Source: Bacillales bacterium
GTDB lineage: Bacteria > Bacillota > Bacilli > Bacillales > JAVBJX01
Assembly: GCA_031546705.1 (NCBI GenBank)
Contig: JAVBJX010000004.1
Location: 142,712-206,711, forward strand
Length of the DNA stretch: 64,000 nucleotides
Direction: 5' to 3'
Shown: positions 1 to 64,000 of the stretch, piece by piece
How positions within the stretch are numbered: position 1 is the first letter of the stretch
How the letters are laid out: every line of letters starts with the position of its first letter
The notes under the pieces: generated by a model
What the model saw: the letters and a program-made list of their open reading frames with translations, nothing else
Database searches by the model: none
Told to the model about the DNA's origin: nothing
Translations under genes and position numbers: made by a program

Positions 1-2037
1 CAACATAGAGTGAATATGCATAAAAGAAAGTTTATAAATATCAGACATAATTTGATTAAAATCCAAACAATTTGTTTTTTGAACAACTTTAATAACTCTT
101 GCCATTCCGATAAATTCCTTTGGAGAGGTAGAGCATAAATATCCCATATTATCTTTCTTGTAGTAGAGACTTTGTTCCGTCACCCATATATTTTTATCAT
201 ATTTATCATAAATAGCCATGCGACGATTAGCGTTCTTCAATATTTCGATGTAATCGAATGTAATGCCCATTCTGGATAATTTTTCTTCAATAAAAGTAAG
301 ATCTTCCCGACAGAATCCATCTCGATGAAATGTAATATGTTTTGGCACCTCAGCATATCTCTCTTTGTAAGAATGAATGGTATCATAAATAATTTCTTCT
401 ATGGTTGCTGTACTGATTTTTTCGCCAGCTTCATTTGTTGATAAAGACTTTTGCTTAATCATCGTTCCATCTTTGCCAATAATCTGGATAATTCCAGAGG
501 CATGTTTTCCATCTTCATGACTCACATCTAAGCCAATGAAACAATCAGAGTTAAGATTTTCACCAAGAACCCAAGGTTGTAAACCTGATTTCACATAAAT
601 GCCCAACAAAATATTTAAAATGGTGTAATGAGACTTAGACAATTCTAAAAGATCATTTGAAAACGAAATAAATTGAGTAACAATATCTTGTTTGCCTCCA
701 AACTCTTTTTTGATTGTTTTATATGCATTATTTATGAACTGTTCCGAAGCAATGACAATCACAGTGCCCTCGAAAGATTTTGAGATGGATTTTAATTCAT
801 ACGCTAAATCTGCGGAATTAAAAAAATTCTTCTCTAGTTTACCACGCAGTTCACGTGGTTTTTCCGAAACAATTAAGTTAACACCTAATTCAAAAGATTT
901 TTCTATTAATAACTTTGTTAATTTTCCTACATTTCTCCTCGTTTCTTCATTTTGTTGTAGGAGCGGGTCCACGAAAAAGCTGACGCGGGCTTCTTTTCCT
1001 TTGTAAACACCACCCTTTTTCAAACCCTCACTAATTTTAGTCATAGTTAATTCTTTACCGAACTTCAGTACAGGTGTGTTGGCATTCCTTATTTCGTAAC
1101 CTAAATTTACTGCTCTTACATTTTCTTTAGGGAACTCAAGCATTGGCAATTTTAACAACAGCTCACGAGTTTCTTTGAAAAGTTCCGTCATTTTTTCTTT
1201 CGGACTCATTTTGACTGTTTTAGAAGCAGTATTTCTTAAATGCATAGGTAATGATTCAAGCGAACAGCTAAGTTTTAATAACTGAGGTAAATAAGGAAAA
1301 ACTTTACCTTCTTTGCTTTTTACATGAACTATCAGAGATTCTTCAGTAACACTTAACAGCTTTTTCGTGTCTCCTTTTCGCGCATAATAGCTAATCACTG
1401 ATTCTTTTAAATAAGGACTTTCTTCTCCAGCTTTATAAGGTGCTATTTCTATGAATTCATATTCGTGAGTTCTTGAATTGTTAGGATCAACAACTGAAAT
1501 TCCTTTCGCAATATTCGACTCTCCCTTATTTAGCAAAATAAGAAGGTTGTCCCGATATTCAAAGCGATGAGTGTAGTTAAATCCCACATAGATTTCGTTG
1601 TTTTCATTTACCTTAACATCAATTTGAATTGCTGGATAGATTAATAATTCACTCTTGTTAATTGACTTTGTCTTCTTTAAGCGAAATGCTCCGCGATCCA
1701 TAACATGCGTAGAACGAGATCTTTGTTCTAATTCCTTTTTAACCAATCGTTCTAATAATTCTCTTTCAAAAGATCTTTCTAAAAAAATTGACCGTTCCTC
1801 ATATTTGATACACTCATGATTATCCCAACAGCTTATTTCAAAGAAAGATGCGACATATTGTCCGAAGAAAACGATAGTTTGGAAATTATTTTGCTTGCTT
1901 AGATTATAAACAATTTTTCCTCCCTGCGAGTATCTGTTTTCCTCGTCTGACAATGGAATAGTGTACAAATGAATTTTTAAAGAAGAAGCTTTGGTTGAAG
2001 CTAACCATTCCGAAAAATAGTACTGATTCTGATTCAT
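1..2037 (-). CDS. ago: Prokaryotic Argonaute, long-A type (N-PAZ-MID-PIWI); C-terminus truncated by window edge
   Basis: Manual translation from ATG 2037 (RBS GGAGG) gives 679 open codons to base 1: MNQNQYYFSEW...FERELLERLVKK...GFNYTHRFEY...AYKTIKKEFGGKQDIVTQF (MID pocket)...NILLGIYVKSGLQPW...DCFIGLDVSHE...EAGEKI...HITFHRDG...NRRMA...DIYKLSFMHIHSML. These motifs are typical of Firmicute pAgos such as KmAgo/CbAgo. Confidence 0.95.
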   Translation of the reverse strand, partial: MNQNQYYFSEWLASTKASSLKIHLYTIPLSDEENRYSQGGKIVYNLSKQNNFQTIVFFGQYVASFFEISCWDNHECIKYEERSIFLERSFERELLERLVKKELEQRSRSTHVMDRGAFRLKKTKSINKSELLIYPAIQIDVKVNENNEIYVGFNYTHRFEYRDNLLILLNKGESNIAKGISVVDPNNSRTHEYEFIEIAPYKAGEESPYLKESVISYYARKGDTKKLLSVTEESLIVHVKSKEGKVFPYLPQLLKLSCSLESLPMHLRNTASKTVKMSPKEKMTELFKETRELLLKLPMLEFPKENVRAVNLGYEIRNANTPVLKFGKELTMTKISEGLKKGGVYKGKEARVSFFVDPLLQQNEETRRNVGKLTKLLIEKSFELGVNLIVSEKPRELRGKLEKNFFNSADLAYELKSISKSFEGTVIVIASEQFINNAYKTIKKEFGGKQDIVTQFISFSNDLLELSKSHYTILNILLGIYVKSGLQPWVLGENLNSDCFIGLDVSHEDGKHASGIIQIIGKDGTMIKQKSLSTNEAGEKISTATIEEIIYDTIHSYKERYAEVPKHITFHRDGFCREDLTFIEEKLSRMGITFDYIEILKNANRRMAIYDKYDKNIWVTEQSLYYKKDNMGYLCSTSPKEFIGMARVIKVVQKTNCLDFNQIMSDIYKLSFMHIHSML

Positions 2038-2550
2038 ATTTATCCTCCACTAATCGAATTTATTTCCAATACAGGGCTTTAGCCTCGTCGTAGGTGAACG
2101 AACAGCGGATGCGTGGTTTTAAAACCACCAACTTTAAGAACAATTTTTCTTTTTCTATAAGATAATCCTTTTTAACCTTTTTCTTCGCTAATTCTTTCTT
2201 TAAGTAAAAATTAATAGTCGTAAGGTTCTTGTAATATCATAATCTATTTTATTAAAAAGGTTAGAAGGAAATTTTTGACCTTTCTCCAATATTTTTAGCG
2301 TCTCTTCAAAAAATCCTTATAACTATTGATATATTACAAAAATATCCTTTATTGTATAAAAAGTCAAATTCTGGTTGTGTAAGTAGATTTTCTTCACCGG
2401 AACTTATCGTTTAATAAATAACCATGAATACCCGATAATAAACGTTCTGTCCACATCGAACTAAACTATCTCCTTATTTGAATAAAAAAAAGCTGCCTAA
2501 GCAACTCGAATGTTATCTAACTATCGTACCCTCTATTTGAATAAAAGAGT

Positions 2551-3225
2551 TTATCCTTCATATTTCTTAAACGGTGTAAGTTTCAAAACAATTTTCATAA
2601 ACTCCTCATATGAAGAAAAATATTTATACCGCTTTCGAATAGTTTCTAATAACCAAAAAGGAACAGAATTTCCATCAATCATGTGATAGTACTCTTCATA
2701 CGCTTTTTTCAAATGCTCCCACCGAAAATCATTACCGGGCTGTGTATATTCCGAGACATCAAGTATTTTTGCTCTACCGTTTAGCAGTAAGATATTTTTT
2801 AAATGGATATCACGTGGATTTAACCCCTTTTTGCGTACATATTCTCTTGCATCCTCCACATCTTTTACAACCTGTTCTGGGATATGAATACCCTGTAGAA
2901 GGCAGTCAAAGAGAGTTTTTCCTTCCTCGTAACTTAAAACGAGGTATTGATCGTAAGAAGCAAAGCATGTTGAAAAAAAAGGTGAATCTTCTAGCACACT
3001 ATAAATATTTCTTTCAACTTTTATTTTTGATACTTTGTCCTTCGCATATATTTTAAATGCATAAGCTGGAGCATAAAGGTATTGGAAGACTGCTGCATCT
3101 GTCCCCACACCAATACAATTCAGATCATCAGAGTCACCACATATGGTTACAGATTCATTGTTAGGATTTGAGAAAACAGTAATTTTGGAAAGAGAATCAA
3201 TTGCGATGTCCCATTTATTCTCCAT
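2551..3225 (-). CDS. Small Ser/Thr protein kinase-like protein (YrzF-like)
   Basis: IGVGTDAAVF Gly-loop, AFKIY lysine, RDIHLKN catalytic loop, ILDVS. Confidence 0.8.
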   Translation of the reverse strand: MENKWDIAIDSLSKITVFSNPNNESVTICGDSDDLNCIGVGTDAAVFQYLYAPAYAFKIYAKDKVSKIKVERNIYSVLEDSPFFSTCFASYDQYLVLSYEEGKTLFDCLLQGIHIPEQVVKDVEDAREYVRKKGLNPRDIHLKNILLLNGRAKILDVSEYTQPGNDFRWEHLKKAYEEYYHMIDGNSVPFWLLETIRKRYKYFSSYEEFMKIVLKLTPFKKYEG

Positions 3226-3527
3226 ATCATCTTTCCCTTCATTATCTTTTACTTCTATAGAGTAATTGTATAATTACTCTCACAAAAAATGAATAACTTC
3301 TTAATAAAATAACTTCAACTCTAAATTAACAATAGCTTACTGTCTCAAAATTCACACTAACATGTATGTATATAGTTGGTTTTTTTGCGACTAGATACAC
3401 TCTCAATACACAAAAAAGAATATTTTGGAATGTTAGCCACCAAAAAGAAAAATATTTTTATAATATATTATAAATACATCATTTATTGTTTGACAAATTA
3501 AAAAAACCTCGTTTGTTCCCTTCAAAA

Positions 3528-4127
3528 TTACCTAAACCATCCCTTCTCTTTAGACTGCGTAATAGCTTCAATACGATTGGTCACTTCCAACTTATCCAAA
3601 ATAGTTGAAATATAATTTCTTACCGTTCCAGTTTTAATACTCAACTGATCCGCAATCTCCTTCGTATTCCTTCCACTTGCAATCAGCTCTAATACTTCTT
3701 TTTCACGTTGTGTAAGTGGATTTTCTTCGCTATATACATCATCCATTAATTCAGGTGCATAAATCCTCCTGCCAGCCACAATATGCCGAATAGAGCTCGC
3801 TAACTCCTCACTTGGACTATCTTTTAATAAATAGCCACGAACACCCGCTTTTAATGCTCGGCGAAAATAACCAGTTCGAGCGAAGGTGGTTAAAATAATT
3901 ACTTTGCATCCTAATTCTTTTAGTTCTTCAGCGGCATCTAGTCCACTTTTCTTTGGCATTTCTATGTCCATAATGCAAATGTCTGGATTGTGTTGATGCA
4001 CCAGAGAAATAGCCTGTTGTCCATTACTTGCTTTTCCAACTACTTCCATATCATCTTCTAAATTGAGTAAAGCACCTAATGCACCTAGCAACATTTGTTG
4101 ATCTTCAGCAATGACGATACGAATCAT
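3528..4127 (-). CDS. desR: NarL/LuxR-family response regulator DesR
   Basis: REC domain (AEDQ...MDIEMP) plus LTQREKEV HTH; in operon with desK and des. Confidence 0.92.
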   Translation of the reverse strand: MIRIVIAEDQQMLLGALGALLNLEDDMEVVGKASNGQQAISLVHQHNPDICIMDIEMPKKSGLDAAEELKELGCKVIILTTFARTGYFRRALKAGVRGYLLKDSPSEELASSIRHIVAGRRIYAPELMDDVYSEENPLTQREKEVLELIASGRNTKEIADQLSIKTGTVRNYISTILDKLEVTNRIEAITQSKEKGWFR

Positions 4128-5260
4128 AATAACTCTCCCTTCTCTGTCCGCTTTATCACATTCGGAATACTCATAATGATAATTGTTCCATTATCATTTA
4201 TAATATCTAAACTTCCATTAACAAATTCTAAACGCTCTTTCATTCCAAATATCCCGCTGCCTTTTCCTCTATTCTGTTCGTCTGTAATACCAATTCCATT
4301 ATCTTGAACAGTTACACATATTTCACCCCATGACTGCTCAATTTTGATTTGACAAGTAGAAGCTTGGCTATGTTTTACGATATTGTTCACGGATTCTTTT
4401 ACACACATACTTAAAATATTTTCAAGGTATAAGGATACATTTGCCAAAGTCCATTCCTCACTAATAAAATCTATTTCAGCCGCTTTTAATATTTCTGTGA
4501 CATGAATAATTTCCTCACTTAACCTAACTCCACGCATTTGTGATACCATTTTTCTTACCTCATTTAATGCCGTTCTCGCTGTTTGTTGAACGTCTTTTAA
4601 TTCACTTTGTGCTTGTTCGGGGTCTTTATAAATTAATTTTCTAGCTAAATCACTTTTAAGACCAATAAGAGAAAGTTTTTGTCCTAATGTATCGTGCAAA
4701 TCACGAGCGATTCTTTGGCGTTCTTCATGTTTTACTAGTTCAGCAATTCTTTCATTAGCATCTTGTAGCTGTTCCTCAAGAGCTTCTTGTTTCTTTTTAT
4801 TATAAATATTGAATGGAAGGAGGATGACACTAATTAAAATAATAATGATAAATGGTAACTGTGTTAAAAATAACTCATTCTTTTGAAGAACAACATTATA
4901 ATTTATAGAGATGATTGTACTAACTAAATGAATAACATAGAGTGTAATGAAGGCAATGCGGCTTTTTATATTGCCATTATAGTAGGCGATATAGAAAGAA
5001 AAATAAATGAATTGAAAAAGGATAGTCATTGTAACTGATATCCCAATAAGAATTGTTGTCCAAAGATATACTGGCCATTTTTTTGAAATAAAAGCAAAGC
5101 GGTAGGAGATAAAAAAAACAATTGTTAGTGTAATTCCGATAACTTTAGCAACTGTTCCAGAAGATTGAAAAACAAAATAAAATGGTAAAATGCTAAAAAC
5201 ACTCCACATATAAGGAGATGTTCCCCAGTTTTTTTGAAATATAGAGTAGCCTTTCTTCAT
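4124..5260 (-). CDS. desK: Membrane sensor histidine kinase DesK (HisKA_3)
   Basis: About 5 TM segments, ERQRIARDLHDTLGQKLS H-box, DNGIG; 4-nt overlap with desR. Confidence 0.92.
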   Translation of the reverse strand: MKKGYSIFQKNWGTSPYMWSVFSILPFYFVFQSSGTVAKVIGITLTIVFFISYRFAFISKKWPVYLWTTILIGISVTMTILFQFIYFSFYIAYYNGNIKSRIAFITLYVIHLVSTIISINYNVVLQKNELFLTQLPFIIIILISVILLPFNIYNKKKQEALEEQLQDANERIAELVKHEERQRIARDLHDTLGQKLSLIGLKSDLARKLIYKDPEQAQSELKDVQQTARTALNEVRKMVSQMRGVRLSEEIIHVTEILKAAEIDFISEEWTLANVSLYLENILSMCVKESVNNIVKHSQASTCQIKIEQSWGEICVTVQDNGIGITDEQNRGKGSGIFGMKERLEFVNGSLDIINDNGTIIIMSIPNVIKRTEKGELL

Positions 5261-5334
5261 TGGTAACCTCTTTCAGTTTTTTAATGATAGAAAGCACCAG
5301 CAAGCGTGTGTAACACCTACTAGTGCTTTAAAAA

Positions 5335-6357
5335 TCAAACGATATTTCTTTTTTTTGAAGCTATGACCTTTGCCTCTTTGTATCCAACAAAGTCTTTTCG
5401 TGTCTCATCCCATAGACGAAACTTGAGCGATTCCAAACTTGTGGATAACGTAAGTGTTGGGACGTTGTGTAAAGGATCTGTATTATTATGTGCTTCTTCT
5501 AATTTATAGTTTGGCACTCTTGGGCTTAAATGGTGAACATGATGGTAACCAATATTTCCAGTAAACCATTGCAATGGTTTCGGAAGTTTATAGAAGGAGC
5601 TTCCTTCTACTGCTGCTTTTACATATTCCCAATAAGCATCTACTTCAAAATACGAATCTTCAAATGTGTGTTGTACATAAAATAACCAAATACCAGCGGC
5701 ACCTGAGATTAAGAAAATCGTACCGTGTACTAACAGAAAAGCTTTCCATCCAACCGCCCAAATTAGAACGCTGACTACAGCAACAATAGCAACGTTTGTG
5801 AAGTATAAATTAAGCCGTTCTTTAAGCCTTGCATCTTTTCGATTAAAGCGGTTCTGAATAAGAAAACTATAAATTGGTCCAAAGCCAAACATGATGAATG
5901 GATTTCGATACAACCGATAAGATAATTTTTTCAAACTTGATGCCGCTATATACTCTTCAACAGTAAGCAACCATATATCCCCTGTACCACGCTTGTCTAA
6001 ATTGGAACTTGTTGCATGATGAACGGAATGATCATGTTGCCATTGTCCATATGGAAAAAATGTAATAATCCCTGTTATTGTTCCAACAATGTCATTGACA
6101 CGCCGACTTTTAAAAAAGGAGTAATGACAGCAATCGTGAAAGATAATAAATATTCGCACGAGAAATCCACCAGCAACAATACTAATAGCTAACGTAAGAA
6201 AATAGGATATATCAAGGCTTTTATATGCCAAAAGCCATAAAGCTACAAACGGAATAAACGTATTAATCATCTGCCAAACACTGTTCTTTGTGTTTGATTT
6301 TTCATAAGGAAGCATTTGTTTTCTCAATTGTTTTTGTTTTTCTTTTTCTGTAGTCAT
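5335..6357 (-). CDS. des: Fatty acid desaturase Des
   Basis: His boxes HDCCH, HSVHH, HHVHH; start moved to ATG 6357 (MTTEKE), which has an upstream RBS. Confidence 0.93.
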   Translation of the reverse strand: MTTEKEKQKQLRKQMLPYEKSNTKNSVWQMINTFIPFVALWLLAYKSLDISYFLTLAISIVAGGFLVRIFIIFHDCCHYSFFKSRRVNDIVGTITGIITFFPYGQWQHDHSVHHATSSNLDKRGTGDIWLLTVEEYIAASSLKKLSYRLYRNPFIMFGFGPIYSFLIQNRFNRKDARLKERLNLYFTNVAIVAVVSVLIWAVGWKAFLLVHGTIFLISGAAGIWLFYVQHTFEDSYFEVDAYWEYVKAAVEGSSFYKLPKPLQWFTGNIGYHHVHHLSPRVPNYKLEEAHNNTDPLHNVPTLTLSTSLESLKFRLWDETRKDFVGYKEAKVIASKKRNIV

Positions 6358-6420
6358 TGGGTTATTCCCTTCCTTTTTATTATTTATAATAAGGATATAG
6401 GAGTAACCCAAACTTTAGTA

Positions 6421-6457
6421 GTCATAGGTGTCATGGGTATCATATGACAAATGTCAT
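6421..6457 (-). promoter_or_regulatory. DesR-binding inverted repeat upstream of des
   Basis: Perfect ATGACA-AA-TGTCAT at 6444-6457 plus adjacent GTCAT half-sites, resembling the B. subtilis Pdes arrangement. Confidence 0.7.
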
Positions 6458-6473
6458 GTATTCAGTAAAAAAC

Positions 6474-7136
6474 CTATATTAGATTGGAAAATTTTTTCAA
6501 ATCTTTATTTTCTCCAATCACAACAAGTAAATCATCTTTATTTAATACTTTATCAGCATGTGGTGAAACTAAAATTTCCCCATTGTTGTTAGTAGCAATG
6601 ACACTAACATTATATTTTGCACGAAGATCGAGGTCACGCAAACTTTTCCCTGCCATTCTAGCAGGAATTTTTACTTCTTCAATGCTAAATCCCTTTGCTA
6701 ATTCAATATAATTTAACACATTTGGAGACATCAGTTGATTGGCAACTCTCTCCCCCATATCACGTTCAGGAAAAACAACCACATCTGCTCCTACTTTCTT
6801 AAGTACTTCTCCATGCCGATTATTTAAGGCTTTTGCGATTACTTTACTAACACCTAATTCTTTTAAAACTAACACCGTTAAAATACTTGATTGAATGTCA
6901 TCCCCAATTGCTACAATCACTGTATCTACTTCATGGATTCCAATTGATTTTAATGTAACGTCATCGGTTGAATCTGCAATAACTGCATGAGTGACACGTT
7001 GTTTTACATCATCAATACGCCCTTCATCCAAATCAATTGCTAGTACTTCATTTCCTGCATCAGCAAGTTTTGTAGCAATACTCATCCCAAACCGTCCTAA
7101 GCCGATTACTGCATATTGTTTTTTTGACATTTCCAT
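6474..7136 (-). CDS. TrkA/KtrA-KtrC family K+ uptake regulatory subunit
   Basis: VIGLGRFG Rossmann RCK_N plus RCK_C (GKSLRDLDLRAKYNVSVIA). Confidence 0.9.
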   Translation of the reverse strand: MEMSKKQYAVIGLGRFGMSIATKLADAGNEVLAIDLDEGRIDDVKQRVTHAVIADSTDDVTLKSIGIHEVDTVIVAIGDDIQSSILTVLVLKELGVSKVIAKALNNRHGEVLKKVGADVVVFPERDMGERVANQLMSPNVLNYIELAKGFSIEEVKIPARMAGKSLRDLDLRAKYNVSVIATNNNGEILVSPHADKVLNKDDLLVVIGENKDLKKFSNLI

Positions 7137-7370
7137 ACTCTCCTTAACCCATTACTACCAATTATTATTTGAAGTATTTAATACAATTTTTTGTAAATTT
7201 TTTATGTAATTCTATTAACCGTGTCACTTGTTTTTCAGCTAATTTAGGATTAGGAACTTCTGATAAGAAAACTACCGCAAGCATAACGACTGTATCAAGT
7301 CTTCAGCATTCAAAGTGGTATCTCCTGTATTTCCAAATTGTTACATTAAAATTTATTCAGTTATTTAGAA

Positions 7371-8612
7371 CTAAATTAAATAAAATTCCATCTGTCTTTT
7401 TGTTAAATATTCTACTTTTCCATTTATAAAAGTAATTGTTTCTTCCATATAAATTGGAATTTCTTGCTCCCATTCAGGAATGTACTGTCGAATATTAAAT
7501 TCCATTGCATAACATGTATTATTTCTAATTAGTAATTCACCACGAACAGGAATTTCTTCTTGTTTATCATATAAACCAATAAGTGGACCAATTCCATGAC
7601 AATAGTAGTCAATTGGATGTGAGTAAATCATTGCTTGTATATTTTCCGCTTTTGCTTGTTGTAAAGACAACATCAAAACTTCATTCCCAGTTCTATTTGC
7701 TTGGAAATTCTCTGCAATGATATCTTCCAAGCAATTAGCGGTTTTCATGGCATTTTTGAGTCCCACTGGTGCATCATGCTCTCCGATTTTTTTTACATAA
7801 GCTAACAACTGCGTATCAGTTGCTAATCCTAAGTATTGAATGCCAAAATCTAAATGAACAATATCTCCTAATAAAATAATAGTTTGCTCAAGGCGATCTT
7901 CCGACTCTCCACATCGTTGAATATCAACCGTTGGATAAAAAGATGTTTGTAGCCCTAAATCAAGCACACGCTGACGAATCCAATGAACGACATCTGTTGT
8001 TGTTGTTATTCCTGGATGAATTACAGAATTAGAAAGTGCTTCAGCAGCAATTTTGCGAGCGATTTCTACAATATATGGATAAATAACCAATTCATCCTCA
8101 CACCTTTGACTAAGCCAACCAATTACTACTTGTTCAGCAGACACTAGATTTTTTGCGTGATTTTCTCCAAGTGCTTCTTCTAACTGCTTATAATAAGAAT
8201 GAGTTAATCCATCGCTCATCGCATATGTACTAGATGTATTCAAACCAATTATTTTGGGATTTTTTTCCTGAACAATACGTGATAAACATTCCCATTGATT
8301 TTCGGATTTTGTATTCCACACTCTCTTATAAAACGGTTCAAAACTTGGATTCGGATGAATGACCATTCTTTCCAGTCCATTATTAGTTAGAGAAAAAACA
8401 AAAATGGTTAATCTTCGTGAACTATCAATGGAAGATGGAAACAAACTCGTTAGCACAGGGTCTTCGTTATATTCACGAGCAATCACAATCCACATATCTA
8501 GTTGATGTTCTCTCATTATATTTGGTAAAATTTTTTCTAAACGCTGAAATAGCCAGCGGTCTATTAGTTTATCACGTTCTTTTAATGGAAGAATTTCTTC
8601 TTTTAAGTTCAT
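7371..8612 (-). CDS. M24 family metallopeptidase (Xaa-Pro aminopeptidase-like)
   Basis: REYNEDPV N-terminal motif; metal ligands in HLDFG...TDTQ, YSHPI..HG, MEFN, MEE. Confidence 0.8.
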   Translation of the reverse strand: MNLKEEILPLKERDKLIDRWLFQRLEKILPNIMREHQLDMWIVIAREYNEDPVLTSLFPSSIDSSRRLTIFVFSLTNNGLERMVIHPNPSFEPFYKRVWNTKSENQWECLSRIVQEKNPKIIGLNTSSTYAMSDGLTHSYYKQLEEALGENHAKNLVSAEQVVIGWLSQRCEDELVIYPYIVEIARKIAAEALSNSVIHPGITTTTDVVHWIRQRVLDLGLQTSFYPTVDIQRCGESEDRLEQTIILLGDIVHLDFGIQYLGLATDTQLLAYVKKIGEHDAPVGLKNAMKTANCLEDIIAENFQANRTGNEVLMLSLQQAKAENIQAMIYSHPIDYYCHGIGPLIGLYDKQEEIPVRGELLIRNNTCYAMEFNIRQYIPEWEQEIPIYMEETITFINGKVEYLTKRQMEFYLI

Positions 8613-8676
8613 TTTACTTTCCTTTCCAGTAGATTTTTTTATGGACGGTTCACTTTAATGATCGCCCATTCCTTTT

Positions 8677-8877
8677 CTATTTCTTAAAATAAGTTTTATA
8701 ATATCCACCAATTTCCCTAGAGTTATCAATAATAAAATAATACTCCTCCGTTTCGTTTTTTAACTGATACTCTTTCCCTACAGTTAATTGATTGCTAACA
8801 AGGTATTTTTTAGCATCTGTATGTACGCACGTCACCATTGCAAGTGTTTTGTTTTCTGCCCATTTTAAATGATTCAT
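8677..8877 (-). CDS. Small conserved Bacillaceae hypothetical protein
   Basis: 66-aa ORF with RBS; VTCVHTDAKKY...LTVGKEY...NETEEYYFIIDNS motif. Confidence 0.7.
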   Translation of the reverse strand: MNHLKWAENKTLAMVTCVHTDAKKYLVSNQLTVGKEYQLKNETEEYYFIIDNSREIGGYYKTYFKK

Positions 8878-9334
8878 GTTATTTCTCTCCTTTTGTTATG
8901 TATAAGTTAAATTGTAAATCATCATTTTAGTATAAGCAATATACTTCTGCTTAGATATGTTTTTTATTTTTACGATTAGTTATTTAGAACATTGTTTTGT
9001 TTGTGTTTTTTCTTGAAAAATTTTTAGATTTCCAACTAATCGTTCTCTATTGTTTTATAAACAGTAAGGTCTTTTTTTGCTCAGAATAACAAAAAGATTA
9101 TCAACAACCCGTAGTATATTACTGATTTAGCAAAAGTAGAAATTGGTAATAGGTACGCTTGACAGTAAGTACTCGCAAAGAAAACTCATATTTTTAAAAA
9201 ATTATATATATCTGTTCATCACCTATGAATGAAATAATTTTTCCATCTTGATTTCTATCTTGTACAGTTAATTCATCAATATTTTTATAAAAAAACCCAT
9301 CCAACATTTTTCGCTGAATGGATTTTCATTCTTT

Positions 9335-10870
9335 CTATACTGGGTAAACCCCATGTTTCCGATCTGTAAACTGTTGATATTTAGAGCGATACGCATCAAA
9401 ACGCTGAATTAATTCTTTGCGAAGATTATTCGGTTCAATAATACCATCAATTACCATTTCAGAAGCAAGTCGATAAATATCAATATCATCACGATATTCT
9501 TGACGTTTTTCTTCAATAAATGTCGCTCTATCTTCTTCTGGTAACTCAGCAATTTTATTTGCATACACCGCATTTACTGCCGCTTCTGGTCCCATTACCG
9601 CAATTTGAGCATGAGGGAATGCTAGACAACAATCTGGTTCAAATGCTGGACCTGCCATTGCATACAACCCTGCTCCATACGCTTTACGAACAACGACAGA
9701 AATTTTTGGTACAGTTGCCTCGGACATTGCTGAAATCATTTTTGCACCATGACGAATAATTCCTGCTCGCTCTACTTTTGTTCCAATCATAAATCCCGGA
9801 ACATCAGCTAGGAATAATACAGGGATATGGAAAGCATCGCACAATGTAATAAACTTTGCTGCCTTATCTGCTGTATCGTGAAATAATACGCCACCTTTTA
9901 CTCTTGACTGATTGGCGATAATCCCAATTGATTCTCCATTTAAACGAGCCAGTCCTGTAATTAATTCAGGTGCAAACAATTTTTTAATCTCACAAAATGA
10001 AGCTTCATCAATGAGTCTATTAATTAATTCCATCATATTGAACGGAGCATTTTGGTTTTTCGGAAGAATTTCATCTAATGTTTTTTCAAACACTCTTGGT
10101 CCTTTTGTTTCTACTGTTGGTGATTTCTCTGTGTAATTTGCTGGAAAGAATGATAAATATTTTTTCGCATACGCAATTGCTTCTTCTTCTGATTTCGCCA
10201 GTACATCTCCACAACCAGATGTCGAGCAATGCATTTTTGCTCCACCCATTTCTTCTAACGTTACTTTTTCGCCAATAACCATTTCTGCCATGCGTGGTGA
10301 GCCTAAATACATGGAGCTATTACCCTCGACCATAATAACAATGTCACAAAATGCTGGAATATACGCCCCACCTGCGGCTGATGGTCCAAAAAGCAAACAA
10401 ACTTGTGGAATTTTTCCTGATAATTTTACTTGGTTATAAAAAATACGTCCTGCTCCACGTCTACCTGGGAACATTTCAATTTGATCGGTAATTCTTGCTC
10501 CTGCTGAATCAATTAAATAAATAAGCGGATAGCGAAGTTTTTCCGCTGTTTCTTGTAAGCGAATCATTTTTTCAACCGTACGTGAACCCCATGAACCCGC
10601 TTTAATCGTTGAGTCATTGGCAATCACGCACACTTTTTGACCATTAATGGAACCGATGCCTGTAATAACCCCATCTGCTGGTAAATCTTTAGCTAGACAA
10701 TTCGCAAATAATCCATCTTCACTTTCTAAGCCATTGTCTAATAATAATTGAAGACGTTCACGAGCAAATAATTTCCCTTGATCTTTATTTTTTGTATGAT
10801 ATTTTTCCGCTCCACCTTTTTCGATTTCCTGAACTTTTTGCAGAAGCATTTCTGTTAATTCACTTGTCAT
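9335..10870 (-). CDS. yngE: Acyl-CoA (methylcrotonyl-CoA) carboxylase carboxyltransferase subunit
   Basis: DSAGARI, GPSAAGGAY, RKAYGAGLYAM motifs; operon context. Confidence 0.88.
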   Translation of the reverse strand: MTSELTEMLLQKVQEIEKGGAEKYHTKNKDQGKLFARERLQLLLDNGLESEDGLFANCLAKDLPADGVITGIGSINGQKVCVIANDSTIKAGSWGSRTVEKMIRLQETAEKLRYPLIYLIDSAGARITDQIEMFPGRRGAGRIFYNQVKLSGKIPQVCLLFGPSAAGGAYIPAFCDIVIMVEGNSSMYLGSPRMAEMVIGEKVTLEEMGGAKMHCSTSGCGDVLAKSEEEAIAYAKKYLSFFPANYTEKSPTVETKGPRVFEKTLDEILPKNQNAPFNMMELINRLIDEASFCEIKKLFAPELITGLARLNGESIGIIANQSRVKGGVLFHDTADKAAKFITLCDAFHIPVLFLADVPGFMIGTKVERAGIIRHGAKMISAMSEATVPKISVVVRKAYGAGLYAMAGPAFEPDCCLAFPHAQIAVMGPEAAVNAVYANKIAELPEEDRATFIEEKRQEYRDDIDIYRLASEMVIDGIIEPNNLRKELIQRFDAYRSKYQQFTDRKHGVYPV

Positions 10871-10964
10871 TGTGCATCCCCATTTCTCATTCTATGTATT
10901 TATTTTTCTAATTAAAAAATAATAAAGCGGAAAAGGAATAACCCATCCCTTTTCCACCACACAA

Positions 10965-11741
10965 CTATTCCCCACTATACACAGGTGGACGCTTCTCTTG
11001 AAAAGCCTTCAATCCCTCTAAACGATCCTTTGTCGAAATAACTTCCTCATAACCGCTCGCTTCAATCTTCATTCCTTCTTCTAAACTTCCATCCATTCCT
11101 TGGCTAATAACACGCTTTGCGGCACGAATAGCTACTGGTCCATTTGCACTAATTGTCTTTGCCATTTGCATAGCTGTTTGGTCTAGTTCAGCAAATGGTA
11201 CAACTTTTTCTACAAGTCCGATTCTCTCTGCTTCAACAGCATCAATCCGCTTTGCAGTAAAAATCATTTCCTTTGCTTTGCCAATTCCAATCAAACGTGG
11301 GAGCCGTTGTGTTCCACCTGCACCGGGAATAATTCCTAATGCCGTTTCCGTCAGCCCACATTTCATTTGTTCAGAAGCAATTCGAATGTCACAAGCAAGA
11401 GCAAGCTCTAATCCACCGCCAAAAGCAACACCGTTGATGGCACAAATTACTGGTATAGCTAACTTTTCTACTGCCGAAATGGTACTACCAATTAATTTAA
11501 CTGTTTCTCTTACTTGTTGTTCATTCATGCCTAAACGTTCTTTTAAATCTGCACCTGCACAAAATGCTTTTTCACCACTACCAGTTAGAATAACCACACG
11601 TATTTGTTTATTTTCAGAAATATCTTTAACTGCTTTAGTTAGTTCATGAAGTAATTCTGTACATAAAGCATTTGCGGCATTCGTTCGATTTAGTGTCACT
11701 TTAGCGATTGATTTCTCTAAAACTACTTGAATATGGTTCAT
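10965..11741 (-). CDS. yngF: Enoyl-CoA hydratase (methylglutaconyl-CoA hydratase-like)
   Basis: AFCAGADLKE, GGGLELALACD, PGAGGTQRL. Confidence 0.88.
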   Translation of the reverse strand: MNHIQVVLEKSIAKVTLNRTNAANALCTELLHELTKAVKDISENKQIRVVILTGSGEKAFCAGADLKERLGMNEQQVRETVKLIGSTISAVEKLAIPVICAINGVAFGGGLELALACDIRIASEQMKCGLTETALGIIPGAGGTQRLPRLIGIGKAKEMIFTAKRIDAVEAERIGLVEKVVPFAELDQTAMQMAKTISANGPVAIRAAKRVISQGMDGSLEEGMKIEASGYEEVISTKDRLEGLKAFQEKRPPVYSGE

Positions 11742-12637
11742 GCTCGTCCCTCCGCTTTCATAAAGTGGCTACTAACTTCTCTGCCCAAACTTTTTTCAAT
11801 TTGCTGTGCGGCATTTTTTACTTTTTCTAAATCAATATTTGTTTCAATACCCATTTCATGAAGCATATACAGCACATCTTCGGTTGCGACATTTCCAGCT
11901 GCTCCAGGTGCATATGGGCAACCACCTATTCCACCAATGGAACTATCGAATGTTTCAATGCCTACTTCTAGTCCTTTGACAATATTAGCAAGTGCCATTC
12001 CTCTTGTATTATGAAAATGAAGGGCTAATGTTTCAGATTTAAAATGGCGATTTAATATAGACATTACTTCCTCTACTTGATACGGATTAGCAATTCCGAT
12101 TGTGTCACCAAGAGATATTTCATAAGCACCCATTTCCAAGAGTTTTTCTGTTACTCGAATGACGTTGTCTATATCCGTTTTGCCCTCGTATGGACAACCA
12201 AAAACAGTGGATACATACGCTCGAACTTTTTTTCCTGCTTGTATTGTAGCAGTTGCAACTTCTCCTAAAATCGGAAACGTATCGGTAATAGATTTATTAA
12301 TATTTTTTAGATTGTGTGTTTCTGTTGCTGACATAAAAATGGCTACTTCATCTACATTACATGTAAGTGCTGTTTCTAAACCTCGCATATTTGGAACAAG
12401 TGCCGCATAAGACACGCCACTTGTTCTCTTAATTTTTTCAGAAACTTCTTCAGCGTCTTTCAGTTGTGGAATCCATTTTGGATTGACAAAAGAGGTAATT
12501 TCAATATACGGAATACCTGTTGTTGAAATCGTGTCAATCCATTCGATTTTTTTTTCTGTAGGAATCCATTCACTTTCATTTTGCAATCCATCTCGTGGGC
12601 CAACCTCTTTAATTGTTACACGTTTTGGGAGGTACAT
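11738..12637 (-). CDS. yngG: Hydroxymethylglutaryl-CoA lyase
   Basis: EVGPRDGLQNE, HFHNT, GGCPYAPGAAGNVATED. Confidence 0.93.
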   Translation of the reverse strand: MYLPKRVTIKEVGPRDGLQNESEWIPTEKKIEWIDTISTTGIPYIEITSFVNPKWIPQLKDAEEVSEKIKRTSGVSYAALVPNMRGLETALTCNVDEVAIFMSATETHNLKNINKSITDTFPILGEVATATIQAGKKVRAYVSTVFGCPYEGKTDIDNVIRVTEKLLEMGAYEISLGDTIGIANPYQVEEVMSILNRHFKSETLALHFHNTRGMALANIVKGLEVGIETFDSSIGGIGGCPYAPGAAGNVATEDVLYMLHEMGIETNIDLEKVKNAAQQIEKSLGREVSSHFMKAEGRA

Positions 12638-12847
12638 TTATTCTAGCACCATCAAAATATCATCTTCGTTGACAAAACTGCCTTCACTGACCAGAACTTC
12701 TTTAACTGTACCAGCTTCTTCCGCCGCAATTGGAATTTCCATTTTCATTGATTCCAAAATAACAACATCTTGTCCTTCTTCTACCTTTTCGCCAACCGCT
12801 ACAACGATTTTCCAAACATTTCCTGCCATTGATGCTTTGATTTCCAT
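12638..12847 (-). CDS. yngHB: Biotin carboxyl carrier protein
   Basis: ESMKME biotinylation motif, 69 aa. Confidence 0.88.
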   Translation of the reverse strand: MEIKASMAGNVWKIVVAVGEKVEEGQDVVILESMKMEIPIAAEEAGTVKEVLVSEGSFVNEDDILMVLE

Positions 12848-12849
12848 GT

Positions 12850-14205
12850 TTATTCTCCTTTTTTTCGCATGATTTCAATAAATTTTGTTGTGTAGTTTCC
12901 AGATTCGTACATTGGATGTGCCACAATTTCTTGTAACACTGGGATATTTGTTTTAATCCCTTCAATTTTGTACGTTGCCAATGCCTCGCTCATTTGCTTG
13001 ATTGCTAGTTCACGAGTTTCCCCATATGTAATTAATTTCGCAATCATTGGATCATAAAATGGCGTAACCGCTATTCCATTTTCAATTGCTGTATCATTAC
13101 GTACATTTTCTCCTTCTGGAAATGAAACGGTTTGAATCGTTCCCGGAGATGGGTAAAATGTTTTTGGATCTTCTGCGTAAATTCGAGCTTCAATTGCATG
13201 TCCAGTCAACTGTACTTCTTGTTGGGTAAAGGATAATTTTTCACCACTCGCAATAAGTAACTGTTGTTCAACAAGGTCAAGCCCTGTAATCCATTCTGTT
13301 ACTGGATGTTCCACTTGCAGACGAGTATTCATTTCAAGAAAATAGAAATTTTTCTGAGCGTCCATCAAAAACTCAATTGTTCCTGCACTGACATAACCAA
13401 TATGTTTTGCCGCTTTAGTAGCAACTTCTCCAAGTTTTTTTCGTAACTCCTCATCGACAAATGGAGACGGTGCTTCTTCTACTACTTTTTGATTACGGCG
13501 TTGGATTGAACATTCTCTTTCCCATAAATAAACAACATTTCCAAATGAATCCGCTAGAAGCTGTACTTCAATGTGATGTGGAGAATCAATATATTTTTCA
13601 ATATACATCGCTCCATTACCGAAAAAGTTTTCTGCTCTCGTCTTTGTTCCATCGTATATTTTTCGTAAGTTTTCTTCATCGGTAGCAAGTTGCATACCAA
13701 TACCGCCACCACCTGCGGATGCTTTTAACATCACTGGATAGCCAATTTCTTCTGCAAGTTTTACTGCCTCTTCAACGTCAGAAAGCGGTGTTGTTTTTCC
13801 TGGAACAATTGGCACGTCTGCTTCACTCATTGTTAAACGGGCATTGATTTTATCTCCCATTGCTTCAATTGTAGTTGCCTTTGGTCCGATAAAAACAATA
13901 TTTGCTTTCCCACATTTACGGGCAAACTCGGCATTTTCAGATAACAAACCATAACCGGGATGAATCGCATCTACATTGGCAGCCTTTGCTACTTCAATAA
14001 TTTTATCCATTTGTAAATAGCTTTCATTTACTCTCGGTTTACCAACTTCATAACTTTCATCTGCTTCCCGAACGTGTAAAGCATTATTATCTGCTTCTGA
14101 GTAAATGGCAACCGTTTGAATGCCAAGTCTTTTACATGTTTTTATAATACGTCTAGCAATTTCGCCACGATTGGCAATTAATATTTTTTTAAACATTATT
14201 ATCAC
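12850..14205 (-). CDS. yngHA: Biotin carboxylase subunit
   Basis: ANRGEIA, HPGYGLLSEN, EMNTRLQVEHPVTE. Confidence 0.88.
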   Translation of the reverse strand: MIIMFKKILIANRGEIARRIIKTCKRLGIQTVAIYSEADNNALHVREADESYEVGKPRVNESYLQMDKIIEVAKAANVDAIHPGYGLLSENAEFARKCGKANIVFIGPKATTIEAMGDKINARLTMSEADVPIVPGKTTPLSDVEEAVKLAEEIGYPVMLKASAGGGGIGMQLATDEENLRKIYDGTKTRAENFFGNGAMYIEKYIDSPHHIEVQLLADSFGNVVYLWERECSIQRRNQKVVEEAPSPFVDEELRKKLGEVATKAAKHIGYVSAGTIEFLMDAQKNFYFLEMNTRLQVEHPVTEWITGLDLVEQQLLIASGEKLSFTQQEVQLTGHAIEARIYAEDPKTFYPSPGTIQTVSFPEGENVRNDTAIENGIAVTPFYDPMIAKLITYGETRELAIKQMSEALATYKIEGIKTNIPVLQEIVAHPMYESGNYTTKFIEIMRKKGE

Positions 14206-14216
14206 TCACTCTGCTA

Positions 14217-15851
14217 CTATTTTAGTTGCTCTATCGCTTGTTCACGAAGTTTGTATTTTTGTATTTTTCCTGATGCCGTCATTGGATACTGATCTACGAA
14301 TGAAATGTATCGTGGAATTTTATGACGAGAAATTCTTTCCACACAAAACTCTCTTAGTTCTGCTTCCGTTAATGTTTTTTCTGGTTTCAAACGAACCCAT
14401 GCCATGACTTCTTCCCCGTACTTTTCATCAGGTACGCCAACAATTTGAACATCCAATACATCTGGATGCGTATATAAAAATTCCTCAATTTCTCGTGGAT
14501 AAATGTTTTCACCACCACGAATAATCATGTCTTTTAAACGACCTGTAATTTTCACATAACCTTGCTCATCCATTGTTGCTAAATCACCTGTGTGTAACCA
14601 GCCTTCATCATCAATTGCTTCTCCTGTTGCCGCTTCATTATTATAATAACCCTTCATAATGTGGTAGCCCCGTGAACATAATTCTCCTTGTGTATGTACA
14701 GGAACTTCTTCATTATTAATTGGATTTACAATTTTCACTTCGACATTTGGTAATGCTCTTCCAACAGTTTCTGTGCGAAGTTCTAAAGAATCAGTTGGTC
14801 TTGTTTGGGTAATAACTGGCGATGCTTCCGTTTGTCCGTAAGCAATCGTTATTTCTTTTGCTCCCATTTTTTCAATAACTTGAGTCATGACTTCCATCGG
14901 GCAATTTGCTCCTGCCATTACACCTGTCCGAAGTGTTGTTAGTTTAAAAGAATCCAAATCAGGATGATTGAGTTCAGCAATAAACATGGTTGGAACACCG
15001 TGTAAGACAGTACAATTCTCCTGCTCGACAATTTCTAAAACTAAACGAGGATCAAATTTCTCAAGTGGTACCATTGTTGCTCCAACAGATACTGCCGCCA
15101 TTGTTCCAATAACACATCCAAAGCAATGGAAGAACGGAACAGGAATACACATCCGGTCAGTTTGAACTAAATTCATACACTGGGCGATATTGTAGGCGTT
15201 GTTAATTACATTATCATGAGTCAACATAACTCCTTTAGGAAATCCAGTTGTGCCTGATGTATATTGCATATTAATGACATCGGAATGATGCAATGAACTG
15301 GATCGTTCCACTAGCTGTGTGTCAGAAACCTGTTCACTTGTCTTTAACAAATCATTCCAACTGTATGTACCAGGATAACTAACTTCACCTAACACAATTA
15401 CATTACGTAAATGTGGCAACACCTTAGAGTTTAATTTCCCCGGTTCACTTATTTTAAGTTCAGGAACGACACTATACAACGTTTCAATATAGGAATGATC
15501 ATGAAATTTTTCTATTAAAACAATCGTTGTTGCTTCTGACTGTTGTAATAAAAAGTTAAGTTCTTGTTTTCGGTAACTTGTATTTACGGTAACAAGTACG
15601 GCTCCCATTTTTCCAGTCGCAAATTGACATGTGACCCATTCTGGTACATTTGATGCCCAAATTGCTACATTTTCGCCCTTTTCAATTCCTAATCCAATAA
15701 AACCTTTTGCTACTGTTTTACATTGTTCATTAAATTGTTCATAGGTTAAACGTAAACCTCTATCATAGTAAACAAGTGCTTCATGGTCTGGATATTGTTT
15801 TGCTTGTTGCTCTAACAGTTCACCAACTGTGACACTCATCAATTCTGCCAT
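14217..15851 (-). CDS. yngI: Acyl-CoA synthetase (AMP-binding)
   Basis: YTSGTTGFPKG, YGQTE, GWLHTGD, TASGKIQK. Confidence 0.88.
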   Translation of the reverse strand: MAELMSVTVGELLEQQAKQYPDHEALVYYDRGLRLTYEQFNEQCKTVAKGFIGLGIEKGENVAIWASNVPEWVTCQFATGKMGAVLVTVNTSYRKQELNFLLQQSEATTIVLIEKFHDHSYIETLYSVVPELKISEPGKLNSKVLPHLRNVIVLGEVSYPGTYSWNDLLKTSEQVSDTQLVERSSSLHHSDVINMQYTSGTTGFPKGVMLTHDNVINNAYNIAQCMNLVQTDRMCIPVPFFHCFGCVIGTMAAVSVGATMVPLEKFDPRLVLEIVEQENCTVLHGVPTMFIAELNHPDLDSFKLTTLRTGVMAGANCPMEVMTQVIEKMGAKEITIAYGQTEASPVITQTRPTDSLELRTETVGRALPNVEVKIVNPINNEEVPVHTQGELCSRGYHIMKGYYNNEAATGEAIDDEGWLHTGDLATMDEQGYVKITGRLKDMIIRGGENIYPREIEEFLYTHPDVLDVQIVGVPDEKYGEEVMAWVRLKPEKTLTEAELREFCVERISRHKIPRYISFVDQYPMTASGKIQKYKLREQAIEQLK

Positions 15852-15869
15852 ACAAATACCCCCTTGTAT

Positions 15870-17012
15870 TTAACAGCCAATATGTCTAGCAATAACAATG
15901 CGTTGTACTTCTGATGTTCCTTCGCCAATTTCCATTAATTTAATGTCACGCAAATGACGCTCTACTCCTGTTTCTTTCATATAACCATTACCACCATGAA
16001 TTTGAATGGCTTGATTACAAATCCAAAATCCTTTTTCGGATGCAAAGAGTTTCGCAAAAGCCGCTTCTTTACCAAATGGTTTGTTGTTATCTTTTAGCCA
16101 AGCCGCTTTGTAGACAGCCGTTCTTGCTAAGTCAAGATACATTGCCATATCTGCTAATTTAAATTGTGTTGCTTGGAATGAAGATAGTGTCGTTCCAAAT
16201 TGTTTGCGTTCTTTTGAATATTGTAGTGCCTTTTCATAAGCTGCTTGAGCAATCCCAACCGATAATGCCGCAATCGAAATTCTTCCACCATCTAGTGTAT
16301 ATAAAAATTGTTTGAAGCCTTTGCTTAAGTCACCAAGAATATTTTCTTTTGGTACACGAACATCTTCCAAGATTAATTCGCACGTATCAGATGCCCGTAC
16401 GCCCATTTTGTCGTATTCAGAACGAATTGTAAAACCTTTTGAATCTGTTGGAACAAGGAATGCACCAATGACATTTTTACCACGATCATCTTTACCTGTA
16501 ACAGCCGTTACAATAACTTGACGAGCAAAACTAGCGTTTGTAATCCAACATTTCTCTCCATTAATGACATACTCGTCACCTTCAAGTACGGCACGAGTTT
16601 GTGTTCCCCCTGCATCAGATCCAGCATTTGGTTCTGTTAAACCGAATGAACCAAATGTTTTTCCTTCTGCCATTGGCACAAGCCATTCTTGTTTTTGTTC
16701 TTCTGTTCCAAAATAATAAACTGGACTTGCTCCAAGGGAAACAGCGGCAGCATAACTAAGACCAGTTCCTCCACAAGCACGACCAATTTCTTCTACCACA
16801 GCGGCATACGCAATTGTATCAGCTCCTGCACCACCATATTTTTCTGGAAATGGAATGCCAAAGAAACCTAGTTCACCCATTTTCTTAAATGTGTTGATTG
16901 GAAATTTAGAATGCTTATCTAACTCTTGTGCGTGAGGCATAATTTCTGCCTCTGCAAAATCACGTGCCGTTTTTTGAAACATCTTTTGGTCTTCGTTTAA
17001 TTCAAAATTCAT
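15870..17012 (-). CDS. yngJ: Acyl-CoA dehydrogenase
   Basis: FGLTEPNAGSDA, QIHGGNGY, IGEGTSEVQR. Confidence 0.9.
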   Translation of the reverse strand: MNFELNEDQKMFQKTARDFAEAEIMPHAQELDKHSKFPINTFKKMGELGFFGIPFPEKYGGAGADTIAYAAVVEEIGRACGGTGLSYAAAVSLGASPVYYFGTEEQKQEWLVPMAEGKTFGSFGLTEPNAGSDAGGTQTRAVLEGDEYVINGEKCWITNASFARQVIVTAVTGKDDRGKNVIGAFLVPTDSKGFTIRSEYDKMGVRASDTCELILEDVRVPKENILGDLSKGFKQFLYTLDGGRISIAALSVGIAQAAYEKALQYSKERKQFGTTLSSFQATQFKLADMAMYLDLARTAVYKAAWLKDNNKPFGKEAAFAKLFASEKGFWICNQAIQIHGGNGYMKETGVERHLRDIKLMEIGEGTSEVQRIVIARHIGC

Positions 17013-17036
17013 TGTAATTCCTCCTTAGTTAGTGGA

Positions 17037-17058
17037 TAAGACAGACTGGTCGGTCTTA
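17037..17058. promoter_or_regulatory. Putative TetR operator palindrome
   Basis: TAAGACAGACTGGTCGGTCTTA, 18/22 positions self-complementary, between tetR and the first catabolic gene. Confidence 0.6.
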
Positions 17059-17091
17059 TTATGATTGTATAAAAAACGGATATCTCCGATT

Positions 17092-17718
17092 TCAACGATT
17101 TTTAATAAAAAATTGAGTAACTTGTTCGTTCTCTCTTCGGTCTTCATGGACAATGGAGTGAATAATAAGGTCAGTAAAGACATCTGTAATTTCGTTTATC
17201 GACATCTCTCCGTCTTTTCTATACCATTTATATGTCCAATTAATCATGCCAATAATGGACATTGTTGTGATATTCACAGGTAACTCCGTGCGGAATTCTC
17301 CTGATTCTACCCCTTCTTGTAAGACACGAAATAAAATTTGCTTAAATTCTTTTCTTTTTTTCTTAATTAGTTCTGAGTACTCAGGTTTTAAGTAAACGCT
17401 TTCTTGATAGAAAACAGTAATGTGCGACTTATACAAGTCAAACACTTGGAGAAAAAATTGAACAATCGTGCAAATTCGTTCTGTTGAAGTTGTGTGCGTT
17501 TCGTATGCTTCTTTTGCTTTCGTTAAAGCATACGTAATAAACTCATCATGGATGAAATATAACAATTCATCTTTTGATTTAAAATTATGATAAAAACCTC
17601 CTTTTGATGAAGAAGTTTCCTCAATAATTCGATCAACTGTTACGCCATGATAACCCTGTATCTCAAATAAATGTAAAGATGCATCAATAATACGATTTCT
17701 TAAGGATTTTTCTGCCAT
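17092..17718 (-). CDS. TetR/AcrR-family regulator (KstR2-like C-terminus)
   Basis: N-terminal HTH (GYHGVTVDRII...SKGGFYHNFKSKDELL); IIGMINWTYKWY C-terminal motif. Confidence 0.9.
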   Translation of the reverse strand: MAEKSLRNRIIDASLHLFEIQGYHGVTVDRIIEETSSSKGGFYHNFKSKDELLYFIHDEFITYALTKAKEAYETHTTSTERICTIVQFFLQVFDLYKSHITVFYQESVYLKPEYSELIKKKRKEFKQILFRVLQEGVESGEFRTELPVNITTMSIIGMINWTYKWYRKDGEMSINEITDVFTDLIIHSIVHEDRRENEQVTQFFIKNR

Positions 17719-17923
17719 TTCACCCTCCTTATTTGATTATAGCAGTTAGGCTTTAAATTTCAAAATATTTTTCAGTGAATTTAATTATATTTTTCCAATA
17801 AAAACGAAACGTTCTACTGTATATTTTTTTAAAAGACATATATAATTGATAATATGGTATAGGACAATCAGAGCATTTTTTCACCGACTTTTCCATACTT
17901 AATTAATAAGGAGTGTGAAACCG

Positions 17924-18333
17924 ATGGGGTTATCTACAAAATAGGCGAACTTGCCAAAGAAGTTGGCGTTTCAAAAAGAACAATTGATTATTATACAAAC
18001 TTAGGACTTCTTGAACCAAAACGTTCAGAAACAGGACATCGTTTTTATGATGACAGTACCTTAGAAACACTGAAATTTATTGAGCACTGTAAACAGATGC
18101 ATTTACCTCTACAAAAAATAAAAAGTATTTTAGATAGAAAAAAATGGATAGTGGAGCATAATATTTCCCCACTTACCGAAAGAATAACTGTTTATATGAC
18201 ACAGCTGCAACAAGAATTATCTCAACTAAAATATTTATTAGAAAACGTAACGGTGGAACAAAAACAAAAAATCATTCAACAGTTAACATCCCAAACATCT
18301 GAACTGCTTCAAACACTACTCTCTTTTCTTTAA
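17924..18333 (+). pseudogene. MerR-family regulator (YhdQ-like) with apparent 1-nt frameshift right after the start codon
   Basis: Frame of ORF 18097-18333 extends upstream as GVIYKIGELAKEVGVSKRTIDYYTNLGLLEP (MerR HTH) but has no in-frame ATG/GTG/TTG back to the stop at 17860. The RBS-preceded ATG 17924 is out of frame (MGLSTK*). Confidence 0.65.
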
Positions 18334-18365
18334 GTGGAGAGCTATATAAAAACGGAGGGAAATAG

Positions 18366-19643
18366 TTGGAAATTTTAAAGATATTGATCGTATTTTTTTT
18401 AATCGCACTGACAGGATTTTTCGTTGCTTCTGAATTCGCAATGATTAGAGTCCGTGGAAGTCGAATTGATCAATTAGTATCAGAAGGTAAAAAAGGTTCA
18501 AAATCAGCAAAAAAAGTTACTTCCAATTTAGATGAATATTTATCTGCGTGTCAGTTAGGTATCACCGTAACATCTTTAGGTTTAGGTTGGCTTGGTGAAC
18601 CAACTATTCATTATTTATTAAAACCCGTTTTTGAAAGTCTACATCTTTCTAGTGGAGTAGCAAATACAATATCATTTATTATTGCTTTTAGTGTCATTAC
18701 TTTTCTACATGTTGTTGTTGGGGAACTCGCTCCAAAAACATTTGCGATACAAAAAGCAGAAGCTGTCACTCTTTTATTTGCTGGACCATTAATGTTGTTT
18801 TATAAAATAATGTTTCCATTTATCTGGGTATTAAATAGTTCTGCTCGTCAAATTACAAGTTGGTTTGGTTTAGGGCTAGCTTCTGAACACGATGAAGTTC
18901 ATTCAGAAGAAGAATTACGATTAATTCTTTCTAAAAGTTATGAACAAGGTGAGATCAATCAAGCAGAACATAAATATGTGAATAATATTTTTGAATTTGA
19001 TAATCGAACAGCAAGAGAGATTATGATTCCAAGGAGAGAAATTGTTGGTTTATATGTAGGTGATACGGCGGAAAGACATGAACAGATAATCCAAAAAGAG
19101 AAACATACACGTTATCCCATATTTGGTGAAGATAACGATATTGTGTTAGGTATGCTAAATGTAAAAGATTTATATTTTAACAAAGAAGATACCACTGTAC
19201 TTAGAAAAAATACACGTCCAGTTTTAGAATTATTTGAAACGATTCCACTCTATGATTTACTACTAAAAATGCAAAAATCCCATATTTCAGTAGCTGTGCT
19301 CTATGATGAATATGGCGGACCATCTGGTATGGTTACATTAGAAGATATATTAGAAGAGATTGTTGGTGAAATCAAAGATGAATACGATTTTAATGAAAAA
19401 CCCGCTATACAACATATTAGCGATACACATAAAATTGTAGATGGTAAAGTATCAATAAGTGAGCTTAATAGTTTGCTACATCTAAATATTCCTGAAGATG
19501 ATGTTGATACAATAGCTGGCTGGATACTGACGAATAATCCAGATATTATTGAAGATGAAACAGTTTATATAGATACTTATCAATTAAAAGTTATTGAAAA
19601 AAAATCAAACCAAATTAAATCAGTAGAAATAATTGTTCATTAA
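18366..19643 (+). CDS. CNNM/hemolysin-family CBS protein (YhdP/MpfA-like Mg2+ efflux)
   Basis: FFVASEFAM, YLSACQLGIT, GELAPK, DEYGG CBS pair, CorC domain. Confidence 0.9.
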   Translation: MEILKILIVFFLIALTGFFVASEFAMIRVRGSRIDQLVSEGKKGSKSAKKVTSNLDEYLSACQLGITVTSLGLGWLGEPTIHYLLKPVFESLHLSSGVANTISFIIAFSVITFLHVVVGELAPKTFAIQKAEAVTLLFAGPLMLFYKIMFPFIWVLNSSARQITSWFGLGLASEHDEVHSEEELRLILSKSYEQGEINQAEHKYVNNIFEFDNRTAREIMIPRREIVGLYVGDTAERHEQIIQKEKHTRYPIFGEDNDIVLGMLNVKDLYFNKEDTTVLRKNTRPVLELFETIPLYDLLLKMQKSHISVAVLYDEYGGPSGMVTLEDILEEIVGEIKDEYDFNEKPAIQHISDTHKIVDGKVSISELNSLLHLNIPEDDVDTIAGWILTNNPDIIEDETVYIDTYQLKVIEKKSNQIKSVEIIVH

Positions 19644-19666
19644 CAAAATATTTGAGTTCATCATAA

Positions 19667-19707
19667 AAAATGGTGAGTGGGCAACATTGAGCCACTCACC
19701 ATTTTTT
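19667..19707. terminator. Bidirectional intrinsic terminator
   Basis: AAAAATGGTGAGTGG...CCACTCACCATTTTTT between convergent genes. Confidence 0.75.
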
Positions 19708-20278
19708 ATTGAGTATGTTTTTCTCTCAAATACCCATACATATGCTCTAAAGGATATCTTGTGTCACTATTAGAACTTCCCACAAGCCCAGCATCTGTAT
19801 CAAAAATAACAACTTGACGTTCTTTACGTTTATAGAAATAGTCCAAATAAATATGTCCAACATGGTGAGCATAATACTCATCTTCTAACTCAAACTTTAG
19901 AAATCCTACATTCACAAAGAAATTTGTTGATTTTGTTCCATCTGGTAATGCTCGTAATTCTTCAATGTAATGTGGAATGGTTTTGAGATGTTCGGCATTC
20001 AATAAATCCGCTAATTGATAGGCAACAGCACAAAAAACTCCCGTTAAAGATTCTGCTTCATCTTGTAACTCTATGTTGTCATCAAGAATTTTTATTTTCC
20101 ATACATATCCTGTATCATTTGGTGTAATATGTGCGGAAATATCATATTCAAACCCCTCGTTTGCAATTCTCCAACCTGGCTCTTTTGTCGGAAGAATTGT
20201 TGTGGACCAAATAAAAAATTTCATTGTGCTAACATCTAACGTATCTGTTATTTCCAACTGCTTATTGTACATGCCCAT
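19706..20278 (-). CDS. Hypothetical protein
   Basis: 190-aa ORF with RBS (AGAGAGGG); no family recognised. Confidence 0.65.
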   Translation of the reverse strand: MGMYNKQLEITDTLDVSTMKFFIWSTTILPTKEPGWRIANEGFEYDISAHITPNDTGYVWKIKILDDNIELQDEAESLTGVFCAVAYQLADLLNAEHLKTIPHYIEELRALPDGTKSTNFFVNVGFLKFELEDEYYAHHVGHIYLDYFYKRKERQVVIFDTDAGLVGSSNSDTRYPLEHMYGYLREKHTQ

Positions 20279-20668
20279 ACCCCTCTCTAGTATTTCTTAT
20301 AGTTTAATAATAACATATTATGGTATGAAAAATTAAGTAGTTATTTAGTTTTGTTGTATTTTTTATATATTTTCAACAAATATATATCTAAAGTTTAAAA
20401 TCACGACATGATTACATACGAGATTTAAGCCACACATGAGGACATTCGTTCCTTAGTTCTTTTTTAAGCATATTTCTCTATTTTCACATCAAGTGCTTCA
20501 ACGTATTGGGATATAGCTATGTCGAAAAATCATTCTTGTTTTATATAGATACACATACCACAAAAATGAGTCTTAGACAATCGGAGTAAAAATATTCCGA
20601 CTATCTAAGACTCATAAAATGAATGGTTCATTTCACTAAAAGGATTTCTGGTCCAATCTTATTATATT

Positions 20669-21976
20669 CTAATAGTTTAAATACCGTTCCGTTTCCCATT
20701 CGTGAACTGTCATTCTAAATTCTTCACACTCTTTCTTTTTCAAGGAAACAAAATTTTCATAGGCATGAATCCCCAAAACTTTTTTCCCAAGAGAACCCGT
20801 TTCTAATTGTTCAATTGCTCTTTCTAGGCTATTTGGCAAATAATCAATTCCTCTGTTTATTCGTTCTGCTTCTGACATATGAAAAATATCTGCATCAATC
20901 GAAGTTGGTGCATGAAGTTGTCTTTCTATCCCGTCCAGACCAGCTTCACTAATCATCGCAAATGCTAAATATGGATTTGCTGATGGATCAGGAGAGCGTA
21001 GTTCAATACGTGTTGCCTTACCTCGTTTTGCTGGAATGCGAATTAATGCAGAACGATTGGAAGCTGACCATGCGATATAACAAGGTGCTTCATATCCTGG
21101 AACAAGCCGCTTATACGAATTAACTAGAGGGTTCGTTATCGCAACGACTTGTTTAATGTTATCAAGAACTCCCGCAAGGAAAGAATAGGCTAAACTAGAC
21201 AATTTATTTGTATCATCGTTATCAAAAAATAAATTTGTATCATCTTTAAATAACGAAATATTTGTGTGCATTCCTGAACCATTTATCCCGAAAATTGGTT
21301 TTGGCATAAATGAGGCATGTAACCCATACTTTGCAGCAATCGTTTTGACTACCCATTTATACGTAATGGCATTGTCTGCCGCTTGAAGTATATTAGCATA
21401 TTGAAAATTAATTTCGTGTTGACCATGTGCTACTTCATGATGAAGTGCTTCAATAATAAATCCCATTTCTTTCAACGCTCGATAAATATGCAAACGAACT
21501 ATCTCCCCTAGATCATTTGGAGATGTTTCAAAATACCCCCCATCATCTTGTGGCGTTAATTTCTCTTTAAAAAGAAAAAATTCTAGCTCTGCTCCAACCA
21601 TAATTGTATAATTTTTTTCTTCTGCTCGTTTCATAAGTCCCTTTAATACATTACGAGTATCCCCTTCAAATAGCCCCCCATCTTCATATATAACACTACA
21701 TAAAAATCTCGCTTCTGCAAACCCTGATTCAACTGACCATGGCAACACAGCAAATGTTTGTATATCAGGAAGCAAATATAAATCTGAACGATTAATTGGC
21801 GTAAATCCTCGAATGGATGAGCCATCAAACATAATTTTCCCATCAATAACATCCTCTAATTGAGTAGCTGTTACCGTTACTTGTTTTAAGATTCCCTCTA
21901 TATCGACAAACTGTAAATGAAGTAGTTCCACATTTTTCTCTGTTATTATTTGTTCAATACTTTTTACTGTTATCAT
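20669..21976 (-). CDS. glnA: Type I glutamine synthetase
   Basis: FDGSSI, GAELEFFLF, HHEVAHGQHEI, FMPKP..NGSGMH, NSYKRLVPGYEAP, RIELRSPD. Confidence 0.92.
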   Translation of the reverse strand: MITVKSIEQIITEKNVELLHLQFVDIEGILKQVTVTATQLEDVIDGKIMFDGSSIRGFTPINRSDLYLLPDIQTFAVLPWSVESGFAEARFLCSVIYEDGGLFEGDTRNVLKGLMKRAEEKNYTIMVGAELEFFLFKEKLTPQDDGGYFETSPNDLGEIVRLHIYRALKEMGFIIEALHHEVAHGQHEINFQYANILQAADNAITYKWVVKTIAAKYGLHASFMPKPIFGINGSGMHTNISLFKDDTNLFFDNDDTNKLSSLAYSFLAGVLDNIKQVVAITNPLVNSYKRLVPGYEAPCYIAWSASNRSALIRIPAKRGKATRIELRSPDPSANPYLAFAMISEAGLDGIERQLHAPTSIDADIFHMSEAERINRGIDYLPNSLERAIEQLETGSLGKKVLGIHAYENFVSLKKKECEEFRMTVHEWETERYLNY

Positions 21977-21998
21977 TGTAACTTCCCCTCACGTTTTA

Positions 21999-22015
21999 TG
22001 TTATATTTCCTAACA
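21999..22015. promoter_or_regulatory. TnrA/GlnR box
   Basis: TGTTA-TATTTCC-TAACA, an exact TGTNA-N7-TNACA match, 22 bp upstream of glnA. Confidence 0.8.
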
Positions 22016-22165
22016 TTGTTATTTTAATATATGCAGAGTGCCTTTAAATGATAACAAAATTAATAAAAAATGCAGAAAGGATGTGGCAACAGAGATAAAA
22101 AATACCCTGTTTACCACATCCTTATATAACGTTTGATTTAAAAATTTTACCTACATCATTTGAAT

Positions 22166-23374
22166 TCAATCTAAAATCCTAATAGCATATCCTTCTTTAA
22201 TTAATGTTTGATAAATTTTATCCATATGTGCCCGATTTTTCGTTTCAATTGAACAAACTACTTCCGCCTGCCCCAGCATAACCCTATTTCCAACACGTTG
22301 ATGATCAACGGAAATAACATTTGCTTCTGCTTCTGCCATAATTCTAAGTAATTGACTTAAATGACCCGGTTTATCAGAAACAACAGTTGAAAATGTAACA
22401 AATCTCCCTGATTCCACTAGCCCTCGCTCAATAATTCTCGAAAGCAGTGTAACATCCGTATTTCCACCGCTTATAATACAAACGATTTTCTTTCCTCTAA
22501 ATGGTAATTTTTTTGAAACAATAGCCGCTACCGAACACGCCCCTGCCCCCTCCACTAACATTTTATTTCGCTCAAGCAAATAAAGCATAGTGCGAGAAAT
22601 TTCTGCTTCTTCCACACAAACGATTCCATCTACATATTTAGATACATATTCATAGGTTAATTCTCCCGGTTTCCTAACCGAAATTCCATCGGCAATCGTA
22701 TCTGTGGAATTGACAACAACTGGTTTGTTTTTTTGAATGGCTGTGGACATTCCTGGACACGCCAGTGATTCTACACCATATACTTGAATAGCTGGATTAT
22801 GTTGTTTTAATACAGCGGATATCCCTGCAAGTAAACCACCACCACCAACAGGGCAAAGCACAACATCGACATCTGGCATTTTTTCTAAAATCTCTAAAGC
22901 TATTGTTCCTTGCCCCATAATAACACCTTCATCATCATATGGGTGAACAAAAGTTGCTCCAGTTTCTTCTTTTAATTGTAGTGCATATGCTAAGGCATCA
23001 TCGAATACATCGCCATGAAGAATAATATTTGCACCATAACTTTCTGTTGCTTCAATTTTGCTTAGTGGTGCTCCTTTTGGCATGACAATGGTACAATTAA
23101 TATTAAAAATACTACTAGCATACGCCACACCTTGAGCGTGATTTCCAGCGGATGCAGCAATAACTCCTCTCGATTTTTCTTCTTCTGTCAGTGACATAAT
23201 TTTATTAAATGAACCACGTACTTTAAATGAACCCGTCTTTTGGAAGTTCTCTAACTTTAAATAAATACTGTTCCCTGAAATGTTGCTGAATGTTTGTGAA
23301 AACTGAATAGCTGTTCCATGGATAATTGATTTCATTCTTTCGTGTGCAGCTTGCACGTCTTTTATTGTTATCAT
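22166..23374 (-). CDS. ilvA: Threonine ammonia-lyase with C-terminal ACT domain
   Basis: KLENFQKTGSFKVRG PLP lysine, ASAGNHAQG, PVGGGGL, DKPG ACT. Confidence 0.88.
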   Translation of the reverse strand: MITIKDVQAAHERMKSIIHGTAIQFSQTFSNISGNSIYLKLENFQKTGSFKVRGSFNKIMSLTEEEKSRGVIAASAGNHAQGVAYASSIFNINCTIVMPKGAPLSKIEATESYGANIILHGDVFDDALAYALQLKEETGATFVHPYDDEGVIMGQGTIALEILEKMPDVDVVLCPVGGGGLLAGISAVLKQHNPAIQVYGVESLACPGMSTAIQKNKPVVVNSTDTIADGISVRKPGELTYEYVSKYVDGIVCVEEAEISRTMLYLLERNKMLVEGAGACSVAAIVSKKLPFRGKKIVCIISGGNTDVTLLSRIIERGLVESGRFVTFSTVVSDKPGHLSQLLRIMAEAEANVISVDHQRVGNRVMLGQAEVVCSIETKNRAHMDKIYQTLIKEGYAIRILD

Positions 23375-23387
23375 TTCCTATCCTTCT

Positions 23388-24629
23388 TTACATAACATTT
23401 TTATAGTTCAATGGTTGTTGCTTTTTTATATATTTTTGTAGACCCAACAGACAAAAGAAACCTATCATACTAAAAAGCGACAAAACTAAGAATAATTTTT
23501 CTCCATCATGTGCCCCAAACTCCATAAATAACGTTCCTCCAACCCATGGTCCAATGGCATTACCAATAGATGTAAAACCCATTGCCCCAAAATACGCTCC
23601 TTTCATTTGTGGATTGGCAATTCCATCAACAAATAAATCAGTCATAGTAAACATCATCACTTCACCAATTGTAAAAATAATCATCGCTACAATTAACCAC
23701 CATATATGTGCGGACATCCCAAACATTCCAAGCCCGATACAAGTTGTCAATGTACCTAACATAATTGATGTTAGCGGTGTTGTATATTTTCCAATTCTTG
23801 AAACTGGATATTGTACAAGAAGCACCGTAATTGCATTAACGATAATAATAATTGTAAATAACTTCTTACCATCAACAAACAAAGAGGAACTAGACAAATA
23901 TTGTGGAATCGTTGAACTAAATTGTGAATATCCAGCAACCCCAAATATCATACCAATAATAGCAACCATCAGAAATTTATCTGCATACAACACTTTTACC
24001 GTATCAACAATTGTTACACGCTCTTGATTCTCTTCTAATCCTTCTGTCGAAAATAGTTTAAAGGCAATTAATAAAGCAACTCCATAAATAAAATAAACAA
24101 TAGCAGTAATCCAAAAAACAGATGTGGATGTTGCAGCTCCAAGTATAAAACCAATTAATGGACCAATAGCTGCTCCAACATTAATAGCCGCATACCGCAA
24201 ATTAAATACCATTAGTTTTTGCTCTTTTGGTGTAATATCAGACATTAACGCCCGTGAAGAAGGTTCAAAAAAAGAACGACATAATCCATTTAATGCGTTC
24301 AATAAAAAAAATTCACCTACACTATTTGCCAAAGCAAAACCAATAAATACAAATCCCCACATTATAATAGAAGTAATCATAATTACTTTTCTACCATAAC
24401 GATCAGACAAAAATCCACCAATAAATCCACCAAACAAACCTACAATTGAACTAATACCAATAATTCCCCCTGCTACTGCTGGTGAAATTCCTTTTGAATG
24501 AGTCAAATAAATAATTAAAAATGGAATTGCCATAAATGTTGCAAGACGTGAAAATAATGTTCCAATAATAATGGTCATACTCATTGGATGAATTTTAATC
24601 ATACCCACCACTCTTCTTTCATTTTCCAA
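23388..24629 (-). CDS. MDR-family MFS transporter
   Basis: About 12 TM segments, GFLSDRYGRK motif A. Confidence 0.88.
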   Translation of the reverse strand: MENERRVVGMIKIHPMSMTIIIGTLFSRLATFMAIPFLIIYLTHSKGISPAVAGGIIGISSIVGLFGGFIGGFLSDRYGRKVIMITSIIMWGFVFIGFALANSVGEFFLLNALNGLCRSFFEPSSRALMSDITPKEQKLMVFNLRYAAINVGAAIGPLIGFILGAATSTSVFWITAIVYFIYGVALLIAFKLFSTEGLEENQERVTIVDTVKVLYADKFLMVAIIGMIFGVAGYSQFSSTIPQYLSSSSLFVDGKKLFTIIIIVNAITVLLVQYPVSRIGKYTTPLTSIMLGTLTTCIGLGMFGMSAHIWWLIVAMIIFTIGEVMMFTMTDLFVDGIANPQMKGAYFGAMGFTSIGNAIGPWVGGTLFMEFGAHDGEKLFLVLSLFSMIGFFCLLGLQKYIKKQQPLNYKNVM

Positions 24630-24837
24630 CTTATCAAAACTTATTGTATCATAATTACCTCTTCTAGTAATGCTGTTAAAAAATTTTTAAATCACTTTGA
24701 TTATTTAGAACAAAGTTTAATCTGTTTAGAAATTGGTTGCTTTTTCCATCCATTTAAATACATCTCCTTTTGATTTATTTGCTTTTCACAAAAAATTCGC
24801 CAAAGATTAATTCCTCGACGAATTTTCTCTACAATAT

Positions 24838-25731
24838 TTACATTCCTGCTGATCTTTGTAATCTTTTGGCAATTTCTAAAAAATCCTCTTCAGAAATTCC
24901 CGGAGCAAATTCTTCTGGCACTTTTTCTAAATCGTACATTGGTGCTCCTACTGGCGATCCATAAATAACTTCAAGTTCTCCACCATCTGGATGTGTACCT
25001 TTCCAAATTTGGGAAATTCCTCGAAAATCTTCTTTACTAAATGTGTACAGGCGACGATTAACTCCTTCTGCTTCATACTTCCTTGTTGTATCAAAATAAC
25101 TATTATCTAAATTGGGAATTGGCAACATTTTTTTCACGTCTACACCAGTAGCGATTTCTAATGCTTTTGCATACGCCAATACATGCACACCACCACGCAC
25201 AAGCAAATAACCAATCATTTCTCTTGCAACTGGATGATTTGTTAGCTCATACACACGCATTTTATGCGTTCTTGCTCCACATTCTAAGAAAAAGTTGTGA
25301 AGCAAATCTAAAACCAAATTCCCACTATTAAAAACGTTATCGCCAGTCCATGATCTTCCCATTGAATCACCAGGTAATGCTGTTTGAGCTGTTGCAATAA
25401 AATGATACGTATTTCTCTTATTTACTCCATCTTGTAGTGGTGCCGTATCTGGATCTCCTCGATGCGTAGATCCTGTTAAACATAAATTAATGGCTGCTGT
25501 TACTAGTTCTACGTGACCAATTTCTTCGGCTGTAATGCTCGCCACTAAATCATAAAATGGTTTTAATTTTTTCTTCTGTCTGAAATTAAAAGATTGAAAT
25601 AAATAATTATTAAGCGTAGACATTTCTCCATATTTCCCACCAAGAAGTTCCTGCACAGCTGCCGCCGCATTTGCATCAGCATATGTTGCTTTTGGCAATT
25701 CAATTAATAATTTATTTGAGCGTTCAAACAT
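24838..25731 (-). CDS. Manganese catalase family protein
   Basis: QELLGGKYGEMST, EEIGHVE, LLHNFFLE, RGGVH; likely start ATG 25731 (MFERSNK). Confidence 0.88.
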   Translation of the reverse strand: MFERSNKLLIELPKATYADANAAAAVQELLGGKYGEMSTLNNYLFQSFNFRQKKKLKPFYDLVASITAEEIGHVELVTAAINLCLTGSTHRGDPDTAPLQDGVNKRNTYHFIATAQTALPGDSMGRSWTGDNVFNSGNLVLDLLHNFFLECGARTHKMRVYELTNHPVAREMIGYLLVRGGVHVLAYAKALEIATGVDVKKMLPIPNLDNSYFDTTRKYEAEGVNRRLYTFSKEDFRGISQIWKGTHPDGGELEVIYGSPVGAPMYDLEKVPEEFAPGISEEDFLEIAKRLQRSAGM

Positions 25732-25742
25732 AGTTCTCCCCC

Positions 25743-25955
25743 TTACTTTGTAATCCACACAATTTTTTTTATACGAATACAAAATGACGTTTCATTTGTT
25801 TTCAAAGTAACATAGTCGGGAAAAACACTTTTTAAAACCCCTTGAACATTTCCAGAAGTTGTTTCTACAATAAGTTCCTTGTTCACTAACGTTTGCAATT
25901 CCGCATAGAAATACGGCTCCACATCCATTCTGAGTTTAGGTGTATGTTCTTTCAC
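25743..25955 (-). CDS. YuzF/DUF2642-like small protein
   Basis: VEPYFY..LQTLVNKELIVETTSG..QGVL..VFPDYV...IRIKKIVWI; such proteins are typically paired with Mn catalase. Confidence 0.75.
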   Translation of the reverse strand: MKEHTPKLRMDVEPYFYAELQTLVNKELIVETTSGNVQGVLKSVFPDYVTLKTNETSFCIRIKKIVWITK

Positions 25956-26269
25956 TTTTTAATCCCCTTTCGATTTAAAGCTCATCCTTTTATATATATG
26001 AACTGATTATGGGGTTATGATTATCAATACGGTGTTTGGGACAAAGAGAATATTGATATGACAAGAAAAGATTTCCACATCCCTATAACACAAGAAGAAT
26101 CTCATTTTTAAAAAATAAAAGTTGTGATGAAACTGGATTAGAATTTTTTTATTTAGAACACTGTTTTTTATGTAATAATATAAAAAGATTTCTCGAATGA
26201 TTTCGAGCGAGCTAAAATTCCGATAAACATTTCTCGTATACCATTTTTTTTAACCATTCTTTTTACATA

Positions 26270-26304
26270 AAAAAAACAAGAAGCTTTTTGCCCCTTGTTT
26301 TTTT
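26270..26304 (-). terminator. Intrinsic terminator closing the Zorya-like operon
   Basis: AAAAAAACAAG...CTTGTTTTTTT hairpin directly after the stop at 26305. Confidence 0.6.
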
Positions 26305-26463
26305 CTACAATTTTAATATAGATGTTTTACTTACTATTTCGCTTATTTGTTCAAGCGAATTTGACTCTAAATACCTGAAGAATATTTTGGTTCCAATCGT
26401 AATCGCAATAACCATAAGTACAGTGAAAGCTATCAAATAGATAACTGCACGTTTTCCATCCAT
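26305..26463 (-). CDS. Small single-pass membrane protein, 52 aa (not in ORF track)
   Basis: Strong RBS AGGAGG, then MDGKRAVIYLIAFTVLMVIAITIGTKIFFRYLESNSLEQISEIVSKTSILKL*; starts 30 bp after the EH-signature gene. Confidence 0.7.
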   Translation of the reverse strand: MDGKRAVIYLIAFTVLMVIAITIGTKIFFRYLESNSLEQISEIVSKTSILKL

Positions 26464-26493
26464 ATTTTTTTCCTCCTACAAATAAGAACTATT

Positions 26494-27873
26494 TTATGCT
26501 TTGGAAAAAGAATCCTTTTTTTTCAATCTTTCGTATTCTTTTTCATCAATTTCTGTAAGTAACTTTTCTTCTATCCATTCTCTCTCAAATTCTTCTGTAT
26601 GGAATTTAAGGAAGTTCCGATCAGTACGTACTAAATCTTCTCGTTCTTTTTTTAGAATCGTTTCATCTATAATCCAACCAAGATTGCTCTCAAACCATTT
26701 ATCTAGATTAATTTTCCAGCCACCACCATGTACAAGAAATCCAAGGGCAAGCGTTCTGTCTGAAAGTTGAAATCTTTTGTTCCTTCTAATTTCTCCTTCT
26801 GTTTCCTTCTCATCTAGCATTTTGTCCAGTGTTGGTTGGAAGTGCTTAAAGAAAACTTTATTCTCATACACATACACAGCCCCACGCCCTAAAACTTCGA
26901 CAATGACACAATCAGAAAAATACATAATTAAAGTTGTGTTTTTATCCATAATGACTAAATCTTCCAGACGGTGTAAATACCGTTTCCAATATTGAAACCG
27001 TTCATTCGTTTGGTCTAATCCACCTATAAAAAATTCTTCCACACCATAATTCATCATCCAGCGAGCAAAACGTTTTTTTTCTTCGTCACCAACAGTCCGC
27101 CATAACATTGGCTTACGTCTGTATGTTTTTATTTTTTCAAAAACAAGTCGTCCAATAGTTTGTACTTTATTTATCGTACATTTTTTTAACAAATAATCAA
27201 CCATTTTTTGCTGTTCCATATTGGTAGCTGTGTCAAAGTGCTTCATAAATAATTGTTGCTCTGTTATGAAAAAAGATTCTTTGGCGTATTTATACATATG
27301 CATTGCTACTTCTCTAAAGGCAACAAATCCTTCTGTTAAGTAGAACTTTTCTAATACATGATGGACACGATGCCCACTGTGTACCGTATGCATAGCCAAA
27401 TAGTTTGTTGGGTTCAAAGATGCTAAAAATTTCTGCCATACTTCTATATCGGCATTTTCTTTTTTCCAGCGTTTGATTATCCAGTAGTGATGATTGTCAT
27501 AGGAATGTTTGACAATTTTCCAAAGGTTTTCAAAGTCACCCGTTTGATAAGTCGCATTGAGAAGAAAGCGGAATGAACGTCTTTCTGTTTCCGCTACTTC
27601 TTTCATAACTTTGAGCATTTCTTCACGAATCTCATTTTTTAATCTTGTGTGGTATAGACTAGGAAGTAATAATTTTTGACGGCGATTGAGTGTTTGTACC
27701 CAAGTTCTAAAATCAATGGCTGTTTTGTACTCCACTTGCCGAAATTCGGAAACAAGTGATTCCATCCAACTTTCATTTCTCTTTCTGACATTCTCATCGA
27801 CTTTGTTCCGTAATGGTCTACGATTTTCTCTCATCCATGCCCGTAAAACGGCAGGCTCATATTCGTACTTCAT
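26494..27873 (-). CDS. zorC: EH-signature domain protein (ZorC-like)
   Basis: ERFQYWKRY...IMYFSDCVIVEVLGRGAVYVY...FLVHGGGW pattern (R..YW, E, H..W); third gene after a ZorAB-like pair; 4-nt overlap. Confidence 0.72.
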   Translation of the reverse strand: MKYEYEPAVLRAWMRENRRPLRNKVDENVRKRNESWMESLVSEFRQVEYKTAIDFRTWVQTLNRRQKLLLPSLYHTRLKNEIREEMLKVMKEVAETERRSFRFLLNATYQTGDFENLWKIVKHSYDNHHYWIIKRWKKENADIEVWQKFLASLNPTNYLAMHTVHSGHRVHHVLEKFYLTEGFVAFREVAMHMYKYAKESFFITEQQLFMKHFDTATNMEQQKMVDYLLKKCTINKVQTIGRLVFEKIKTYRRKPMLWRTVGDEEKKRFARWMMNYGVEEFFIGGLDQTNERFQYWKRYLHRLEDLVIMDKNTTLIMYFSDCVIVEVLGRGAVYVYENKVFFKHFQPTLDKMLDEKETEGEIRRNKRFQLSDRTLALGFLVHGGGWKINLDKWFESNLGWIIDETILKKEREDLVRTDRNFLKFHTEEFEREWIEEKLLTEIDEKEYERLKKKDSFSKA

Positions 27874-28541
27874 TCTTTCACCAATTTCCCAATTTCTTTA
27901 ATCGCTTCATCCTCTTTCAAACGAAATAAGAATTCTACTCGGCGAGAGCGATTTTCATCGTATTTACCATTCGCACCTGTTAGCGGAACACTAAAACTAC
28001 GACCATTGGCAGTTACATATTTTTTCAGCACTTCTTCCTCAGTAAACTTTGGAAAGTCATCACTATAAATATACTGAAACACAGAATAGGCACGAGCTTG
28101 GGAAAGCTCCATATTGTACAAGTATGTTCCGTTTTTATCTGTATGTCCTTCAATAATAATATTAGATACCGAATCTCGAAACTTCGGTTGTAATAAAATC
28201 CCAACATATTTCGGAATAAATGATTTCAAAAAAGTCTTTCCGTCATCGGAGATTTCGGTTGAATTTTTATCAAACAGAACATTCCCTGGTAAACGAATTG
28301 CTCCTGTTGCTTTATCAATGTCTACCGCAACATTGGATTTTTTAAACGCCTCAGATAAGGCAAGAATAATATTTTCTTTTGTCGAGGTAATTTCTTTAAT
28401 TTGCTGCTCTTTATCTGCCATTGCTTCTTTGTAGTCCATAATGACAAATGTTAATAGTAAAGCAAACACTAGCAGTAAAGCACTCATTAAATCAGCATAG
28501 GCTACCCATGGATCATGAAGTTTTTTTCCACGCTTTTTCAT
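27870..28541 (-). CDS. zorB: ZorB-like MotB/OmpA-domain protein
   Basis: WVAYADLMSALL TM with conserved Asp; OmpA-like C-terminus (VLFD...IEGHTD...NMELSQARA...SRRVEF). Confidence 0.85.
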   Translation of the reverse strand: MKKRGKKLHDPWVAYADLMSALLLVFALLLTFVIMDYKEAMADKEQQIKEITSTKENIILALSEAFKKSNVAVDIDKATGAIRLPGNVLFDKNSTEISDDGKTFLKSFIPKYVGILLQPKFRDSVSNIIIEGHTDKNGTYLYNMELSQARAYSVFQYIYSDDFPKFTEEEVLKKYVTANGRSFSVPLTGANGKYDENRSRRVEFLFRLKEDEAIKEIGKLVKE

Positions 28542-30424
28542 AGCCGACTCCGATTAGCTTTACGCATGGTATCTGTGATATTTCCTACTTCCTCAATAAA
28601 ATCCGCTTGGATGTCACTAAACTGTTCAATTAAATCGGTTACATTGGAAACTGCTAATTTCAATGTTTCATCAAAATGGTGATATGTTTTTGTTAAACCT
28701 GCATCAACATTATCAGCAAATTCTTTCATTGATGAATTTAACGCTTTTGTTGTACTACCAAATATTTCTTTTGTATCTGTCCAATTTTCTCTCATTATAT
28801 CCATTTGATCTTTCATATCACCCATATAACTTTTCGTTGTATCCAATGTTGCTAGCGTTGTTTTTGTTGTATCTTCACGAAGTCCAATGAGTTCTGGAAG
28901 CAACTCAGCTTGAGTTTTTTCCATCATTATGATCTGTTCTTGCAAAGTTTTAATCGTTACAAGTAGATTATGGAAGTCATTGGCAAATGGCGAAATCGTT
29001 TCTGTTGATTGTCCAATCAATTTAAGTAGTGTTTCTGATTCCGTTAGTGTCATTTGTTGCGTGCTTAATGTTCTTGTAAAATTACTAGACATATCTTTAA
29101 ATGAATCAGATAAGGTGAGGGATACGGTTACTAATTGATTGAGCAATTGCTCATATTTCTTCTCGACATCCCCTTGAAAACTTGCAAAACTTTCTACAAC
29201 ATTTTCATATTTAGATGCTAGAGAAATATTACTTTGCATTACTTGTTGTTGCACGGGTAATTGTTCCAAAGCTAAATGTTGCATTTGCTTAAAAGAACTA
29301 CCTAAATCAACCATGTAGGTAGATGCATCATTGTATGTATTTTGCATCGTGTTCATCTCACGAACAATATTGTCAAAATGCCCCATCATATTATCCGTTT
29401 GTTTAATCATAGATGTCTGTCTTTGTTCCGTATCAGAAAAACTACTAACCACTTTATCCATTGTGCTCATCATTGCTTTTTGCAGGCCTTGTGAATCATT
29501 AATCAACGTTGTTAAAAGTGAAATAGACTGTTCTGTACCACCTGTTACTTGGTCAATTAATTGCTTAGTCATGTCTGCACCAGTTGTTTTACTCATTTCC
29601 ATTTGCTGTTCCATCATTTTTGCTTGTGATTCCATACTTGTTTGCATTGCTCCAAATGATGTAGTGATTGGTTGCATTGTTTTTGTAAATACATCAGATA
29701 AAACCTTGTTCATTTGCTCTGTTTGATTACGAGTAAGTGATTCTAAACGATTTAAAAATACTTCTTCATCATCGGCACTAAGTAGAAAATCTAATCTTTC
29801 TGAATGCCAGTCAATACTAGATTCAATTGTGCTAGATAAAATACGGTCAAAAAACATCCAAAGAAGTGACAATACAACCCCAAGAGCAGAAGCATAGAAT
29901 GCTGTTTTCATTCCACCAAGTAAGGTCGTAATCCCAACACGCATCGCATCAGCATCACCTAAACTTAAATTTGCCATCCCAACAGAAAGCCCAATAAATG
30001 TATTTAAAATTCCAAGTGTAATAAATAATGTTCCACCAATATCCATTAAGGAACGTTGTGCCATAAAATGATACATTACATCATAGCCAAAAAATGGCTC
30101 GATTTTTATTTGCTCATTTCCTTGGCGTTCAATAATTCGCTCATAATAACGATTCCAGAGCATTTTATATTTCGAGTTTACTTTTTGACGTACAAAGAAG
30201 CTTTGCAAATCTGCTTCTACTTTTTCAATCCCGTGCGCCTTAGAAACTCCTACTAAGATAGCTTTCGCTTGTTTAAGCACAACGCTTTCTAACACAATTT
30301 TATATGTTTGCCATGCCAGTAGTGCGACAAACAAAAGTACTTGAAATAGTAAATAATAGCTTGTGAATCGCTCATGTCCAAAGTCATTAATTTTTTGTAA
30401 CAGCGATTCAAATAATTGATACAT
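28538..30424 (-). CDS. zorA: ZorA-like MotA/TolQ/ExbB protein with long helical tail
   Basis: 3 TM segments incl. TLGILNTFIGL and GMKTAFYASALG, then an about 430-aa M/Q/T/S-rich coiled-coil-like tail. Confidence 0.85.
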   Translation of the reverse strand: MYQLFESLLQKINDFGHERFTSYYLLFQVLLFVALLAWQTYKIVLESVVLKQAKAILVGVSKAHGIEKVEADLQSFFVRQKVNSKYKMLWNRYYERIIERQGNEQIKIEPFFGYDVMYHFMAQRSLMDIGGTLFITLGILNTFIGLSVGMANLSLGDADAMRVGITTLLGGMKTAFYASALGVVLSLLWMFFDRILSSTIESSIDWHSERLDFLLSADDEEVFLNRLESLTRNQTEQMNKVLSDVFTKTMQPITTSFGAMQTSMESQAKMMEQQMEMSKTTGADMTKQLIDQVTGGTEQSISLLTTLINDSQGLQKAMMSTMDKVVSSFSDTEQRQTSMIKQTDNMMGHFDNIVREMNTMQNTYNDASTYMVDLGSSFKQMQHLALEQLPVQQQVMQSNISLASKYENVVESFASFQGDVEKKYEQLLNQLVTVSLTLSDSFKDMSSNFTRTLSTQQMTLTESETLLKLIGQSTETISPFANDFHNLLVTIKTLQEQIIMMEKTQAELLPELIGLREDTTKTTLATLDTTKSYMGDMKDQMDIMRENWTDTKEIFGSTTKALNSSMKEFADNVDAGLTKTYHHFDETLKLAVSNVTDLIEQFSDIQADFIEEVGNITDTMRKANRSRL

Positions 30425-30660
30425 AAAAAAACCACCTTTCTTTGATGTCTATAACTAAAAATAAAATTGTTATAATATGTTCTCCAACTTCTTATTTTAC
30501 AATATATGTCAAAGAAGTAGTAGTGTTTTTTTACACTATGAACAAACAACTGCTTATCATTTAAGCCTACATCATGTTGTTTACCAATTCAATATTCAGT
30601 TCCAGACATCAGAAAGGGGCAAACGGGTTAAAAATACCCCGTTTGCCCCTTTCTCACTTC

Positions 30661-31500
30661 TTACCTTGAAAAATATTCTTCTAATGTAAAACCATTTTCA
30701 TAAATAATTTTTGCCACATCCACACCAACATATCTTAAATGCCAAGGTTCATATTTGTATTCTGTAATATTTTCTTTACTTTGAGGATAGCGAATAATAA
30801 ATCCATATTCATGTGCATGTTCTGCAAGCCATTTTCCTTCTATTGAATCTCCAAGTGATTGAACTAATGCATAGTGAACAGAAGGTGCCGAAACATCCAT
30901 AGCAAGACCAGTTTGATGCTCACTTTCACCAGGGTATGCAACGGAGCGTGATGCCTCTGCCGCACCTTTTTGTTTCACTTCGGCATTATACACTTCTTCT
31001 TGTCGTTTATAAGAGCGATAACCAGAAACTGCCGCTAAATTAATTTTATCCTTTTTTGCGGATTTAAATAATTTCTCTAAAGCATCCGCTGCTTCTTTTC
31101 GCATATGCCTTTTCTCTACTTTGGCATCTCCAAAGGAAAACACAACATTTGGTACACTCAAATCCTTTGGAATATAATCACTTGGTAGTAATTGTTTTTT
31201 TGTCACAAGTGATAAAATATTTTCTGGGTCTTGGATAGTTAGTTTTTTTGTTGTTTCTTGTGTGTTGCCATTCACAGGCTTTGTTTCATTTGGAGTGACT
31301 GTTGGTTTTTGTTCTGTAGAATTAGATGTTGCTTGTTCTTCTGGCTGTTTTGGCTCGGTTGGACTGGGCTTTACTTGCTCCACTGGTTGTTTTGTATTTT
31401 CTTCTGTCTTTGGTGTTTTAATCTGTTCTGTTTCTTTATTACTTGTACATGCAGTTGTTATAGTCAGCAGCAACACCACAAACCATTTTATTTTTTTCAT
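30661..31500 (-). CDS. yodJ: M15B D,D-carboxypeptidase lipoprotein (VanY/YodJ-like)
   Basis: Lipobox TTAC, SGYRSY, SEHQTGLAMD, YEPWHLRYVG; next to deoD. Confidence 0.85.
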   Translation of the reverse strand: MKKIKWFVVLLLTITTACTSNKETEQIKTPKTEENTKQPVEQVKPSPTEPKQPEEQATSNSTEQKPTVTPNETKPVNGNTQETTKKLTIQDPENILSLVTKKQLLPSDYIPKDLSVPNVVFSFGDAKVEKRHMRKEAADALEKLFKSAKKDKINLAAVSGYRSYKRQEEVYNAEVKQKGAAEASRSVAYPGESEHQTGLAMDVSAPSVHYALVQSLGDSIEGKWLAEHAHEYGFIIRYPQSKENITEYKYEPWHLRYVGVDVAKIIYENGFTLEEYFSR

Positions 31501-31681
31501 TATTTCACCTTACTTCTTTCTTCGTTCCCATTATTTCATAAAAAACAAACTAGGACTACGTATGATTTGAATGATTTTAGTGAAAGTTTGGTTCACCAAA
31601 ACATCGATTTCACTCAATTTTGGCAATCAGACTTTCAGTAGTATGAGGCAATCGAGGTATACATACTCCGATTGCCTCATA

Positions 31682-32383
31682 CTATCGTATCGCTGCCTCT
31701 AAAGCAATAACCATCATTTCATGAAAGGTCGTTTGTCTTTCTTCTGCCGTTGTTTCTTCTCCAGTAATAATATGATCGCTCACTGTTAAAACAGATAACG
31801 CTTTTCGCCCGAATTTTGCCGCTAATGTGTATAATGCTGTTGTTTCCATTTCCACCGCCAAAATACCATATTCCGCTAATTTCTCCCATTGTGGATTTTC
31901 ATTATAGAATATATCTGACGTAAAAATATTGCCAACCTTTAATGATACACCTTTTTCTGTGCCAATATCATAGGCATTTTTTAATAGAGGAAAATCAGCA
32001 GTTGGAGCAAAATCAATGGTTGGAAAGACTAGACGATTCATATTGGAGTGCGTTGAACTTGTCATTGCCAAAATAACATCACGCACACGCACATCTTTTT
32101 GAATTGCTCCACACGTTCCAACTCGAATCAATGTTTGAACATCGTAACTTTGCATTAGTTCTGTTGCATAAATCGAAATAGACGGTACACCCATTCCAGT
32201 TCCTTGCGTAGATACACGCACACCTTTATATGTACCAGTAAATCCGTACATCCCACGAACTTCATTATAACAAGTAACATCCTCTAAGAAATTCTCCGCA
32301 ATGTATTTTGCTCGAAGTGGATCACCGGGTAATAAAATTTTGTCAGCAATTTCGCCTTGCTTAGCACCAATATGAATACTCAT
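31682..32383 (-). CDS. deoD: Purine nucleoside phosphorylase DeoD
   Basis: [27 protein letters not shown]; start at MSIHIG. Confidence 0.95.
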
Positions 32384-32402
32384 CAAATCGCTCCCTAGTT
32401 TT

Positions 32403-32747
32403 TCATCCACTATACCATAAATCAGTTGCGTCTGTAACTATCTGTATCTCCATTTTTCGCCAACCATCCGCACATAACTTGTACTGTGTCTTTCCAAGCC
32501 AACCTTCATCGAGTATTACAACATCACCGGTTGTCATAAACCTTGCTCTGTAATCCTTCGGGAGTAAATCACTCACATTACACATTTGGTACACTTTATC
32601 AATTGCCTTACTTTTACTTTCTGCATATATAGTCAAACGAGCTACTTCCTCATATCCTGTTGACATTCCATAATTTGGTGTTTGAAAAATGGTCACATCA
32701 AAACTTCTTATTTTTGCTAATTTTTTTCGTAGAAATCCCATTACCAT
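32403..32747 (-). CDS. yodL: YodL-domain protein
   Basis: FDVTIFQTP...[19 protein letters not shown]; synteny with deoD. Confidence 0.7.
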
Positions 32748-33031
32748 TTGTATGACCCTCCTCAAATATTCCTTATCCATACAAATTAGCTACTATACCG
32801 ATTATTTCCTTTCGCTAATTTCCACTTCTTTTGTCAGTTTATGTTTTTCTTTAGACAAAAAATAAGAGTCTAGAGTAATTTCTAGCGGAATACACTTGTA
32901 AAAAATGCAAAGGACGTGCCTGTATGGAACAAGAGGATTTTATTACCGATGTTATGGAGCGTATTACAGTGAAATTATTTTTCTTTGTTGTATCTTTAGG
33001 AACTCCTTTACTTATCTATATGTTTATTTCC

Positions 33032-33640
33032 TTATTCACCTCGTAATTTTTGCATAATCTCATTCATTGCTTGTTTGTATGATTCGTCTTGAAACCATTC
33101 ATATAACATTTTATAATCATTATATTCATCTAGCCATTGATTCATTGTTTTCTGTTCATTCTTCTTTACTGGAGCTGGCAAGGAAAGTGGTCGTGTCCAT
33201 GTTAACTCTTTAGAAAAAAGTTCTTCTACCGCTAATTTTGTTTTTGGAATCATATCTTCAATACTTACCTCTAACATTTCTTTACTTACTATATTTTCCA
33301 GTTCAAAAATAACTTCTTCCCATCCATCTTCTTCATATCTCCATATTTCAATCCGAATACCAATAATTTTAAAATCCGCCGTACCCTGTCCCTTTACATT
33401 GACAATTTCCCCAAATGCAAACGGCAAATCCATTTCAATCTTCTCTGCCATAAATACTTCCCCCTCATAATCATTAAAAAGAATTAGGTTATTTTCTGCA
33501 TATAACTCTTCACTGTGATTCACTTCATACACAAAACGAGCATCCACTTCCTGAATATTAGTCACCATACCAACGGTTCCATACAACGTATTCACAACAA
33601 CATCACCAACAGAAAATTTTGCTTTTTCAAAAGAACCCAT
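33032..33640 (-). CDS. YodN-like hypothetical protein with C-terminal IDEAL-like segment
   Basis: KFSVGDVVVNTLYGTVG, EIWRYEEDGWEEVIFEL, LDEYNDYKMLYEWFQDESY. Confidence 0.7.
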   Translation of the reverse strand: MGSFEKAKFSVGDVVVNTLYGTVGMVTNIQEVDARFVYEVNHSEELYAENNLILFNDYEGEVFMAEKIEMDLPFAFGEIVNVKGQGTADFKIIGIRIEIWRYEEDGWEEVIFELENIVSKEMLEVSIEDMIPKTKLAVEELFSKELTWTRPLSLPAPVKKNEQKTMNQWLDEYNDYKMLYEWFQDESYKQAMNEIMQKLRGE

Positions 33641-33772
33641 TGTCCTCCCCCTCATTCAACTTTTCTTACTTATTTATATGATGAGGAGGCAAAAGGGGTG
33701 AACTTTCCGCTCACTAAAACACTTCAAAGATAGCTACATCCCATTAAAGATGATATACTACCGAAAAAAAGG

Positions 33773-34156
33773 TTGAAGACTATGTTACTTCTATTTATCG
33801 TTGGCTTAGGTGGCTTTATTGGAACTTGCTTGCGTTACATTGTTTCACTGCTATGTACACATTATTTTAAAACACAACTACCGTTAGCTACATTTATTGT
33901 AAATATTATTGGTTGTATTATTATTGGCTTTGTGATGATTTCTTGTACAAAATTAAACATATCTCCAGCAACAAAATTATTTTTAACAACAGGTATGATG
34001 GGCGGACTAACTACTTTTTCCACATTTAGTTATGAAACCGTTATGTTCATTAATAATCAACAATATTTTCTCGCTTGTTTAAATGTATTGGCAAATGTCG
34101 TGTTGGGAATTATTGGTGTTTGGATTGGAATGAGTTTGTCTAATGTTTTACATTAA
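33773..34156 (+). CDS. crcB: Fluoride channel CrcB/Fluc
   Basis: GGFIGTCLRY, TFIVNIIG, GGLTTFSTF. Confidence 0.9.
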   Translation: MKTMLLLFIVGLGGFIGTCLRYIVSLLCTHYFKTQLPLATFIVNIIGCIIIGFVMISCTKLNISPATKLFLTTGMMGGLTTFSTFSYETVMFINNQQYFLACLNVLANVVLGIIGVWIGMSLSNVLH

Positions 34157-34235
34157 AAAAATAAATAGACTTGAAACAAAGGGAGAAAAAAACACCTCCA
34201 ATTGTCTCAAGCCCATTTAAAACAACTTCTAGATT

Positions 34236-37200
34236 TTACTCTTCATCTCTTATATTCTTCACTAATAAATTATTTGTTATCTCCAAACTACGCTCATAAT
34301 CAAAACTATCCATCGCTTCAGAAATACACGTTAGTTCAGCATCGATTTCTTCTCCAAATGTGAACTTCTTAAGTTTATCCAACTCTTTTCTTGCACTCGT
34401 ATCATCAAAACCATCGAGAGCACTATATATCCCCTCAAGAGTGGTATGAAGTAGTTCCTTGTCTCCCTGCGGACGGAGGGTTGCTTCTTCTTTAAAAATG
34501 CTATCTAGTTGTCTTCTAAATTCTTCTAACTGTTCCAGTAAAGGAGGAAAATATTCTTGACAAAATTCAAAATCATTTGCCTTCGCTGCCTCTTCTAGTT
34601 TCCCAGCCTGTTCCGATATATACATCGCTCCAATATTAGCGAAAGAACCTTTGATTCCATGGACTGAAATAGCAAATTTATTTAACTCTATTTTTAAAAA
34701 CAACTGCATTTCTTCGCATAATTGTGGTAGCTTTCTATTCACTAAAACAAGTGATTGTTCATACACATCTTGCATTCCTTGAACTCGTTCAAGACCTAAT
34801 TCTACATTAAGTCCTGTAACATTTGTTGCTAACTGTAACTTATCTGTATAGCCTTGCTTCAGATCTCCTTTTCTCTCACGTTTCACGGAAACTTTCTCTT
34901 TTGGAAGCCATTTTGCTAGTATTTGATTCAATAATATTTTATCTATTGGTTTTGATAAGAAATCATTCATTCCTGCGGATAGAAACATTTCTCTAGCCCC
35001 AGCAACAGCATTAGCTGTTAGAGCAATGATCGGTAACTCTTTGTACTTCTCCCCAAAACTTCTAATCACAGTTGTCGCTTCTATCCCATCCATTTCTGGC
35101 ATCATATGATCCATAAACACTAAATCATAATCCTTCTCCAGCACTTTCTCGAGTGCTTCTTTCCCAGAAAAAGCCATATCACAATCAATTGAGCATAGTT
35201 TTAACAAACCTGCACCAACGTGAAGATTAATTTCATTGTCATCAACTAGCAAAATATTTGCTTCTGGGGCATAAATGAACTCAAAGATGTCTTCTTGATT
35301 AGTAAGTTGTGTTTCATCTCCTAGAATCAGTGGTATTTCGATATGAAACGTACTACCCACTCCATACTCACTATCTATTGAAATATGTCCATCCATCATT
35401 TCTACTAAATTTTTCGTAATAGATAGCCCTAGTCCAGTGCCTACAACTTGTCTATTTTTTTTCGTATCCGCTTGTTCAAAAGGACGAAACAGATGAGCTA
35501 TGTCTTCTGCCTTTATTCCTCTTCCTGTATCTTCTATATCAAACTGAATCTTATCTTCATGAATCATCACTTTGAATTTGACGTGTCCAGATTTTATAAA
35601 TTTGATAGCATTACCTAGAATATTGACAAGGATTTGTCTTAGTCGTACATCGTCTCCATACAGACAAATAGGCATATAATTCACTGGCACTTCTAAAATA
35701 AATTCCACGTTTTCTTTCCCTTGCACTGCAAAAGACATAATAGAGGCTACGTTATCTACAAGTAACGGAAAATGATAATGTATCGGAATTAAATTTAACT
35801 TTCCCGCTTCAATTTTTGATAGGTCAAGGATATCATTAATAATACCCAGTAAAGAGGAAGAAGAAATTTTAATATCGTTTACATACCCGAATTGCCTTAA
35901 AGATAAATCTTCAGACAATAGTAACTCTGACATACCGATAATAGCATTCATCGGTGTCCTGATTTCATGAGACATATTCGCTAAAAATTGATTTTTTACT
36001 TTCGTTGCACTTTCTGCAATCATTCTTGCCTTATTTGCCTCTTCCGTCATTAATTGTAATTCACTTGTTCTCTCTTCTACTTTTTCTTCTAGTTCTTCTG
36101 AAAACTTCTTCTGTTTTTCCGATAGTTCATAGAAATGCATAATAACAATAAGCATATTTAATAACACAAAAATGATTAAGCCTACTGGCACTTGATCTCC
36201 TCTTGTAAAAACATTTGGCAATATTTGTGCTGTGTATAACATGTCATTGATGCCGGCCCATGCCAACATGAGAAAACCTAGGCCCCATAACACAATTTTC
36301 CGTTTATCTTCACTAACCCTTAATTCCCTAATCATTCCATAAATAATTAATAAAATATCCACACCTGTAACTATGTCGTAGGACACCAATAATTGTGTAT
36401 ATACCCTTGAATCTAACACAAAAACACTAAGGCAAAACAACATTGTTACAATCAAAATAGCTTGTATTAAGCGTTTTGGAATAGCTTTTGGGAAAAGCTC
36501 AGTGAAAAAAAGAAACAGAAACAGCACCCCAAGATAAAAAGAAATATATTCCGCTATAAGTCCAATAGTTGCTGTCATATTCGGAAGAATATAATAGGCA
36601 ATATATTCCGTAATTAACATTTGCCTAACAAAAATCATCAGACACGTCAATGCAAAATACAAAAATAATTTTTGTTTTGAATAAAAAAAGTAAATACTGA
36701 TGAGCGAAACAAAAAAGGCAAGTAAATAACCAGCAATGATTGAAAATCGAAATAAACTCGCACTTGCATATGTTAACATAGTTGCTTGATCAGCAAACTT
36801 TACACTTGCGGTTATACCACTACTTCGATGGTGAAAGTTAGAAATTTGAATTAAAATTTCAATCTTTCCATTTTTGGAAGGAAAGTACAAGACATTCTTA
36901 CCAGTTTCAGGAATCATTTCCTCCCTTGTCTTCCCAACTTTTCCTTTCCCATGATACTCTTCACCATTGACAAAAATTCGGTAGGCATAGTTCATATATG
37001 TAAACGAGGCTCCATAAAAAACACCATCGTCTCCCGTATTTATATCCATCTTATATGTTCCATATTTGACGTTTGAAAGGTTCTTATCTGGTTGATTATT
37101 ATGTTCTAGTGCAAGAGGAACTATCACTTTTGTGCTTTTATGTATAGAATTCAAATCAGTTGGAGAAATAAATTGATTTGAATAAAAATTCCATACCCCA

Positions 37201-37430
37201 TCCAAATCAATTACTTTACCATTCATATTCTCATAATTTACTTCACCATCTATAATATTTACATCTTCTTCAGGTATAATTGATGTCAATAAAGTCCGAA
37301 TTACCAAAGCAATTAATAAAACACAAATAATTCTAATTCCCCATTTCAACCATGTCAATTTTTTCAATTTATTGTTCACATCCCTTGTATTCCTAACTAC
37401 TATTGTCCGAGTCATTGGGAATTTTGTCAA
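34236..37430 (-). CDS. Hybrid sensor histidine kinase (extracellular sugar-binding-like domain + 7TM-DISM + HisKA + HATPase + REC + Hpt)
   Basis: IDLDGVWNFY; 7 TM segments; FLANMSHEIRTPMN; GTGLGL; VDDN...FMDHMMP...SKP; VHGIKG Hpt. Exact start uncertain. Confidence 0.88.
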   Translation of the reverse strand: MTKFPMTRTIVVRNTRDVNNKLKKLTWLKWGIRIICVLLIALVIRTLLTSIIPEEDVNIIDGEVNYENMNGKVIDLDGVWNFYSNQFISPTDLNSIHKSTKVIVPLALEHNNQPDKNLSNVKYGTYKMDINTGDDGVFYGASFTYMNYAYRIFVNGEEYHGKGKVGKTREEMIPETGKNVLYFPSKNGKIEILIQISNFHHRSSGITASVKFADQATMLTYASASLFRFSIIAGYLLAFFVSLISIYFFYSKQKLFLYFALTCLMIFVRQMLITEYIAYYILPNMTATIGLIAEYISFYLGVLFLFLFFTELFPKAIPKRLIQAILIVTMLFCLSVFVLDSRVYTQLLVSYDIVTGVDILLIIYGMIRELRVSEDKRKIVLWGLGFLMLAWAGINDMLYTAQILPNVFTRGDQVPVGLIIFVLLNMLIVIMHFYELSEKQKKFSEELEEKVEERTSELQLMTEEANKARMIAESATKVKNQFLANMSHEIRTPMNAIIGMSELLLSEDLSLRQFGYVNDIKISSSSLLGIINDILDLSKIEAGKLNLIPIHYHFPLLVDNVASIMSFAVQGKENVEFILEVPVNYMPICLYGDDVRLRQILVNILGNAIKFIKSGHVKFKVMIHEDKIQFDIEDTGRGIKAEDIAHLFRPFEQADTKKNRQVVGTGLGLSITKNLVEMMDGHISIDSEYGVGSTFHIEIPLILGDETQLTNQEDIFEFIYAPEANILLVDDNEINLHVGAGLLKLCSIDCDMAFSGKEALEKVLEKDYDLVFMDHMMPEMDGIEATTVIRSFGEKYKELPIIALTANAVAGAREMFLSAGMNDFLSKPIDKILLNQILAKWLPKEKVSVKRERKGDLKQGYTDKLQLATNVTGLNVELGLERVQGMQDVYEQSLVLVNRKLPQLCEEMQLFLKIELNKFAISVHGIKGSFANIGAMYISEQAGKLEEAAKANDFEFCQEYFPPLLEQLEEFRRQLDSIFKEEATLRPQGDKELLHTTLEGIYSALDGFDDTSARKELDKLKKFTFGEEIDAELTCISEAMDSFDYERSLEITNNLLVKNIRDEE

Positions 37431-37560
37431 TACCTATTCAACAATCTATAAGAAAAAAGTTATGTAACTGGACAAAAAAATGACCGATGAATGAAAAATA
37501 CACTCATCGGTCACTTCTAATATTATAAGCAGTTTCAAGTCTACCATTTAGCTCTTTATC

Positions 37561-38997
37561 CTATACTAACTTTTGGATAATATCTCTCGCAATCCAAACA
37601 CCACATGCACTTGCTTGAGCAAGCCCACGTGTAATTCCTGCCCCATCTCCACCAACATATAATCCTGAAATCTCTGTTTCAAAACGATCAGTCAATTTAG
37701 GGCGAGCAGAATAGAATTTTGCTTCAATCCCATAGAACAATGTGTGGTCAGATGCTAATCCAGGAGTTACTTTATCAAGAGCTTCCACCATTTCTATTAA
37801 ACTCTTCATTGTATTATATGGTAGTACAAGCCCTAAATCCCCGGGAACGGCTTCTTTCATTGTTGGCTCAATAAACCCTTCTTTGATACGCTTCTCTGTA
37901 GAACGGCGACCCCGAAGAATATCTCCATACTTCTGCACAATAATTCCACCACTTGATAAACTATTTGCGAGTTTAGAAACTTCGTGAGCGTACTCATTTG
38001 GACGATCAAATGGATCTTCAAATGTATGTGACACAAGTAAAGCAAAGTTTGTGTTCGGGCTTCCAAGATTCGGATCTCGATAGGCATGTCCATTTGCTAA
38101 CATAATACCCGAATGATTTTCAACAACGACATGACCAGAAGGATTACTACAAAATGTCCGAACCTTTGTCCCAACAGATGTATTAAAAATAAATTTCCCT
38201 TCATACAAATGCTCATTAATTTCTTCCATTACAATATTTGATGTTTCCACACGCACACCAATATCTACTTGATTATTAATCATTTTAAAACGACGTTTTT
38301 TTAATATTTTAGCAAGCCATGCTGAACCATCACGCCCAGGTGTAATCACTACTTTTTTCGCATGAACTTGTGTGCCGTTTTTTAGTTCAATTCCCGTTGC
38401 AGTGTAGTTATTTTCCACTATATCTGTAAGGATATCTTCAATTTCTGTTTTATACACCATGTCAATCTTTTCACTCAAATAGTCATAAATACTCTTTAAG
38501 ATTTCTAGATTTTGTTCTGTTCCTAAATGACGAACTTGGGCACGAAGCAATTTCAAACCTGCCGCATAGCCACGCTTTTCAATATCACGTACTTTATCTG
38601 TTAATGGATCAGTAATATTTTCTGTTGCTCCATGTGTTAAATTAATTTCATCCACATACGTAATAAGTTCCAGCACATCAGAGTTAGACAAATAATCTGT
38701 CATCCAACCACCAAACTCACTCGTAATATTAAATTTCCCATCAGAATAAGCTCCTGCTCCACCAAAACCATTCGTAATTGAACACGCAGGCAAACACCCC
38801 GCAAATTCTTTCTTTCCTGCTGCTGGGGGACATTTATCTATTCTTTTTTGTAAAATCGGACAATGCCTCTTAAAAATATCATGCCCTTTGTCTATTAAAA
38901 GAACTCTTGCATTTGGCATTTTCAGTGTTAATTCATAACAAGTAAAAATCCCTGCAGGTCCTGCACCAACAACAATAACATCATATTCAGATTTCAT
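37561..38997 (-). CDS. NAD(P)/FAD-dependent oxidoreductase
   Basis: VVGAGPAG, GGAGAYSDGK, DIGVRVE, GDGAGITRGL. Confidence 0.85.
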   Translation of the reverse strand: MKSEYDVIVVGAGPAGIFTCYELTLKMPNARVLLIDKGHDIFKRHCPILQKRIDKCPPAAGKKEFAGCLPACSITNGFGGAGAYSDGKFNITSEFGGWMTDYLSNSDVLELITYVDEINLTHGATENITDPLTDKVRDIEKRGYAAGLKLLRAQVRHLGTEQNLEILKSIYDYLSEKIDMVYKTEIEDILTDIVENNYTATGIELKNGTQVHAKKVVITPGRDGSAWLAKILKKRRFKMINNQVDIGVRVETSNIVMEEINEHLYEGKFIFNTSVGTKVRTFCSNPSGHVVVENHSGIMLANGHAYRDPNLGSPNTNFALLVSHTFEDPFDRPNEYAHEVSKLANSLSSGGIIVQKYGDILRGRRSTEKRIKEGFIEPTMKEAVPGDLGLVLPYNTMKSLIEMVEALDKVTPGLASDHTLFYGIEAKFYSARPKLTDRFETEISGLYVGGDGAGITRGLAQASACGVWIARDIIQKLV

Positions 38998-39226
38998 ATG
39001 GGCGTCTCCCTCCCTTTTATTCATAATCAATGCCACTATAACAAACACTTTTCATCTCGTCAATTTAAAAAATAAAAATTGGCTGATACTTAAAGTCTTT
39101 ATGTAAGGTTTTTAGCGTTTAAGATTGGCGCACTAAAGTGTTGATTTTTTTGTGTTTTGACAGCCAATCCTAAGCACAAGTTTGGGACAATTGGAGTAAA
39201 ATACACCCCAATTGTCCCATTTGTGT

Positions 39227-40165
39227 TTAAAAATACCTTTTTTTCCAAAAAATACGTCCCACAACTAATACAACAATTATCGAAAATACGACAATAAACC
39301 AAAAACCACGATGATCCTCCGCAAAAGGTACGGGTGTATTCATTCCCATAAATCCCGAAAACATCGTTGGTATGGCTAACATAATCGTAACTGTCGCCAA
39401 AAATTTCATAATCGCATTAACATTGTTCGTAATAATTGAAGATACAGCCGTCATCATTGTACTCAAGATTGTACTATAAACTTCTGCCATTTCAACTGCC
39501 TGTTTATTTTCGATAATAACATCTTCTAATATTTCTTGGTCATCCTCATGCATCGTCATATAATTTAGTCGAAGTAATCGCTCTAACACAACATTATTTG
39601 CTTTTAAAGAAGTCATAAAGTAAACTAAACTCTTTTCTAACTCCATTAACATAAATAATTCTTCATTTTTCATAGAAAGATGTAGTTCTTTCTCAATATC
39701 TTCTGTTTTGCGGTTAATTTGTTTAAGATAACGTAAATAACACGTAGAAACAACATGAAGCATTTGAAAAGCAAAACGTGTTTTCATATGGGTATGAAAA
39801 TTTCTAACTCTACCCTTCACAAATTCATCGAGAATAGAATTATCTTGTAAACAAACAGTACTAAAACATGTATTGGTCATAATGATCCCAAGCGGAAGTG
39901 TATCATATGTTGCTTTCTCCTTAATATCATGCGATCTAACAGGAATATCAACAATAATTAATACATGATTATCTTCCTTTTCAATTCTTGAACGTTCTTC
40001 ATCATCCAGTGCATCACAAATAAAATCTACTGGTACATCTAACCTCTCCGAAACATAACGAACTTCTTCATCCGTTGGTGCGATAAGTTTAATCCAACAT
40101 CCTGGCTTGATTTCATTTATTTCTTCAATAGTTCCATCTTTTTTAGATAGATACAAGTTCATCAT
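39227..40165 (-). CDS. corA: CorA-family Mg2+ transporter
   Basis: ALDDEERSRIE, C-terminal 2 TM segments with GMN signature. Confidence 0.92.
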   Translation of the reverse strand: MMNLYLSKKDGTIEEINEIKPGCWIKLIAPTDEEVRYVSERLDVPVDFICDALDDEERSRIEKEDNHVLIIVDIPVRSHDIKEKATYDTLPLGIIMTNTCFSTVCLQDNSILDEFVKGRVRNFHTHMKTRFAFQMLHVVSTCYLRYLKQINRKTEDIEKELHLSMKNEELFMLMELEKSLVYFMTSLKANNVVLERLLRLNYMTMHEDDQEILEDVIIENKQAVEMAEVYSTILSTMMTAVSSIITNNVNAIMKFLATVTIMLAIPTMFSGFMGMNTPVPFAEDHRGFWFIVVFSIIVVLVVGRIFWKKRYF

Positions 40166-40204
40166 TTTTGCATCCCTCCTACAATAAGGGAAATTACATC
40201 TGGG

Positions 40205-40291
40205 CTAGACCTCTTTATTCAGATAGCCACTCTGCCACATTTCATGTATGTTTCCCAACTGACACTTCTTTGGTTCAGGTTCGCTAACCAT
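40205..40291 (-). CDS. Putative corA leader peptide (28 aa)
   Basis: RBS AGAGGTG, MVSEPEPKKCQLGNIHEMWQSGYLNKEV*, ending 39 bp before corA. Confidence 0.55.
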   Translation of the reverse strand: MVSEPEPKKCQLGNIHEMWQSGYLNKEV

Positions 40292-40331
40292 GAATAAATT
40301 GTTCACCTCTCTACATTCATATTCTTCATCA

Positions 40332-40360
40332 ATCATACACGCAGAGTTAACAATTGTACA
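40332..40360 (-). promoter_or_regulatory. Putative sigma-A promoter of the corA leader
   Basis: TGTACA-17 bp-TATGAT on the minus strand. Confidence 0.5.
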
Positions 40361-40442
40361 GTTCAAATATGTGACAAAAAAGGGTTTTTAACAAAAGAAA
40401 CACAATATAAGAAACATCTTAAAATAAAACGCTTTCAACACC

Positions 40443-40471
40443 TTGACTAGTTATTTTTTGTAGTGTATAGT
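40443..40471 (+). promoter_or_regulatory. Sigma-A promoter of cspD
   Basis: TTGACT-17 bp-TATAGT, implying a long 5' UTR as is usual for csp genes. Confidence 0.65.
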
Positions 40472-40588
40472 TATAGATATTGTTAGTTAACAGAAAATGT
40501 CAACCTTGATACATATACAACTTCTGCTTTACATATGTTCTGTTAATCAATGAATTTATTAGCGTTCCGCTATATAGGAGGAAGTAAG

Positions 40589-40789
40589 ATGCAAAACGGT
40601 AAAGTAAAATGGTTTAACAGTGAAAAAGGATACGGATTTATTGAGTCTGACAATGGCGATGATGTATTCGTTCATTTCACAGCTATTCAAGGTGAAGGAT
40701 ACAGATCACTTGAAGAAAACCAAGCAGTTTCTTTTGAAATTGTTGAAGGTAATCGTGGACCACAAGCGGCTAACGTAGTTAAACTATAA
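40589..40789 (+). CDS. cspD: Cold shock protein
   Basis: [18 protein letters not shown]...DVFVHF; RBS AGGAGG; start at 40589. Confidence 0.9.
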
Positions 40790-40799
40790 TAGTTGTAAC

Positions 40800-40830
40800 A
40801 AAAAGACGAGTCTTAGACTCGTCTTTTTTT
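40800..40830 (+). terminator. Intrinsic terminator after cspD
   Basis: AAAAGACGAGTC-TTA-GACTCGTCTTTTTTT. Confidence 0.85.
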
Positions 40831-40904
40831 ATTATTGAAACTTAAAAAATTTTTAGTATACTTCTAGGCATTTAAAAACCTTACAAAGGTGGACTCAACC
40901 CAAA

Positions 40905-41648
40905 ATGATTACATTATTTATTTCTCTAATAGCACTAATGATTGGATCATTTCTAAACGTCTGTATTTACCGCATTCCAAAAGAAGAATCCATTGCCTTC
41001 CCTCCTTCGCACTGTCAATCATGCCAACATAAATTAGCAGTAAATGATTTATTACCGATTGCGAGCTTTTTGTTTCTAAAAGGAAAATGCCGTTATTGTC
41101 GAAAAAAAATCTCCAAACAATATCCAATTGTAGAAGCTCTAACTACTATGACAATCACTCTACTTTTTTTACACTATGGATTAACTATTGTATTTATCAA
41201 ACTTTGTCTTGTAACTTTTCTCTTAATTATTATTAGTTTTATTGATTTAGAATATATGATTATTCCAGACAAACTACTTTTAATCGGACTTGCTATTACT
41301 GTAGTTTTATTTCCATTTGGAGATAATTCCATCCAGTCAAGTTTGCTTGGAACTGTGATTGGTGGCGGATTCTTCTACTCATTAACTTTTATCAAAAACG
41401 GAGAAGCAATGGGACATGGGGATGTAAAAATGATGCTTTGGCTTGGATTTCTATTTGGATGGAAACAAGTTATTCTAATTATACTTCTGTCATTTTGGAT
41501 TGGTGCGTTTGTATCAGTAATACTTCTTTTTCTAAAGCGAAAAAAAACGAGAGAACAGATTCCATTTGGCCCATTTATTAGTGTAAGTGCCTATATAGTT
41601 ATACTGTTTGGACAACAGATTATTTCTCTTTATCTACGATATTTGTAA
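40905..41648 (+). CDS. pilD: Prepilin peptidase/N-methyltransferase (A24)
   Basis: GSFLNVCIYRIP, CxxC...GKCRYC, catalytic IDL and MGHGDVK, IPFGPF. Confidence 0.92.
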   Translation: MITLFISLIALMIGSFLNVCIYRIPKEESIAFPPSHCQSCQHKLAVNDLLPIASFLFLKGKCRYCRKKISKQYPIVEALTTMTITLLFLHYGLTIVFIKLCLVTFLLIIISFIDLEYMIIPDKLLLIGLAITVVLFPFGDNSIQSSLLGTVIGGGFFYSLTFIKNGEAMGHGDVKMMLWLGFLFGWKQVILIILLSFWIGAFVSVILLFLKRKKTREQIPFGPFISVSAYIVILFGQQIISLYLRYL

Positions 41649-41884
41649 GTTTAATTGTTAGAAAGAGCATATAGAGTTTTTTTCCCTATGTGGCTGCTTC
41701 AAGACTTTCGTAAAAAAATTCATAAAAATACCTACTCAGTTGATGATATCCAAGTGGTAATACTACTTGTTTTTTCTTGTAATATACGCACTAATCCTTG
41801 GACATGTGAAAAAGCTACAAGAGGCTGTGACAAAAGGAGTGAAAAACACCCCGATTGTCACAGCCTCTCTTTTCTTATCTTTAC

Positions 41885-44800
41885 TTAGTTTGATCCGCTT
41901 GGTTTCACAGCAGTGATAGTTAATTTATCTTTGCCAGTCACCCACGGAAGCGGTGTTGTTAATTTATTCGTAACATCACTTAATGTCACCTTTATTTCCG
42001 ATATTGTAAGCGAAACTTCGTCTTTTACTTCTCCTCTTACTTTAAAATTGTAACCCATATCAATCATAACAGTGACTGAAACAGAAGTATTAGCCGCTAA
42101 TTTATTAGCAAAATCTATTCTTCCATTTACTATGCCTATTTTTGCCCCAGCATCTCCTTGTACTCTTAACACCTCCATAGGAGATTGAATACCAGCTATT
42201 TGTAGGGTGAGAGCATCTTTTTGTGCTGGATCTATACTTAGACTATCTCCAACTTTAAACATTACTTTTGCCATCATTTTTCCTTTTTCTACAATGTTTA
42301 TAGAATTTTTTTCATTTACACTTGTAATAGTAAGGTTCGAGATTATACTACTTGAATTATATATCAAAAATGGTCCGACAATAACTTTTTTCATATCATC
42401 CGCTGTCCAAACAGCAAGATAGTACTTACCTACTTTTTGAAAAGCAACTGTTGTGTCTTCTGTTGTTGTAGTTGTCCAAGTGCCTGTAAAGTTTTCTAGT
42501 GTTATTGAATCTGCAGTGCTTTCAATCAATTGATACTTTGCTTCCAATTCTTCTTCAGCAATAGTAATAGTTGCCGTAGCATCTGTTGTTAATTTCTCTG
42601 GTGGATTCAATATCTTTATTTGATCTCCAGTTGTTTCTGTTGTGAATTTGTACAAATGCCCACTATTATCCTTTACTTGGATCGTAAGTTTTGGAATCTT
42701 CACCACAAACGGACCAACAATGACTTTTTTCATATCATCTTTTGTCCAAACAGCAAGATAATAGTTACCAGTTACTTTTGGAAAATCAATTGTAACTGTT
42801 GTGTCTCCTGTTGTTGCAGTTTCCCATTTTGGAGAATTTATAGGATCTGTAGGGAAGTTTGTCATTGTTATAGTCACTGGATTACTAGCGATAGTAAACA
42901 ATTGATACTTTGCTTCCAAGTCTACTGCATCCAGAGTAATAATTGCTTGAGCTTTTCCTACTATCTTTCCTTCTACACCCAAGGTTTTTGGTTGATCTCC
43001 AGTCACATCTGTGGAGAACACCTCTCTAATAGGATTCTTATCCTTTACTTGGATCATAAATTTTGGAACTTTTACCACAAACGGACCAACAATAACTTGT
43101 TTCATTTTATCTTTTGTCTGAACAAGAAGATAATAGGTGCCAGATACTGTTGAAAAATCAATTGTCGTTGTTCCTGCTGTTATATTTTCCCAACCACTCG
43201 TTGGAAAATTTGTGAATATCGGTGCAGTATCACTTGGAATCAATTGATATTGCGATGGCAATTCTTTTGGATCTAACGTAATAATTGCTTGCGATTTTCC
43301 TGTTAACTTTCCTTCTAATCCCAAGGTTTGTATTTGATCTCCAGTCGTTTCAGTTGTGAACACTTCTCTAGTGTTACTATTATCCTTTACTTGTACCGTA
43401 AGTTTTGGAACCTTCACCCAATACGGACCAGCAACGATTAATTTTGTACCACTTGCTCTCATAACACGAACAGCAAGATAATATTTCCCATATCCTGTTG
43501 GAAAAGCAACTGTTGTGTCTGCAGTAGTTAAATTTGTCCATTTATTTTCAGGAATGCTTGTTGCTGTTGGATCTGTATCGCTTGGAATAAATTGATATTG
43601 CGATTTTGGCGTATTTTGAGCACCTAGTTTAACTTGAAGCCACCACGGTCCAGTAGATACACTACCAGCACCAGCCCATGCTGTTGACTCAATGCCATCT
43701 ACTGCTTTATCTGGTATGTGTTCTGAGTTCCACGTATAATTTGATATTACTGGTGTCTTTCCAAAAGTTAAGTTAACAGTAGGATTTAAGTTATTGTAAA
43801 GTTCAAACTCACTAACGATTGGTGCATATCCTACTACCGAAGTAATCAACAATTTCGCATACATTCCAGTGACAGCTGGAAATGTAATAAGTTTATTTTC
43901 TAGATCATCCGTTCCAGTAGTAGTATAGGCATCAATCCATGTGTTGCCATCATTTGAATATTGAATTGTATAACCCTTGATACGACCTCCAGCTTCTTTA
44001 TCTACAGAATTGTTTTTCACTACAATTTTCGCCTGATTAAATGTTGTACCTGTAGGAACTAATTCTTCTGGAGCAACATTAATCGTTACAGAAGCAGTTC
44101 CTGTTAACACTTTTGGGTCTTGGAAGATATTCATCTGATTTTCAAACGTTGCTGTTTCAAAATAATCTTTTTGTCCATTGTTATAGTCTACTTGCACCTT
44201 AAGCTTTGGATTATTCACCACAAACGGACCGACAACGATTTGTTTAGTACCATCAGTTCTCACAACCCGAACAGCAAGATAATATTTACCAGGTTCTATT
44301 GGAAAAGGAATTTTCATGTCTTTCGAAGTTATACTTACCCAATTACTTTCAGGAATACTTGTTGGAGCTATGTCTGTATCGGTTTTAATAAATTGATATT
44401 TAGTTGGTATTGAAGTTGCTAGTCCAACCTCAAGATACCACGTTGAACTAGCAGTGATACCACCATCAGGAGCTGTCCATTGCGTGGAAGGATTACCATC
44501 TATTGCTTTATATGCCGTGTAAAGTGTATCATATATGGCATTAGCTGATGCTACTGAACTATTTAAAGCTAAGTTAGTATCAGGAGAAGACGAAAAACTA
44601 TTATACAGTTCAAACTCTCCAATCCCTGGTGCACCTCCAAGAGTCTCACCGATCCACACTCTCGCTTTCGTTCCAGTGACAGCTGGAAATGTAATAAGTT
44701 TATTTAGTTTAGGATCAGGAACCGTTCCCGAATAACTATAAGCATCTTTCCAGTCGGAGCCATCGCCAGGTAAATACTGGATCTTATAACTCCTCATACG

Positions 44801-47560
44801 AGATGTATAGTCATAATTGCTTTTTGTGATAATTTTTGCCTGATTAAATGTTGTACCCGCTTCGTCTGGAGCAACATGAATAGTTACAGAAGCCTTTCCT
44901 GTTAACGTCTTTGGTTGCGGAAAGGTAACCGATTCAGGTCCAAACGTTGTTGTTGTGAAAATGTATTGCTGTCCAACCGTATCATCTACTTGTACTGTAA
45001 GTTTCGGATTTTGCACCAAAAACGGACCAGAAATGACTTGTTTTGTACTATTTGCTGTCTGAACAGCAACATAATATTGACCAGGTTCTGTTGGGAAAAC
45101 AACTTGCGTTTGTTCCTTAGTTAGATCAATCCAAGTAGTTGCAGGAAGGTTTGACGGATCTGGATTCGTATTGCTTTTAATAAATTGATATTGAGCTTTT
45201 GGTTGAGGATGTAGATCAACCTGAAGCCACCATGGTGCTCCAGAGAGACGAGAACCCCACCACAATGTTGTAAGATTGTTGTCTCCCGCTTTGTCTGCCC
45301 CGAATGTTGGATCCCCAGAAAATACACTACTAGCTGTTAGCGGATTATTTAAAGTTAGGTTCGGAGAAGAGTTATAATAAAGCTGCAACTCATAAACTAT
45401 TGGACAAACATCACGATCAACATTTATCGAATTAACCAACAATCTCACTTTCGTTCCGGTGACAGTAGGAAATGTAATCAGCTGATTTTCTTTAGGATCT
45501 GGAGTAGTATTCCCACCATCATAAGTATAAGCAGTTGACCATGTAGAATCATTCTGCTTCAAATACTGGATGCTATAATTTGTTAAACGACCTACTGGAT
45601 TATTTAATCCACCTGTAGATACTAGATTACCTGAGCTATCATGAGCCTGTGTTATAATTTTCACCTGATTAAATGTTGATGTTGGAGAATACAAGTCTTC
45701 TGGATCAATATTAATAGTTGCAGTAGCATTTTCTTTTAACGTCTTTGATGGCGAAAAATAATCTGTTTGATTTCCACTAGCTGTTGTTGTGAAAGAATAT
45801 GGAGTTCCAACCGTATCATCTACTTTTATACTGAGTTCACTCGGTACCAAAAACGGACCAGAAATGACTTGTTTTGTCTCACGAGCTGTCCGAACAACAA
45901 GATAATATTGATCAGACTGTTTTGGAAAAGCAACTACCGTGTCTACCGTAGTTATATCTGTCCAATTACCTGCAAGAATACTTGCTGAATCTGGAGTTGT
46001 CTGGCTTTTAATAAATTGATATTGAGCTGTTTCTGGTGTAGTATTTGGTGGATTTAATTCGACTGCAAGCCACCACTGTTTGCCAGCAGGGGGACCTGGA
46101 TTGTTATAATCATTAGCTGCCCATCTTGTTCCTGGACTGCCATCTGTTGCTTTATTTGCTACCACATCGGAATTACCTGTATACGATTCACTAGCTGTTG
46201 TTGGCTTATTAAAAGTTAAGTTTGTAATAGAAGAAGAAAGACTATTATAAAGTTCAAGTTCGTAAACTACTGGACCACCAGTTGTACTAGGAGACTTATT
46301 TATTACTGAATCAATCAACAATCTCGCTCTCGTTCCAGTGACGGCAGGAAATGAAATAAGTTGATCTCCTTGGTTAAGTTTCGGATCCACACCTGTTCCA
46401 GTATAACTATAGGCATCTAACCATGTTTTACCATTGTTCGAGTACTGAATTTTATAATGTCCTATACGAGCTGAAAAATCTCCCTGAGAGCCATTTGTTA
46501 TAATTCTCGCTTGATTAAATGTTGTGCTTGAGCCCATTAGTTCTTCTTTAGCAATATTAATAGTTGCCGAAGCATTTCCTTTTAACGTTATTAATGAAGA
46601 CGGATCTGTTTGATTTCCATTCGTTCTTGTTTGAAAATCATATTTTGGTCCGTCTATATCCTTTACTTGTATCGCAAGTTTCGGATTATCCACCACAAAT
46701 GGACAAGAAATGATTTGTTTCGTCCCGCCTGCTGTTCGAACGACAAGATAATATTGACCATGTGCTGTTGGAAAATCAACTTGCGTTGCTGCCTGAGTTA
46801 TATCATTCCAATTAGTTGCAGGAATGCTTGATGGAGCCGTCGTACTTTTAATAAATTGATATTGAGCTGTTGGTGTATCCACTAAATTGACTGCAAGCCA
46901 CCACTGTTTGCCATTAGGGGGATAATCATTCGAATTCCAACATGAGTTGGGGTCATTATCTACTGCGTTGCTTCCTGCATACGATGAATTTGCATTATTA
47001 CCATACGTTTCACTAACTGTTACTGATTTATTTAAAGTTAAATTAGTAGAAGCAGGTGTATCATAAAGTTGAAAATCATAAATTTGTGGACCACCCATTG
47101 AGATTACCGAAGTAACCAACACTCTCACTTTCGCTCCAGTTACAGGAGAAGGAAGTGTAACAGTTTGAGTAATAATTGCATTCTGATCCGTTGTCGACGT
47201 AGTCTGTTCCTGACCAAAATCTAACCATGTAGAACCGTTCAAATACTGTATTTTATACGTCTTTATACGATTAAATTTAATTTTCGCCTGATTAAATGTT
47301 ATACCTGAGGCAACTAAGTCTTCTATAGGAACATTAATAGTTGCAAAAGCATTCTCATTTAACTTCTTTGATTGCAAAGATGAATCTGTTTGAGTTCCAC
47401 TTGTTGCCGCAGAATATGATCCATCAACTGTATTGACTTGTACCGTAAATTGACTCGGACTCGCTGATCGAACAGCGGCAAATGCACGAAAATTACCCAA
47501 CTCACATAGCTGAAAAGTAAGTACTATGACCAAAATTATTAAAGAAACCTTTCTTTTCAT
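41885..47560 (-). CDS. Large secreted repeat protein with five permuted F5/8C (discoidin/CBM32-like) domains; putative pilus-associated adhesin
   Basis: Sec-type signal (AFA|A), 8 beta-rich repeats, repeated YKIQYS.DG.TW and NL..NK..TAS...A.DG...T.W...WWL.V.L motifs; last gene of the pilin cluster. Confidence 0.75.
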   Translation of the reverse strand: MKRKVSLIILVIVLTFQLCELGNFRAFAAVRSASPSQFTVQVNTVDGSYSAATSGTQTDSSLQSKKLNENAFATINVPIEDLVASGITFNQAKIKFNRIKTYKIQYLNGSTWLDFGQEQTTSTTDQNAIITQTVTLPSPVTGAKVRVLVTSVISMGGPQIYDFQLYDTPASTNLTLNKSVTVSETYGNNANSSYAGSNAVDNDPNSCWNSNDYPPNGKQWWLAVNLVDTPTAQYQFIKSTTAPSSIPATNWNDITQAATQVDFPTAHGQYYLVVRTAGGTKQIISCPFVVDNPKLAIQVKDIDGPKYDFQTRTNGNQTDPSSLITLKGNASATINIAKEELMGSSTTFNQARIITNGSQGDFSARIGHYKIQYSNNGKTWLDAYSYTGTGVDPKLNQGDQLISFPAVTGTRARLLIDSVINKSPSTTGGPVVYELELYNSLSSSITNLTFNKPTTASESYTGNSDVVANKATDGSPGTRWAANDYNNPGPPAGKQWWLAVELNPPNTTPETAQYQFIKSQTTPDSASILAGNWTDITTVDTVVAFPKQSDQYYLVVRTARETKQVISGPFLVPSELSIKVDDTVGTPYSFTTTASGNQTDYFSPSKTLKENATATINIDPEDLYSPTSTFNQVKIITQAHDSSGNLVSTGGLNNPVGRLTNYSIQYLKQNDSTWSTAYTYDGGNTTPDPKENQLITFPTVTGTKVRLLVNSINVDRDVCPIVYELQLYYNSSPNLTLNNPLTASSVFSGDPTFGADKAGDNNLTTLWWGSRLSGAPWWLQVDLHPQPKAQYQFIKSNTNPDPSNLPATTWIDLTKEQTQVVFPTEPGQYYVAVQTANSTKQVISGPFLVQNPKLTVQVDDTVGQQYIFTTTTFGPESVTFPQPKTLTGKASVTIHVAPDEAGTTFNQAKIITKSNYDYTSRMRSYKIQYLPGDGSDWKDAYSYSGTVPDPKLNKLITFPAVTGTKARVWIGETLGGAPGIGEFELYNSFSSSPDTNLALNSSVASANAIYDTLYTAYKAIDGNPSTQWTAPDGGITASSTWYLEVGLATSIPTKYQFIKTDTDIAPTSIPESNWVSITSKDMKIPFPIEPGKYYLAVRVVRTDGTKQIVVGPFVVNNPKLKVQVDYNNGQKDYFETATFENQMNIFQDPKVLTGTASVTINVAPEELVPTGTTFNQAKIVVKNNSVDKEAGGRIKGYTIQYSNDGNTWIDAYTTTGTDDLENKLITFPAVTGMYAKLLITSVVGYAPIVSEFELYNNLNPTVNLTFGKTPVISNYTWNSEHIPDKAVDGIESTAWAGAGSVSTGPWWLQVKLGAQNTPKSQYQFIPSDTDPTATSIPENKWTNLTTADTTVAFPTGYGKYYLAVRVMRASGTKLIVAGPYWVKVPKLTVQVKDNSNTREVFTTETTGDQIQTLGLEGKLTGKSQAIITLDPKELPSQYQLIPSDTAPIFTNFPTSGWENITAGTTTIDFSTVSGTYYLLVQTKDKMKQVIVGPFVVKVPKFMIQVKDKNPIREVFSTDVTGDQPKTLGVEGKIVGKAQAIITLDAVDLEAKYQLFTIASNPVTITMTNFPTDPINSPKWETATTGDTTVTIDFPKVTGNYYLAVWTKDDMKKVIVGPFVVKIPKLTIQVKDNSGHLYKFTTETTGDQIKILNPPEKLTTDATATITIAEEELEAKYQLIESTADSITLENFTGTWTTTTTEDTTVAFQKVGKYYLAVWTADDMKKVIVGPFLIYNSSSIISNLTITSVNEKNSINIVEKGKMMAKVMFKVGDSLSIDPAQKDALTLQIAGIQSPMEVLRVQGDAGAKIGIVNGRIDFANKLAANTSVSVTVMIDMGYNFKVRGEVKDEVSLTISEIKVTLSDVTNKLTTPLPWVTGKDKLTITAVKPSGSN

Positions 47561-48069
47561 TACTCTACATCCCCTTTATTCCTTAAAGCAATTTGTGTTG
47601 AAAAAGTTTGAGTTGTTTCGTTGTTAGTTCCAGTGATATCAATTCGTACTAACCTAGAATTTTCTAAAGCAACATTGGCTACTCCACTGACAATGGAAAA
47701 AGCGGTAACACGTTCAAAGTTCCTTGCTCTAATCGACATTTCATTTCCAGAAAGAATATCCAATTGAGCCGTTGTCGTATTATATTGAAGACATTGACGA
47801 ACAGGCTGCCTACTTACTGGAAAATCGAAGCAATATGTAGTCACTCCACCTGCTACCACACTCCTAACGGATGAAGCTTCTCTCACAAGCAAAGCTACCT
47901 GTTCAGAAATATCTTCTACATTCATTTGCACATTTACTTGGCGATCAGCACGATGAAATACATGAACATTAAATATTAGAAATGAACTAATCGCCGTAAT
48001 AAGAATCGTAGATACTGCCATACCAATAACCAATTCGATAAGAGTAAACCCTTTTGAGTTTAGTTTCAT
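47560..48069 (-). CDS. Minor pilin (PilW-like)
   Basis: Class III signal KG|FTLIELVIG. Confidence 0.85.
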   Translation of the reverse strand: MKLNSKGFTLIELVIGMAVSTILITAISSFLIFNVHVFHRADRQVNVQMNVEDISEQVALLVREASSVRSVVAGGVTTYCFDFPVSRQPVRQCLQYNTTTAQLDILSGNEMSIRARNFERVTAFSIVSGVANVALENSRLVRIDITGTNNETTQTFSTQIALRNKGDVE

Positions 48070-48114
48070 TATGTTCACCTTCCCCAAAAATCTCTCTATC
48101 ACTTTGTTTTGTCA

Positions 48115-50406
48115 TTACTCTACTACTCGCCAATTCTCCATCCTTACAATCTGTCTTAAATTATTCGTATCTTGTTCATCATTGAAAAAAGGATTTAGTG
48201 GAGCAGTAAGACCAAACCCTCTTCTGAGTGCAGGCGTATTTTTGATAGTTTCTTTGATGTTCACTGTAGTAGTAGCATCATTAGTAATTTTAGAATTTCC
48301 ATCAAAATAAATACTTCCCTTTGTAATAACAACTCCTTTAAACTGTACATCTCCTAGAAAATAAACGTCTCCTGTTGACACAATAACACCCTCAACTATG
48401 CTTGAGTTACTAAAATCAAATACGTTTGATGAAGGAGTAGTTATGCCTGTTGTGCCTGCATTTGAGCCACGCACATGCACAATATCATTATTAGTTCGAA
48501 CAATAGTTAGTTTATTTACCGCACTAACATCAACCCCAGCAACATCTGCACTTGAAAAATCTGCTGTATTTGCAAAATTAAAATGGTTATCAATAGTATC
48601 CTGAACTAACAAATCACCTGTTGAAGAATCACCAAATTTGTTTACTTGTTTGTTATAATCATTTCTTATGGTTTTCTTTGTTTCTTCTAAATCATCAACA
48701 TTAGGTGTGGCAGGAAATACGTCATTGTTAAAAATGGTTGCACCTAATGAGTATTTAACACTATCAATAGTAGTAAATGTAACCCCATCAGTCCCACCAA
48801 AGTTGATAATTGCAGCATCTGGCGTTGTTAACCTCAATTTTCTGTCCTGTTTTGCTGCGTAATAGAAATAGTCTGCTCGATCTTTTGAATTAAATGTTTG
48901 TGGGTCTCCATTCGCATCTTTCCCACAGCCATACTTCTCGGCAATTAAGAGTGGTAATTTCTCCTCAAAACATATATTATTACCTTCAAATTTCTCTGCA
49001 TCTCCAGTATTAATTAAATAGTCTTCCATAGTTTTCTTTTTTAAGAATGTTCCATACGCACGTTCATTGCCTAACAATGCAATACTTGTACCTGACTCAA
49101 CTTCCTTATCGGCATCATCTGGTACATTAGAGAAGGCAACTCCAGCAATAAAAACCTGACCCGTAATTTCTAATTTTGATCCCTCAACTTCTCCAACATC
49201 AGCACTATTTAGTATAATACTACTACTACTATTAGCAGTTGGATTGGCAGTTTCCGAACCGTCAGAAAAACCGTAATAATTTCCATCGATCTGCACGATT
49301 GACTTTTCTCCGTTTAATGAAAGGTCATTTTTTGTAGATACATTCCCAGTCACTTTAATATTACTTCCCCCAATAACTGGATCCGTTCCAACAGATTTTG
49401 CATACACATTCCCAGTCACCTCAATCTTTGATTGACCATAACCTGTATGGAGGGAACTACCTGTTACAACTTGACCATTCACTTTAAGTTGTGCATCAAT
49501 TTTAGCAACATCCTTATTCCCAACAACAACTCCGCTGTAATCTTCTGTTGTTAATCCTGTTCCTTTTGCGTAGATGTTTCCTTTTACATCAACAGATCCA
49601 CCATTTACCACAATATTGTTTTCTGCTGTTAGTGCTTTAGTCAATAGAATATCTGGTGTTTTCGGATCTACTTGTCCAAGTTGAGAAAGCGATGCCTCAT
49701 AAGGAGGTATACCAATTTTCAGAGTCGCTTTGATGTTATGTTCTTTTAAATCCTTCTGTTGATACGTGGACTTGATTGGTAGTTCCATTACAGCAACTGG
49801 ATCTGGGGTAGTTGTGAATGGTTTATAGTTACCTGAAACATTATCAACATCAATCTGTACATTGACACGCTTCCCTGATTCTGCTTTGTTATCAGTAGTT
49901 GGTAAATCATTTGATATGCTCTCAGGTAAGAATTCAGCCCAACCATCCTTCTGAGTTGTAGCTATCGTTGTTATTTCACCATTCATTAAAGAAGCATAAC
50001 TTTCTCGATATCTCTCACTGCTCCATGTTTTTACCGTATCTTCATTGATTGTACCATCTTCTTTATAGAAAGCTGGTAGTTCAGCGTATTCACTTTCATC
50101 ATCTTCTTGGTATTGTTTGTACTTTTCATACTGTATTCGTTGTTTTTCTAATTCCGCTAACGTTTTCGTCTTTGCATCTTCATGTGCAGCTTTACTTTCC
50201 TCCTGAACCATTTGCATCATGCCAGCATAGGCTTTTTCAAGCCCAGACTCTACTGCATATATGGAAAAAATTTCTTTCTTCTTTACTTGTTGAAGCTGAA
50301 AATGACTGAGAGTTAAAGCAAGAATAGACATTCCCAAAATACTTAACATAGAAACAGTAACAACTAATGTCATTAGACTTGAACCACGTTGATTGGAAAC
50401 TTTCAT
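48115..50406 (-). CDS. Large PilX/GspK-like minor pilin
   Basis: RG|SSLMTLVV lacking Glu5; YAVESGLE motif; beta-rich V.GNVYA repeats. Confidence 0.78.
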   Translation of the reverse strand: MKVSNQRGSSLMTLVVTVSMLSILGMSILALTLSHFQLQQVKKKEIFSIYAVESGLEKAYAGMMQMVQEESKAAHEDAKTKTLAELEKQRIQYEKYKQYQEDDESEYAELPAFYKEDGTINEDTVKTWSSERYRESYASLMNGEITTIATTQKDGWAEFLPESISNDLPTTDNKAESGKRVNVQIDVDNVSGNYKPFTTTPDPVAVMELPIKSTYQQKDLKEHNIKATLKIGIPPYEASLSQLGQVDPKTPDILLTKALTAENNIVVNGGSVDVKGNIYAKGTGLTTEDYSGVVVGNKDVAKIDAQLKVNGQVVTGSSLHTGYGQSKIEVTGNVYAKSVGTDPVIGGSNIKVTGNVSTKNDLSLNGEKSIVQIDGNYYGFSDGSETANPTANSSSSIILNSADVGEVEGSKLEITGQVFIAGVAFSNVPDDADKEVESGTSIALLGNERAYGTFLKKKTMEDYLINTGDAEKFEGNNICFEEKLPLLIAEKYGCGKDANGDPQTFNSKDRADYFYYAAKQDRKLRLTTPDAAIINFGGTDGVTFTTIDSVKYSLGATIFNNDVFPATPNVDDLEETKKTIRNDYNKQVNKFGDSSTGDLLVQDTIDNHFNFANTADFSSADVAGVDVSAVNKLTIVRTNNDIVHVRGSNAGTTGITTPSSNVFDFSNSSIVEGVIVSTGDVYFLGDVQFKGVVITKGSIYFDGNSKITNDATTTVNIKETIKNTPALRRGFGLTAPLNPFFNDEQDTNNLRQIVRMENWRVVE

Positions 50407-50450
50407 TCTGTTCTTCCGTCCTCTCCTAAGAAATTGTTACTGATAATGCA

Positions 50451-51515
50451 TCACTTCGTTTTTACTGATTCGATTTCAAAACTTCCAAAGTCGTTTTGAA
50501 TTAGGATATTCACCCGATACACAAGACTTCCTCCTGTTGGTGTTGATTGATTATCTAAAGTGCCAATATAATTCGTATACCTAGCCGCTCCTTTTATAGT
50601 AGGAGGTATGGCAGGTCCAGTTGGATCAGCATTTTTCAAATACAATTCAAGCTGTTTGCCTGTTTCATTTTTTACATTTATGATAATACCAGCTATATTC
50701 CCACATAGTATATTTAGTCTCAATGGATCGTTAGCAGGACTTGTTGTAGTTCTTCCACCAGCATCAAATGTAACCGTAGCACCACCAATATCTGTAGTAG
50801 CTTTCAACAAGATGTTACCTGCAACAAGCACATCTGATATATCTAAATTAGCATCTGTATGATGGTCTATTACATCAATATTTGTTGCTCCGTTGATGTT
50901 GATAGTTGGTCTTACTGAATTTGCAATTTGATTTACATCCTCCAAATAAAGTTTAAGTTTTTTGTCGGATATGTTGTTTTCGACTTCAATGGTAATATGC
51001 TTGCCATTACATATTAAAGTAAGTTCTAAATCCGCTCCATCATAGTTAGGAATTTGTATTATGGATTTAAACTCCCCTCCCGTTGAAATGATATTATTAC
51101 CAATACTACTTATTGTAATGACCTCATTATTCAACTCCGTTTTCAGCGAAATTGTAGAATAATCGGTAAGGTTTGTATTTGTTAAATCTACTGTTATTTT
51201 CATTGGTGTTATAAATTTTTTGTTTGGATCTGGCGTTAGTGTAATCGTAGCACCTTCTGCTACGTTCGTATAAACAGTATCATCTGTAGTCAAAAAACCA
51301 TTATTATCCACAAGGACTGTATCAAGTGATGTAAAAGGTGTTGCCCGTATTTGCTCCATATATCCCTGTGCTAATTCTTTCATCTCAATACTAGCTTCTG
51401 AATAGCTATTATTTTTAATTGCTGCAACAAATAAATTGGACAGTGGAACAAGTACCAAAGCAAGAAGAGCAATTGTAATAATACTTTCTATTAACGTTAC
51501 CCCTTTATTATTCAT
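50451..51515 (-). CDS. Minor pilin (PilV-like)
   Basis: KG|VTLIESIITIAL; LAQGYMEQIR. Confidence 0.82.
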   Translation of the reverse strand: MNNKGVTLIESIITIALLALVLVPLSNLFVAAIKNNSYSEASIEMKELAQGYMEQIRATPFTSLDTVLVDNNGFLTTDDTVYTNVAEGATITLTPDPNKKFITPMKITVDLTNTNLTDYSTISLKTELNNEVITISSIGNNIISTGGEFKSIIQIPNYDGADLELTLICNGKHITIEVENNISDKKLKLYLEDVNQIANSVRPTININGATNIDVIDHHTDANLDISDVLVAGNILLKATTDIGGATVTFDAGGRTTTSPANDPLRLNILCGNIAGIIINVKNETGKQLELYLKNADPTGPAIPPTIKGAARYTNYIGTLDNQSTPTGGSLVYRVNILIQNDFGSFEIESVKTK

Positions 51516-51526
51516 ATCCTCACCCG

Positions 51527-52822
51527 CTAGTGAACAACCTCAATATTTCCTAGTTTGCTCATAAATTTAACTCGTGGATTCTTTGTATCATCGTCTGTAA
51601 CAATTACTTGCAACGGTAATGTTGTTTTATTGATAATAGATAAATTGACACCACTTAAATCAGTTGCATCTAGTCGTGCACTACTAAAAATATTAAACAT
51701 CATCTTCTTGGAAAGAGGTGTGAATCTAACACTTTTATGAGAAGTAGGATACGATTTACCAGCTACTTTCAACTCGTAATAGTATTTCTTATTTTTTTCG
51801 TACACGTACAATTGAGCATCCTTAACTCCTTCACTATCTGCTTCTAAATAACTTGTTCCCTCTTTGTCATTTGCTTTGCCAAGTAATACTGTTGGCATAT
51901 CCGACTGAATGGGTTTAGCAATTAGAAAGAAATCAGAATTCTCCTCAGCTGTTGTAGGAATAGAGTTTGTTGTAGAATTCTCTAATGTTCTTGTAGTATC
52001 TGGTGTTGACGTTCTTGTAGTATCTGGTGTTGATGTCTCTGGTGTTCTTCCTGTTGAACTAGAGAAAGGATTAATTTTTCCATATTCATTATGAATAACC
52101 CACTGTAAATAATCTAGGTCTTGTGTATATGGTTTTGGAAGTGCATAGAAATCCAGAGATATTGTACTAAAGAGTATTGGAATATCTCCACTACTTTTGT
52201 CTTGCTTAGCTGTATTCACATTATTTATCACAATTTTTCGTTTGTCCGATTCAATCGTCTGAATTAATGCCTGTAACTGCATATATGTACTACTGAAAGT
52301 AAGCGTTGTTGTTATTTTATTTAGTTTTTGTTGATCATTCGGTACTGGTGCAGGTGTTTCTGCTTGTTGAACTGAAGCTTTTTTTGACTTATCAACGAAT
52401 TGTTCGAGATAAGTTGGTGGTTGTATGACCTCTTTTTTTCCTATCACTATTTCTGATGATTGTATCTGTGAAAATGCAATATCAGCTTGGCTAATTAGGG
52501 ATTTCCCTAGTTTCTCATTCAAAAGAAGGATAAGTTGTTCTTGAATAATGCTTGGAAAAAAATGAGAAGTTTCTTCATTTATTTTCTGATTTAATGTAGC
52601 ATAGTTTTCATAAATTTTATTATTTGGATTAGCCTCTAATTGAACTTGCATTTTTTTAATTTTAGACTGTGATATTCTATCTTCTAGCGACTGAATCGCT
52701 GTAATTTGCGGTAAGAATAGAAACTTATAAGAAGTACCAATAATAACAACGACAACAAAAATAATTGATATAATCCTTTCACGTTTTGTTAAGATTGGTA
52801 ATTTTAATTTTGATAGTTTCAT
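51527..52822 (-). CDS. pilO: PilO-like protein with C-terminal extension
   Basis: LTKRERII N-terminal TM, coiled coil, FSSTYMQLQALIQTIE..KRKIVINNV, LDFY; follows pilN. Confidence 0.75.
   Translation of the reverse strand: MKLSKLKLPILTKRERIISIIFVVVVIIGTSYKFLFLPQITAIQSLEDRISQSKIKKMQVQLEANPNNKIYENYATLNQKINEETSHFFPSIIQEQLILLLNEKLGKSLISQADIAFSQIQSSEIVIGKKEVIQPPTYLEQFVDKSKKASVQQAETPAPVPNDQQKLNKITTTLTFSSTYMQLQALIQTIESDKRKIVINNVNTAKQDKSSGDIPILFSTISLDFYALPKPYTQDLDYLQWVIHNEYGKINPFSSSTGRTPETSTPDTTRTSTPDTTRTLENSTTNSIPTTAEENSDFFLIAKPIQSDMPTVLLGKANDKEGTSYLEADSEGVKDAQLYVYEKNKKYYYELKVAGKSYPTSHKSVRFTPLSKKMMFNIFSSARLDATDLSGVNLSIINKTTLPLQVIVTDDDTKNPRVKFMSKLGNIEVVH
51987..52034. repeat. 24-bp tandem duplication (TSTPDTTR x2) in the PilO linker
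   Basis: GTTCTTGTAGTATCTGGTGTTGA(C/T) twice. Confidence 0.85.
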
Positions 52823-53370
52823 TATTCATTCACATCCTTTGTTACACATTTCATCGTAACCACGTATGATGTTCCCTCTGGAGTAATTGAGATAACTTGT
52901 ACTGTTTCAATAAAAGGGAGCTGCTTTAGATTGTGTTGAAATTCAGCCACAGATTTCCTGTCACTAACATTACCTTGGATTGTTATTGAATCTGGCAAAA
53001 CAGTTAGCATGTTAAGTGTCATAATTTTAGGAATTGCTTTTGATAGTTCTAAGAACATATTGCTGTTAATTGGGTCTGCTTTATTAATGGATGCCCAAAT
53101 GCTATCAACATGTGTCTTATACTCTGTTAATTCCCTGTACTTATTTGTGGTGATATTAAATTCTTGCCGTTGTTTAACGAGTTTTGGATCACTTAAATAT
53201 TCCTCATCCTTCAAGAGTTGTTCTTCTAAGGTTGTTTTCCTATGTTCATTAACAAACCAACCTAATGGAATAAACATCAATAAAAAAATAAGAAGAAGAG
53301 GGACAACTATCTTCTTTTTTTTTGATTTCTTTTCCTTTAAAAAAGGGGAAAAAAAGTTCAAATCCTTCAT
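52822..53370 (-). CDS. pilN: PilN
   Basis: DLNFF N-terminal motif, TM, ITIQG...VAEFQHNLK. Confidence 0.85.
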   Translation of the reverse strand: MKDLNFFSPFLKEKKSKKKKIVVPLLLIFLLMFIPLGWFVNEHRKTTLEEQLLKDEEYLSDPKLVKQRQEFNITTNKYRELTEYKTHVDSIWASINKADPINSNMFLELSKAIPKIMTLNMLTVLPDSITIQGNVSDRKSVAEFQHNLKQLPFIETVQVISITPEGTSYVVTMKCVTKDVNE

Positions 53371-53378
53371 GTTCCCAC

Positions 53379-54437
53379 CTACTTTCGAGTAATAGCACCA
53401 ATAGCAGGTAAATACAAGCTATACGCTTTTTCTTTTGCCTTGATATTCATCATTTCCTCTAACTGCAACGTTGGAATTGTTAATCTATCTTCAAAATATG
53501 TTTCGATTCCCTTTAGTTGGCTCGTTCCTCCATGAAGATAAATAACTTCAATTTGATTTTGATTTGTTCGAGATGAGTAGAAGTTAAAAATACGTTGGAT
53601 TTTCTCAACCCAAGTACCAAGAATATCCTTTATAAGGTGATTGTACAGTTCAAGTTCTTCTGAACAGTCTTCTTCTGCAACAGTTATATCGCAAAAAAGC
53701 TGTTTTTTCTTCTCTGCTACTTCATAAGAAAGATTGAAATGATTTACTAATTGAACGGTTAACTCTTCTCCACCAATCTCAATAATTCGACTGAAATGGG
53801 GAATTCCTTTACAAATAATATTAATTAATGTGTAACGATGACCCAAATTAATAATAGCCACTATTTCTGGGATATATCCCCCTACCGTAGGTATCGGAAA
53901 ATTATCTCTGTCTGAAAATAGTTTTTCAATCGTATTGGAGGTAAGATCCATAACAACTGGATTTAACTTTATATTTTTTAATAAATTATAGTATTTCTCC
54001 ATCGTTTGACGTCGAACTGCAATGACAAAGTACTTCTTTTTTTCTGCACCGTCTTCTTCTTTAACTCTTTCGATTTCCTTATATTGAATGATGCTTTCGT
54101 TAATATTGAATATCTGAAATTGCTCCAATTCAAAACGAATCATCGAGTCAACTTCATCATCTTTTACAACAGGCAACACAAATTCACGAATAATACTAGA
54201 ACGATCTTGAAATGTACAAATGGCTCGCATACCAACAAGCCGATTTTTCTGAATATGTTTGCTTAGTACAGAAGTAAGCTTCTCTTCATCAATAATTTCA
54301 CCATCACGAACCGTATCTTCAGGAGTGCGAAAGTTAATTAATTTACTAATAGTAACTATTCCTTGGCTTTCTTTCCCAATTGCTATTTTTGTGTTATATG
54401 TGCCAATATCTAAGGAAAGCACGTTTCTTCTAAACAT
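53379..54437 (-). CDS. pilM: PilM (actin-like)
   Basis: LSLDIGTYNTKI, INLGH, IGGEELT, LHGGTSQLKG. Confidence 0.88.
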   Translation of the reverse strand: MFRRNVLSLDIGTYNTKIAIGKESQGIVTISKLINFRTPEDTVRDGEIIDEEKLTSVLSKHIQKNRLVGMRAICTFQDRSSIIREFVLPVVKDDEVDSMIRFELEQFQIFNINESIIQYKEIERVKEEDGAEKKKYFVIAVRRQTMEKYYNLLKNIKLNPVVMDLTSNTIEKLFSDRDNFPIPTVGGYIPEIVAIINLGHRYTLINIICKGIPHFSRIIEIGGEELTVQLVNHFNLSYEVAEKKKQLFCDITVAEEDCSEELELYNHLIKDILGTWVEKIQRIFNFYSSRTNQNQIEVIYLHGGTSQLKGIETYFEDRLTIPTLQLEEMMNIKAKEKAYSLYLPAIGAITRK

Positions 54438-54546
54438 TTCTTACACCACCTAAAGGAAATATTATGTATTAGTAAACAATAGGGTATTGCTTAAAATGGA
54501 TATCGACCTTGTTCATTTAATAACAAGAACTACTAACAGAAAGTAA

Positions 54547-54590
54547 AACAATCACTGCCAACTGCTGATAGCAAGTCGGCAGTGATTGTT
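54547..54590 (-). terminator. Hairpin/terminator between pilA and pilM
   Basis: AACAATCACTGCC...GGCAGTGATTGTT 13-bp stem followed by a T-rich tract on the minus strand. Confidence 0.75.
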
Positions 54591-54680
54591 AGGGAATTTG
54601 ATTTTTATACAGAATCCGATAAGTACAAATGTACAAAGAAGCACAGATTGCTAGGAAATGTATAAAAATGAATAATGTGA

Positions 54681-55115
54681 TTACGGTTTTAATACTCGTG
54701 TATACGTAACAGCTTGATTAGCTCCGACTGTTATAAGAAGAGAGGCAGTTGAAGCCCCCTGCAATTTCTTATTATTCTCAACAAGAGGATCCATTACAGA
54801 GCCAATTGATGCATTATTTTTTACAGTTAGACCAGTTACAGTATACTCAACTGCATCTGGAGTTGTAGAAGAAGTTGAATTTTCAACATCAATCGTTCCT
54901 GTTCCTGTAAGCGTTCCATCTGCAACTAAAACTCTAGTTGCATTTCTTATAACTTCTCCTAGCTGTTCATCAGCTGAAACTTTTGCTTTATCAGTAAATC
55001 CTGACAATCTCGGTACTGCAATAGCTGCTAAAATTCCCAAAATCGCAATAACAATAATAAGTTCAATTAATGTGAATCCACTTTGCTTCTTGATGACCTT
55101 TTTTTCTGTTTCCAT
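54681..55115 (-). CDS. pilA: Major type IV pilin
   Basis: SG|FTLIELIIVIAILGILAAIAVP. Confidence 0.9.
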   Translation of the reverse strand: METEKKVIKKQSGFTLIELIIVIAILGILAAIAVPRLSGFTDKAKVSADEQLGEVIRNATRVLVADGTLTGTGTIDVENSTSSTTPDAVEYTVTGLTVKNNASIGSVMDPLVENNKKLQGASTASLLITVGANQAVTYTRVLKP

Positions 55116-55154
55116 GAACTTTTCCCCCTGTAAATAATATATTTTGTAATGTCA

Positions 55155-56378
55155 TTACACACCTACTGTATTTACCATATCCAACATTGGTAGAAGCATT
55201 GCAATAACAATTGCTCCAATAACAACAGCCATAAATACAACCATAATTGGTTCAATTAACGCTGTCATTGTTTGCAGTGCTACTTCCACTTCTTCATCAT
55301 AGAATGAGGCTGTTTTTTCTAACATATCATCTAATGTCCCTGATTCTTCTCCAATTTGCACCATAGAGTCTACCATTGGAGGAAAGAGACCTATTTCTTT
55401 AATTGAACTAGCAAGGGATACTCCCTTTCCTATCTCTTCTTTTGTTAGTAGAATTCCTTTTTCCGCTATTTTATTTCCGACAACTTGTGATACAATTTCT
55501 AGTGCTTGAATAAGAGGAATCCCACTTATTAAGAGCGTTGATAGTGTTCTTGTAAAGCGAGAGGTGATTACCTTCACTGTTGTTTCTTTTATAACTGGAA
55601 TCCTTAGTAATATTTTATCAAAAAACAACTTACTTTGTTCTGTTTTTAAGTATCTCGGAAGTATTAAAATAGCGGCAACAATAATCCCAACAATTATATA
55701 CCAATACCCACGAATAGTATCGCTAATGGAAAGCAATATTTGGGTTGGCTTTGGTAATGCTGTTCCACTTTTTTGGAACATATCAACAAACGTTGGCATA
55801 ACGAATATAATCAAAAAAAACACAACAGTGACTGCAATGACTGCTAGTACAGACGGATAAATCATTGCATTTTGTATTTTTCCTTTAACCTTTGTTTCTT
55901 TCTCATAATGAACAGACATCCTTAACATAATCTCATCTAAATTCCCACTAATCTCCCCAGCTTCAATCATATGAATGAGCAATTCTGGAAAAACATCTGT
56001 ATGTTGGTACAGACATTCAGAAAACATAATCCCTGTTTGTACTTCTTCGCAGATGTCATGGAGTGCTGTTCGAATTCTTTTGTTTTCTGATTGAAGTTTT
56101 AGAATCTCTAGACATGTAATAACAGAAACGCCCGCATGGGTCATAGCATGAAACTGCCGACAAAAAATGGAGATGTCTTTTGTTTTTACAGATTTAGTAA
56201 ATGTAAATTCACCAAAACTTTTATTAAAAGTTTGTTCTTCAATCGTAACAGGTACTTCATTCCGACTGCGAATCATATCTATTACTTCATCTTTGTCAGC
56301 TGCATCGTAAGTTCCTATGTTTTCTTTTCCAGTTTTATCAATAGATTTGTATTTATATGCTGGCACATATGTCACCAC
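55155..56378 (-). CDS. pilC: Type IV pilus platform protein PilC (GspF family)
   Basis: FCRQF, AGEISGNLD, AMIYP, GEESGTLD, LIEP. Confidence 0.92.
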   Translation of the reverse strand: MVTYVPAYKYKSIDKTGKENIGTYDAADKDEVIDMIRSRNEVPVTIEEQTFNKSFGEFTFTKSVKTKDISIFCRQFHAMTHAGVSVITCLEILKLQSENKRIRTALHDICEEVQTGIMFSECLYQHTDVFPELLIHMIEAGEISGNLDEIMLRMSVHYEKETKVKGKIQNAMIYPSVLAVIAVTVVFFLIIFVMPTFVDMFQKSGTALPKPTQILLSISDTIRGYWYIIVGIIVAAILILPRYLKTEQSKLFFDKILLRIPVIKETTVKVITSRFTRTLSTLLISGIPLIQALEIVSQVVGNKIAEKGILLTKEEIGKGVSLASSIKEIGLFPPMVDSMVQIGEESGTLDDMLEKTASFYDEEVEVALQTMTALIEPIMVVFMAVVIGAIVIAMLLPMLDMVNTVGV

Positions 56379-56384
56379 CTTATA

Positions 56385-57449
56385 CTATAGACCTAATACA
56401 CGCTCCATTGCTTCACGATCTATTGCGTATTTTGCTGCCGATTTTTTTGAAATCTTTCCTTGACGATACAATTCGTTTAATGACTGATCCATTGACTTCA
56501 TACCAAATTTCATTCCTGTTTGAATGGCTGATCCAATTTGATGATTTTTTCCTTCACGAATTAAATTACGTATCGCAGGTGTTGCAATCATTATTTCCAG
56601 TGCAGCAACTCTACTTTGTCCATCGATACATGAAATTAGTTGTTGTGACACAATCCCTTCAAGTACTCCTGATAACTGGATTTTGATTTGTTGTTGTTGT
56701 TCTGGTGGAAATACGTCAATAACCCTATCAATCGTTTTTGCTGCACCTGTGGTATGGAGGGAAGATATGACAAGATGACCTGTTTCTGCCGCTTTCACAG
56801 CAATAGAAACTGTATCTAAATCACGCATCTCACCAACCAAAATTACATCTGGATCTTGTCTTAATGCACCACGTAATGCATTTGAAAAGCTATGTGAATC
56901 ATTTCCTATTTCCCGTTGATTTATTATACTCAAGTTATTTTTATGCAAATACTCAATCGGATCTTCTAATGTTAGAATATGAGCATTTCGGTTTTTATTC
57001 ATATAATCAATCATTGCGGCTAACGTAGTTGATTTTCCGCTTCCTGTTGGTCCTGTTACTAGAATAAGTCCACGCTGTTTCATTGCTAACTCTGTTAAAA
57101 TAGATGGCATGTTTAGTTGCTCTAATGATGGTACATGTACAGAAACGCTACGAATTGCTGCACTGTAACATCCTCTTTGTTTGTACACATTGACACGATA
57201 TCGTCCTACTCCTTCATTAGAGTAAGATAAATCGAGTTCTCCCACTTCGTTAAGTCGTTTGAATTGCTCATCAGTCAGTATTTGCTGAACTAACTCCATC
57301 GTATCTTCAGGTGTTAATGGTGGGTATTCGAGCTTTTGAAGCTCGCCATTTACTCTAACGACTGGTGGAACTGTCACACTAATATGCAAATCAGAAGCTT
57401 TTTTTTCTATTGTTTTTTTGAGCAAGCTCAAAATATCCATACTATACAC
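56385..57449 (-). CDS. pilT: Retraction ATPase PilT
   Basis: ASDLH, GPTGSGKSTT, LRQDPD, AIRNLIRE signature. Confidence 0.95.
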   Translation of the reverse strand: MYSMDILSLLKKTIEKKASDLHISVTVPPVVRVNGELQKLEYPPLTPEDTMELVQQILTDEQFKRLNEVGELDLSYSNEGVGRYRVNVYKQRGCYSAAIRSVSVHVPSLEQLNMPSILTELAMKQRGLILVTGPTGSGKSTTLAAMIDYMNKNRNAHILTLEDPIEYLHKNNLSIINQREIGNDSHSFSNALRGALRQDPDVILVGEMRDLDTVSIAVKAAETGHLVISSLHTTGAAKTIDRVIDVFPPEQQQQIKIQLSGVLEGIVSQQLISCIDGQSRVAALEIMIATPAIRNLIREGKNHQIGSAIQTGMKFGMKSMDQSLNELYRQGKISKKSAAKYAIDREAMERVLGL

Positions 57450-57455
57450 CTTTTC

Positions 57456-59126
57456 TTAATCTACACTATAGGTTACTTTAAGTAATTCTTCGATTGTTGT
57501 TGTACCTTGCAAAACAAGTCGTTTACAATTGTCTTTTAAGGAAATCATTCCATTTCTTAGTGCTGCTTCATGAACAACATCATTAATAGCTCTTTCTACT
57601 ACTAATGCTCTAATTTCTCGATTGATTGGCATGATTTCATGAATAGCAATCCGACCTTTGTAGCCTGTTCGATTACAAATTGTACAGCCACTTCCTCGAT
57701 AAATTTTTGTACCTTCACTAACATCTAGTGTCTTTTGTTCTTCTTTTGTAACTGTGTATTCTCTTTTACAATTTGTACAAACTTTACGAACAAGACGTTG
57801 TGAAACAACTCCTACTAATGAAGTCGCTACTAGATAAGGATCAATTCCAATATCAATAAGACGAGTTACTGTTGATGCAGCATCATTTGTATGTATAGAA
57901 CTTAATACAAGATGACCTGTAATAGCTGCACGTACAGCAATTTGTGCGGTTTCTTCATCACGAACTTCTCCAAGAAATATAACATCAGGGTCTTGACGCA
58001 AAATAGAACGAAGACCGACTGAAAATGTTAGTCCTGCTTTTTGATTCACTTGTACTTGTGTAATTCCTTCTAAATTGTACTCAACAGGATCTTCAACTGT
58101 AATAATATTTTTACCTACTGAATTTATATCATTTAATATACTGTATAGTGTCGTACTCTTTCCGCTTCCAGTAGGTCCAGTAACAAGAATAATCCCATTT
58201 GGACTTTTAATAATCTTCTTTAGTAAAGCAAGGTTCTGGTCAATAAATCCTAGTGTTTCTTTTGACATAAGGAAGTTAAAACGATTCAAAATCCGAATTA
58301 CCACTTTTTCACCATGAACAGTAGGGAGTGTAGATATCCGCATATCAATATCGTGGTCTTTAACTTTGATTTCAATCCGTCCATCTTGTGGAATTCGTTT
58401 TTCAGCAATGTCCATTTTTCCCATAATTTTAATACGGGTGGTCATCGCTGTTTGAATAGTTTTTGTTACCGTCATCGTTTCTCTTAAGCTTCCATCGATA
58501 CGACACCGAATACGCACACTATCTTCATATGGTTCAATATGAATATCACTTGCTTTATCGTTAATTGCTTGTATAAGAATGTTGTTCACAAGTCGAACAA
58601 CTGGCGAATTAGCAATGTTTGCATCATCTTCATCCTCGAAATCTGGTAGTGTTTCAAGTTGTTCACGTTGATATTCTTCTACCGCACGTGCTGCATTACG
58701 TTTTCCATAATAACGTTCAATGGCATCAAGAATATCCTTCTTCGTTGCAATCGCCGGTTCGACATCCATACCTGTTGCAATGCTAATATCATCCATAGCA
58801 TAGATATTCATTGGATCTGCCATGGCAACAATTAATTTTTTATGTTCTTTTTTAACAGGAATAAGAAGATGCTTTTTCGCTAGGCTTTCGCTAATAAGAC
58901 GTACAGCTTCATACTCAACAGGATATTTCTCAAGATCTAAATGCGGAACTCCGAGTTGGAACTCCAATACTTCTATCATTTTCTCTTCTGTAATAATATT
59001 CTCTTCAATCAGGATTTCTCCGAGCTTCTTACCGTTGCTTCGTTGAAAATAAAGAGCATCTTGTAACTGCTCATCAGTAATCATTCCTGTTTCGATTAAC
59101 AAATCACCTAGACGTTTTTTTCTCAT
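57456..59126 (-). CDS. pilB: Extension ATPase PilB with N-terminal MshEN domain
   Basis: RLGDLLIETGMITDEQLQDALYFQ, ASDIHIEP, GPTGSGKST, CxxC/CxxC, GYKGR. Confidence 0.95.
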   Translation of the reverse strand: MRKKRLGDLLIETGMITDEQLQDALYFQRSNGKKLGEILIEENIITEEKMIEVLEFQLGVPHLDLEKYPVEYEAVRLISESLAKKHLLIPVKKEHKKLIVAMADPMNIYAMDDISIATGMDVEPAIATKKDILDAIERYYGKRNAARAVEEYQREQLETLPDFEDEDDANIANSPVVRLVNNILIQAINDKASDIHIEPYEDSVRIRCRIDGSLRETMTVTKTIQTAMTTRIKIMGKMDIAEKRIPQDGRIEIKVKDHDIDMRISTLPTVHGEKVVIRILNRFNFLMSKETLGFIDQNLALLKKIIKSPNGIILVTGPTGSGKSTTLYSILNDINSVGKNIITVEDPVEYNLEGITQVQVNQKAGLTFSVGLRSILRQDPDVIFLGEVRDEETAQIAVRAAITGHLVLSSIHTNDAASTVTRLIDIGIDPYLVATSLVGVVSQRLVRKVCTNCKREYTVTKEEQKTLDVSEGTKIYRGSGCTICNRTGYKGRIAIHEIMPINREIRALVVERAINDVVHEAALRNGMISLKDNCKRLVLQGTTTIEELLKVTYSVD

Positions 59127-59321
59127 TATTCTACCCTCTTTCTTGATTTATTCATCTCCCTTCATATTTATAATAACATACATAGGAAATAACACCATTC
59201 TTTACTGGTGATGCCAGCCCGAAATTTCTACAGATTATGACAAAAGTATTACAGGCTAGAGTTTAACAAATGAAGAAAGTTTTCAGTAGCAAGCGAATAT
59301 ATTTTTATGACTTTTTTAAAG

Positions 59322-59559
59322 TTAGGTATATAGACATACTTTTTATGAAAGAAAAATCCTAATTTACGAAGTATACCTCTTGTCTTTTATACTAGGTATT
59401 AAAAATATAATACCACTCTTTTTCGACAATAACAACCTAAAACCCTTATTTGATTTTGACAAAAACATTATAGATTAGGCTTTAATAAATAAAAAGTGAC
59501 ACGTGCTTTATAATAAATGTTTTATGATAATTTCATTTCCAATTAGGTATATAGACATA
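59322..59559. repeat. 17-bp perfect direct repeat upstream of pilB
   Basis: TTAGGTATATAGACATA at 59322-59338 and 59543-59559. Confidence 0.8.
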
Positions 59560-59771
59560 TTCTTTACCCGTGGTGCTGAAAGTTATCGTTCAATTAGCAC
59601 CACAGGTATCTACATATCTTTTTTACACTAGTTTTTTCTTTGTGAATAGATAGAATGAGTTATTTTGATATATTTATTTTTTGCTAGCCACAAGAATTTC
59701 ACAATCATTATGTATATTTTATTTACTATTCATGGTTAATTATTCTACAATTACGTTGTTTTATGCAGTTG

Positions 59772-59960
59772 TTATTTATGATTTTTTAGAAGTGATACGC
59801 CTATCTTCTTAATAGAATGTCCGACTGTGCATTCATGGACACAAAATGACTGAGCAAGATTTCTTCCTCTTTCTTTTCGCAAAGCCAGATTCACAAGACA
59901 TTCTTCGCAATATATGCTTTCTATTTCATCAATTTGCTTCAGCACTTCTTTTTTTTTCAT
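59772..59960 (-). CDS. YpeQ-like zinc-finger protein
   Basis: YCEEC...FCVHECTVG..IK.IG; divergent from the RNase H gene. Confidence 0.75.
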   Translation of the reverse strand: MKKKEVLKQIDEIESIYCEECLVNLALRKERGRNLAQSFCVHECTVGHSIKKIGVSLLKNHK

Positions 59961-60066
59961 CCCCAAATTTCTTACTCCTTTTCTTTTTCTCCTTTTCAAT
60001 CGACACTTTCTCGTGTATTCTAAAGAAATGAAGATTTATATTATACACGAAAATGAGGAAAATCAT

Positions 60067-60465
60067 GTGATTGAAGTATATATTGACGGTGCAAGTGCTG
60101 GAAATCCGGGATTATCAGGAGCTGGTGTATTTATTAAAGGTCACGGAAAATCAGAAAAATATGTGATTCCACTTGGAATAATGTCTAACCATGAAGCAGA
60201 ATTTCATTCGCTTATTAAGGGGCTAGAAATTTGTATAAAGAACAATTATCAAACCGTTTCCTTCCGCACAGACTCAGAACTTGTCGAACGGGCAATTGCA
60301 AAAAAATTTATAAAAAACAAACAGTTCTTGCCGCTTTTTCAAGAAGCTTTACACTTATCTTCCAAGTTGCAATTATTTTTTTTGAAATGGGTTCCAAGTA
60401 AACAAAATAGTGTTGCTGATGAACTAGCAAGAAAAGCGATTACTTTAAATGAAATGGAGAATTAA
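60067..60465 (+). CDS. RNase HI-like protein (YpdQ/RnhA type)
   Basis: YIDGASAGNPG, NHEAE, TDSELV, WVP..QN..ADELA; start GTG 60067. Confidence 0.88.
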   Translation: MIEVYIDGASAGNPGLSGAGVFIKGHGKSEKYVIPLGIMSNHEAEFHSLIKGLEICIKNNYQTVSFRTDSELVERAIAKKFIKNKQFLPLFQEALHLSSKLQLFFLKWVPSKQNSVADELARKAITLNEMEN

Positions 60466-60467
60466 CA

Positions 60468-61442
60468 ATGAGAAAAAAACAACTCATTTCAGAGGTTGCA
60501 TTACTATTCGTTGCTTTTGCCTGGGGAGCTACTTTTTTACTCGTTCAAAATGCTGTTGATACACTCCCAACTTTTATGTATAATGGTGTTCGCTTTTTGC
60601 TTGCTTTTCTATTTTTACTCGTATGGCTTTTATTATCCAAGAAAAAATCTCTTCCACACTTTAATAAACAATTGATTTTATCTGGTATGTTACTTGGAAG
60701 TATTTTGTGTGCTGGATACTTATTACAAACGATTGGACTACGCTTTACTACATCGGCAAAAGCAGGTTTTATTACTGGGCTATGCTTTGTGCTTGTTCCT
60801 TTTCTTAGCTTCTTACTGCTTAAAGAAAAACCACGTGTTAATGCAATTGTTGGCGTAATTCTTGCCGCTATTGGCTTATACTTACTGACATCAGGTGTTA
60901 GTACACAAATGAATAAAGGAGATGTCTTTGAATTTTTTTGTGCAATTGCCTTTGGTTTTCATATTGTGTTAACTGGAAAATATGCTATGTCCTATCCAGC
61001 CCTGCTTTTAACTATTGTGCAAATGGCTACGGTTTGTGTTATTAGCTTTTCGATTTCTTTTATCACGTATGGCTTACATCATGTTTTAGACTTACAAGAT
61101 ACTTCATTTCTTGTAACTATTGACCAAATGTTTTATGAGGATATATCTATTTTAGTTAATCCTGATATTATGTTTAGCAAGGAGATTATGCTCTCCTTAT
61201 TTATCACTTCTATTTTTGCAACGGCACTTGCTTTCTTTATTCAAACAACTTGTCAGCAATATTCATCACCAACAAGAGCGGCACTTATTATGGCAATGGA
61301 GCCTGTTTTTGCGGCACTAGTTGCGGTTTTGTTTGCTGGTGAAACAATTACATGGATTGCTTTGATGGGTGGATCACTTATTTTTATTGGCATGATTTCT
61401 GCGGAAATTCAGTGGACAAAGAAAAGTACGTTAATGATGTAG
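60468..61442 (+). CDS. DMT/EamA family transporter
   Basis: WGATF, QTIGL..TT...AGFITG, MEPVFA; about 10 TM segments. Confidence 0.88.
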   Translation: MRKKQLISEVALLFVAFAWGATFLLVQNAVDTLPTFMYNGVRFLLAFLFLLVWLLLSKKKSLPHFNKQLILSGMLLGSILCAGYLLQTIGLRFTTSAKAGFITGLCFVLVPFLSFLLLKEKPRVNAIVGVILAAIGLYLLTSGVSTQMNKGDVFEFFCAIAFGFHIVLTGKYAMSYPALLLTIVQMATVCVISFSISFITYGLHHVLDLQDTSFLVTIDQMFYEDISILVNPDIMFSKEIMLSLFITSIFATALAFFIQTTCQQYSSPTRAALIMAMEPVFAALVAVLFAGETITWIALMGGSLIFIGMISAEIQWTKKSTLMM

Positions 61443-61445
61443 CAA

Positions 61446-61487
61446 AAAATGAGACAAGGGGAACGAACTCCCCCTGTCTCATTTTTT
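61446..61487. terminator. Bidirectional terminator
   Basis: AAAAATGAGACAAGGGG...CCCCCTGTCTCATTTTTT. Confidence 0.8.
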
Positions 61488-64000
61488 ATTTCAATTTATC
61501 TCGAAGTACCATCGGTAAAATACCGCCATGACGGTAATAATCAATTTCTACTTCACTATCAAAGCGAACCAATGCTTCAAATTCTTTCTTTTCTCCTGCT
61601 TCAGTTACTACAGTTACCTTTACTATATCACGAGGTTTAACTGTTTCATCAACATGAATGGTTAATGCTTCTTTTCCTGTTAAGCCAAGAGAAGCGGCAC
61701 TTTCCCCATCTTTGAATTCAAGTGGTAATACACCCATTAATACAAGATTTGAGCGGTGAATACGCTCAAAACTCTCAGCAATAACTGCTTTAATTCCAAG
61801 TAAGAATGTTCCTTTTGCTGCCCAGTCACGAGAACTTCCCATTCCGTAGTCTTTTCCAGCTAAAACGATTAAACCTGTGCCATCTTTTTTGTAGTTCATA
61901 CAAGCATCATAAATTGACATCACTTCATCAGTTGGCCAGTACGTTGTGTAACCGCCTTCTGTACCCGGAGCAACTTGGTTACGAATGCGAATATTTGCAA
62001 ATGTACCACGCATCATTACTTCATGATGTCCACGGCGTGAACCGTAGGAGTTGAAGTCTTTTGGCTCTACACCTCTTGATTGTAAGTATTGCCCTGCTGG
62101 TGTATTTTTGCCAATAACCCCTGCTGGTGAAATGTGATCTGTTGTAACAGAATCAGCAAATTTTGCAACAACACGTAAAGAATTAAGTTGTTTTACTTCG
62201 CCAGCTTCTTTAGATAACCCTTCAAAGAATGTTGGGTTAGCAATATAAGTAGAATCATCATCCCATGTGTATAATGCATCTTCTGTTGTTTTGATTTCAT
62301 TCCAACGTGCGTTGTCAGTAAAAACATTTTCGTATTCTCTACGGAATAATTCTGGTGTAACAGTTTTCTTAACTACTTCTTTAATTTCATCATGAGAAGG
62401 CCAGATGTCTTTGAAGAATACATCACTACCATCTTTGTCTTTACCAAGTGAGTCTTTTTGAAGATCAATGTTTACAGTTCCAACTAAAGCATATGCCACA
62501 ACAAGTGGCGGTGATGCTAGATAATTTCCTTTAACAAGTGGATGAATACGCCCTTCAAAGTTACGGTTACCAGATAAAACACTTGTTACAAGTAAATCAT
62601 TATCTTTAATTGCTTCTTCTACTTCAGCCGATAATGGTCCCGAATTTCCGATACAAGTTGTACAACCATAACCAACAATGTTAAATCCTAATTTTTCTAA
62701 GTATGGAAGTAATCCAGAATCTGTCAAGTAACCTGTAACAACTTTTGATCCTGGTGCAAGTGATGTTTTTACATAGCTTGGTGGCACTAAGCCTTTTTCT
62801 ACCGCTTTCTTAGCTACAAGACCTGCTGCTACTAATACATATGGATTTGATGTGTTTGTACAACTTGTAATTGAAGCAATTCCAATTGCTCCTGTTTTCA
62901 TTGTTACATTTTCACCATTTAAACTAAATGTCATTTCTTTATCTAAATCAGCTTTAGAAAGTCCAAATCCTTGGTTTCCTTGTGCTTCCATTGCTGTATG
63001 GAAAGCTGATTTCATTTGTGATAATGGAATTAAATCTTGTGGGCGTTTTGGTCCTGAAAGATTTGCTTCAATATCCGCTAAATTAATTTCAATTACCTCT
63101 GTAAATGTTGGGTCCTCTGCACCAGCTACATAGAATAGCCCGTTCGCTTTACAGTATGCTTCTACTACTTGAATATGGTCTTCACTGCGACCTGTTAAAC
63201 GTAAATATTCAAGTGCTTCGGCATCTACTGGGAAGAATCCACAAGTTGCTCCGTATTCAGGAGCCATATTAGCGATTGTTGCACGGTCTGCAAGTGGAAG
63301 TTCGGCAATACCTTCTCCATAGAACTCAACAAATTTATTAACAACGCCTTTTTTACGAAGCTCTTGTGTAACTTTTAAAGCTAAATCCGTAGCTGTTGTT
63401 CCGTTTGGTAATTTACCTACTAATTTAACACCAATAACTTCTGGAGCTGGGAAATAAGAAGGTTGCCCAAGCATTCCTGCTTCTGCTTCAATACCACCAA
63501 CACCCCAACCAAGTACACCAATACCATTAATCATCGTTGTATGAGAATCTGTACCAACTAATGTATCAGGAAAAGTTAAAGTTTCTCCGTCCACTTCAAC
63601 TACACGAACAACATCAGCTAAATACTCTAAATTTACTTGGTGAACAATCCCTGTTGCTGGGGGAACAGCACGATAGTTATCAAATGCTTTTTGTGCCCAA
63701 CTCAGGAAATTATAACGCTCTGCATTACGTTCAAATTCAAGATCCATATTGAAATCTAATGAATCATCCGTACCTGCTTTATCTACTTGTACAGAGTGGT
63801 CAATAACTAAGTCAACTGGAATTTCTGGATTAATTTTATCCGGATCCCCACCTAAATCTTGCATTGCTTTACGCATAGATGCTAGGTCAACAACTGCTGG
63901 AACACCAGTGAAATCTTGCAGGATAACCCGTGATGGTTTGAATGGAACATCTACTTCTTTTTGCTCGTCTGTTCCCCATTTCACTAGGTTTTCTACGTGT
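61486..64000 (-). CDS. citB: Aconitate hydratase A (N-terminus outside window)
   Basis: [46 protein letters not shown]. Confidence 0.97.

What the first reader, a model, noticed from the sequence alone, without database searches (positions are those of the whole stretch)
1..2037. Unannotated long-A prokaryotic Argonaute, likely catalytically active
Seen: the ORF track misses this gene because its stop lies outside the window. Translating the minus strand gives 679 uninterrupted codons with the MID 5'-phosphate pocket (Y-x3-K...Q...K) and PIWI residues D504 (IGLDVSH), E539 (AGEKI) and D573 (FHRDG). Established: these are the first three DEDX residues, and the 35/34-residue spacing matches my recollection of KmAgo. 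Inference: the fourth residue should lie about 10 codons beyond the window. This would be a Bacillaceae pAgo nuclease candidate (defence and biotech interest). No partner gene is visible upstream; any partner downstream is outside the window.
Basis: partly seen in the sequence, partly recalled or inferred. Interest (0 to 1): 0.8.

Follow-up and report, generated by a model that had tools for sequence, protein, structure and literature searches.

The report
Intact KmAgo-related long Argonaute nuclease gene
This is a complete, stand-alone bacterial Argonaute gene with every residue needed to bind a small guide and cut a matching nucleic acid; it is a new member of a well-known family, not a new kind of system.

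Summary
Window 1-2037 (minus strand) holds the first 679 codons of a gene. In the parent contig it runs 36 codons further, to a 715-aa protein ending ...RLPITTHYAD...ALPFV.

Evidence that it is a long prokaryotic Argonaute (pAgo):
- Pfam Piwi match, 79.8 bits against a cut-off of 28.9.
- End-to-end match to a PADLOC pAgo model, E 1.2e-279.
- KmAgo is the best solved relative, E 1.5e-123.
- The AlphaFold2 model (pLDDT 84.7) superposes on guide-bound KmAgo at TM 0.86.

The catalytic tetrad D504/E539/D573/D691, the 5'-phosphate pocket Y439/K443/Q455/K483 and the C-terminal V715 align with KmAgo's proven residues. All are kept in 20 of 20 clade members.

The protein belongs to an uncharacterised clade that is sister to the KmAgo/BsAgo/DeAgo clade. 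It is 77% identical to its nearest public relative and 34-35% identical to the active enzymes BsAgo and DeAgo.

No partner gene lies on either side. The neighbours are housekeeping genes.

Most likely it is an active, DNA-guided nuclease used in defence. Activity is inferred, not shown: PmAgo has a full tetrad yet was inactive. Verdict: real, correctly read, and ordinary.

The parts
1..2037 (-). pAgo coding sequence, codons 1-679 of 715. The whole gene is L006:14890-17037 (window -110..2037); the last 36 codons and the stop lie left of the window.
   Evidence: Pfam Piwi; PADLOC pAgo PDLC02386, E 1.2e-279, residues 4-715; KmAgo 8xhs E 1.5e-123; fold TM 0.86 to 8xhv
1..759 (-). In-window part of the PIWI (RNase H-like) domain. 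The Pfam match covers residues 427-694; residues 680-694, including D691, lie outside the window.
   Evidence: PF02171, 79.8 bits, residues 427-694
526..528 (-). Codon of D504, first catalytic Asp, equivalent to KmAgo D527
   Evidence: invariant in 73 of 73 aligned relatives
421..423 (-). Codon of E539, the glutamate finger, equivalent to KmAgo E562
   Evidence: E in 72 of 73 aligned relatives
319..321 (-). Codon of D573, third tetrad residue, equivalent to KmAgo D596
   Evidence: invariant in 73 of 73
589..723 (-). Codons of the MID 5'-phosphate pocket: Y439 (721-723), K443 (709-711), Q455 (673-675), K483 (589-591). They are equivalent to KmAgo Y434, K438, Q450, K506.
   Evidence: all four kept in 20 of 20 members of the protein's own clade
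2044..2048 (-). Shine-Dalgarno GGAGG, 6 nt upstream of the ATG at 2035-2037
   Evidence: read directly from the sequence
2053..2138 (-). Copy of a short dispersed repeat in the 5' leader, just upstream of the ribosome-binding site. Three more copies lie on contigs C4, C27 and C53. Its role is unknown.
   Evidence: no Rfam match
2490..2507 (-). Terminator-like hairpin plus T-run after the upstream kinase-like gene. It suggests the pAgo is transcribed on its own.
   Evidence: Only 2 such sites were found in the region against 1.7 expected, so this is weak.

Best explanation
The gene encodes a full-length (715 aa), six-domain (N-L1-PAZ-L2-MID-PIWI) long prokaryotic Argonaute of the catalytically active 'long-A' type. 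It belongs to an uncharacterised clade that is sister to the KmAgo/BsAgo/DeAgo clade.

Proposed mechanism, by homology with KmAgo:
1. The MID pocket (Y439, K443, Q455, K483) binds the 5'-phosphate and first base of a small guide. A divalent cation held by the C-terminal carboxylate of V715 takes part. The guide is most likely 16-20 nt of single-stranded DNA.
2. The PAZ domain holds the guide's 3' end.
3. After the guide pairs with a complementary strand, D504, D573 and D691 coordinate two Mn2+/Mg2+ ions, assisted by the glutamate finger E539. They cut the target between positions 10' and 11'.

In the cell it would act as a stand-alone innate immune nuclease against plasmids and phages. It has no partner protein and has its own ribosome-binding site.

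Shown here: gene integrity, family, fold, conservation of every functional residue, and absence of a partner gene. Inferred: nuclease activity, guide and target type, and the defence role.
For: Gene integrity:
- Intact 715-aa frame with no frameshift; homologues align from residue 3-4 to the last residue.

Family and fold:
- Pfam Piwi 79.8 bits against a cut-off of 28.9. PADLOC pAgo model matched end to end, E 1.2e-279.
- PDB sequence search: KmAgo 1.5e-123, CpAgo 6.7e-37, CbAgo entry 6qzk 1e-30, TtAgo 2.8e-12.
- AlphaFold2 model, mean pLDDT 84.7, pTM 0.81. Foldseek: guide-bound KmAgo 8xhv E 2.7e-67, TM 0.86/0.85 over the whole chain, followed by CbAgo, CpAgo and TtAgo.

Functional residues:
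- The tetrad and the YKQK pocket align with KmAgo residues whose mutation nearly abolished cleavage (D527, D596, D713) or which bind the guide 5'-phosphate (passages of PMC11514475).
- Y, K, Q, K, D, E, D, D and the terminal V are each kept in 20 of 20 members of the protein's own clade and in 20 of 20 members of the KmAgo clade.
- The low-confidence stretch 676-698, which carries D691, matches KmAgo's mobile C-terminal region. There D713 enters the catalytic pocket only after guide binding.

Activity of relatives:
- BsAgo (P0178 = WP_100402176.1, 35% identical) and DeAgo (P0181 = WP_052698403.1, 34% identical) cut DNA with 5'-P DNA guides at the 10'/11' position.
- KmAgo carries small DNAs when expressed in E. 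coli.

Genomic setting:
- Distribution is patchy, as usual for a defence gene: 7 of 400 other genomes sampled in the order have a match.
- In relatives the gene lies beside IS21, PDDEXK_2 transposase genes, a type III restriction enzyme, an HNH nuclease and an AbiO/Nhi-like helicase.
- It has its own GGAGG ribosome-binding site and sits downstream of a terminator-like hairpin.
- Weak hint of expression: in one metatranscriptome run (X1), four short contigs at 99% identity or more lie inside the gene. DNA carry-over in that library is not excluded.
Against: - No biochemical data exist for this protein or any member of its 20-cluster clade. Clade members' accessions occur in 0 papers, and the single paper holding both 'Argonaute' and 'Neobacillus' is a CRISPR primase-polymerase study by its title.
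- A full tetrad does not guarantee activity. PmAgo, about 50% identical to KmAgo and carrying DEDX, showed no cleavage.
- Identity to the characterised enzymes is only 31-35%.
- The position equivalent to KmAgo K625, whose Ala mutant almost lost cleavage, is N602 here and N in 16 of 20 clade members. The position is also N, S, T or F in the 7 outgroup rows, which I infer but did not show to be CbAgo/CpAgo-like.
- This genome's own locus has no mobile or defence genes around it. The nearest neighbours are trpB and a kinase-like gene found in 244 of 401 genomes; further along lie DesKR/Des, TrkA, a leucine-catabolism operon and GlnA. The defence role therefore rests on homology, not on local context.
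- The 9-of-12 promoter-like match upstream is no better than chance: 21 sites found against 19.3 expected.
- One X1 contig carries an extra T behind L006:15074 inside the gene, at depth 3.8. This is probably an error but is unresolved.
Confidence: 0.75

Rival explanations
1. The protein is a correctly folded long pAgo that binds guides, but it is catalytically inert or very weak despite its full DEDD tetrad. It would act by binding rather than slicing.
For: PmAgo, a KmAgo relative with a conserved DEDX tetrad, showed no cleavage at all (passages of PMC8945025). N602 replaces the lysine equivalent to KmAgo K625, whose Ala mutant nearly lost cleavage. The D691-bearing segment 676-698 and the segment 507-512 next to D504 are modelled with pLDDT below 50.
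Against: All nine functional positions are kept in 20 of 20 clade members, which suggests selection for catalysis. Position 602 varies in active lineages too. The low pLDDT of the C-terminal region mirrors a mobile but functional region in KmAgo. Three of the four KmAgo relatives tested in PMC8945025 were active.
Confidence: 0.13
2. The gene is a domesticated chromosomal pAgo. Its main job would be chromosome maintenance (decatenation or resolution of replication termini, tolerance to topoisomerase poisons) rather than defence against invaders.
For: Both flanks are housekeeping genes, with no IS elements, integrase or defence genes within about 15 kb to the left and 20 kb to the right. The gene's GC content (0.31-0.33) matches its surroundings. 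The listed abstract of PMC10269773 reports that TtAgo helps decatenate chromosomal DNA, and that SeAgo and LrAgo are active in heterologous E. coli; its title says bacterial Argonautes aid cell division in the presence of topoisomerase inhibitors (search listing only).
Against: The same proteins are also defence nucleases, so the two roles are not exclusive. Relatives of this clade lie in mobile or defence neighbourhoods. The gene is found in only 7 of 400 other genomes of the order, unlike a core maintenance function.
Confidence: 0.08
3. The enzyme is active but mainly targets RNA or uses RNA guides. It would then be an RNA-directed system rather than a DNA-interference nuclease.
For: Its closest solved relative, KmAgo, uses DNA and RNA guides on DNA and RNA targets (abstracts of PMC7897485 and PMC8053121; passages). 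RsuAgo also cuts RNA. DNA-guided RNA-targeting pAgos are known: PliAgo and VbAgo (abstracts).
Against: BsAgo and DeAgo, which are as close to this protein as KmAgo is, cut only DNA with 5'-P DNA guides. KmAgo itself is more active on DNA and carries only small DNAs in cells. Guide and target preference cannot be read from the sequence.
Confidence: 0.12

Closest known systems
KmAgo (Kurthia massiliensis Argonaute; PDB 8xhs, 8xhv and others)
   Same: Six-domain long pAgo. Best PDB match by sequence (E 1.5e-123) and by fold (TM 0.86). Identical tetrad spacing (35 and 34 residues), YKQK pocket, C-terminal ...LPFV, and the RLP.T.HYADLS motif. Like KmAgo's mobile C-terminal region, the D691-bearing segment is modelled with low confidence.
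   Different: About 31% identity in the structural alignment. It lacks the roughly 28-residue insert between the MID Q and K residues that marks the KmAgo clade: 28 residues here, against 48-57 in 20 of 20 KmAgo-clade rows. It is 715 aa against 737. N602 stands where KmAgo has K625. It falls in the sister clade, not inside the KmAgo clade.
BsAgo (WP_100402176.1) and DeAgo (WP_052698403.1), characterised in PMC8945025
   Same: Same superclade, with full DEDD and YKQK. Both were shown to cut DNA at 10'/11' with 5'-P DNA guides at 37 C.
   Different: 35% and 34% identity. Both carry the KmAgo-type insert and are 739 aa long.
Uncharacterised Piwi-domain proteins of Metabacillus sp. 84 (WP_426843279.1), Bacillus ectoiniformans (WP_204556778.1) and Neobacillus spp.
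   Same: Same 20-cluster clade (SH-aLRT 99). 77%, 63% and 54% identical over the full length. Same length class (702-738 aa) and the same functional residues.
   Different: Different genomic settings. The Metabacillus copy lies directly downstream of IS21 istA/istB, next to an HNH nuclease and an SLFN-type helicase. No neighbouring gene is shared with this locus.
CbAgo / CpAgo (Clostridium long-A pAgos; PDB 6qzk, 9jh7)
   Same: Long-A architecture, DEDD tetrad and YKQK pocket. Matches at E 1e-30 to 6.7e-37 by sequence and TM 0.72-0.78 by fold.
   Different: About 20% identity. Seven weaker full-length hits served as the outgroup; I infer, but did not test, that they are CbAgo/CpAgo-like.

Membership tests
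Long prokaryotic Argonaute, catalytically active type (long-A) | PIWI domain recognised by the curated family model | tested here: met
   Pfam PF02171, 79.8 bits against a cut-off of 28.9, residues 427-694. It is the only Piwi match in the genome.
Long prokaryotic Argonaute, catalytically active type (long-A) | Full N-L1-PAZ-L2-MID-PIWI architecture, not a short MID-PIWI form | tested here: met
   PADLOC pAgo model aligned over residues 4-715 and profile positions 2-697 of 697. The AlphaFold2 model superposes on whole-chain KmAgo-guide complex 8xhv at TM 0.86/0.85.
Long prokaryotic Argonaute, catalytically active type (long-A) | Complete DEDX catalytic tetrad | tested here: met
   D504, E539, D573 and D691 align with KmAgo D527, E562, D596 and D713. 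They are kept in 20 of 20 clade members.
Long prokaryotic Argonaute, catalytically active type (long-A) | MID 5'-phosphate pocket X-K-Q-K plus a C-terminal carboxylate that reaches it | tested here: met
   Y439, K443, Q455, K483 and terminal V715 align with KmAgo Y434, K438, Q450, K506 and V737. Metal and guide binding themselves were not tested.
Long prokaryotic Argonaute, catalytically active type (long-A) | Phylogenetic placement among active long pAgos | tested here: met
   Quick maximum-likelihood tree of 73 rows. The protein's own 20-row clade (SH-aLRT 99) is sister (99) to the 20-row clade holding BsAgo, DeAgo and a close KmAgo relative. That KmAgo is a 'long active' pAgo related to CbAgo comes from PMC8053121. 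No long-B or short pAgo rows were included in the tree.
Long prokaryotic Argonaute, catalytically active type (long-A) | Guide-dependent endonucleolytic cleavage at target position 10'/11' | not testable with these tools
   This needs purified protein. PmAgo shows that the tetrad alone is not sufficient.
KmAgo subgroup (KmAgo, RsuAgo, BsAgo, DeAgo) | Membership of the KmAgo clade, with its roughly 28-residue insert between the MID Q and K residues | tested here: not met
   The Q455-K483 distance is 28 residues here and 25-33 in the protein's own clade. It is 48-57 in 20 of 20 KmAgo-clade rows and 23-39 in the outgroup. The protein falls in the sister clade. Identity is 31-35%.
pAgo systems with a partner effector (short pAgo SPARTA/SPARDA, long-B with nuclease or SIR2, long-A with PLD, Cas4-like or RNase partners) | A conserved co-oriented partner gene next to the pAgo | tested here: not met
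   Downstream is a 556-bp spacer, then a convergent trpB. Upstream is a 513-bp spacer with a terminator-like hairpin, then a kinase-like gene found in 244 of 401 genomes of the order, against 8 of 401 for the pAgo. No gene is shared between this locus and 6 relatives' loci. tblastn with five neighbour proteins from the relatives' loci found nothing against the 20-kb locus L006, and the six-frame translations of the two spacers flanking the pAgo show no long open frame.

The most novel reading that the evidence does not exclude
This clade is sister to KmAgo, lacks the KmAgo-type MID-PIWI insert, and has no characterised member. It could have a guide/target range or a cellular role unlike the known mesophilic pAgos. 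For example, it could be a domesticated chromosomal enzyme working in replication termination or DNA repair in a lineage that is the only held genome of its family. Or it could be a compact 'omnipotent' nuclease using both DNA and RNA guides. The housekeeping neighbourhood, the native GC content and the dispersed repeat in the 5' leader are compatible with host-integrated regulation.
Probability: 0.12. Interest if true: 0.55.

Novelty: new member of a known kind. Interest (0 to 1): 0.33.

Why it matters
Mesophilic long-A pAgos are sought as programmable nucleases that need no PAM, for diagnostics and DNA/RNA manipulation. KmAgo is among the most versatile of them. This protein gives a complete, apparently functional sequence from the uncharacterised sister clade of KmAgo. 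That clade has about 20 clusters at the identity levels sampled, and 20 of 20 keep the catalytic and guide-binding residues. Testing one member would show whether KmAgo's broad guide/target range and its unusual 'DDD' catalysis predate the KmAgo-specific insert. For pAgo biology it is an incremental addition, not a surprise.

Tried and rejected
1. Partner genes. I compared all ORFs of 90 aa or more in this locus with those of 6 relatives' loci. Nothing but the pAgo is shared with this locus, apart from an unrelated aldo-keto reductase at 34% identity. tblastn with five neighbour proteins of the relatives (three copies of the 171-aa protein, the SLFN-type helicase, the PDDEXK_2 transposase) against the 20-kb locus L006 gave only chance hits, E 0.29 or worse. 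The six-frame translations of the two spacers flanking the pAgo show no long open frame.
2. Empty-site search. The 11 best orthologue loci of the upstream kinase-like gene, each with 1.5-kb flanks, contain no trpB or pAgo. A DesR-like start appears in 2 of 11. No insertion site could be defined.
3. Defence island. PADLOC on 16 neighbouring proteins gave strong hits only for a RecQ-like helicase about 10 kb away (DpdF models). Weaker hits (best E 8.5e-21) fell on the ABC-transporter ATPase and the DesR-like regulator. I read all of these as housekeeping cross-hits.
4. Structured RNA in the flanks and in the leader repeat. Rfam gave only one sub-threshold hit (tpke11, 19.9 bits against 43), which lies in the downstream spacer.
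5. Promoter scan. Matches are no more frequent than in shuffled sequence.
6. Plasmid carriage. The best plasmid hit is 33% identical, on a Pontibacillus megaplasmid. 8 of 72,556 records matched, none close.
7. The genome-contig scan, run with the single protein, returned only 1 locus, from Metabacillus sp. 84.
8. KmAgo itself was not retrieved as a stored protein. The tree therefore uses a close relative, P0023 (E 2.2e-259 to 8xhs), plus BsAgo and DeAgo.
9. Runs X2 and X3 gave only matches of 32 nt or less. Parts of the gene without cover in run X1 carry no meaning.
10. Earlier findings of this scan: nothing was returned by place or by sequence.
11. (MAFFT --auto) hit the time limit. I reran it with faster settings.
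Full report
OBSERVATION. With open ends allowed, the ORF listing gives a 679-aa frame at window 1..2037 on the minus strand. It starts at an ATG and runs off the left edge. The window is G000:C32:142712-206711, so I fetched C32:127712-147711 as L006 (window position = L006 position minus 15000). There the frame is L006:14890-17037 and encodes 715 aa, ending ...KTRLPITTHYADLSSTFHNRGLLHPSSKHEDALPFV. The predicted fourth residue is D691 in RLPITTHYAD, 12 codons past the window edge. Stop-to-stop the frame is 719 codons, so the N-terminus is well defined. GGAGG lies 6 nt before the ATG.

WHAT IT IS. Pfam Piwi scores 79.8 bits against a cut-off of 28.9, over residues 427-694. A PADLOC pAgo model matches residues 4-715 at E 1.2e-279. 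Against PDB sequences the best hits are KmAgo (1.5e-123), CpAgo (6.7e-37), the CbAgo entry 6qzk (1e-30) and TtAgo (2.8e-12). An AlphaFold2 model built on 25 homologues has mean pLDDT 84.7 and pTM 0.81. Foldseek places it on guide-bound KmAgo 8xhv at TM 0.86/0.85 over the whole chain, followed by CbAgo, CpAgo and TtAgo. It is therefore a six-domain long pAgo. It is the only Piwi gene found in this genome, which is 83% complete.

FUNCTIONAL RESIDUES. In passages of PMC11514475, KmAgo's tetrad is D527/E562/D596/D713. Its 5'-phosphate motif is Y434/K438/Q450/K506, and a Mn2+ ion is held by the carboxylate of V737. The HMMER alignment maps these residues to D504/E539/D573/D691, Y439/K443/Q455/K483 and V715. 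In a 73-row alignment all nine positions are kept in 20 of 20 members of the protein's own clade and in 20 of 20 KmAgo-clade rows. The model's two stretches with pLDDT below 50 are 507-512 and 676-698. The second carries D691 and corresponds to KmAgo's mobile C-terminal region, where D713 enters the pocket only after guide binding. One difference: N602 stands where KmAgo has K625, whose Ala mutant nearly lost cleavage. That position varies across the family, including the outgroup rows.

RELATIVES AND PLACEMENT. The nearest public proteins are from Metabacillus sp. 84 (77%), Bacillus ectoiniformans (63%) and Neobacillus spp. (54%). A scan of 1.84 billion representative proteins found 346 hits at E 0.001 or better, 149 at 1e-10 and 48 at 1e-30. 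I built a quick maximum-likelihood tree (LG+G4, SH-aLRT support only) from 73 of the 193 stored proteins. Rows were chosen from chosen id ranges and limited to 600-800 aa. Fragments, longer forms and the weaker hits P0054-P0061 and P0073-P0173 were left out. The query sits in a 20-row clade (support 99) that is sister (99) to a 20-row clade (100). That second clade holds BsAgo (P0178 = WP_100402176.1), DeAgo (P0181 = WP_052698403.1) and P0023, a close KmAgo relative. Identity to BsAgo and DeAgo is 35% and 34%. The KmAgo clade has a derived insert of about 28 residues between the MID Q and K residues: 48-57 residues in 20 of 20 rows, against 25-33 in the protein's own clade and 23-39 in the outgroup. 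I found no paper on any member of the protein's own clade. Five clade-member accessions occur in 0 papers. The only paper holding both 'Argonaute' and 'Neobacillus' is unrelated by its title. The search library lacks most subscription journals, and supplements were not examined.

CONTEXT. Downstream of the stop there is a 556-bp spacer, then a convergent trpB (TIGR00263, E 3.8e-184). A hairpin about 150-200 nt past the stop is a possible terminator (z-score -2.26). Upstream there is a 513-bp spacer with a terminator-like hairpin, then a 224-aa kinase-like gene. That gene has matches in 244 of 401 genomes of the order, against 8 of 401 for the pAgo, so it is a core gene and not a partner. Further neighbours are DesR/DesK/fatty-acid desaturase, TrkA, a leucine-catabolism-type operon, GlnA, an ABC transporter and RecQ. 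GC content is 0.31-0.33 across the gene, like its surroundings. This genome is the only one of its family in the held set. In the order, 7 of 400 other sampled genomes have a match, in 7 of 133 genera counting G000. In relatives the gene sits beside IS21 istA/istB, PDDEXK_2 transposases, a type III restriction enzyme, an HNH nuclease and an SLFN-type helicase with AbiO/Nhi-like hits. None of these occurs in this locus.

EXPRESSION HINT. One metatranscriptome run (X1) holds four short contigs, at 99% identity or more, inside the gene, and two inside trpB. The tool warns that DNA can be present in RNA libraries, so this is not proof of transcription. One of these contigs has an extra T behind L006:15074 at depth 3.8, which may be an error.

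MECHANISM. By homology, the protein binds a 5'-phosphorylated small guide, most likely DNA, in the MID pocket. It pairs the guide with a target and cuts between 10' and 11' by two-metal catalysis through D504/D573/D691 with E539. It would serve as a stand-alone defence nuclease. Supporting evidence from relatives: BsAgo, DeAgo and RsuAgo cut at 10'/11' with 5'-P DNA guides, and KmAgo carries small DNAs in cells. AddA is present in this genome; the link between AddAB and guide biogenesis rests on my recall of CbAgo work, not on any call. Against this: PmAgo has a full tetrad but was inactive, and no data exist for this clade.

VERDICT. The protein is a new member of a known kind: a long-A pAgo in the sister clade of KmAgo. 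It has moderate biotechnological interest and little conceptual novelty.

Noticed in passing
window 2053-2138 (L006:17053-17138); other copies at G000:C4:717-799, C27:70272-70333, C53:38010-38087: A short dispersed repeat lies in the pAgo 5' leader, just upstream of the ribosome-binding site. The shared core is about 60-86 nt at 85-94% identity, and the C4 and C53 copies share up to 174 nt. It contains a GGTGGTTTTAAAACCAC hairpin. Four copies are found in this 83%-complete genome. There is no Rfam match.
   Followed up: partly
window 2551-3225 (-): A 224-aa protein-kinase-like gene with a weak Pfam Pkinase hit (23.3 bits, below the cut-off) and weak PD-T4-6 hits. It has matches in 244 of 401 genomes of the order, up to 83% identical. 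It is a conserved core gene of unknown role and not a pAgo partner.
   Followed up: partly
window 3528-6411 (-): A DesR-like response regulator, a DesK histidine kinase (DesK_N domain, E 7.7e-53) and a fatty-acid desaturase lie in a row. This is the classic membrane-fluidity thermosensor module.
   Followed up: no
L022:10185-10700, L023:7422-7937, L021:11758-12279 (relatives G133, G163, G382): A 171-173-aa protein with no Pfam or PADLOC match lies next to the pAgo in 3 of 6 relatives' loci. Two of these come from one genus. The ESM Atlas shows only unnamed Bacillota clusters. It is a possible clade-specific pAgo neighbour and is absent from this window's locus.
   Followed up: partly
L006:2824-4656 (+), about 10 kb left of the window: A 610-aa RecQ-like helicase scores E 2.3e-202 on PADLOC DpdF models. 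It is probably the housekeeping RecQ, which shows how those models cross-hit.
   Followed up: no
L006:13056-14333 (+), left of the window: A stand-alone trpB (TIGR00263, E 3.8e-184) convergent with the pAgo. No other trp gene is adjacent in the 20-kb locus. The listed ORF start probably over-extends the N-terminus by about 25 residues.
   Followed up: no
L006:15074 (window 74): One low-depth (3.8) contig of metatranscriptome run X1 has an extra T inside the pAgo coding region. It could be an assembly error or a frameshifted variant in that sample.
   Followed up: no
window 9335-17718 (-): An operon of carboxyltransferase, enoyl-CoA hydratase, HMG-CoA lyase-like, biotin carboxylase, AMP-binding ligase, acyl-CoA dehydrogenase and a TetR regulator. 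This is a leucine/isovalerate catabolism-type cluster.
   Followed up: no

Follow-up and report, generated by a model that had tools for sequence, protein, structure and literature searches.

A giant Sec-type protein at the end of a type IV pilus operon with predicted circularly permuted discoidin domains nested in a repeat scaffold

In a 64,000-nucleotide stretch of DNA (the window) from an uncultured gut bacterium, a type IV pilus operon ends with a gene for a secreted protein (P0001) composed of a Sec-type signal, eight beta modules of ~110 aa and a 156-aa C-terminal domain. The first five modules are each interrupted by an insert that is, by homology, a F5/8C (discoidin/CBM32) domain with its halves reversed, C then N. 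We consider this architecture, an eight-module scaffold with five permuted F5/8C inserts, highly probable. Specifically, P0001 would be a Sec-exported, rod-like protein of about 200 kDa, in which eight tandem Ig-like beta-sandwich modules (MG/FN3-like) precede an orphan 156-aa domain, and in which a complete F5/8C (discoidin/CBM32-type) lectin domain is nested in a hairpin of each of modules 1-5. The lectin chain would start at a 'T-F-N-x-x-K-I' strand and run to the canonical C-terminus 'ELELY'; 6-10 residues rich in S, P and T would link this to the canonical N-terminus 'NLTLN...', and the chain would end at a 'WWLxVxL' strand; thus, the new ends would be two strands of one hairpin. Such a protein might serve as a multivalent carbohydrate-binding adhesin or agglutinin, and we favor, with moderate confidence, the reading as a whole: a Sec-exported rod with nested permuted lectins, made with the type IV pilus as a multivalent adhesin or agglutinin.

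The layout of the protein was read from motif positions and alignments (Table 1), which agree with the preliminary description in module number and coordinates. Units R1-R5 (nucleotides 47455-43409), compared to R5, were 41-48% identical, with 50 invariant columns. Modules R6-R8 (43408-42356) matched both flanks of these units in an eight-row alignment, with one clean gap (columns 51-240) that corresponds to the insert; copies 6-8 are indeed uninterrupted ('PKELPSQYQ' is residues 1431-1439), and the inserts, of 148-169 aa, are confined to copies 1-5. In each case the insert lies in the same hairpin, after the strand that finishes in '...ATINV..EEL' and before the one that opens with 'QYQFI', which divides the module into half-modules A and B; by motif positions, the first element of the repeat chain is A1 and the last is B8. 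The DNA copies of the repeat are merely 60-90% alike; thus, the array is no assembly artefact.

Table 1. Features of the giant gene and of its pil gene neighborhood, in window coordinates (insert assignments are predictions from the searches named)
Feature	Position	Strand	Basis or remarks
Giant gene, 1891 aa (P0001)	41885..47560	-	ORF; no internal stop
Sec-type signal peptide, residues 1-28	47477..47560	-	MKRK, hydrophobic core, AFA/AV; read by eye
Unit R1, residues 36-292	46685..47455	-	Half-module A, insert, half-module B
Insert 1, predicted permuted F5/8C, residues 85-232, 148 aa	46865..47308	-	Pfam on halves and HMMs
Unit R2, residues 293-572	45845..46684	-	Motif positions and alignment
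Insert 2, predicted permuted F5/8C, residues 344-512, 169 aa	46025..46531	-	Pfam on halves and HMMs
Unit R3, residues 573-851	45008..45844	-	Motif positions, alignment; in two-unit model
Insert 3, predicted permuted F5/8C, residues 626-789, 164 aa	45194..45685	-	Pfam on halves and HMMs
Unit R4, residues 852-1117	44210..45007	-	Motif positions, alignment; in two-unit model
Insert 4, predicted permuted F5/8C, residues 901-1053, 153 aa	44402..44860	-	Pfam N-half only; HMMs both halves
Unit R5, residues 1118-1384	43409..44209	-	Motif positions, alignment; unit used for folding
Insert 5, predicted permuted F5/8C, residues 1170-1320, 151 aa	43601..44053	-	Pfam, HMMs, array alignment
Module R6 without insert, residues 1385-1498	43067-43408	-	Motif positions and alignment
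Module R7 without insert, residues 1499-1622	42695-43066	-	Motif positions and alignment
Module R8 without insert, residues 1623-1735	42356-42694	-	Motif positions and alignment
C-terminal 156-aa domain, residues 1736-1891	41888..42355	-	No recognizable family; last residues ...KDKLTITAVKPSGSN
180-aa minor pilin	47560..48102	-	Prepilin motif KG/FTLIE; TAA overlaps giant gene's ATG
763-aa pilin-like protein without Glu5 (RG/SSLMT)	48115..50406	-	GspK/PilK-like by reading; no family match
354-aa minor pilin	50451..51515	-	N_methyl; weak PilV
pilO/GspM-like	51527-52822	-	Pfam
pilN	52822-53370	-	Pfam
pilM	53379-54437	-	Pfam
Major pilin	54681-55115	-	Pfam
pilC	55155-56378	-	Named from translation only
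pilT	56385-57449	-	Named from translation only
pilB	57456-59126	-	Named from translation only
Prepilin peptidase (A24)	40905..41648	+	Convergent with operon; Pfam
Terminator-like hairpin and T-run just past giant gene stop	41836..41852	-	Inside longer inverted repeat

The reversed order of the halves emerged from two kinds of profile search. Whole P0001 matched PF00754 with 123.9 bits (cut-off 28.2) in four stretches. When the halves were separated, the first halves matched profile positions 49-125 in three of the five inserts (that of R3 matched PF22633 only, and that of R4 had no match), and the second halves matched positions 2-44 in all five (E 5.3e-5 to 0.031), every one of them scoring under the PF00754 gathering score when taken alone. 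The split F5_F8_type_C matches thus lie in the reversed order that had been predicted. HMMs built from canonical relatives detected all five C-halves (E 6.6e-19 to 1.9e-25) and, directly after each, an N-half (E 3.8e-11 to 2.8e-14). Together, these searches bear out the swap of halves proposed in the preliminary description: the collinear N-then-C order of PF00754 was replaced by C then N in five of five inserts, and the insert is, judged from these matches, a circular permutant of PF00754 and no collinear member. The short C-to-N linker was present in all five units, and loop lengths varied among the copies. Collinear models of the Pfam kind evidently under-call permuted domains, as one of the five C-halves and all of the N-halves, taken alone, fell below threshold.

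We then compared the spacing of halves across 153 proteins, a screen that took in P0001 and four proteins from the whole-protein relative search. In this set, the combination of wide N-to-C spacing (111-115 aa) and nearly abutting C-to-N halves (gaps of -2 to 2) was unique to P0001. In P0020, P0052, P0093 and P0144, N-halves and C-halves were 133-154 aa apart, about one domain period, and these would read as undetected halves. Six further candidates for relatives of the architecture (P0043, P0131, P0135, P0139, P0074 and P0032), whose matches began within module A, were rejected as FN3 repeats that share 'GYxIxxSxDGxxW'. The whole-protein search returned only P0001 itself, besides three weak PL8 lyase matches via the lectin part, and when metagenomes were scanned with residues 1385-1891, none of the 61 pattern matches was confirmed. 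Since no orthologue of P0001 was detected in the protein searches, in 40 same-order genomes or in the metagenome scan, conservation could not be used as an argument. A literature search, with most subscription journals outside its reach, found no publication in which an F5/8C/CBM32 domain is circularly permuted.

In sequence, the insert is closest to canonical F5/8C domains arrayed in tandem on glycoside hydrolases, lyases and T9SS-sorted proteins (P0005, P0007, P0008, P0009, P0012, P0014 and P0015; up to E 3.7e-59, 39-43% identity). Residues 55-203 of R5 aligned in unbroken order with residues 689-828 of P0005 (63/157 identical, 40%; E 5e-21), a stretch that begins at 'TSFNSVTI' in one canonical domain and extends through 'WLQVNFGASTTFNS' in the next. 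The linker between domains of such an array is the counterpart of the closing loop in the permuted domain of P0001; the arrays differ from P0001 in that their halves are N-then-C and contiguous (gap about 0) and their hairpin has no Ig-like module. We infer that the module hairpin took in a single period of a canonical tandem CBM32 array, cut out of phase, and that the composite unit of module and lectin was afterwards duplicated to five copies. The permutation had been suggested to let the lectins branch sideways from the rod, which is not obviously so: the termini of canonical discoidin domains are adjacent too, and, because the insert aligns to a phase-shifted array period, the permutation is likelier to be a by-product of capture than a branching device.

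Structure predictions were consistent with a lectin domain folded within each unit. The AlphaFold2 model of one unit (R5; pLDDT 85.5, pTM 0.63) had pLDDT 86-94 in the flanks and 70-92 in the insert (74-83 for the N-half, inside its own unit). The module flanks in this model (1..267) matched single MG and FN3 domains (81-95 residues aligned, Z about 6-6.8). Residues 52..139 aligned with 48..130 of the CBM32 chain 4zy9_A, its C-terminal two thirds (79 aligned, rmsd 1.9, 35% identity, Z 6.6), and, across CBM32 chains, the C-half fitted at 1.9-2.6 A (identity 28-35%). Moreover, the whole insert (56..202) superposed on a single jelly-roll chain (2xhh_A; 111 residues, Z 6.6), as did residues 87..196 on 6eon_A (109 residues, Z 7.7), such that the jelly-roll fold of PF00754 is seen in the predicted model, with the whole insert fitting single chains over 101-111 residues. 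All of these Z-scores (6-7.7) are in the range that the tool grades as middling, so the evidence for the fold leans on sequence homology. The predicted fold of the unit is one in which the flanks would pair within units as one Ig/MG/FN3-like sandwich and the insert would form one compact sandwich inside it, as had been expected of such a model.

We considered two other ways of pairing the halves, with the help of a two-unit model (R3-R4). If the N-half of one unit joined the C-half of the next, canonical discoidin domains would bridge neighboring repeats. This arrangement restores the canonical sequence order, and AlphaFold2 placed the N-halves without confidence in the two-unit model (pLDDT <50 at residues 161-202 and 420-455), so that this competition between pairings left the N-halves unplaced. 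Nevertheless, bridging is extremely improbable: a full canonical F5/8C domain across units (a whole CBM32 chain over N3..C4) was absent among the 50 matches listed, C1 and N5 would end up without partners, the C-to-N linker is short in every unit, and the N-half was placed within its own unit with the one-unit pLDDT given above. Canonical domains across repeats, which the preliminary description had named as evidence against its reading, thus found no support in the two-unit model and would orphan halves. Alternatively, free-standing permuted lectins might alternate with Ig-like domains built from B(i) and A(i+1), with the terminal half-modules A1 and B8 perhaps pairing between molecules. Consistent with this, B(i) runs directly into A(i+1) across a short, constant junction, and in the metagenomic protein P0006, contiguous BiPBP_C Ig-like domains alternate with discoidin halves in C-then-N order. 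We think this very improbable, since A(i) and B(i) fit single Ig/FN3/MG domains in both models (1..267; 1..280 and 281..545), no structural match was listed on the contiguous B3+A4 stretch, flank pLDDT was about 90 in the one-unit model, two half-domains would be orphaned, and the B/A junction has a conserved Pro of the kind typical of inter-domain joints. Pairing within units orphans no half because the repeat chain runs from A1 to B8.

For the scaffold module itself, the searches brought up no relative. The bMG6 family matched P0001 with 26.4 bits (cut-off 23) over its last 37 positions only, and Atlas gave leads to Big_13/Big_3 clusters with scores <0.9. A profile of the module, searched against longer proteins, returned nothing but P0001, and the module was found neither in 40 same-order genomes nor elsewhere in the window's own genome (83% complete).

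Comparison with known carbohydrate-binding modules sets these inserts apart in two respects. Both halves are homologous to CBM32 domains such as the chitosan-binding module of Paenibacillus IK-5 (4ZY9/4ZXE) and the CBM32 of C. perfringens GH84C (2J1A), but stand in reverse order, the chain being cut in the hairpin that connects the 'WLQVDLG' and 'FNxVxI' strands, and the insert is nested in another domain instead of being appended to an enzyme. P0006, a 4410-aa protein, has 12 C-halves, eight of them with a weak N-half after (E 1e-4 to 0.07); like P0001 it has a C-half first and an N-half last, which by reading implies the same cut site, but its lectins alternate with contiguous Cys-rich Ig-like domains without nesting, and its N-terminal region is unrelated. 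By the title of the PDB entry 2XHH, CBM36/CBM60 are an earlier natural case of jelly-roll carbohydrate-binding modules related by circular permutation; 2XHH aligns with the insert in sequence order, as noted above, but belongs to another CBM family, shares 9% identity and is not nested. P0001 may thus be a clean natural case that unites circular permutation via a tandem array with domain nesting, and, as probable donor-type arrays are still extant, its folding and evolution are directly testable. Glycan binding by P0001 seems rather likely from family membership; multivalency and differing sugar specificities would follow from the same membership together with the loop variability, and the five divergent copies on one rod would be a ready panel for specificity mapping.

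The gene for P0001 closes the pil operon and is translationally coupled, so we expect the protein to be made together with the pilus. Its start overlaps the stop of the 180-aa minor pilin by one base (TAATG), as the preliminary description had noted, and is preceded by an AAAGGGG ribosome-binding site; no terminator-like site was found on the minus strand from 47560 to about 50650. In an RNA-labelled invertebrate-gut run (X1), which may hold DNA and may be the window's own source sample, identical contigs cover the giant gene piecewise, and one (47494-48539) bridges its junction with the minor pilin; the gaps in cover at 41151-41801 and 59379-60000 are unusable as transcript ends. P0001 is itself no pilin: its N-terminus (MKRK..AFA/AV) is of the Sec type, as described before, the class III prepilin motif (G/FxxxE) was sought and not found there, and N_methyl/TIGR02532 matched the three motif-bearing neighboring genes and not P0001. 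The lack of an LPXTG or SLH anchor was also confirmed, as a regex search found no LPXTG-like motif past residue 1073, and no wall-anchor family, SLH included, was among the Pfam matches.

A physical association of P0001 with the pilus, on which it would most likely be held, or by which it would be delivered, through its C-terminal domain, is possible but somewhat short of even in our judgment. It remains a substantial, if doubtful, alternative that a protein of the same architecture has no physical tie to the pilus and is a free or wall-associated lectin (an agglutinin, biofilm-matrix binder or food-particle binder) merely co-transcribed with the pil genes. The Sec signal, the lack of PilY1/PilC homology, and the standing of the gene as a lineage-specific singleton fit this alternative, as does the location of the closest lectin relatives, which sit on hydrolases, lyases and T9SS-sorted proteins and not on pilus proteins. 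Moreover, PilM matches occurred in 31 same-order genomes, and of the pilMNO loci from 20 of them (one per genome), none was trailed by minor pilins and a giant gene. Against it, the one-base overlap and the uninterrupted stretch upstream argue for obligate co-expression with the minor pilins, and a 200-kDa protein without LPXTG or a known wall-anchor family would otherwise be lost to the medium. In a third possibility, P0001 would be pilus-dependent cargo that docks on minor pilins and is carried through the wall or released, rather than a permanent tip adhesin. The secreted colonization factors of type IVb pili (TcpF-type) are a precedent, and a Sec-signal non-pilin encoded inside a pil operon beside minor pilins would suit this role; we regard it as improbable, since P0001 is unrelated in sequence to TcpF-type factors, monoderms lack the outer membrane that would have to be crossed, and pilT and pilMNO mark the operon as type IVa-like.

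No relative of the C-terminal domain was found in these searches either. It had no Pfam match at E up to 1, although an Ig_like_ice match was obtained at E 0.018 in a separate comparison; solved structures returned only LolC (E 1.7 or worse), Atlas scores were 0.79 or lower, longer proteins returned only P0001, and the domain was not found elsewhere in the window's own genome (83% complete). Neither P0001 nor its C-terminal 156 aa matched the PilY1/PilC beta-propeller family in Pfam or NCBIfam. A complex prediction with the 763-aa PilK-like protein scored 0.00, with the fold of the partner uncertain, and weighs neither for nor against such a contact.

P0001 had been proposed as a PilY1-analogous tip adhesin; gene order beside the minor pilins agrees with this, and a PilY1/PilC family match is absent. 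In the accessible part of one report, PilC/PilY1 are large Sec-exported non-pilins encoded beside minor pilins, as is P0001, and are kept in place by a PilK-family pilin, to which they add a C-terminal beta-strand of roughly 10 residues (PMC13533445). The P0001 locus likewise has a pilin-like protein lacking E5 two genes upstream, and P0001 ends in a strand-like 'KLTITAV'. Unlike PilC/PilY1, P0001 has no beta-propeller, and its host is apparently monoderm. We think it unlikely, if attractive, that a monoderm pilus carries this giant lectin as its tip adhesin, locked as in diderms by adding 'KLTITAV' to the E5-less pilin and showing five permuted CBM32-type domains to gut glycans (in an invertebrate host, e.g., chitin or chitosan-like material). 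If the pilus link is true, the idea of a non-pilin tip adhesin would extend from PilC/PilY1 to monoderm type IV pili, and P0001 would be a multivalent lectin for gut colonization. For the modular pilins PilB/PilC of Streptococcus sanguinis, the accessible portions of the sources (PMC9934059; bioRxiv 10.1101/2021.01.27.428410) describe adhesive modules displayed by the type IV pilus of a monoderm, including a glycan-binding minor pilin complex. In that case a pilin with a prepilin signal bears the grafted module, whereas P0001 is a separate Sec-signal protein with five predicted lectin domains.

The giant protein (P0001) begins with a Sec-type signal (read by eye as MKRK, then a hydrophobic core, then AFA/AV), continues with eight repeat units (R1-R8) and ends in a 156-residue C-terminal domain, as placed by motif positions and alignments. 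In R1-R5, a half-module A of ~50 residues (PKLxVQV ... ATINVxPEEL) and a half-module B of ~60 residues (QYQFIKS ... GxYYLAVRT ... GPFVV) flank an insert of 148-169 residues; in R6-R8, A is joined directly to B (..ITLDPKEL-PS-QYQLI..), and these units leave a single clean gap over the insert when aligned to both flanks in an eight-row alignment. The coordinates and repeat counts of a preliminary description (eight units, with inserts in R1-R5 only) were correct. Identity to R5 is 41-48% across R1-R5, and module identities cluster as R4/R5, R1/R2/R3 and R6/R7/R8. Since the repeat copies (spaced at about 800-846 nt and 340-372 nt) are only 60-90% alike in DNA, they reflect old divergence, and an assembly artefact is ruled out as their source. 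Two antisense ORFs within the gene are probably artefacts of repeat composition.

Coordinates of the giant gene, its repeat units and neighbouring features
Feature	Nucleotides	Strand	P0001 residues	Remarks
Giant-protein ORF	41885..47560	minus		uninterrupted, 1891 residues
Units R1-R5			36-1384	257-280 residues each; half-module A + insert + half-module B
Units R6-R8			1385-1735	113-124 residues each; without insert
Weak C-half HMM match, R6	about 43094-43189		1458-1489
Weak C-half HMM match, R7	about 42755-42832		1577-1602
Antisense ORF	42620-43153	plus		177 aa
Antisense ORF	44120-44413	plus		97 aa
763-aa pilin-like protein	48115-50406	minus		mature N-terminus without Glu5 (RG/SSLMT)
PilO/GspM-like protein	51527-52822	minus		431 aa
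Hybrid histidine kinase	34236-37430	minus		1064 aa; 7TMR-DISM sensor, HisKA, HATPase, receiver and Hpt domains

The inserts carry the two halves of a discoidin/CBM32 (F5/8C) domain in swapped order. The whole protein scores 123.9 bits against PF00754 (cut-off 28.2). When insert halves were each scanned on their own against Pfam, the first parts of the R1, R2 and R5 inserts matched positions 49-125 of the 127-position profile, its back part, that of R3 matched only the related PF22633 and that of R4 gave no Pfam match; the second parts matched the front (positions 2-44) in all five, with weak E-values (5.3e-5 to 0.031). Two HMMs built from canonical relatives (65 back, or C-half, and 176 front, or N-half, segments, leaving out P0001 and the metagenomic protein P0006) both detected all five inserts, with C-half matches at E 6.6e-19 to 1.9e-25 and, directly after each, an N-half at E 3.8e-11 to 2.8e-14. 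Thus, the split F5_F8_type_C matches that had been predicted, back of profile before front, were found, in all five copies by the HMMs. We screened gaps between halves in 153 proteins (P0001, four from a whole-protein search and the rest from a search for insert relatives), and only P0001 had alternating C,N matches with N-to-C gaps of 111-115 and C-to-N gaps of -2 to 2 residues. N-to-C gaps were near zero in the canonical relatives, and larger ones in six proteins are read as undetected halves.

Most clearly of all, the whole R5 insert (R5 residues 55-203) aligns unbroken to residues 689-828 of P0005, a relative with four canonical tandem F5/8C domains (63/157 identical, E 5e-21, BLASTP). The aligned stretch of P0005 starts at TSFNSVTI, just past WLQVNFGAS of one domain, spans the boundary IYEFEIY - linker - NLALN, and stops in the next domain at WLQVNFGASTTFNS. 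Thus, the insert amounts to exactly one array period, out of phase, which at the level of sequence is the classical signature of circular permutation.

We think it very probable, from sequence and modelling, that a permuted lectin domain is nested in the A+B module of each of R1-R5, the architecture originally described. The same string of halves can be read as canonical lectin domains assembled across units, or as permuted lectin domains alternating with modules made of B from one unit and A from the next. The mature chain starts with A1, contains five C-then-N pairs and closes the repeats with B8, so that nesting alone leaves no orphan half; both other readings leave orphan halves. An AlphaFold2 model of R5 (from eight paralogous rows) had a mean pLDDT of 85.5 (flanks 86-94, insert 70-92) and a pTM of 0.63. 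In this model, A and B together (1..267) superpose on single domains of the MG, FN3 or bacterial Ig-like type (81-95 residues aligned, Z 6-6.8). Model residues 52..139 match CBM32 chains over their C-terminal two thirds, best 4zy9_A 48..130 (35% identity and an rmsd of 1.9 A over 79 residues); aligners that follow chain order are unable to match both insert halves to a canonical chain. The whole insert can, in sequence order, be aligned to two jelly-roll chains: 111 residues within 56..202 to 2xhh_A, and 109 residues within 87..196 to 6eon_A (Z 7.7). Thus, the modelled insert is one compact sandwich. The structural part of the preliminary interpretation, an intact permuted sandwich within an Ig-like domain, is therefore supported by the sequence order and the R5 model, with structural Z-scores throughout in the range that the comparison tool grades as middling. 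A two-unit model of R3-R4 (four in-register rows), meant as a competition test between the readings, reached a pLDDT of only 68.1, with both N-halves below 50; its Ig-like matches fell at 1..280 and 281..545. Among the matches listed for this model, no Ig-like domain lay on the contiguous B3+A4 stretch, against alternating modules, and no full CBM32 chain ran across units, against assembly between units.

The B halves of the insert-less R6 and R7 weakly match positions 28-67 of the discoidin C-half HMM (E 0.023 and 8.5e-4), and MAFFT tended to put the WWLxVxL strand in register with the final strand of half-module A. These similarities may reflect chance beta-strand patterns or distant kinship between module and lectin domain.

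The closest insert relatives are tandem arrays in canonical order, carried by apiosidase-like, fucosidase, PL8 lyase and T9SS-sorted proteins; the short linker between array domains is the counterpart of the insert loop from ELELY to NLTLN, which has 6-10 residues and is rich in S/P/T. We infer that the insert originated by capture of an out-of-phase array period. Such a piece would hold every strand once and could close, since discoidin domains have their canonical termini next to each other; its ends would be two strands of one hairpin, well suited to being inserted in the module's A/B hairpin. A single insertion, then duplication of the composite unit, would fit the separate clustering of R6-R8. 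Permutation had been proposed as what lets the lectin domains branch sideways, which is not obviously so: since canonical termini are likewise adjacent, nesting does not require permutation, which looks like a by-product of how the array piece was captured.

P0006 appears to be a second natural case of permuted order. In this 4410-residue protein, a long N-terminal region precedes 12 discoidin C-halves, eight of which are followed by a weak N-half within about 35 residues; the series opens with a C-half and closes with an N-half. In contrast to the nested domains of P0001, those of P0006 alternate with contiguous Cys-rich BiPBP_C Ig-like domains. Our literature search turned up no description of a permuted F5/8C/CBM32 domain; for CBM36 and CBM60, the title of entry 2XHH records a permutation between the two.

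The upstream neighbours on the giant gene's strand are, in order, pilB, pilT, pilC (these three named by reading translations, not from a family library scan), a 144-aa pilin gene, pilM, pilN, a pilO/GspM-like gene, and genes for a 354-aa minor pilin, the 763-aa pilin-like protein and a 180-aa minor pilin. The giant gene's ATG, preceded by an AAAGGGG ribosome-binding site, indeed overlaps the TAA of this last pilin (TAATG); a terminator-like hairpin lies 3' of its stop, and a convergent prepilin peptidase gene lies downstream. The 763-aa protein is unusually large for a minor pilin and has no Pfam or NCBIfam match beyond a sub-threshold DUF2572; its missing Glu5 reads as a GspK/PilK-like trait. 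The PilO/GspM-like protein contains a low-complexity duplication, TSTPDTTRT, and is extended at its C-terminus by about 170 residues that match no family. About 4.5 kb downstream of the operon is a hybrid histidine kinase, which could be its regulator or an unconnected neighbour.

Judged by their family, the five inserts most likely bind carbohydrates, and we lean towards glycan binding by P0001; insert loops vary in length and sequence between copies, which would allow different specificities. As previously described, P0001 has a Sec-type rather than a class III signal, and Pfam, NCBIfam and motif searches found no pilin signal, LPXTG or SLH anchor; retention would thus have to come from the pilus or from the orphan C-terminal domain. 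The PilC/PilY1 tip adhesins of diderm pili are held by a minor pilin of the PilK family, to which their last ~10 residues contribute a beta-strand (PMC13533445). P0001 itself has a strand-like end, KLTITAV, and a PilK-like protein is encoded two genes upstream; by analogy, P0001 might be held by its last strand on the PilK-like protein. Gene order makes a pilus-adhesin role plausible, and we regard physical association with the pilus, as adhesin or cargo, as a tentative prospect somewhat short of even. P0001 may instead be a secreted lectin merely co-expressed with the pilus, which we would also put clearly below an even chance. It belongs with known kinds (CBM32 lectin domains, Ig-like repeat adhesins) and is not a new type of system.

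The source genome (83% complete, 73 contigs) is the sole member of its family among genomes compared. In the same order, pilM is present in 31 of 40 genomes, and none of 20 pilMNO loci examined has minor pilins and a giant gene after it; in most, pilD-pilM-pilN-pilO is followed by maf-radC-mreBCD-minCD, sometimes with one small pilin between. Thus, the layout in the window, with minor pilins, a giant gene and convergent pilD, is atypical for its order. Protein searches, the 40 genomes, the organism's own genome and a metagenome scan yielded no relative of the module or C-terminal domain. One RNA-labelled invertebrate gut metagenome run has 94% of sampled words, with contigs identical to the window: 51891-59336 lies on a single contig, the giant gene is covered by several, and the pilin/giant junction is bridged by one at 47494-48539. 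These contigs are compatible with transcription of the giant gene and no proof of it, since DNA can be present in RNA-labelled libraries and the window may itself have come from this run; they show that the organism is present in an invertebrate gut habitat.
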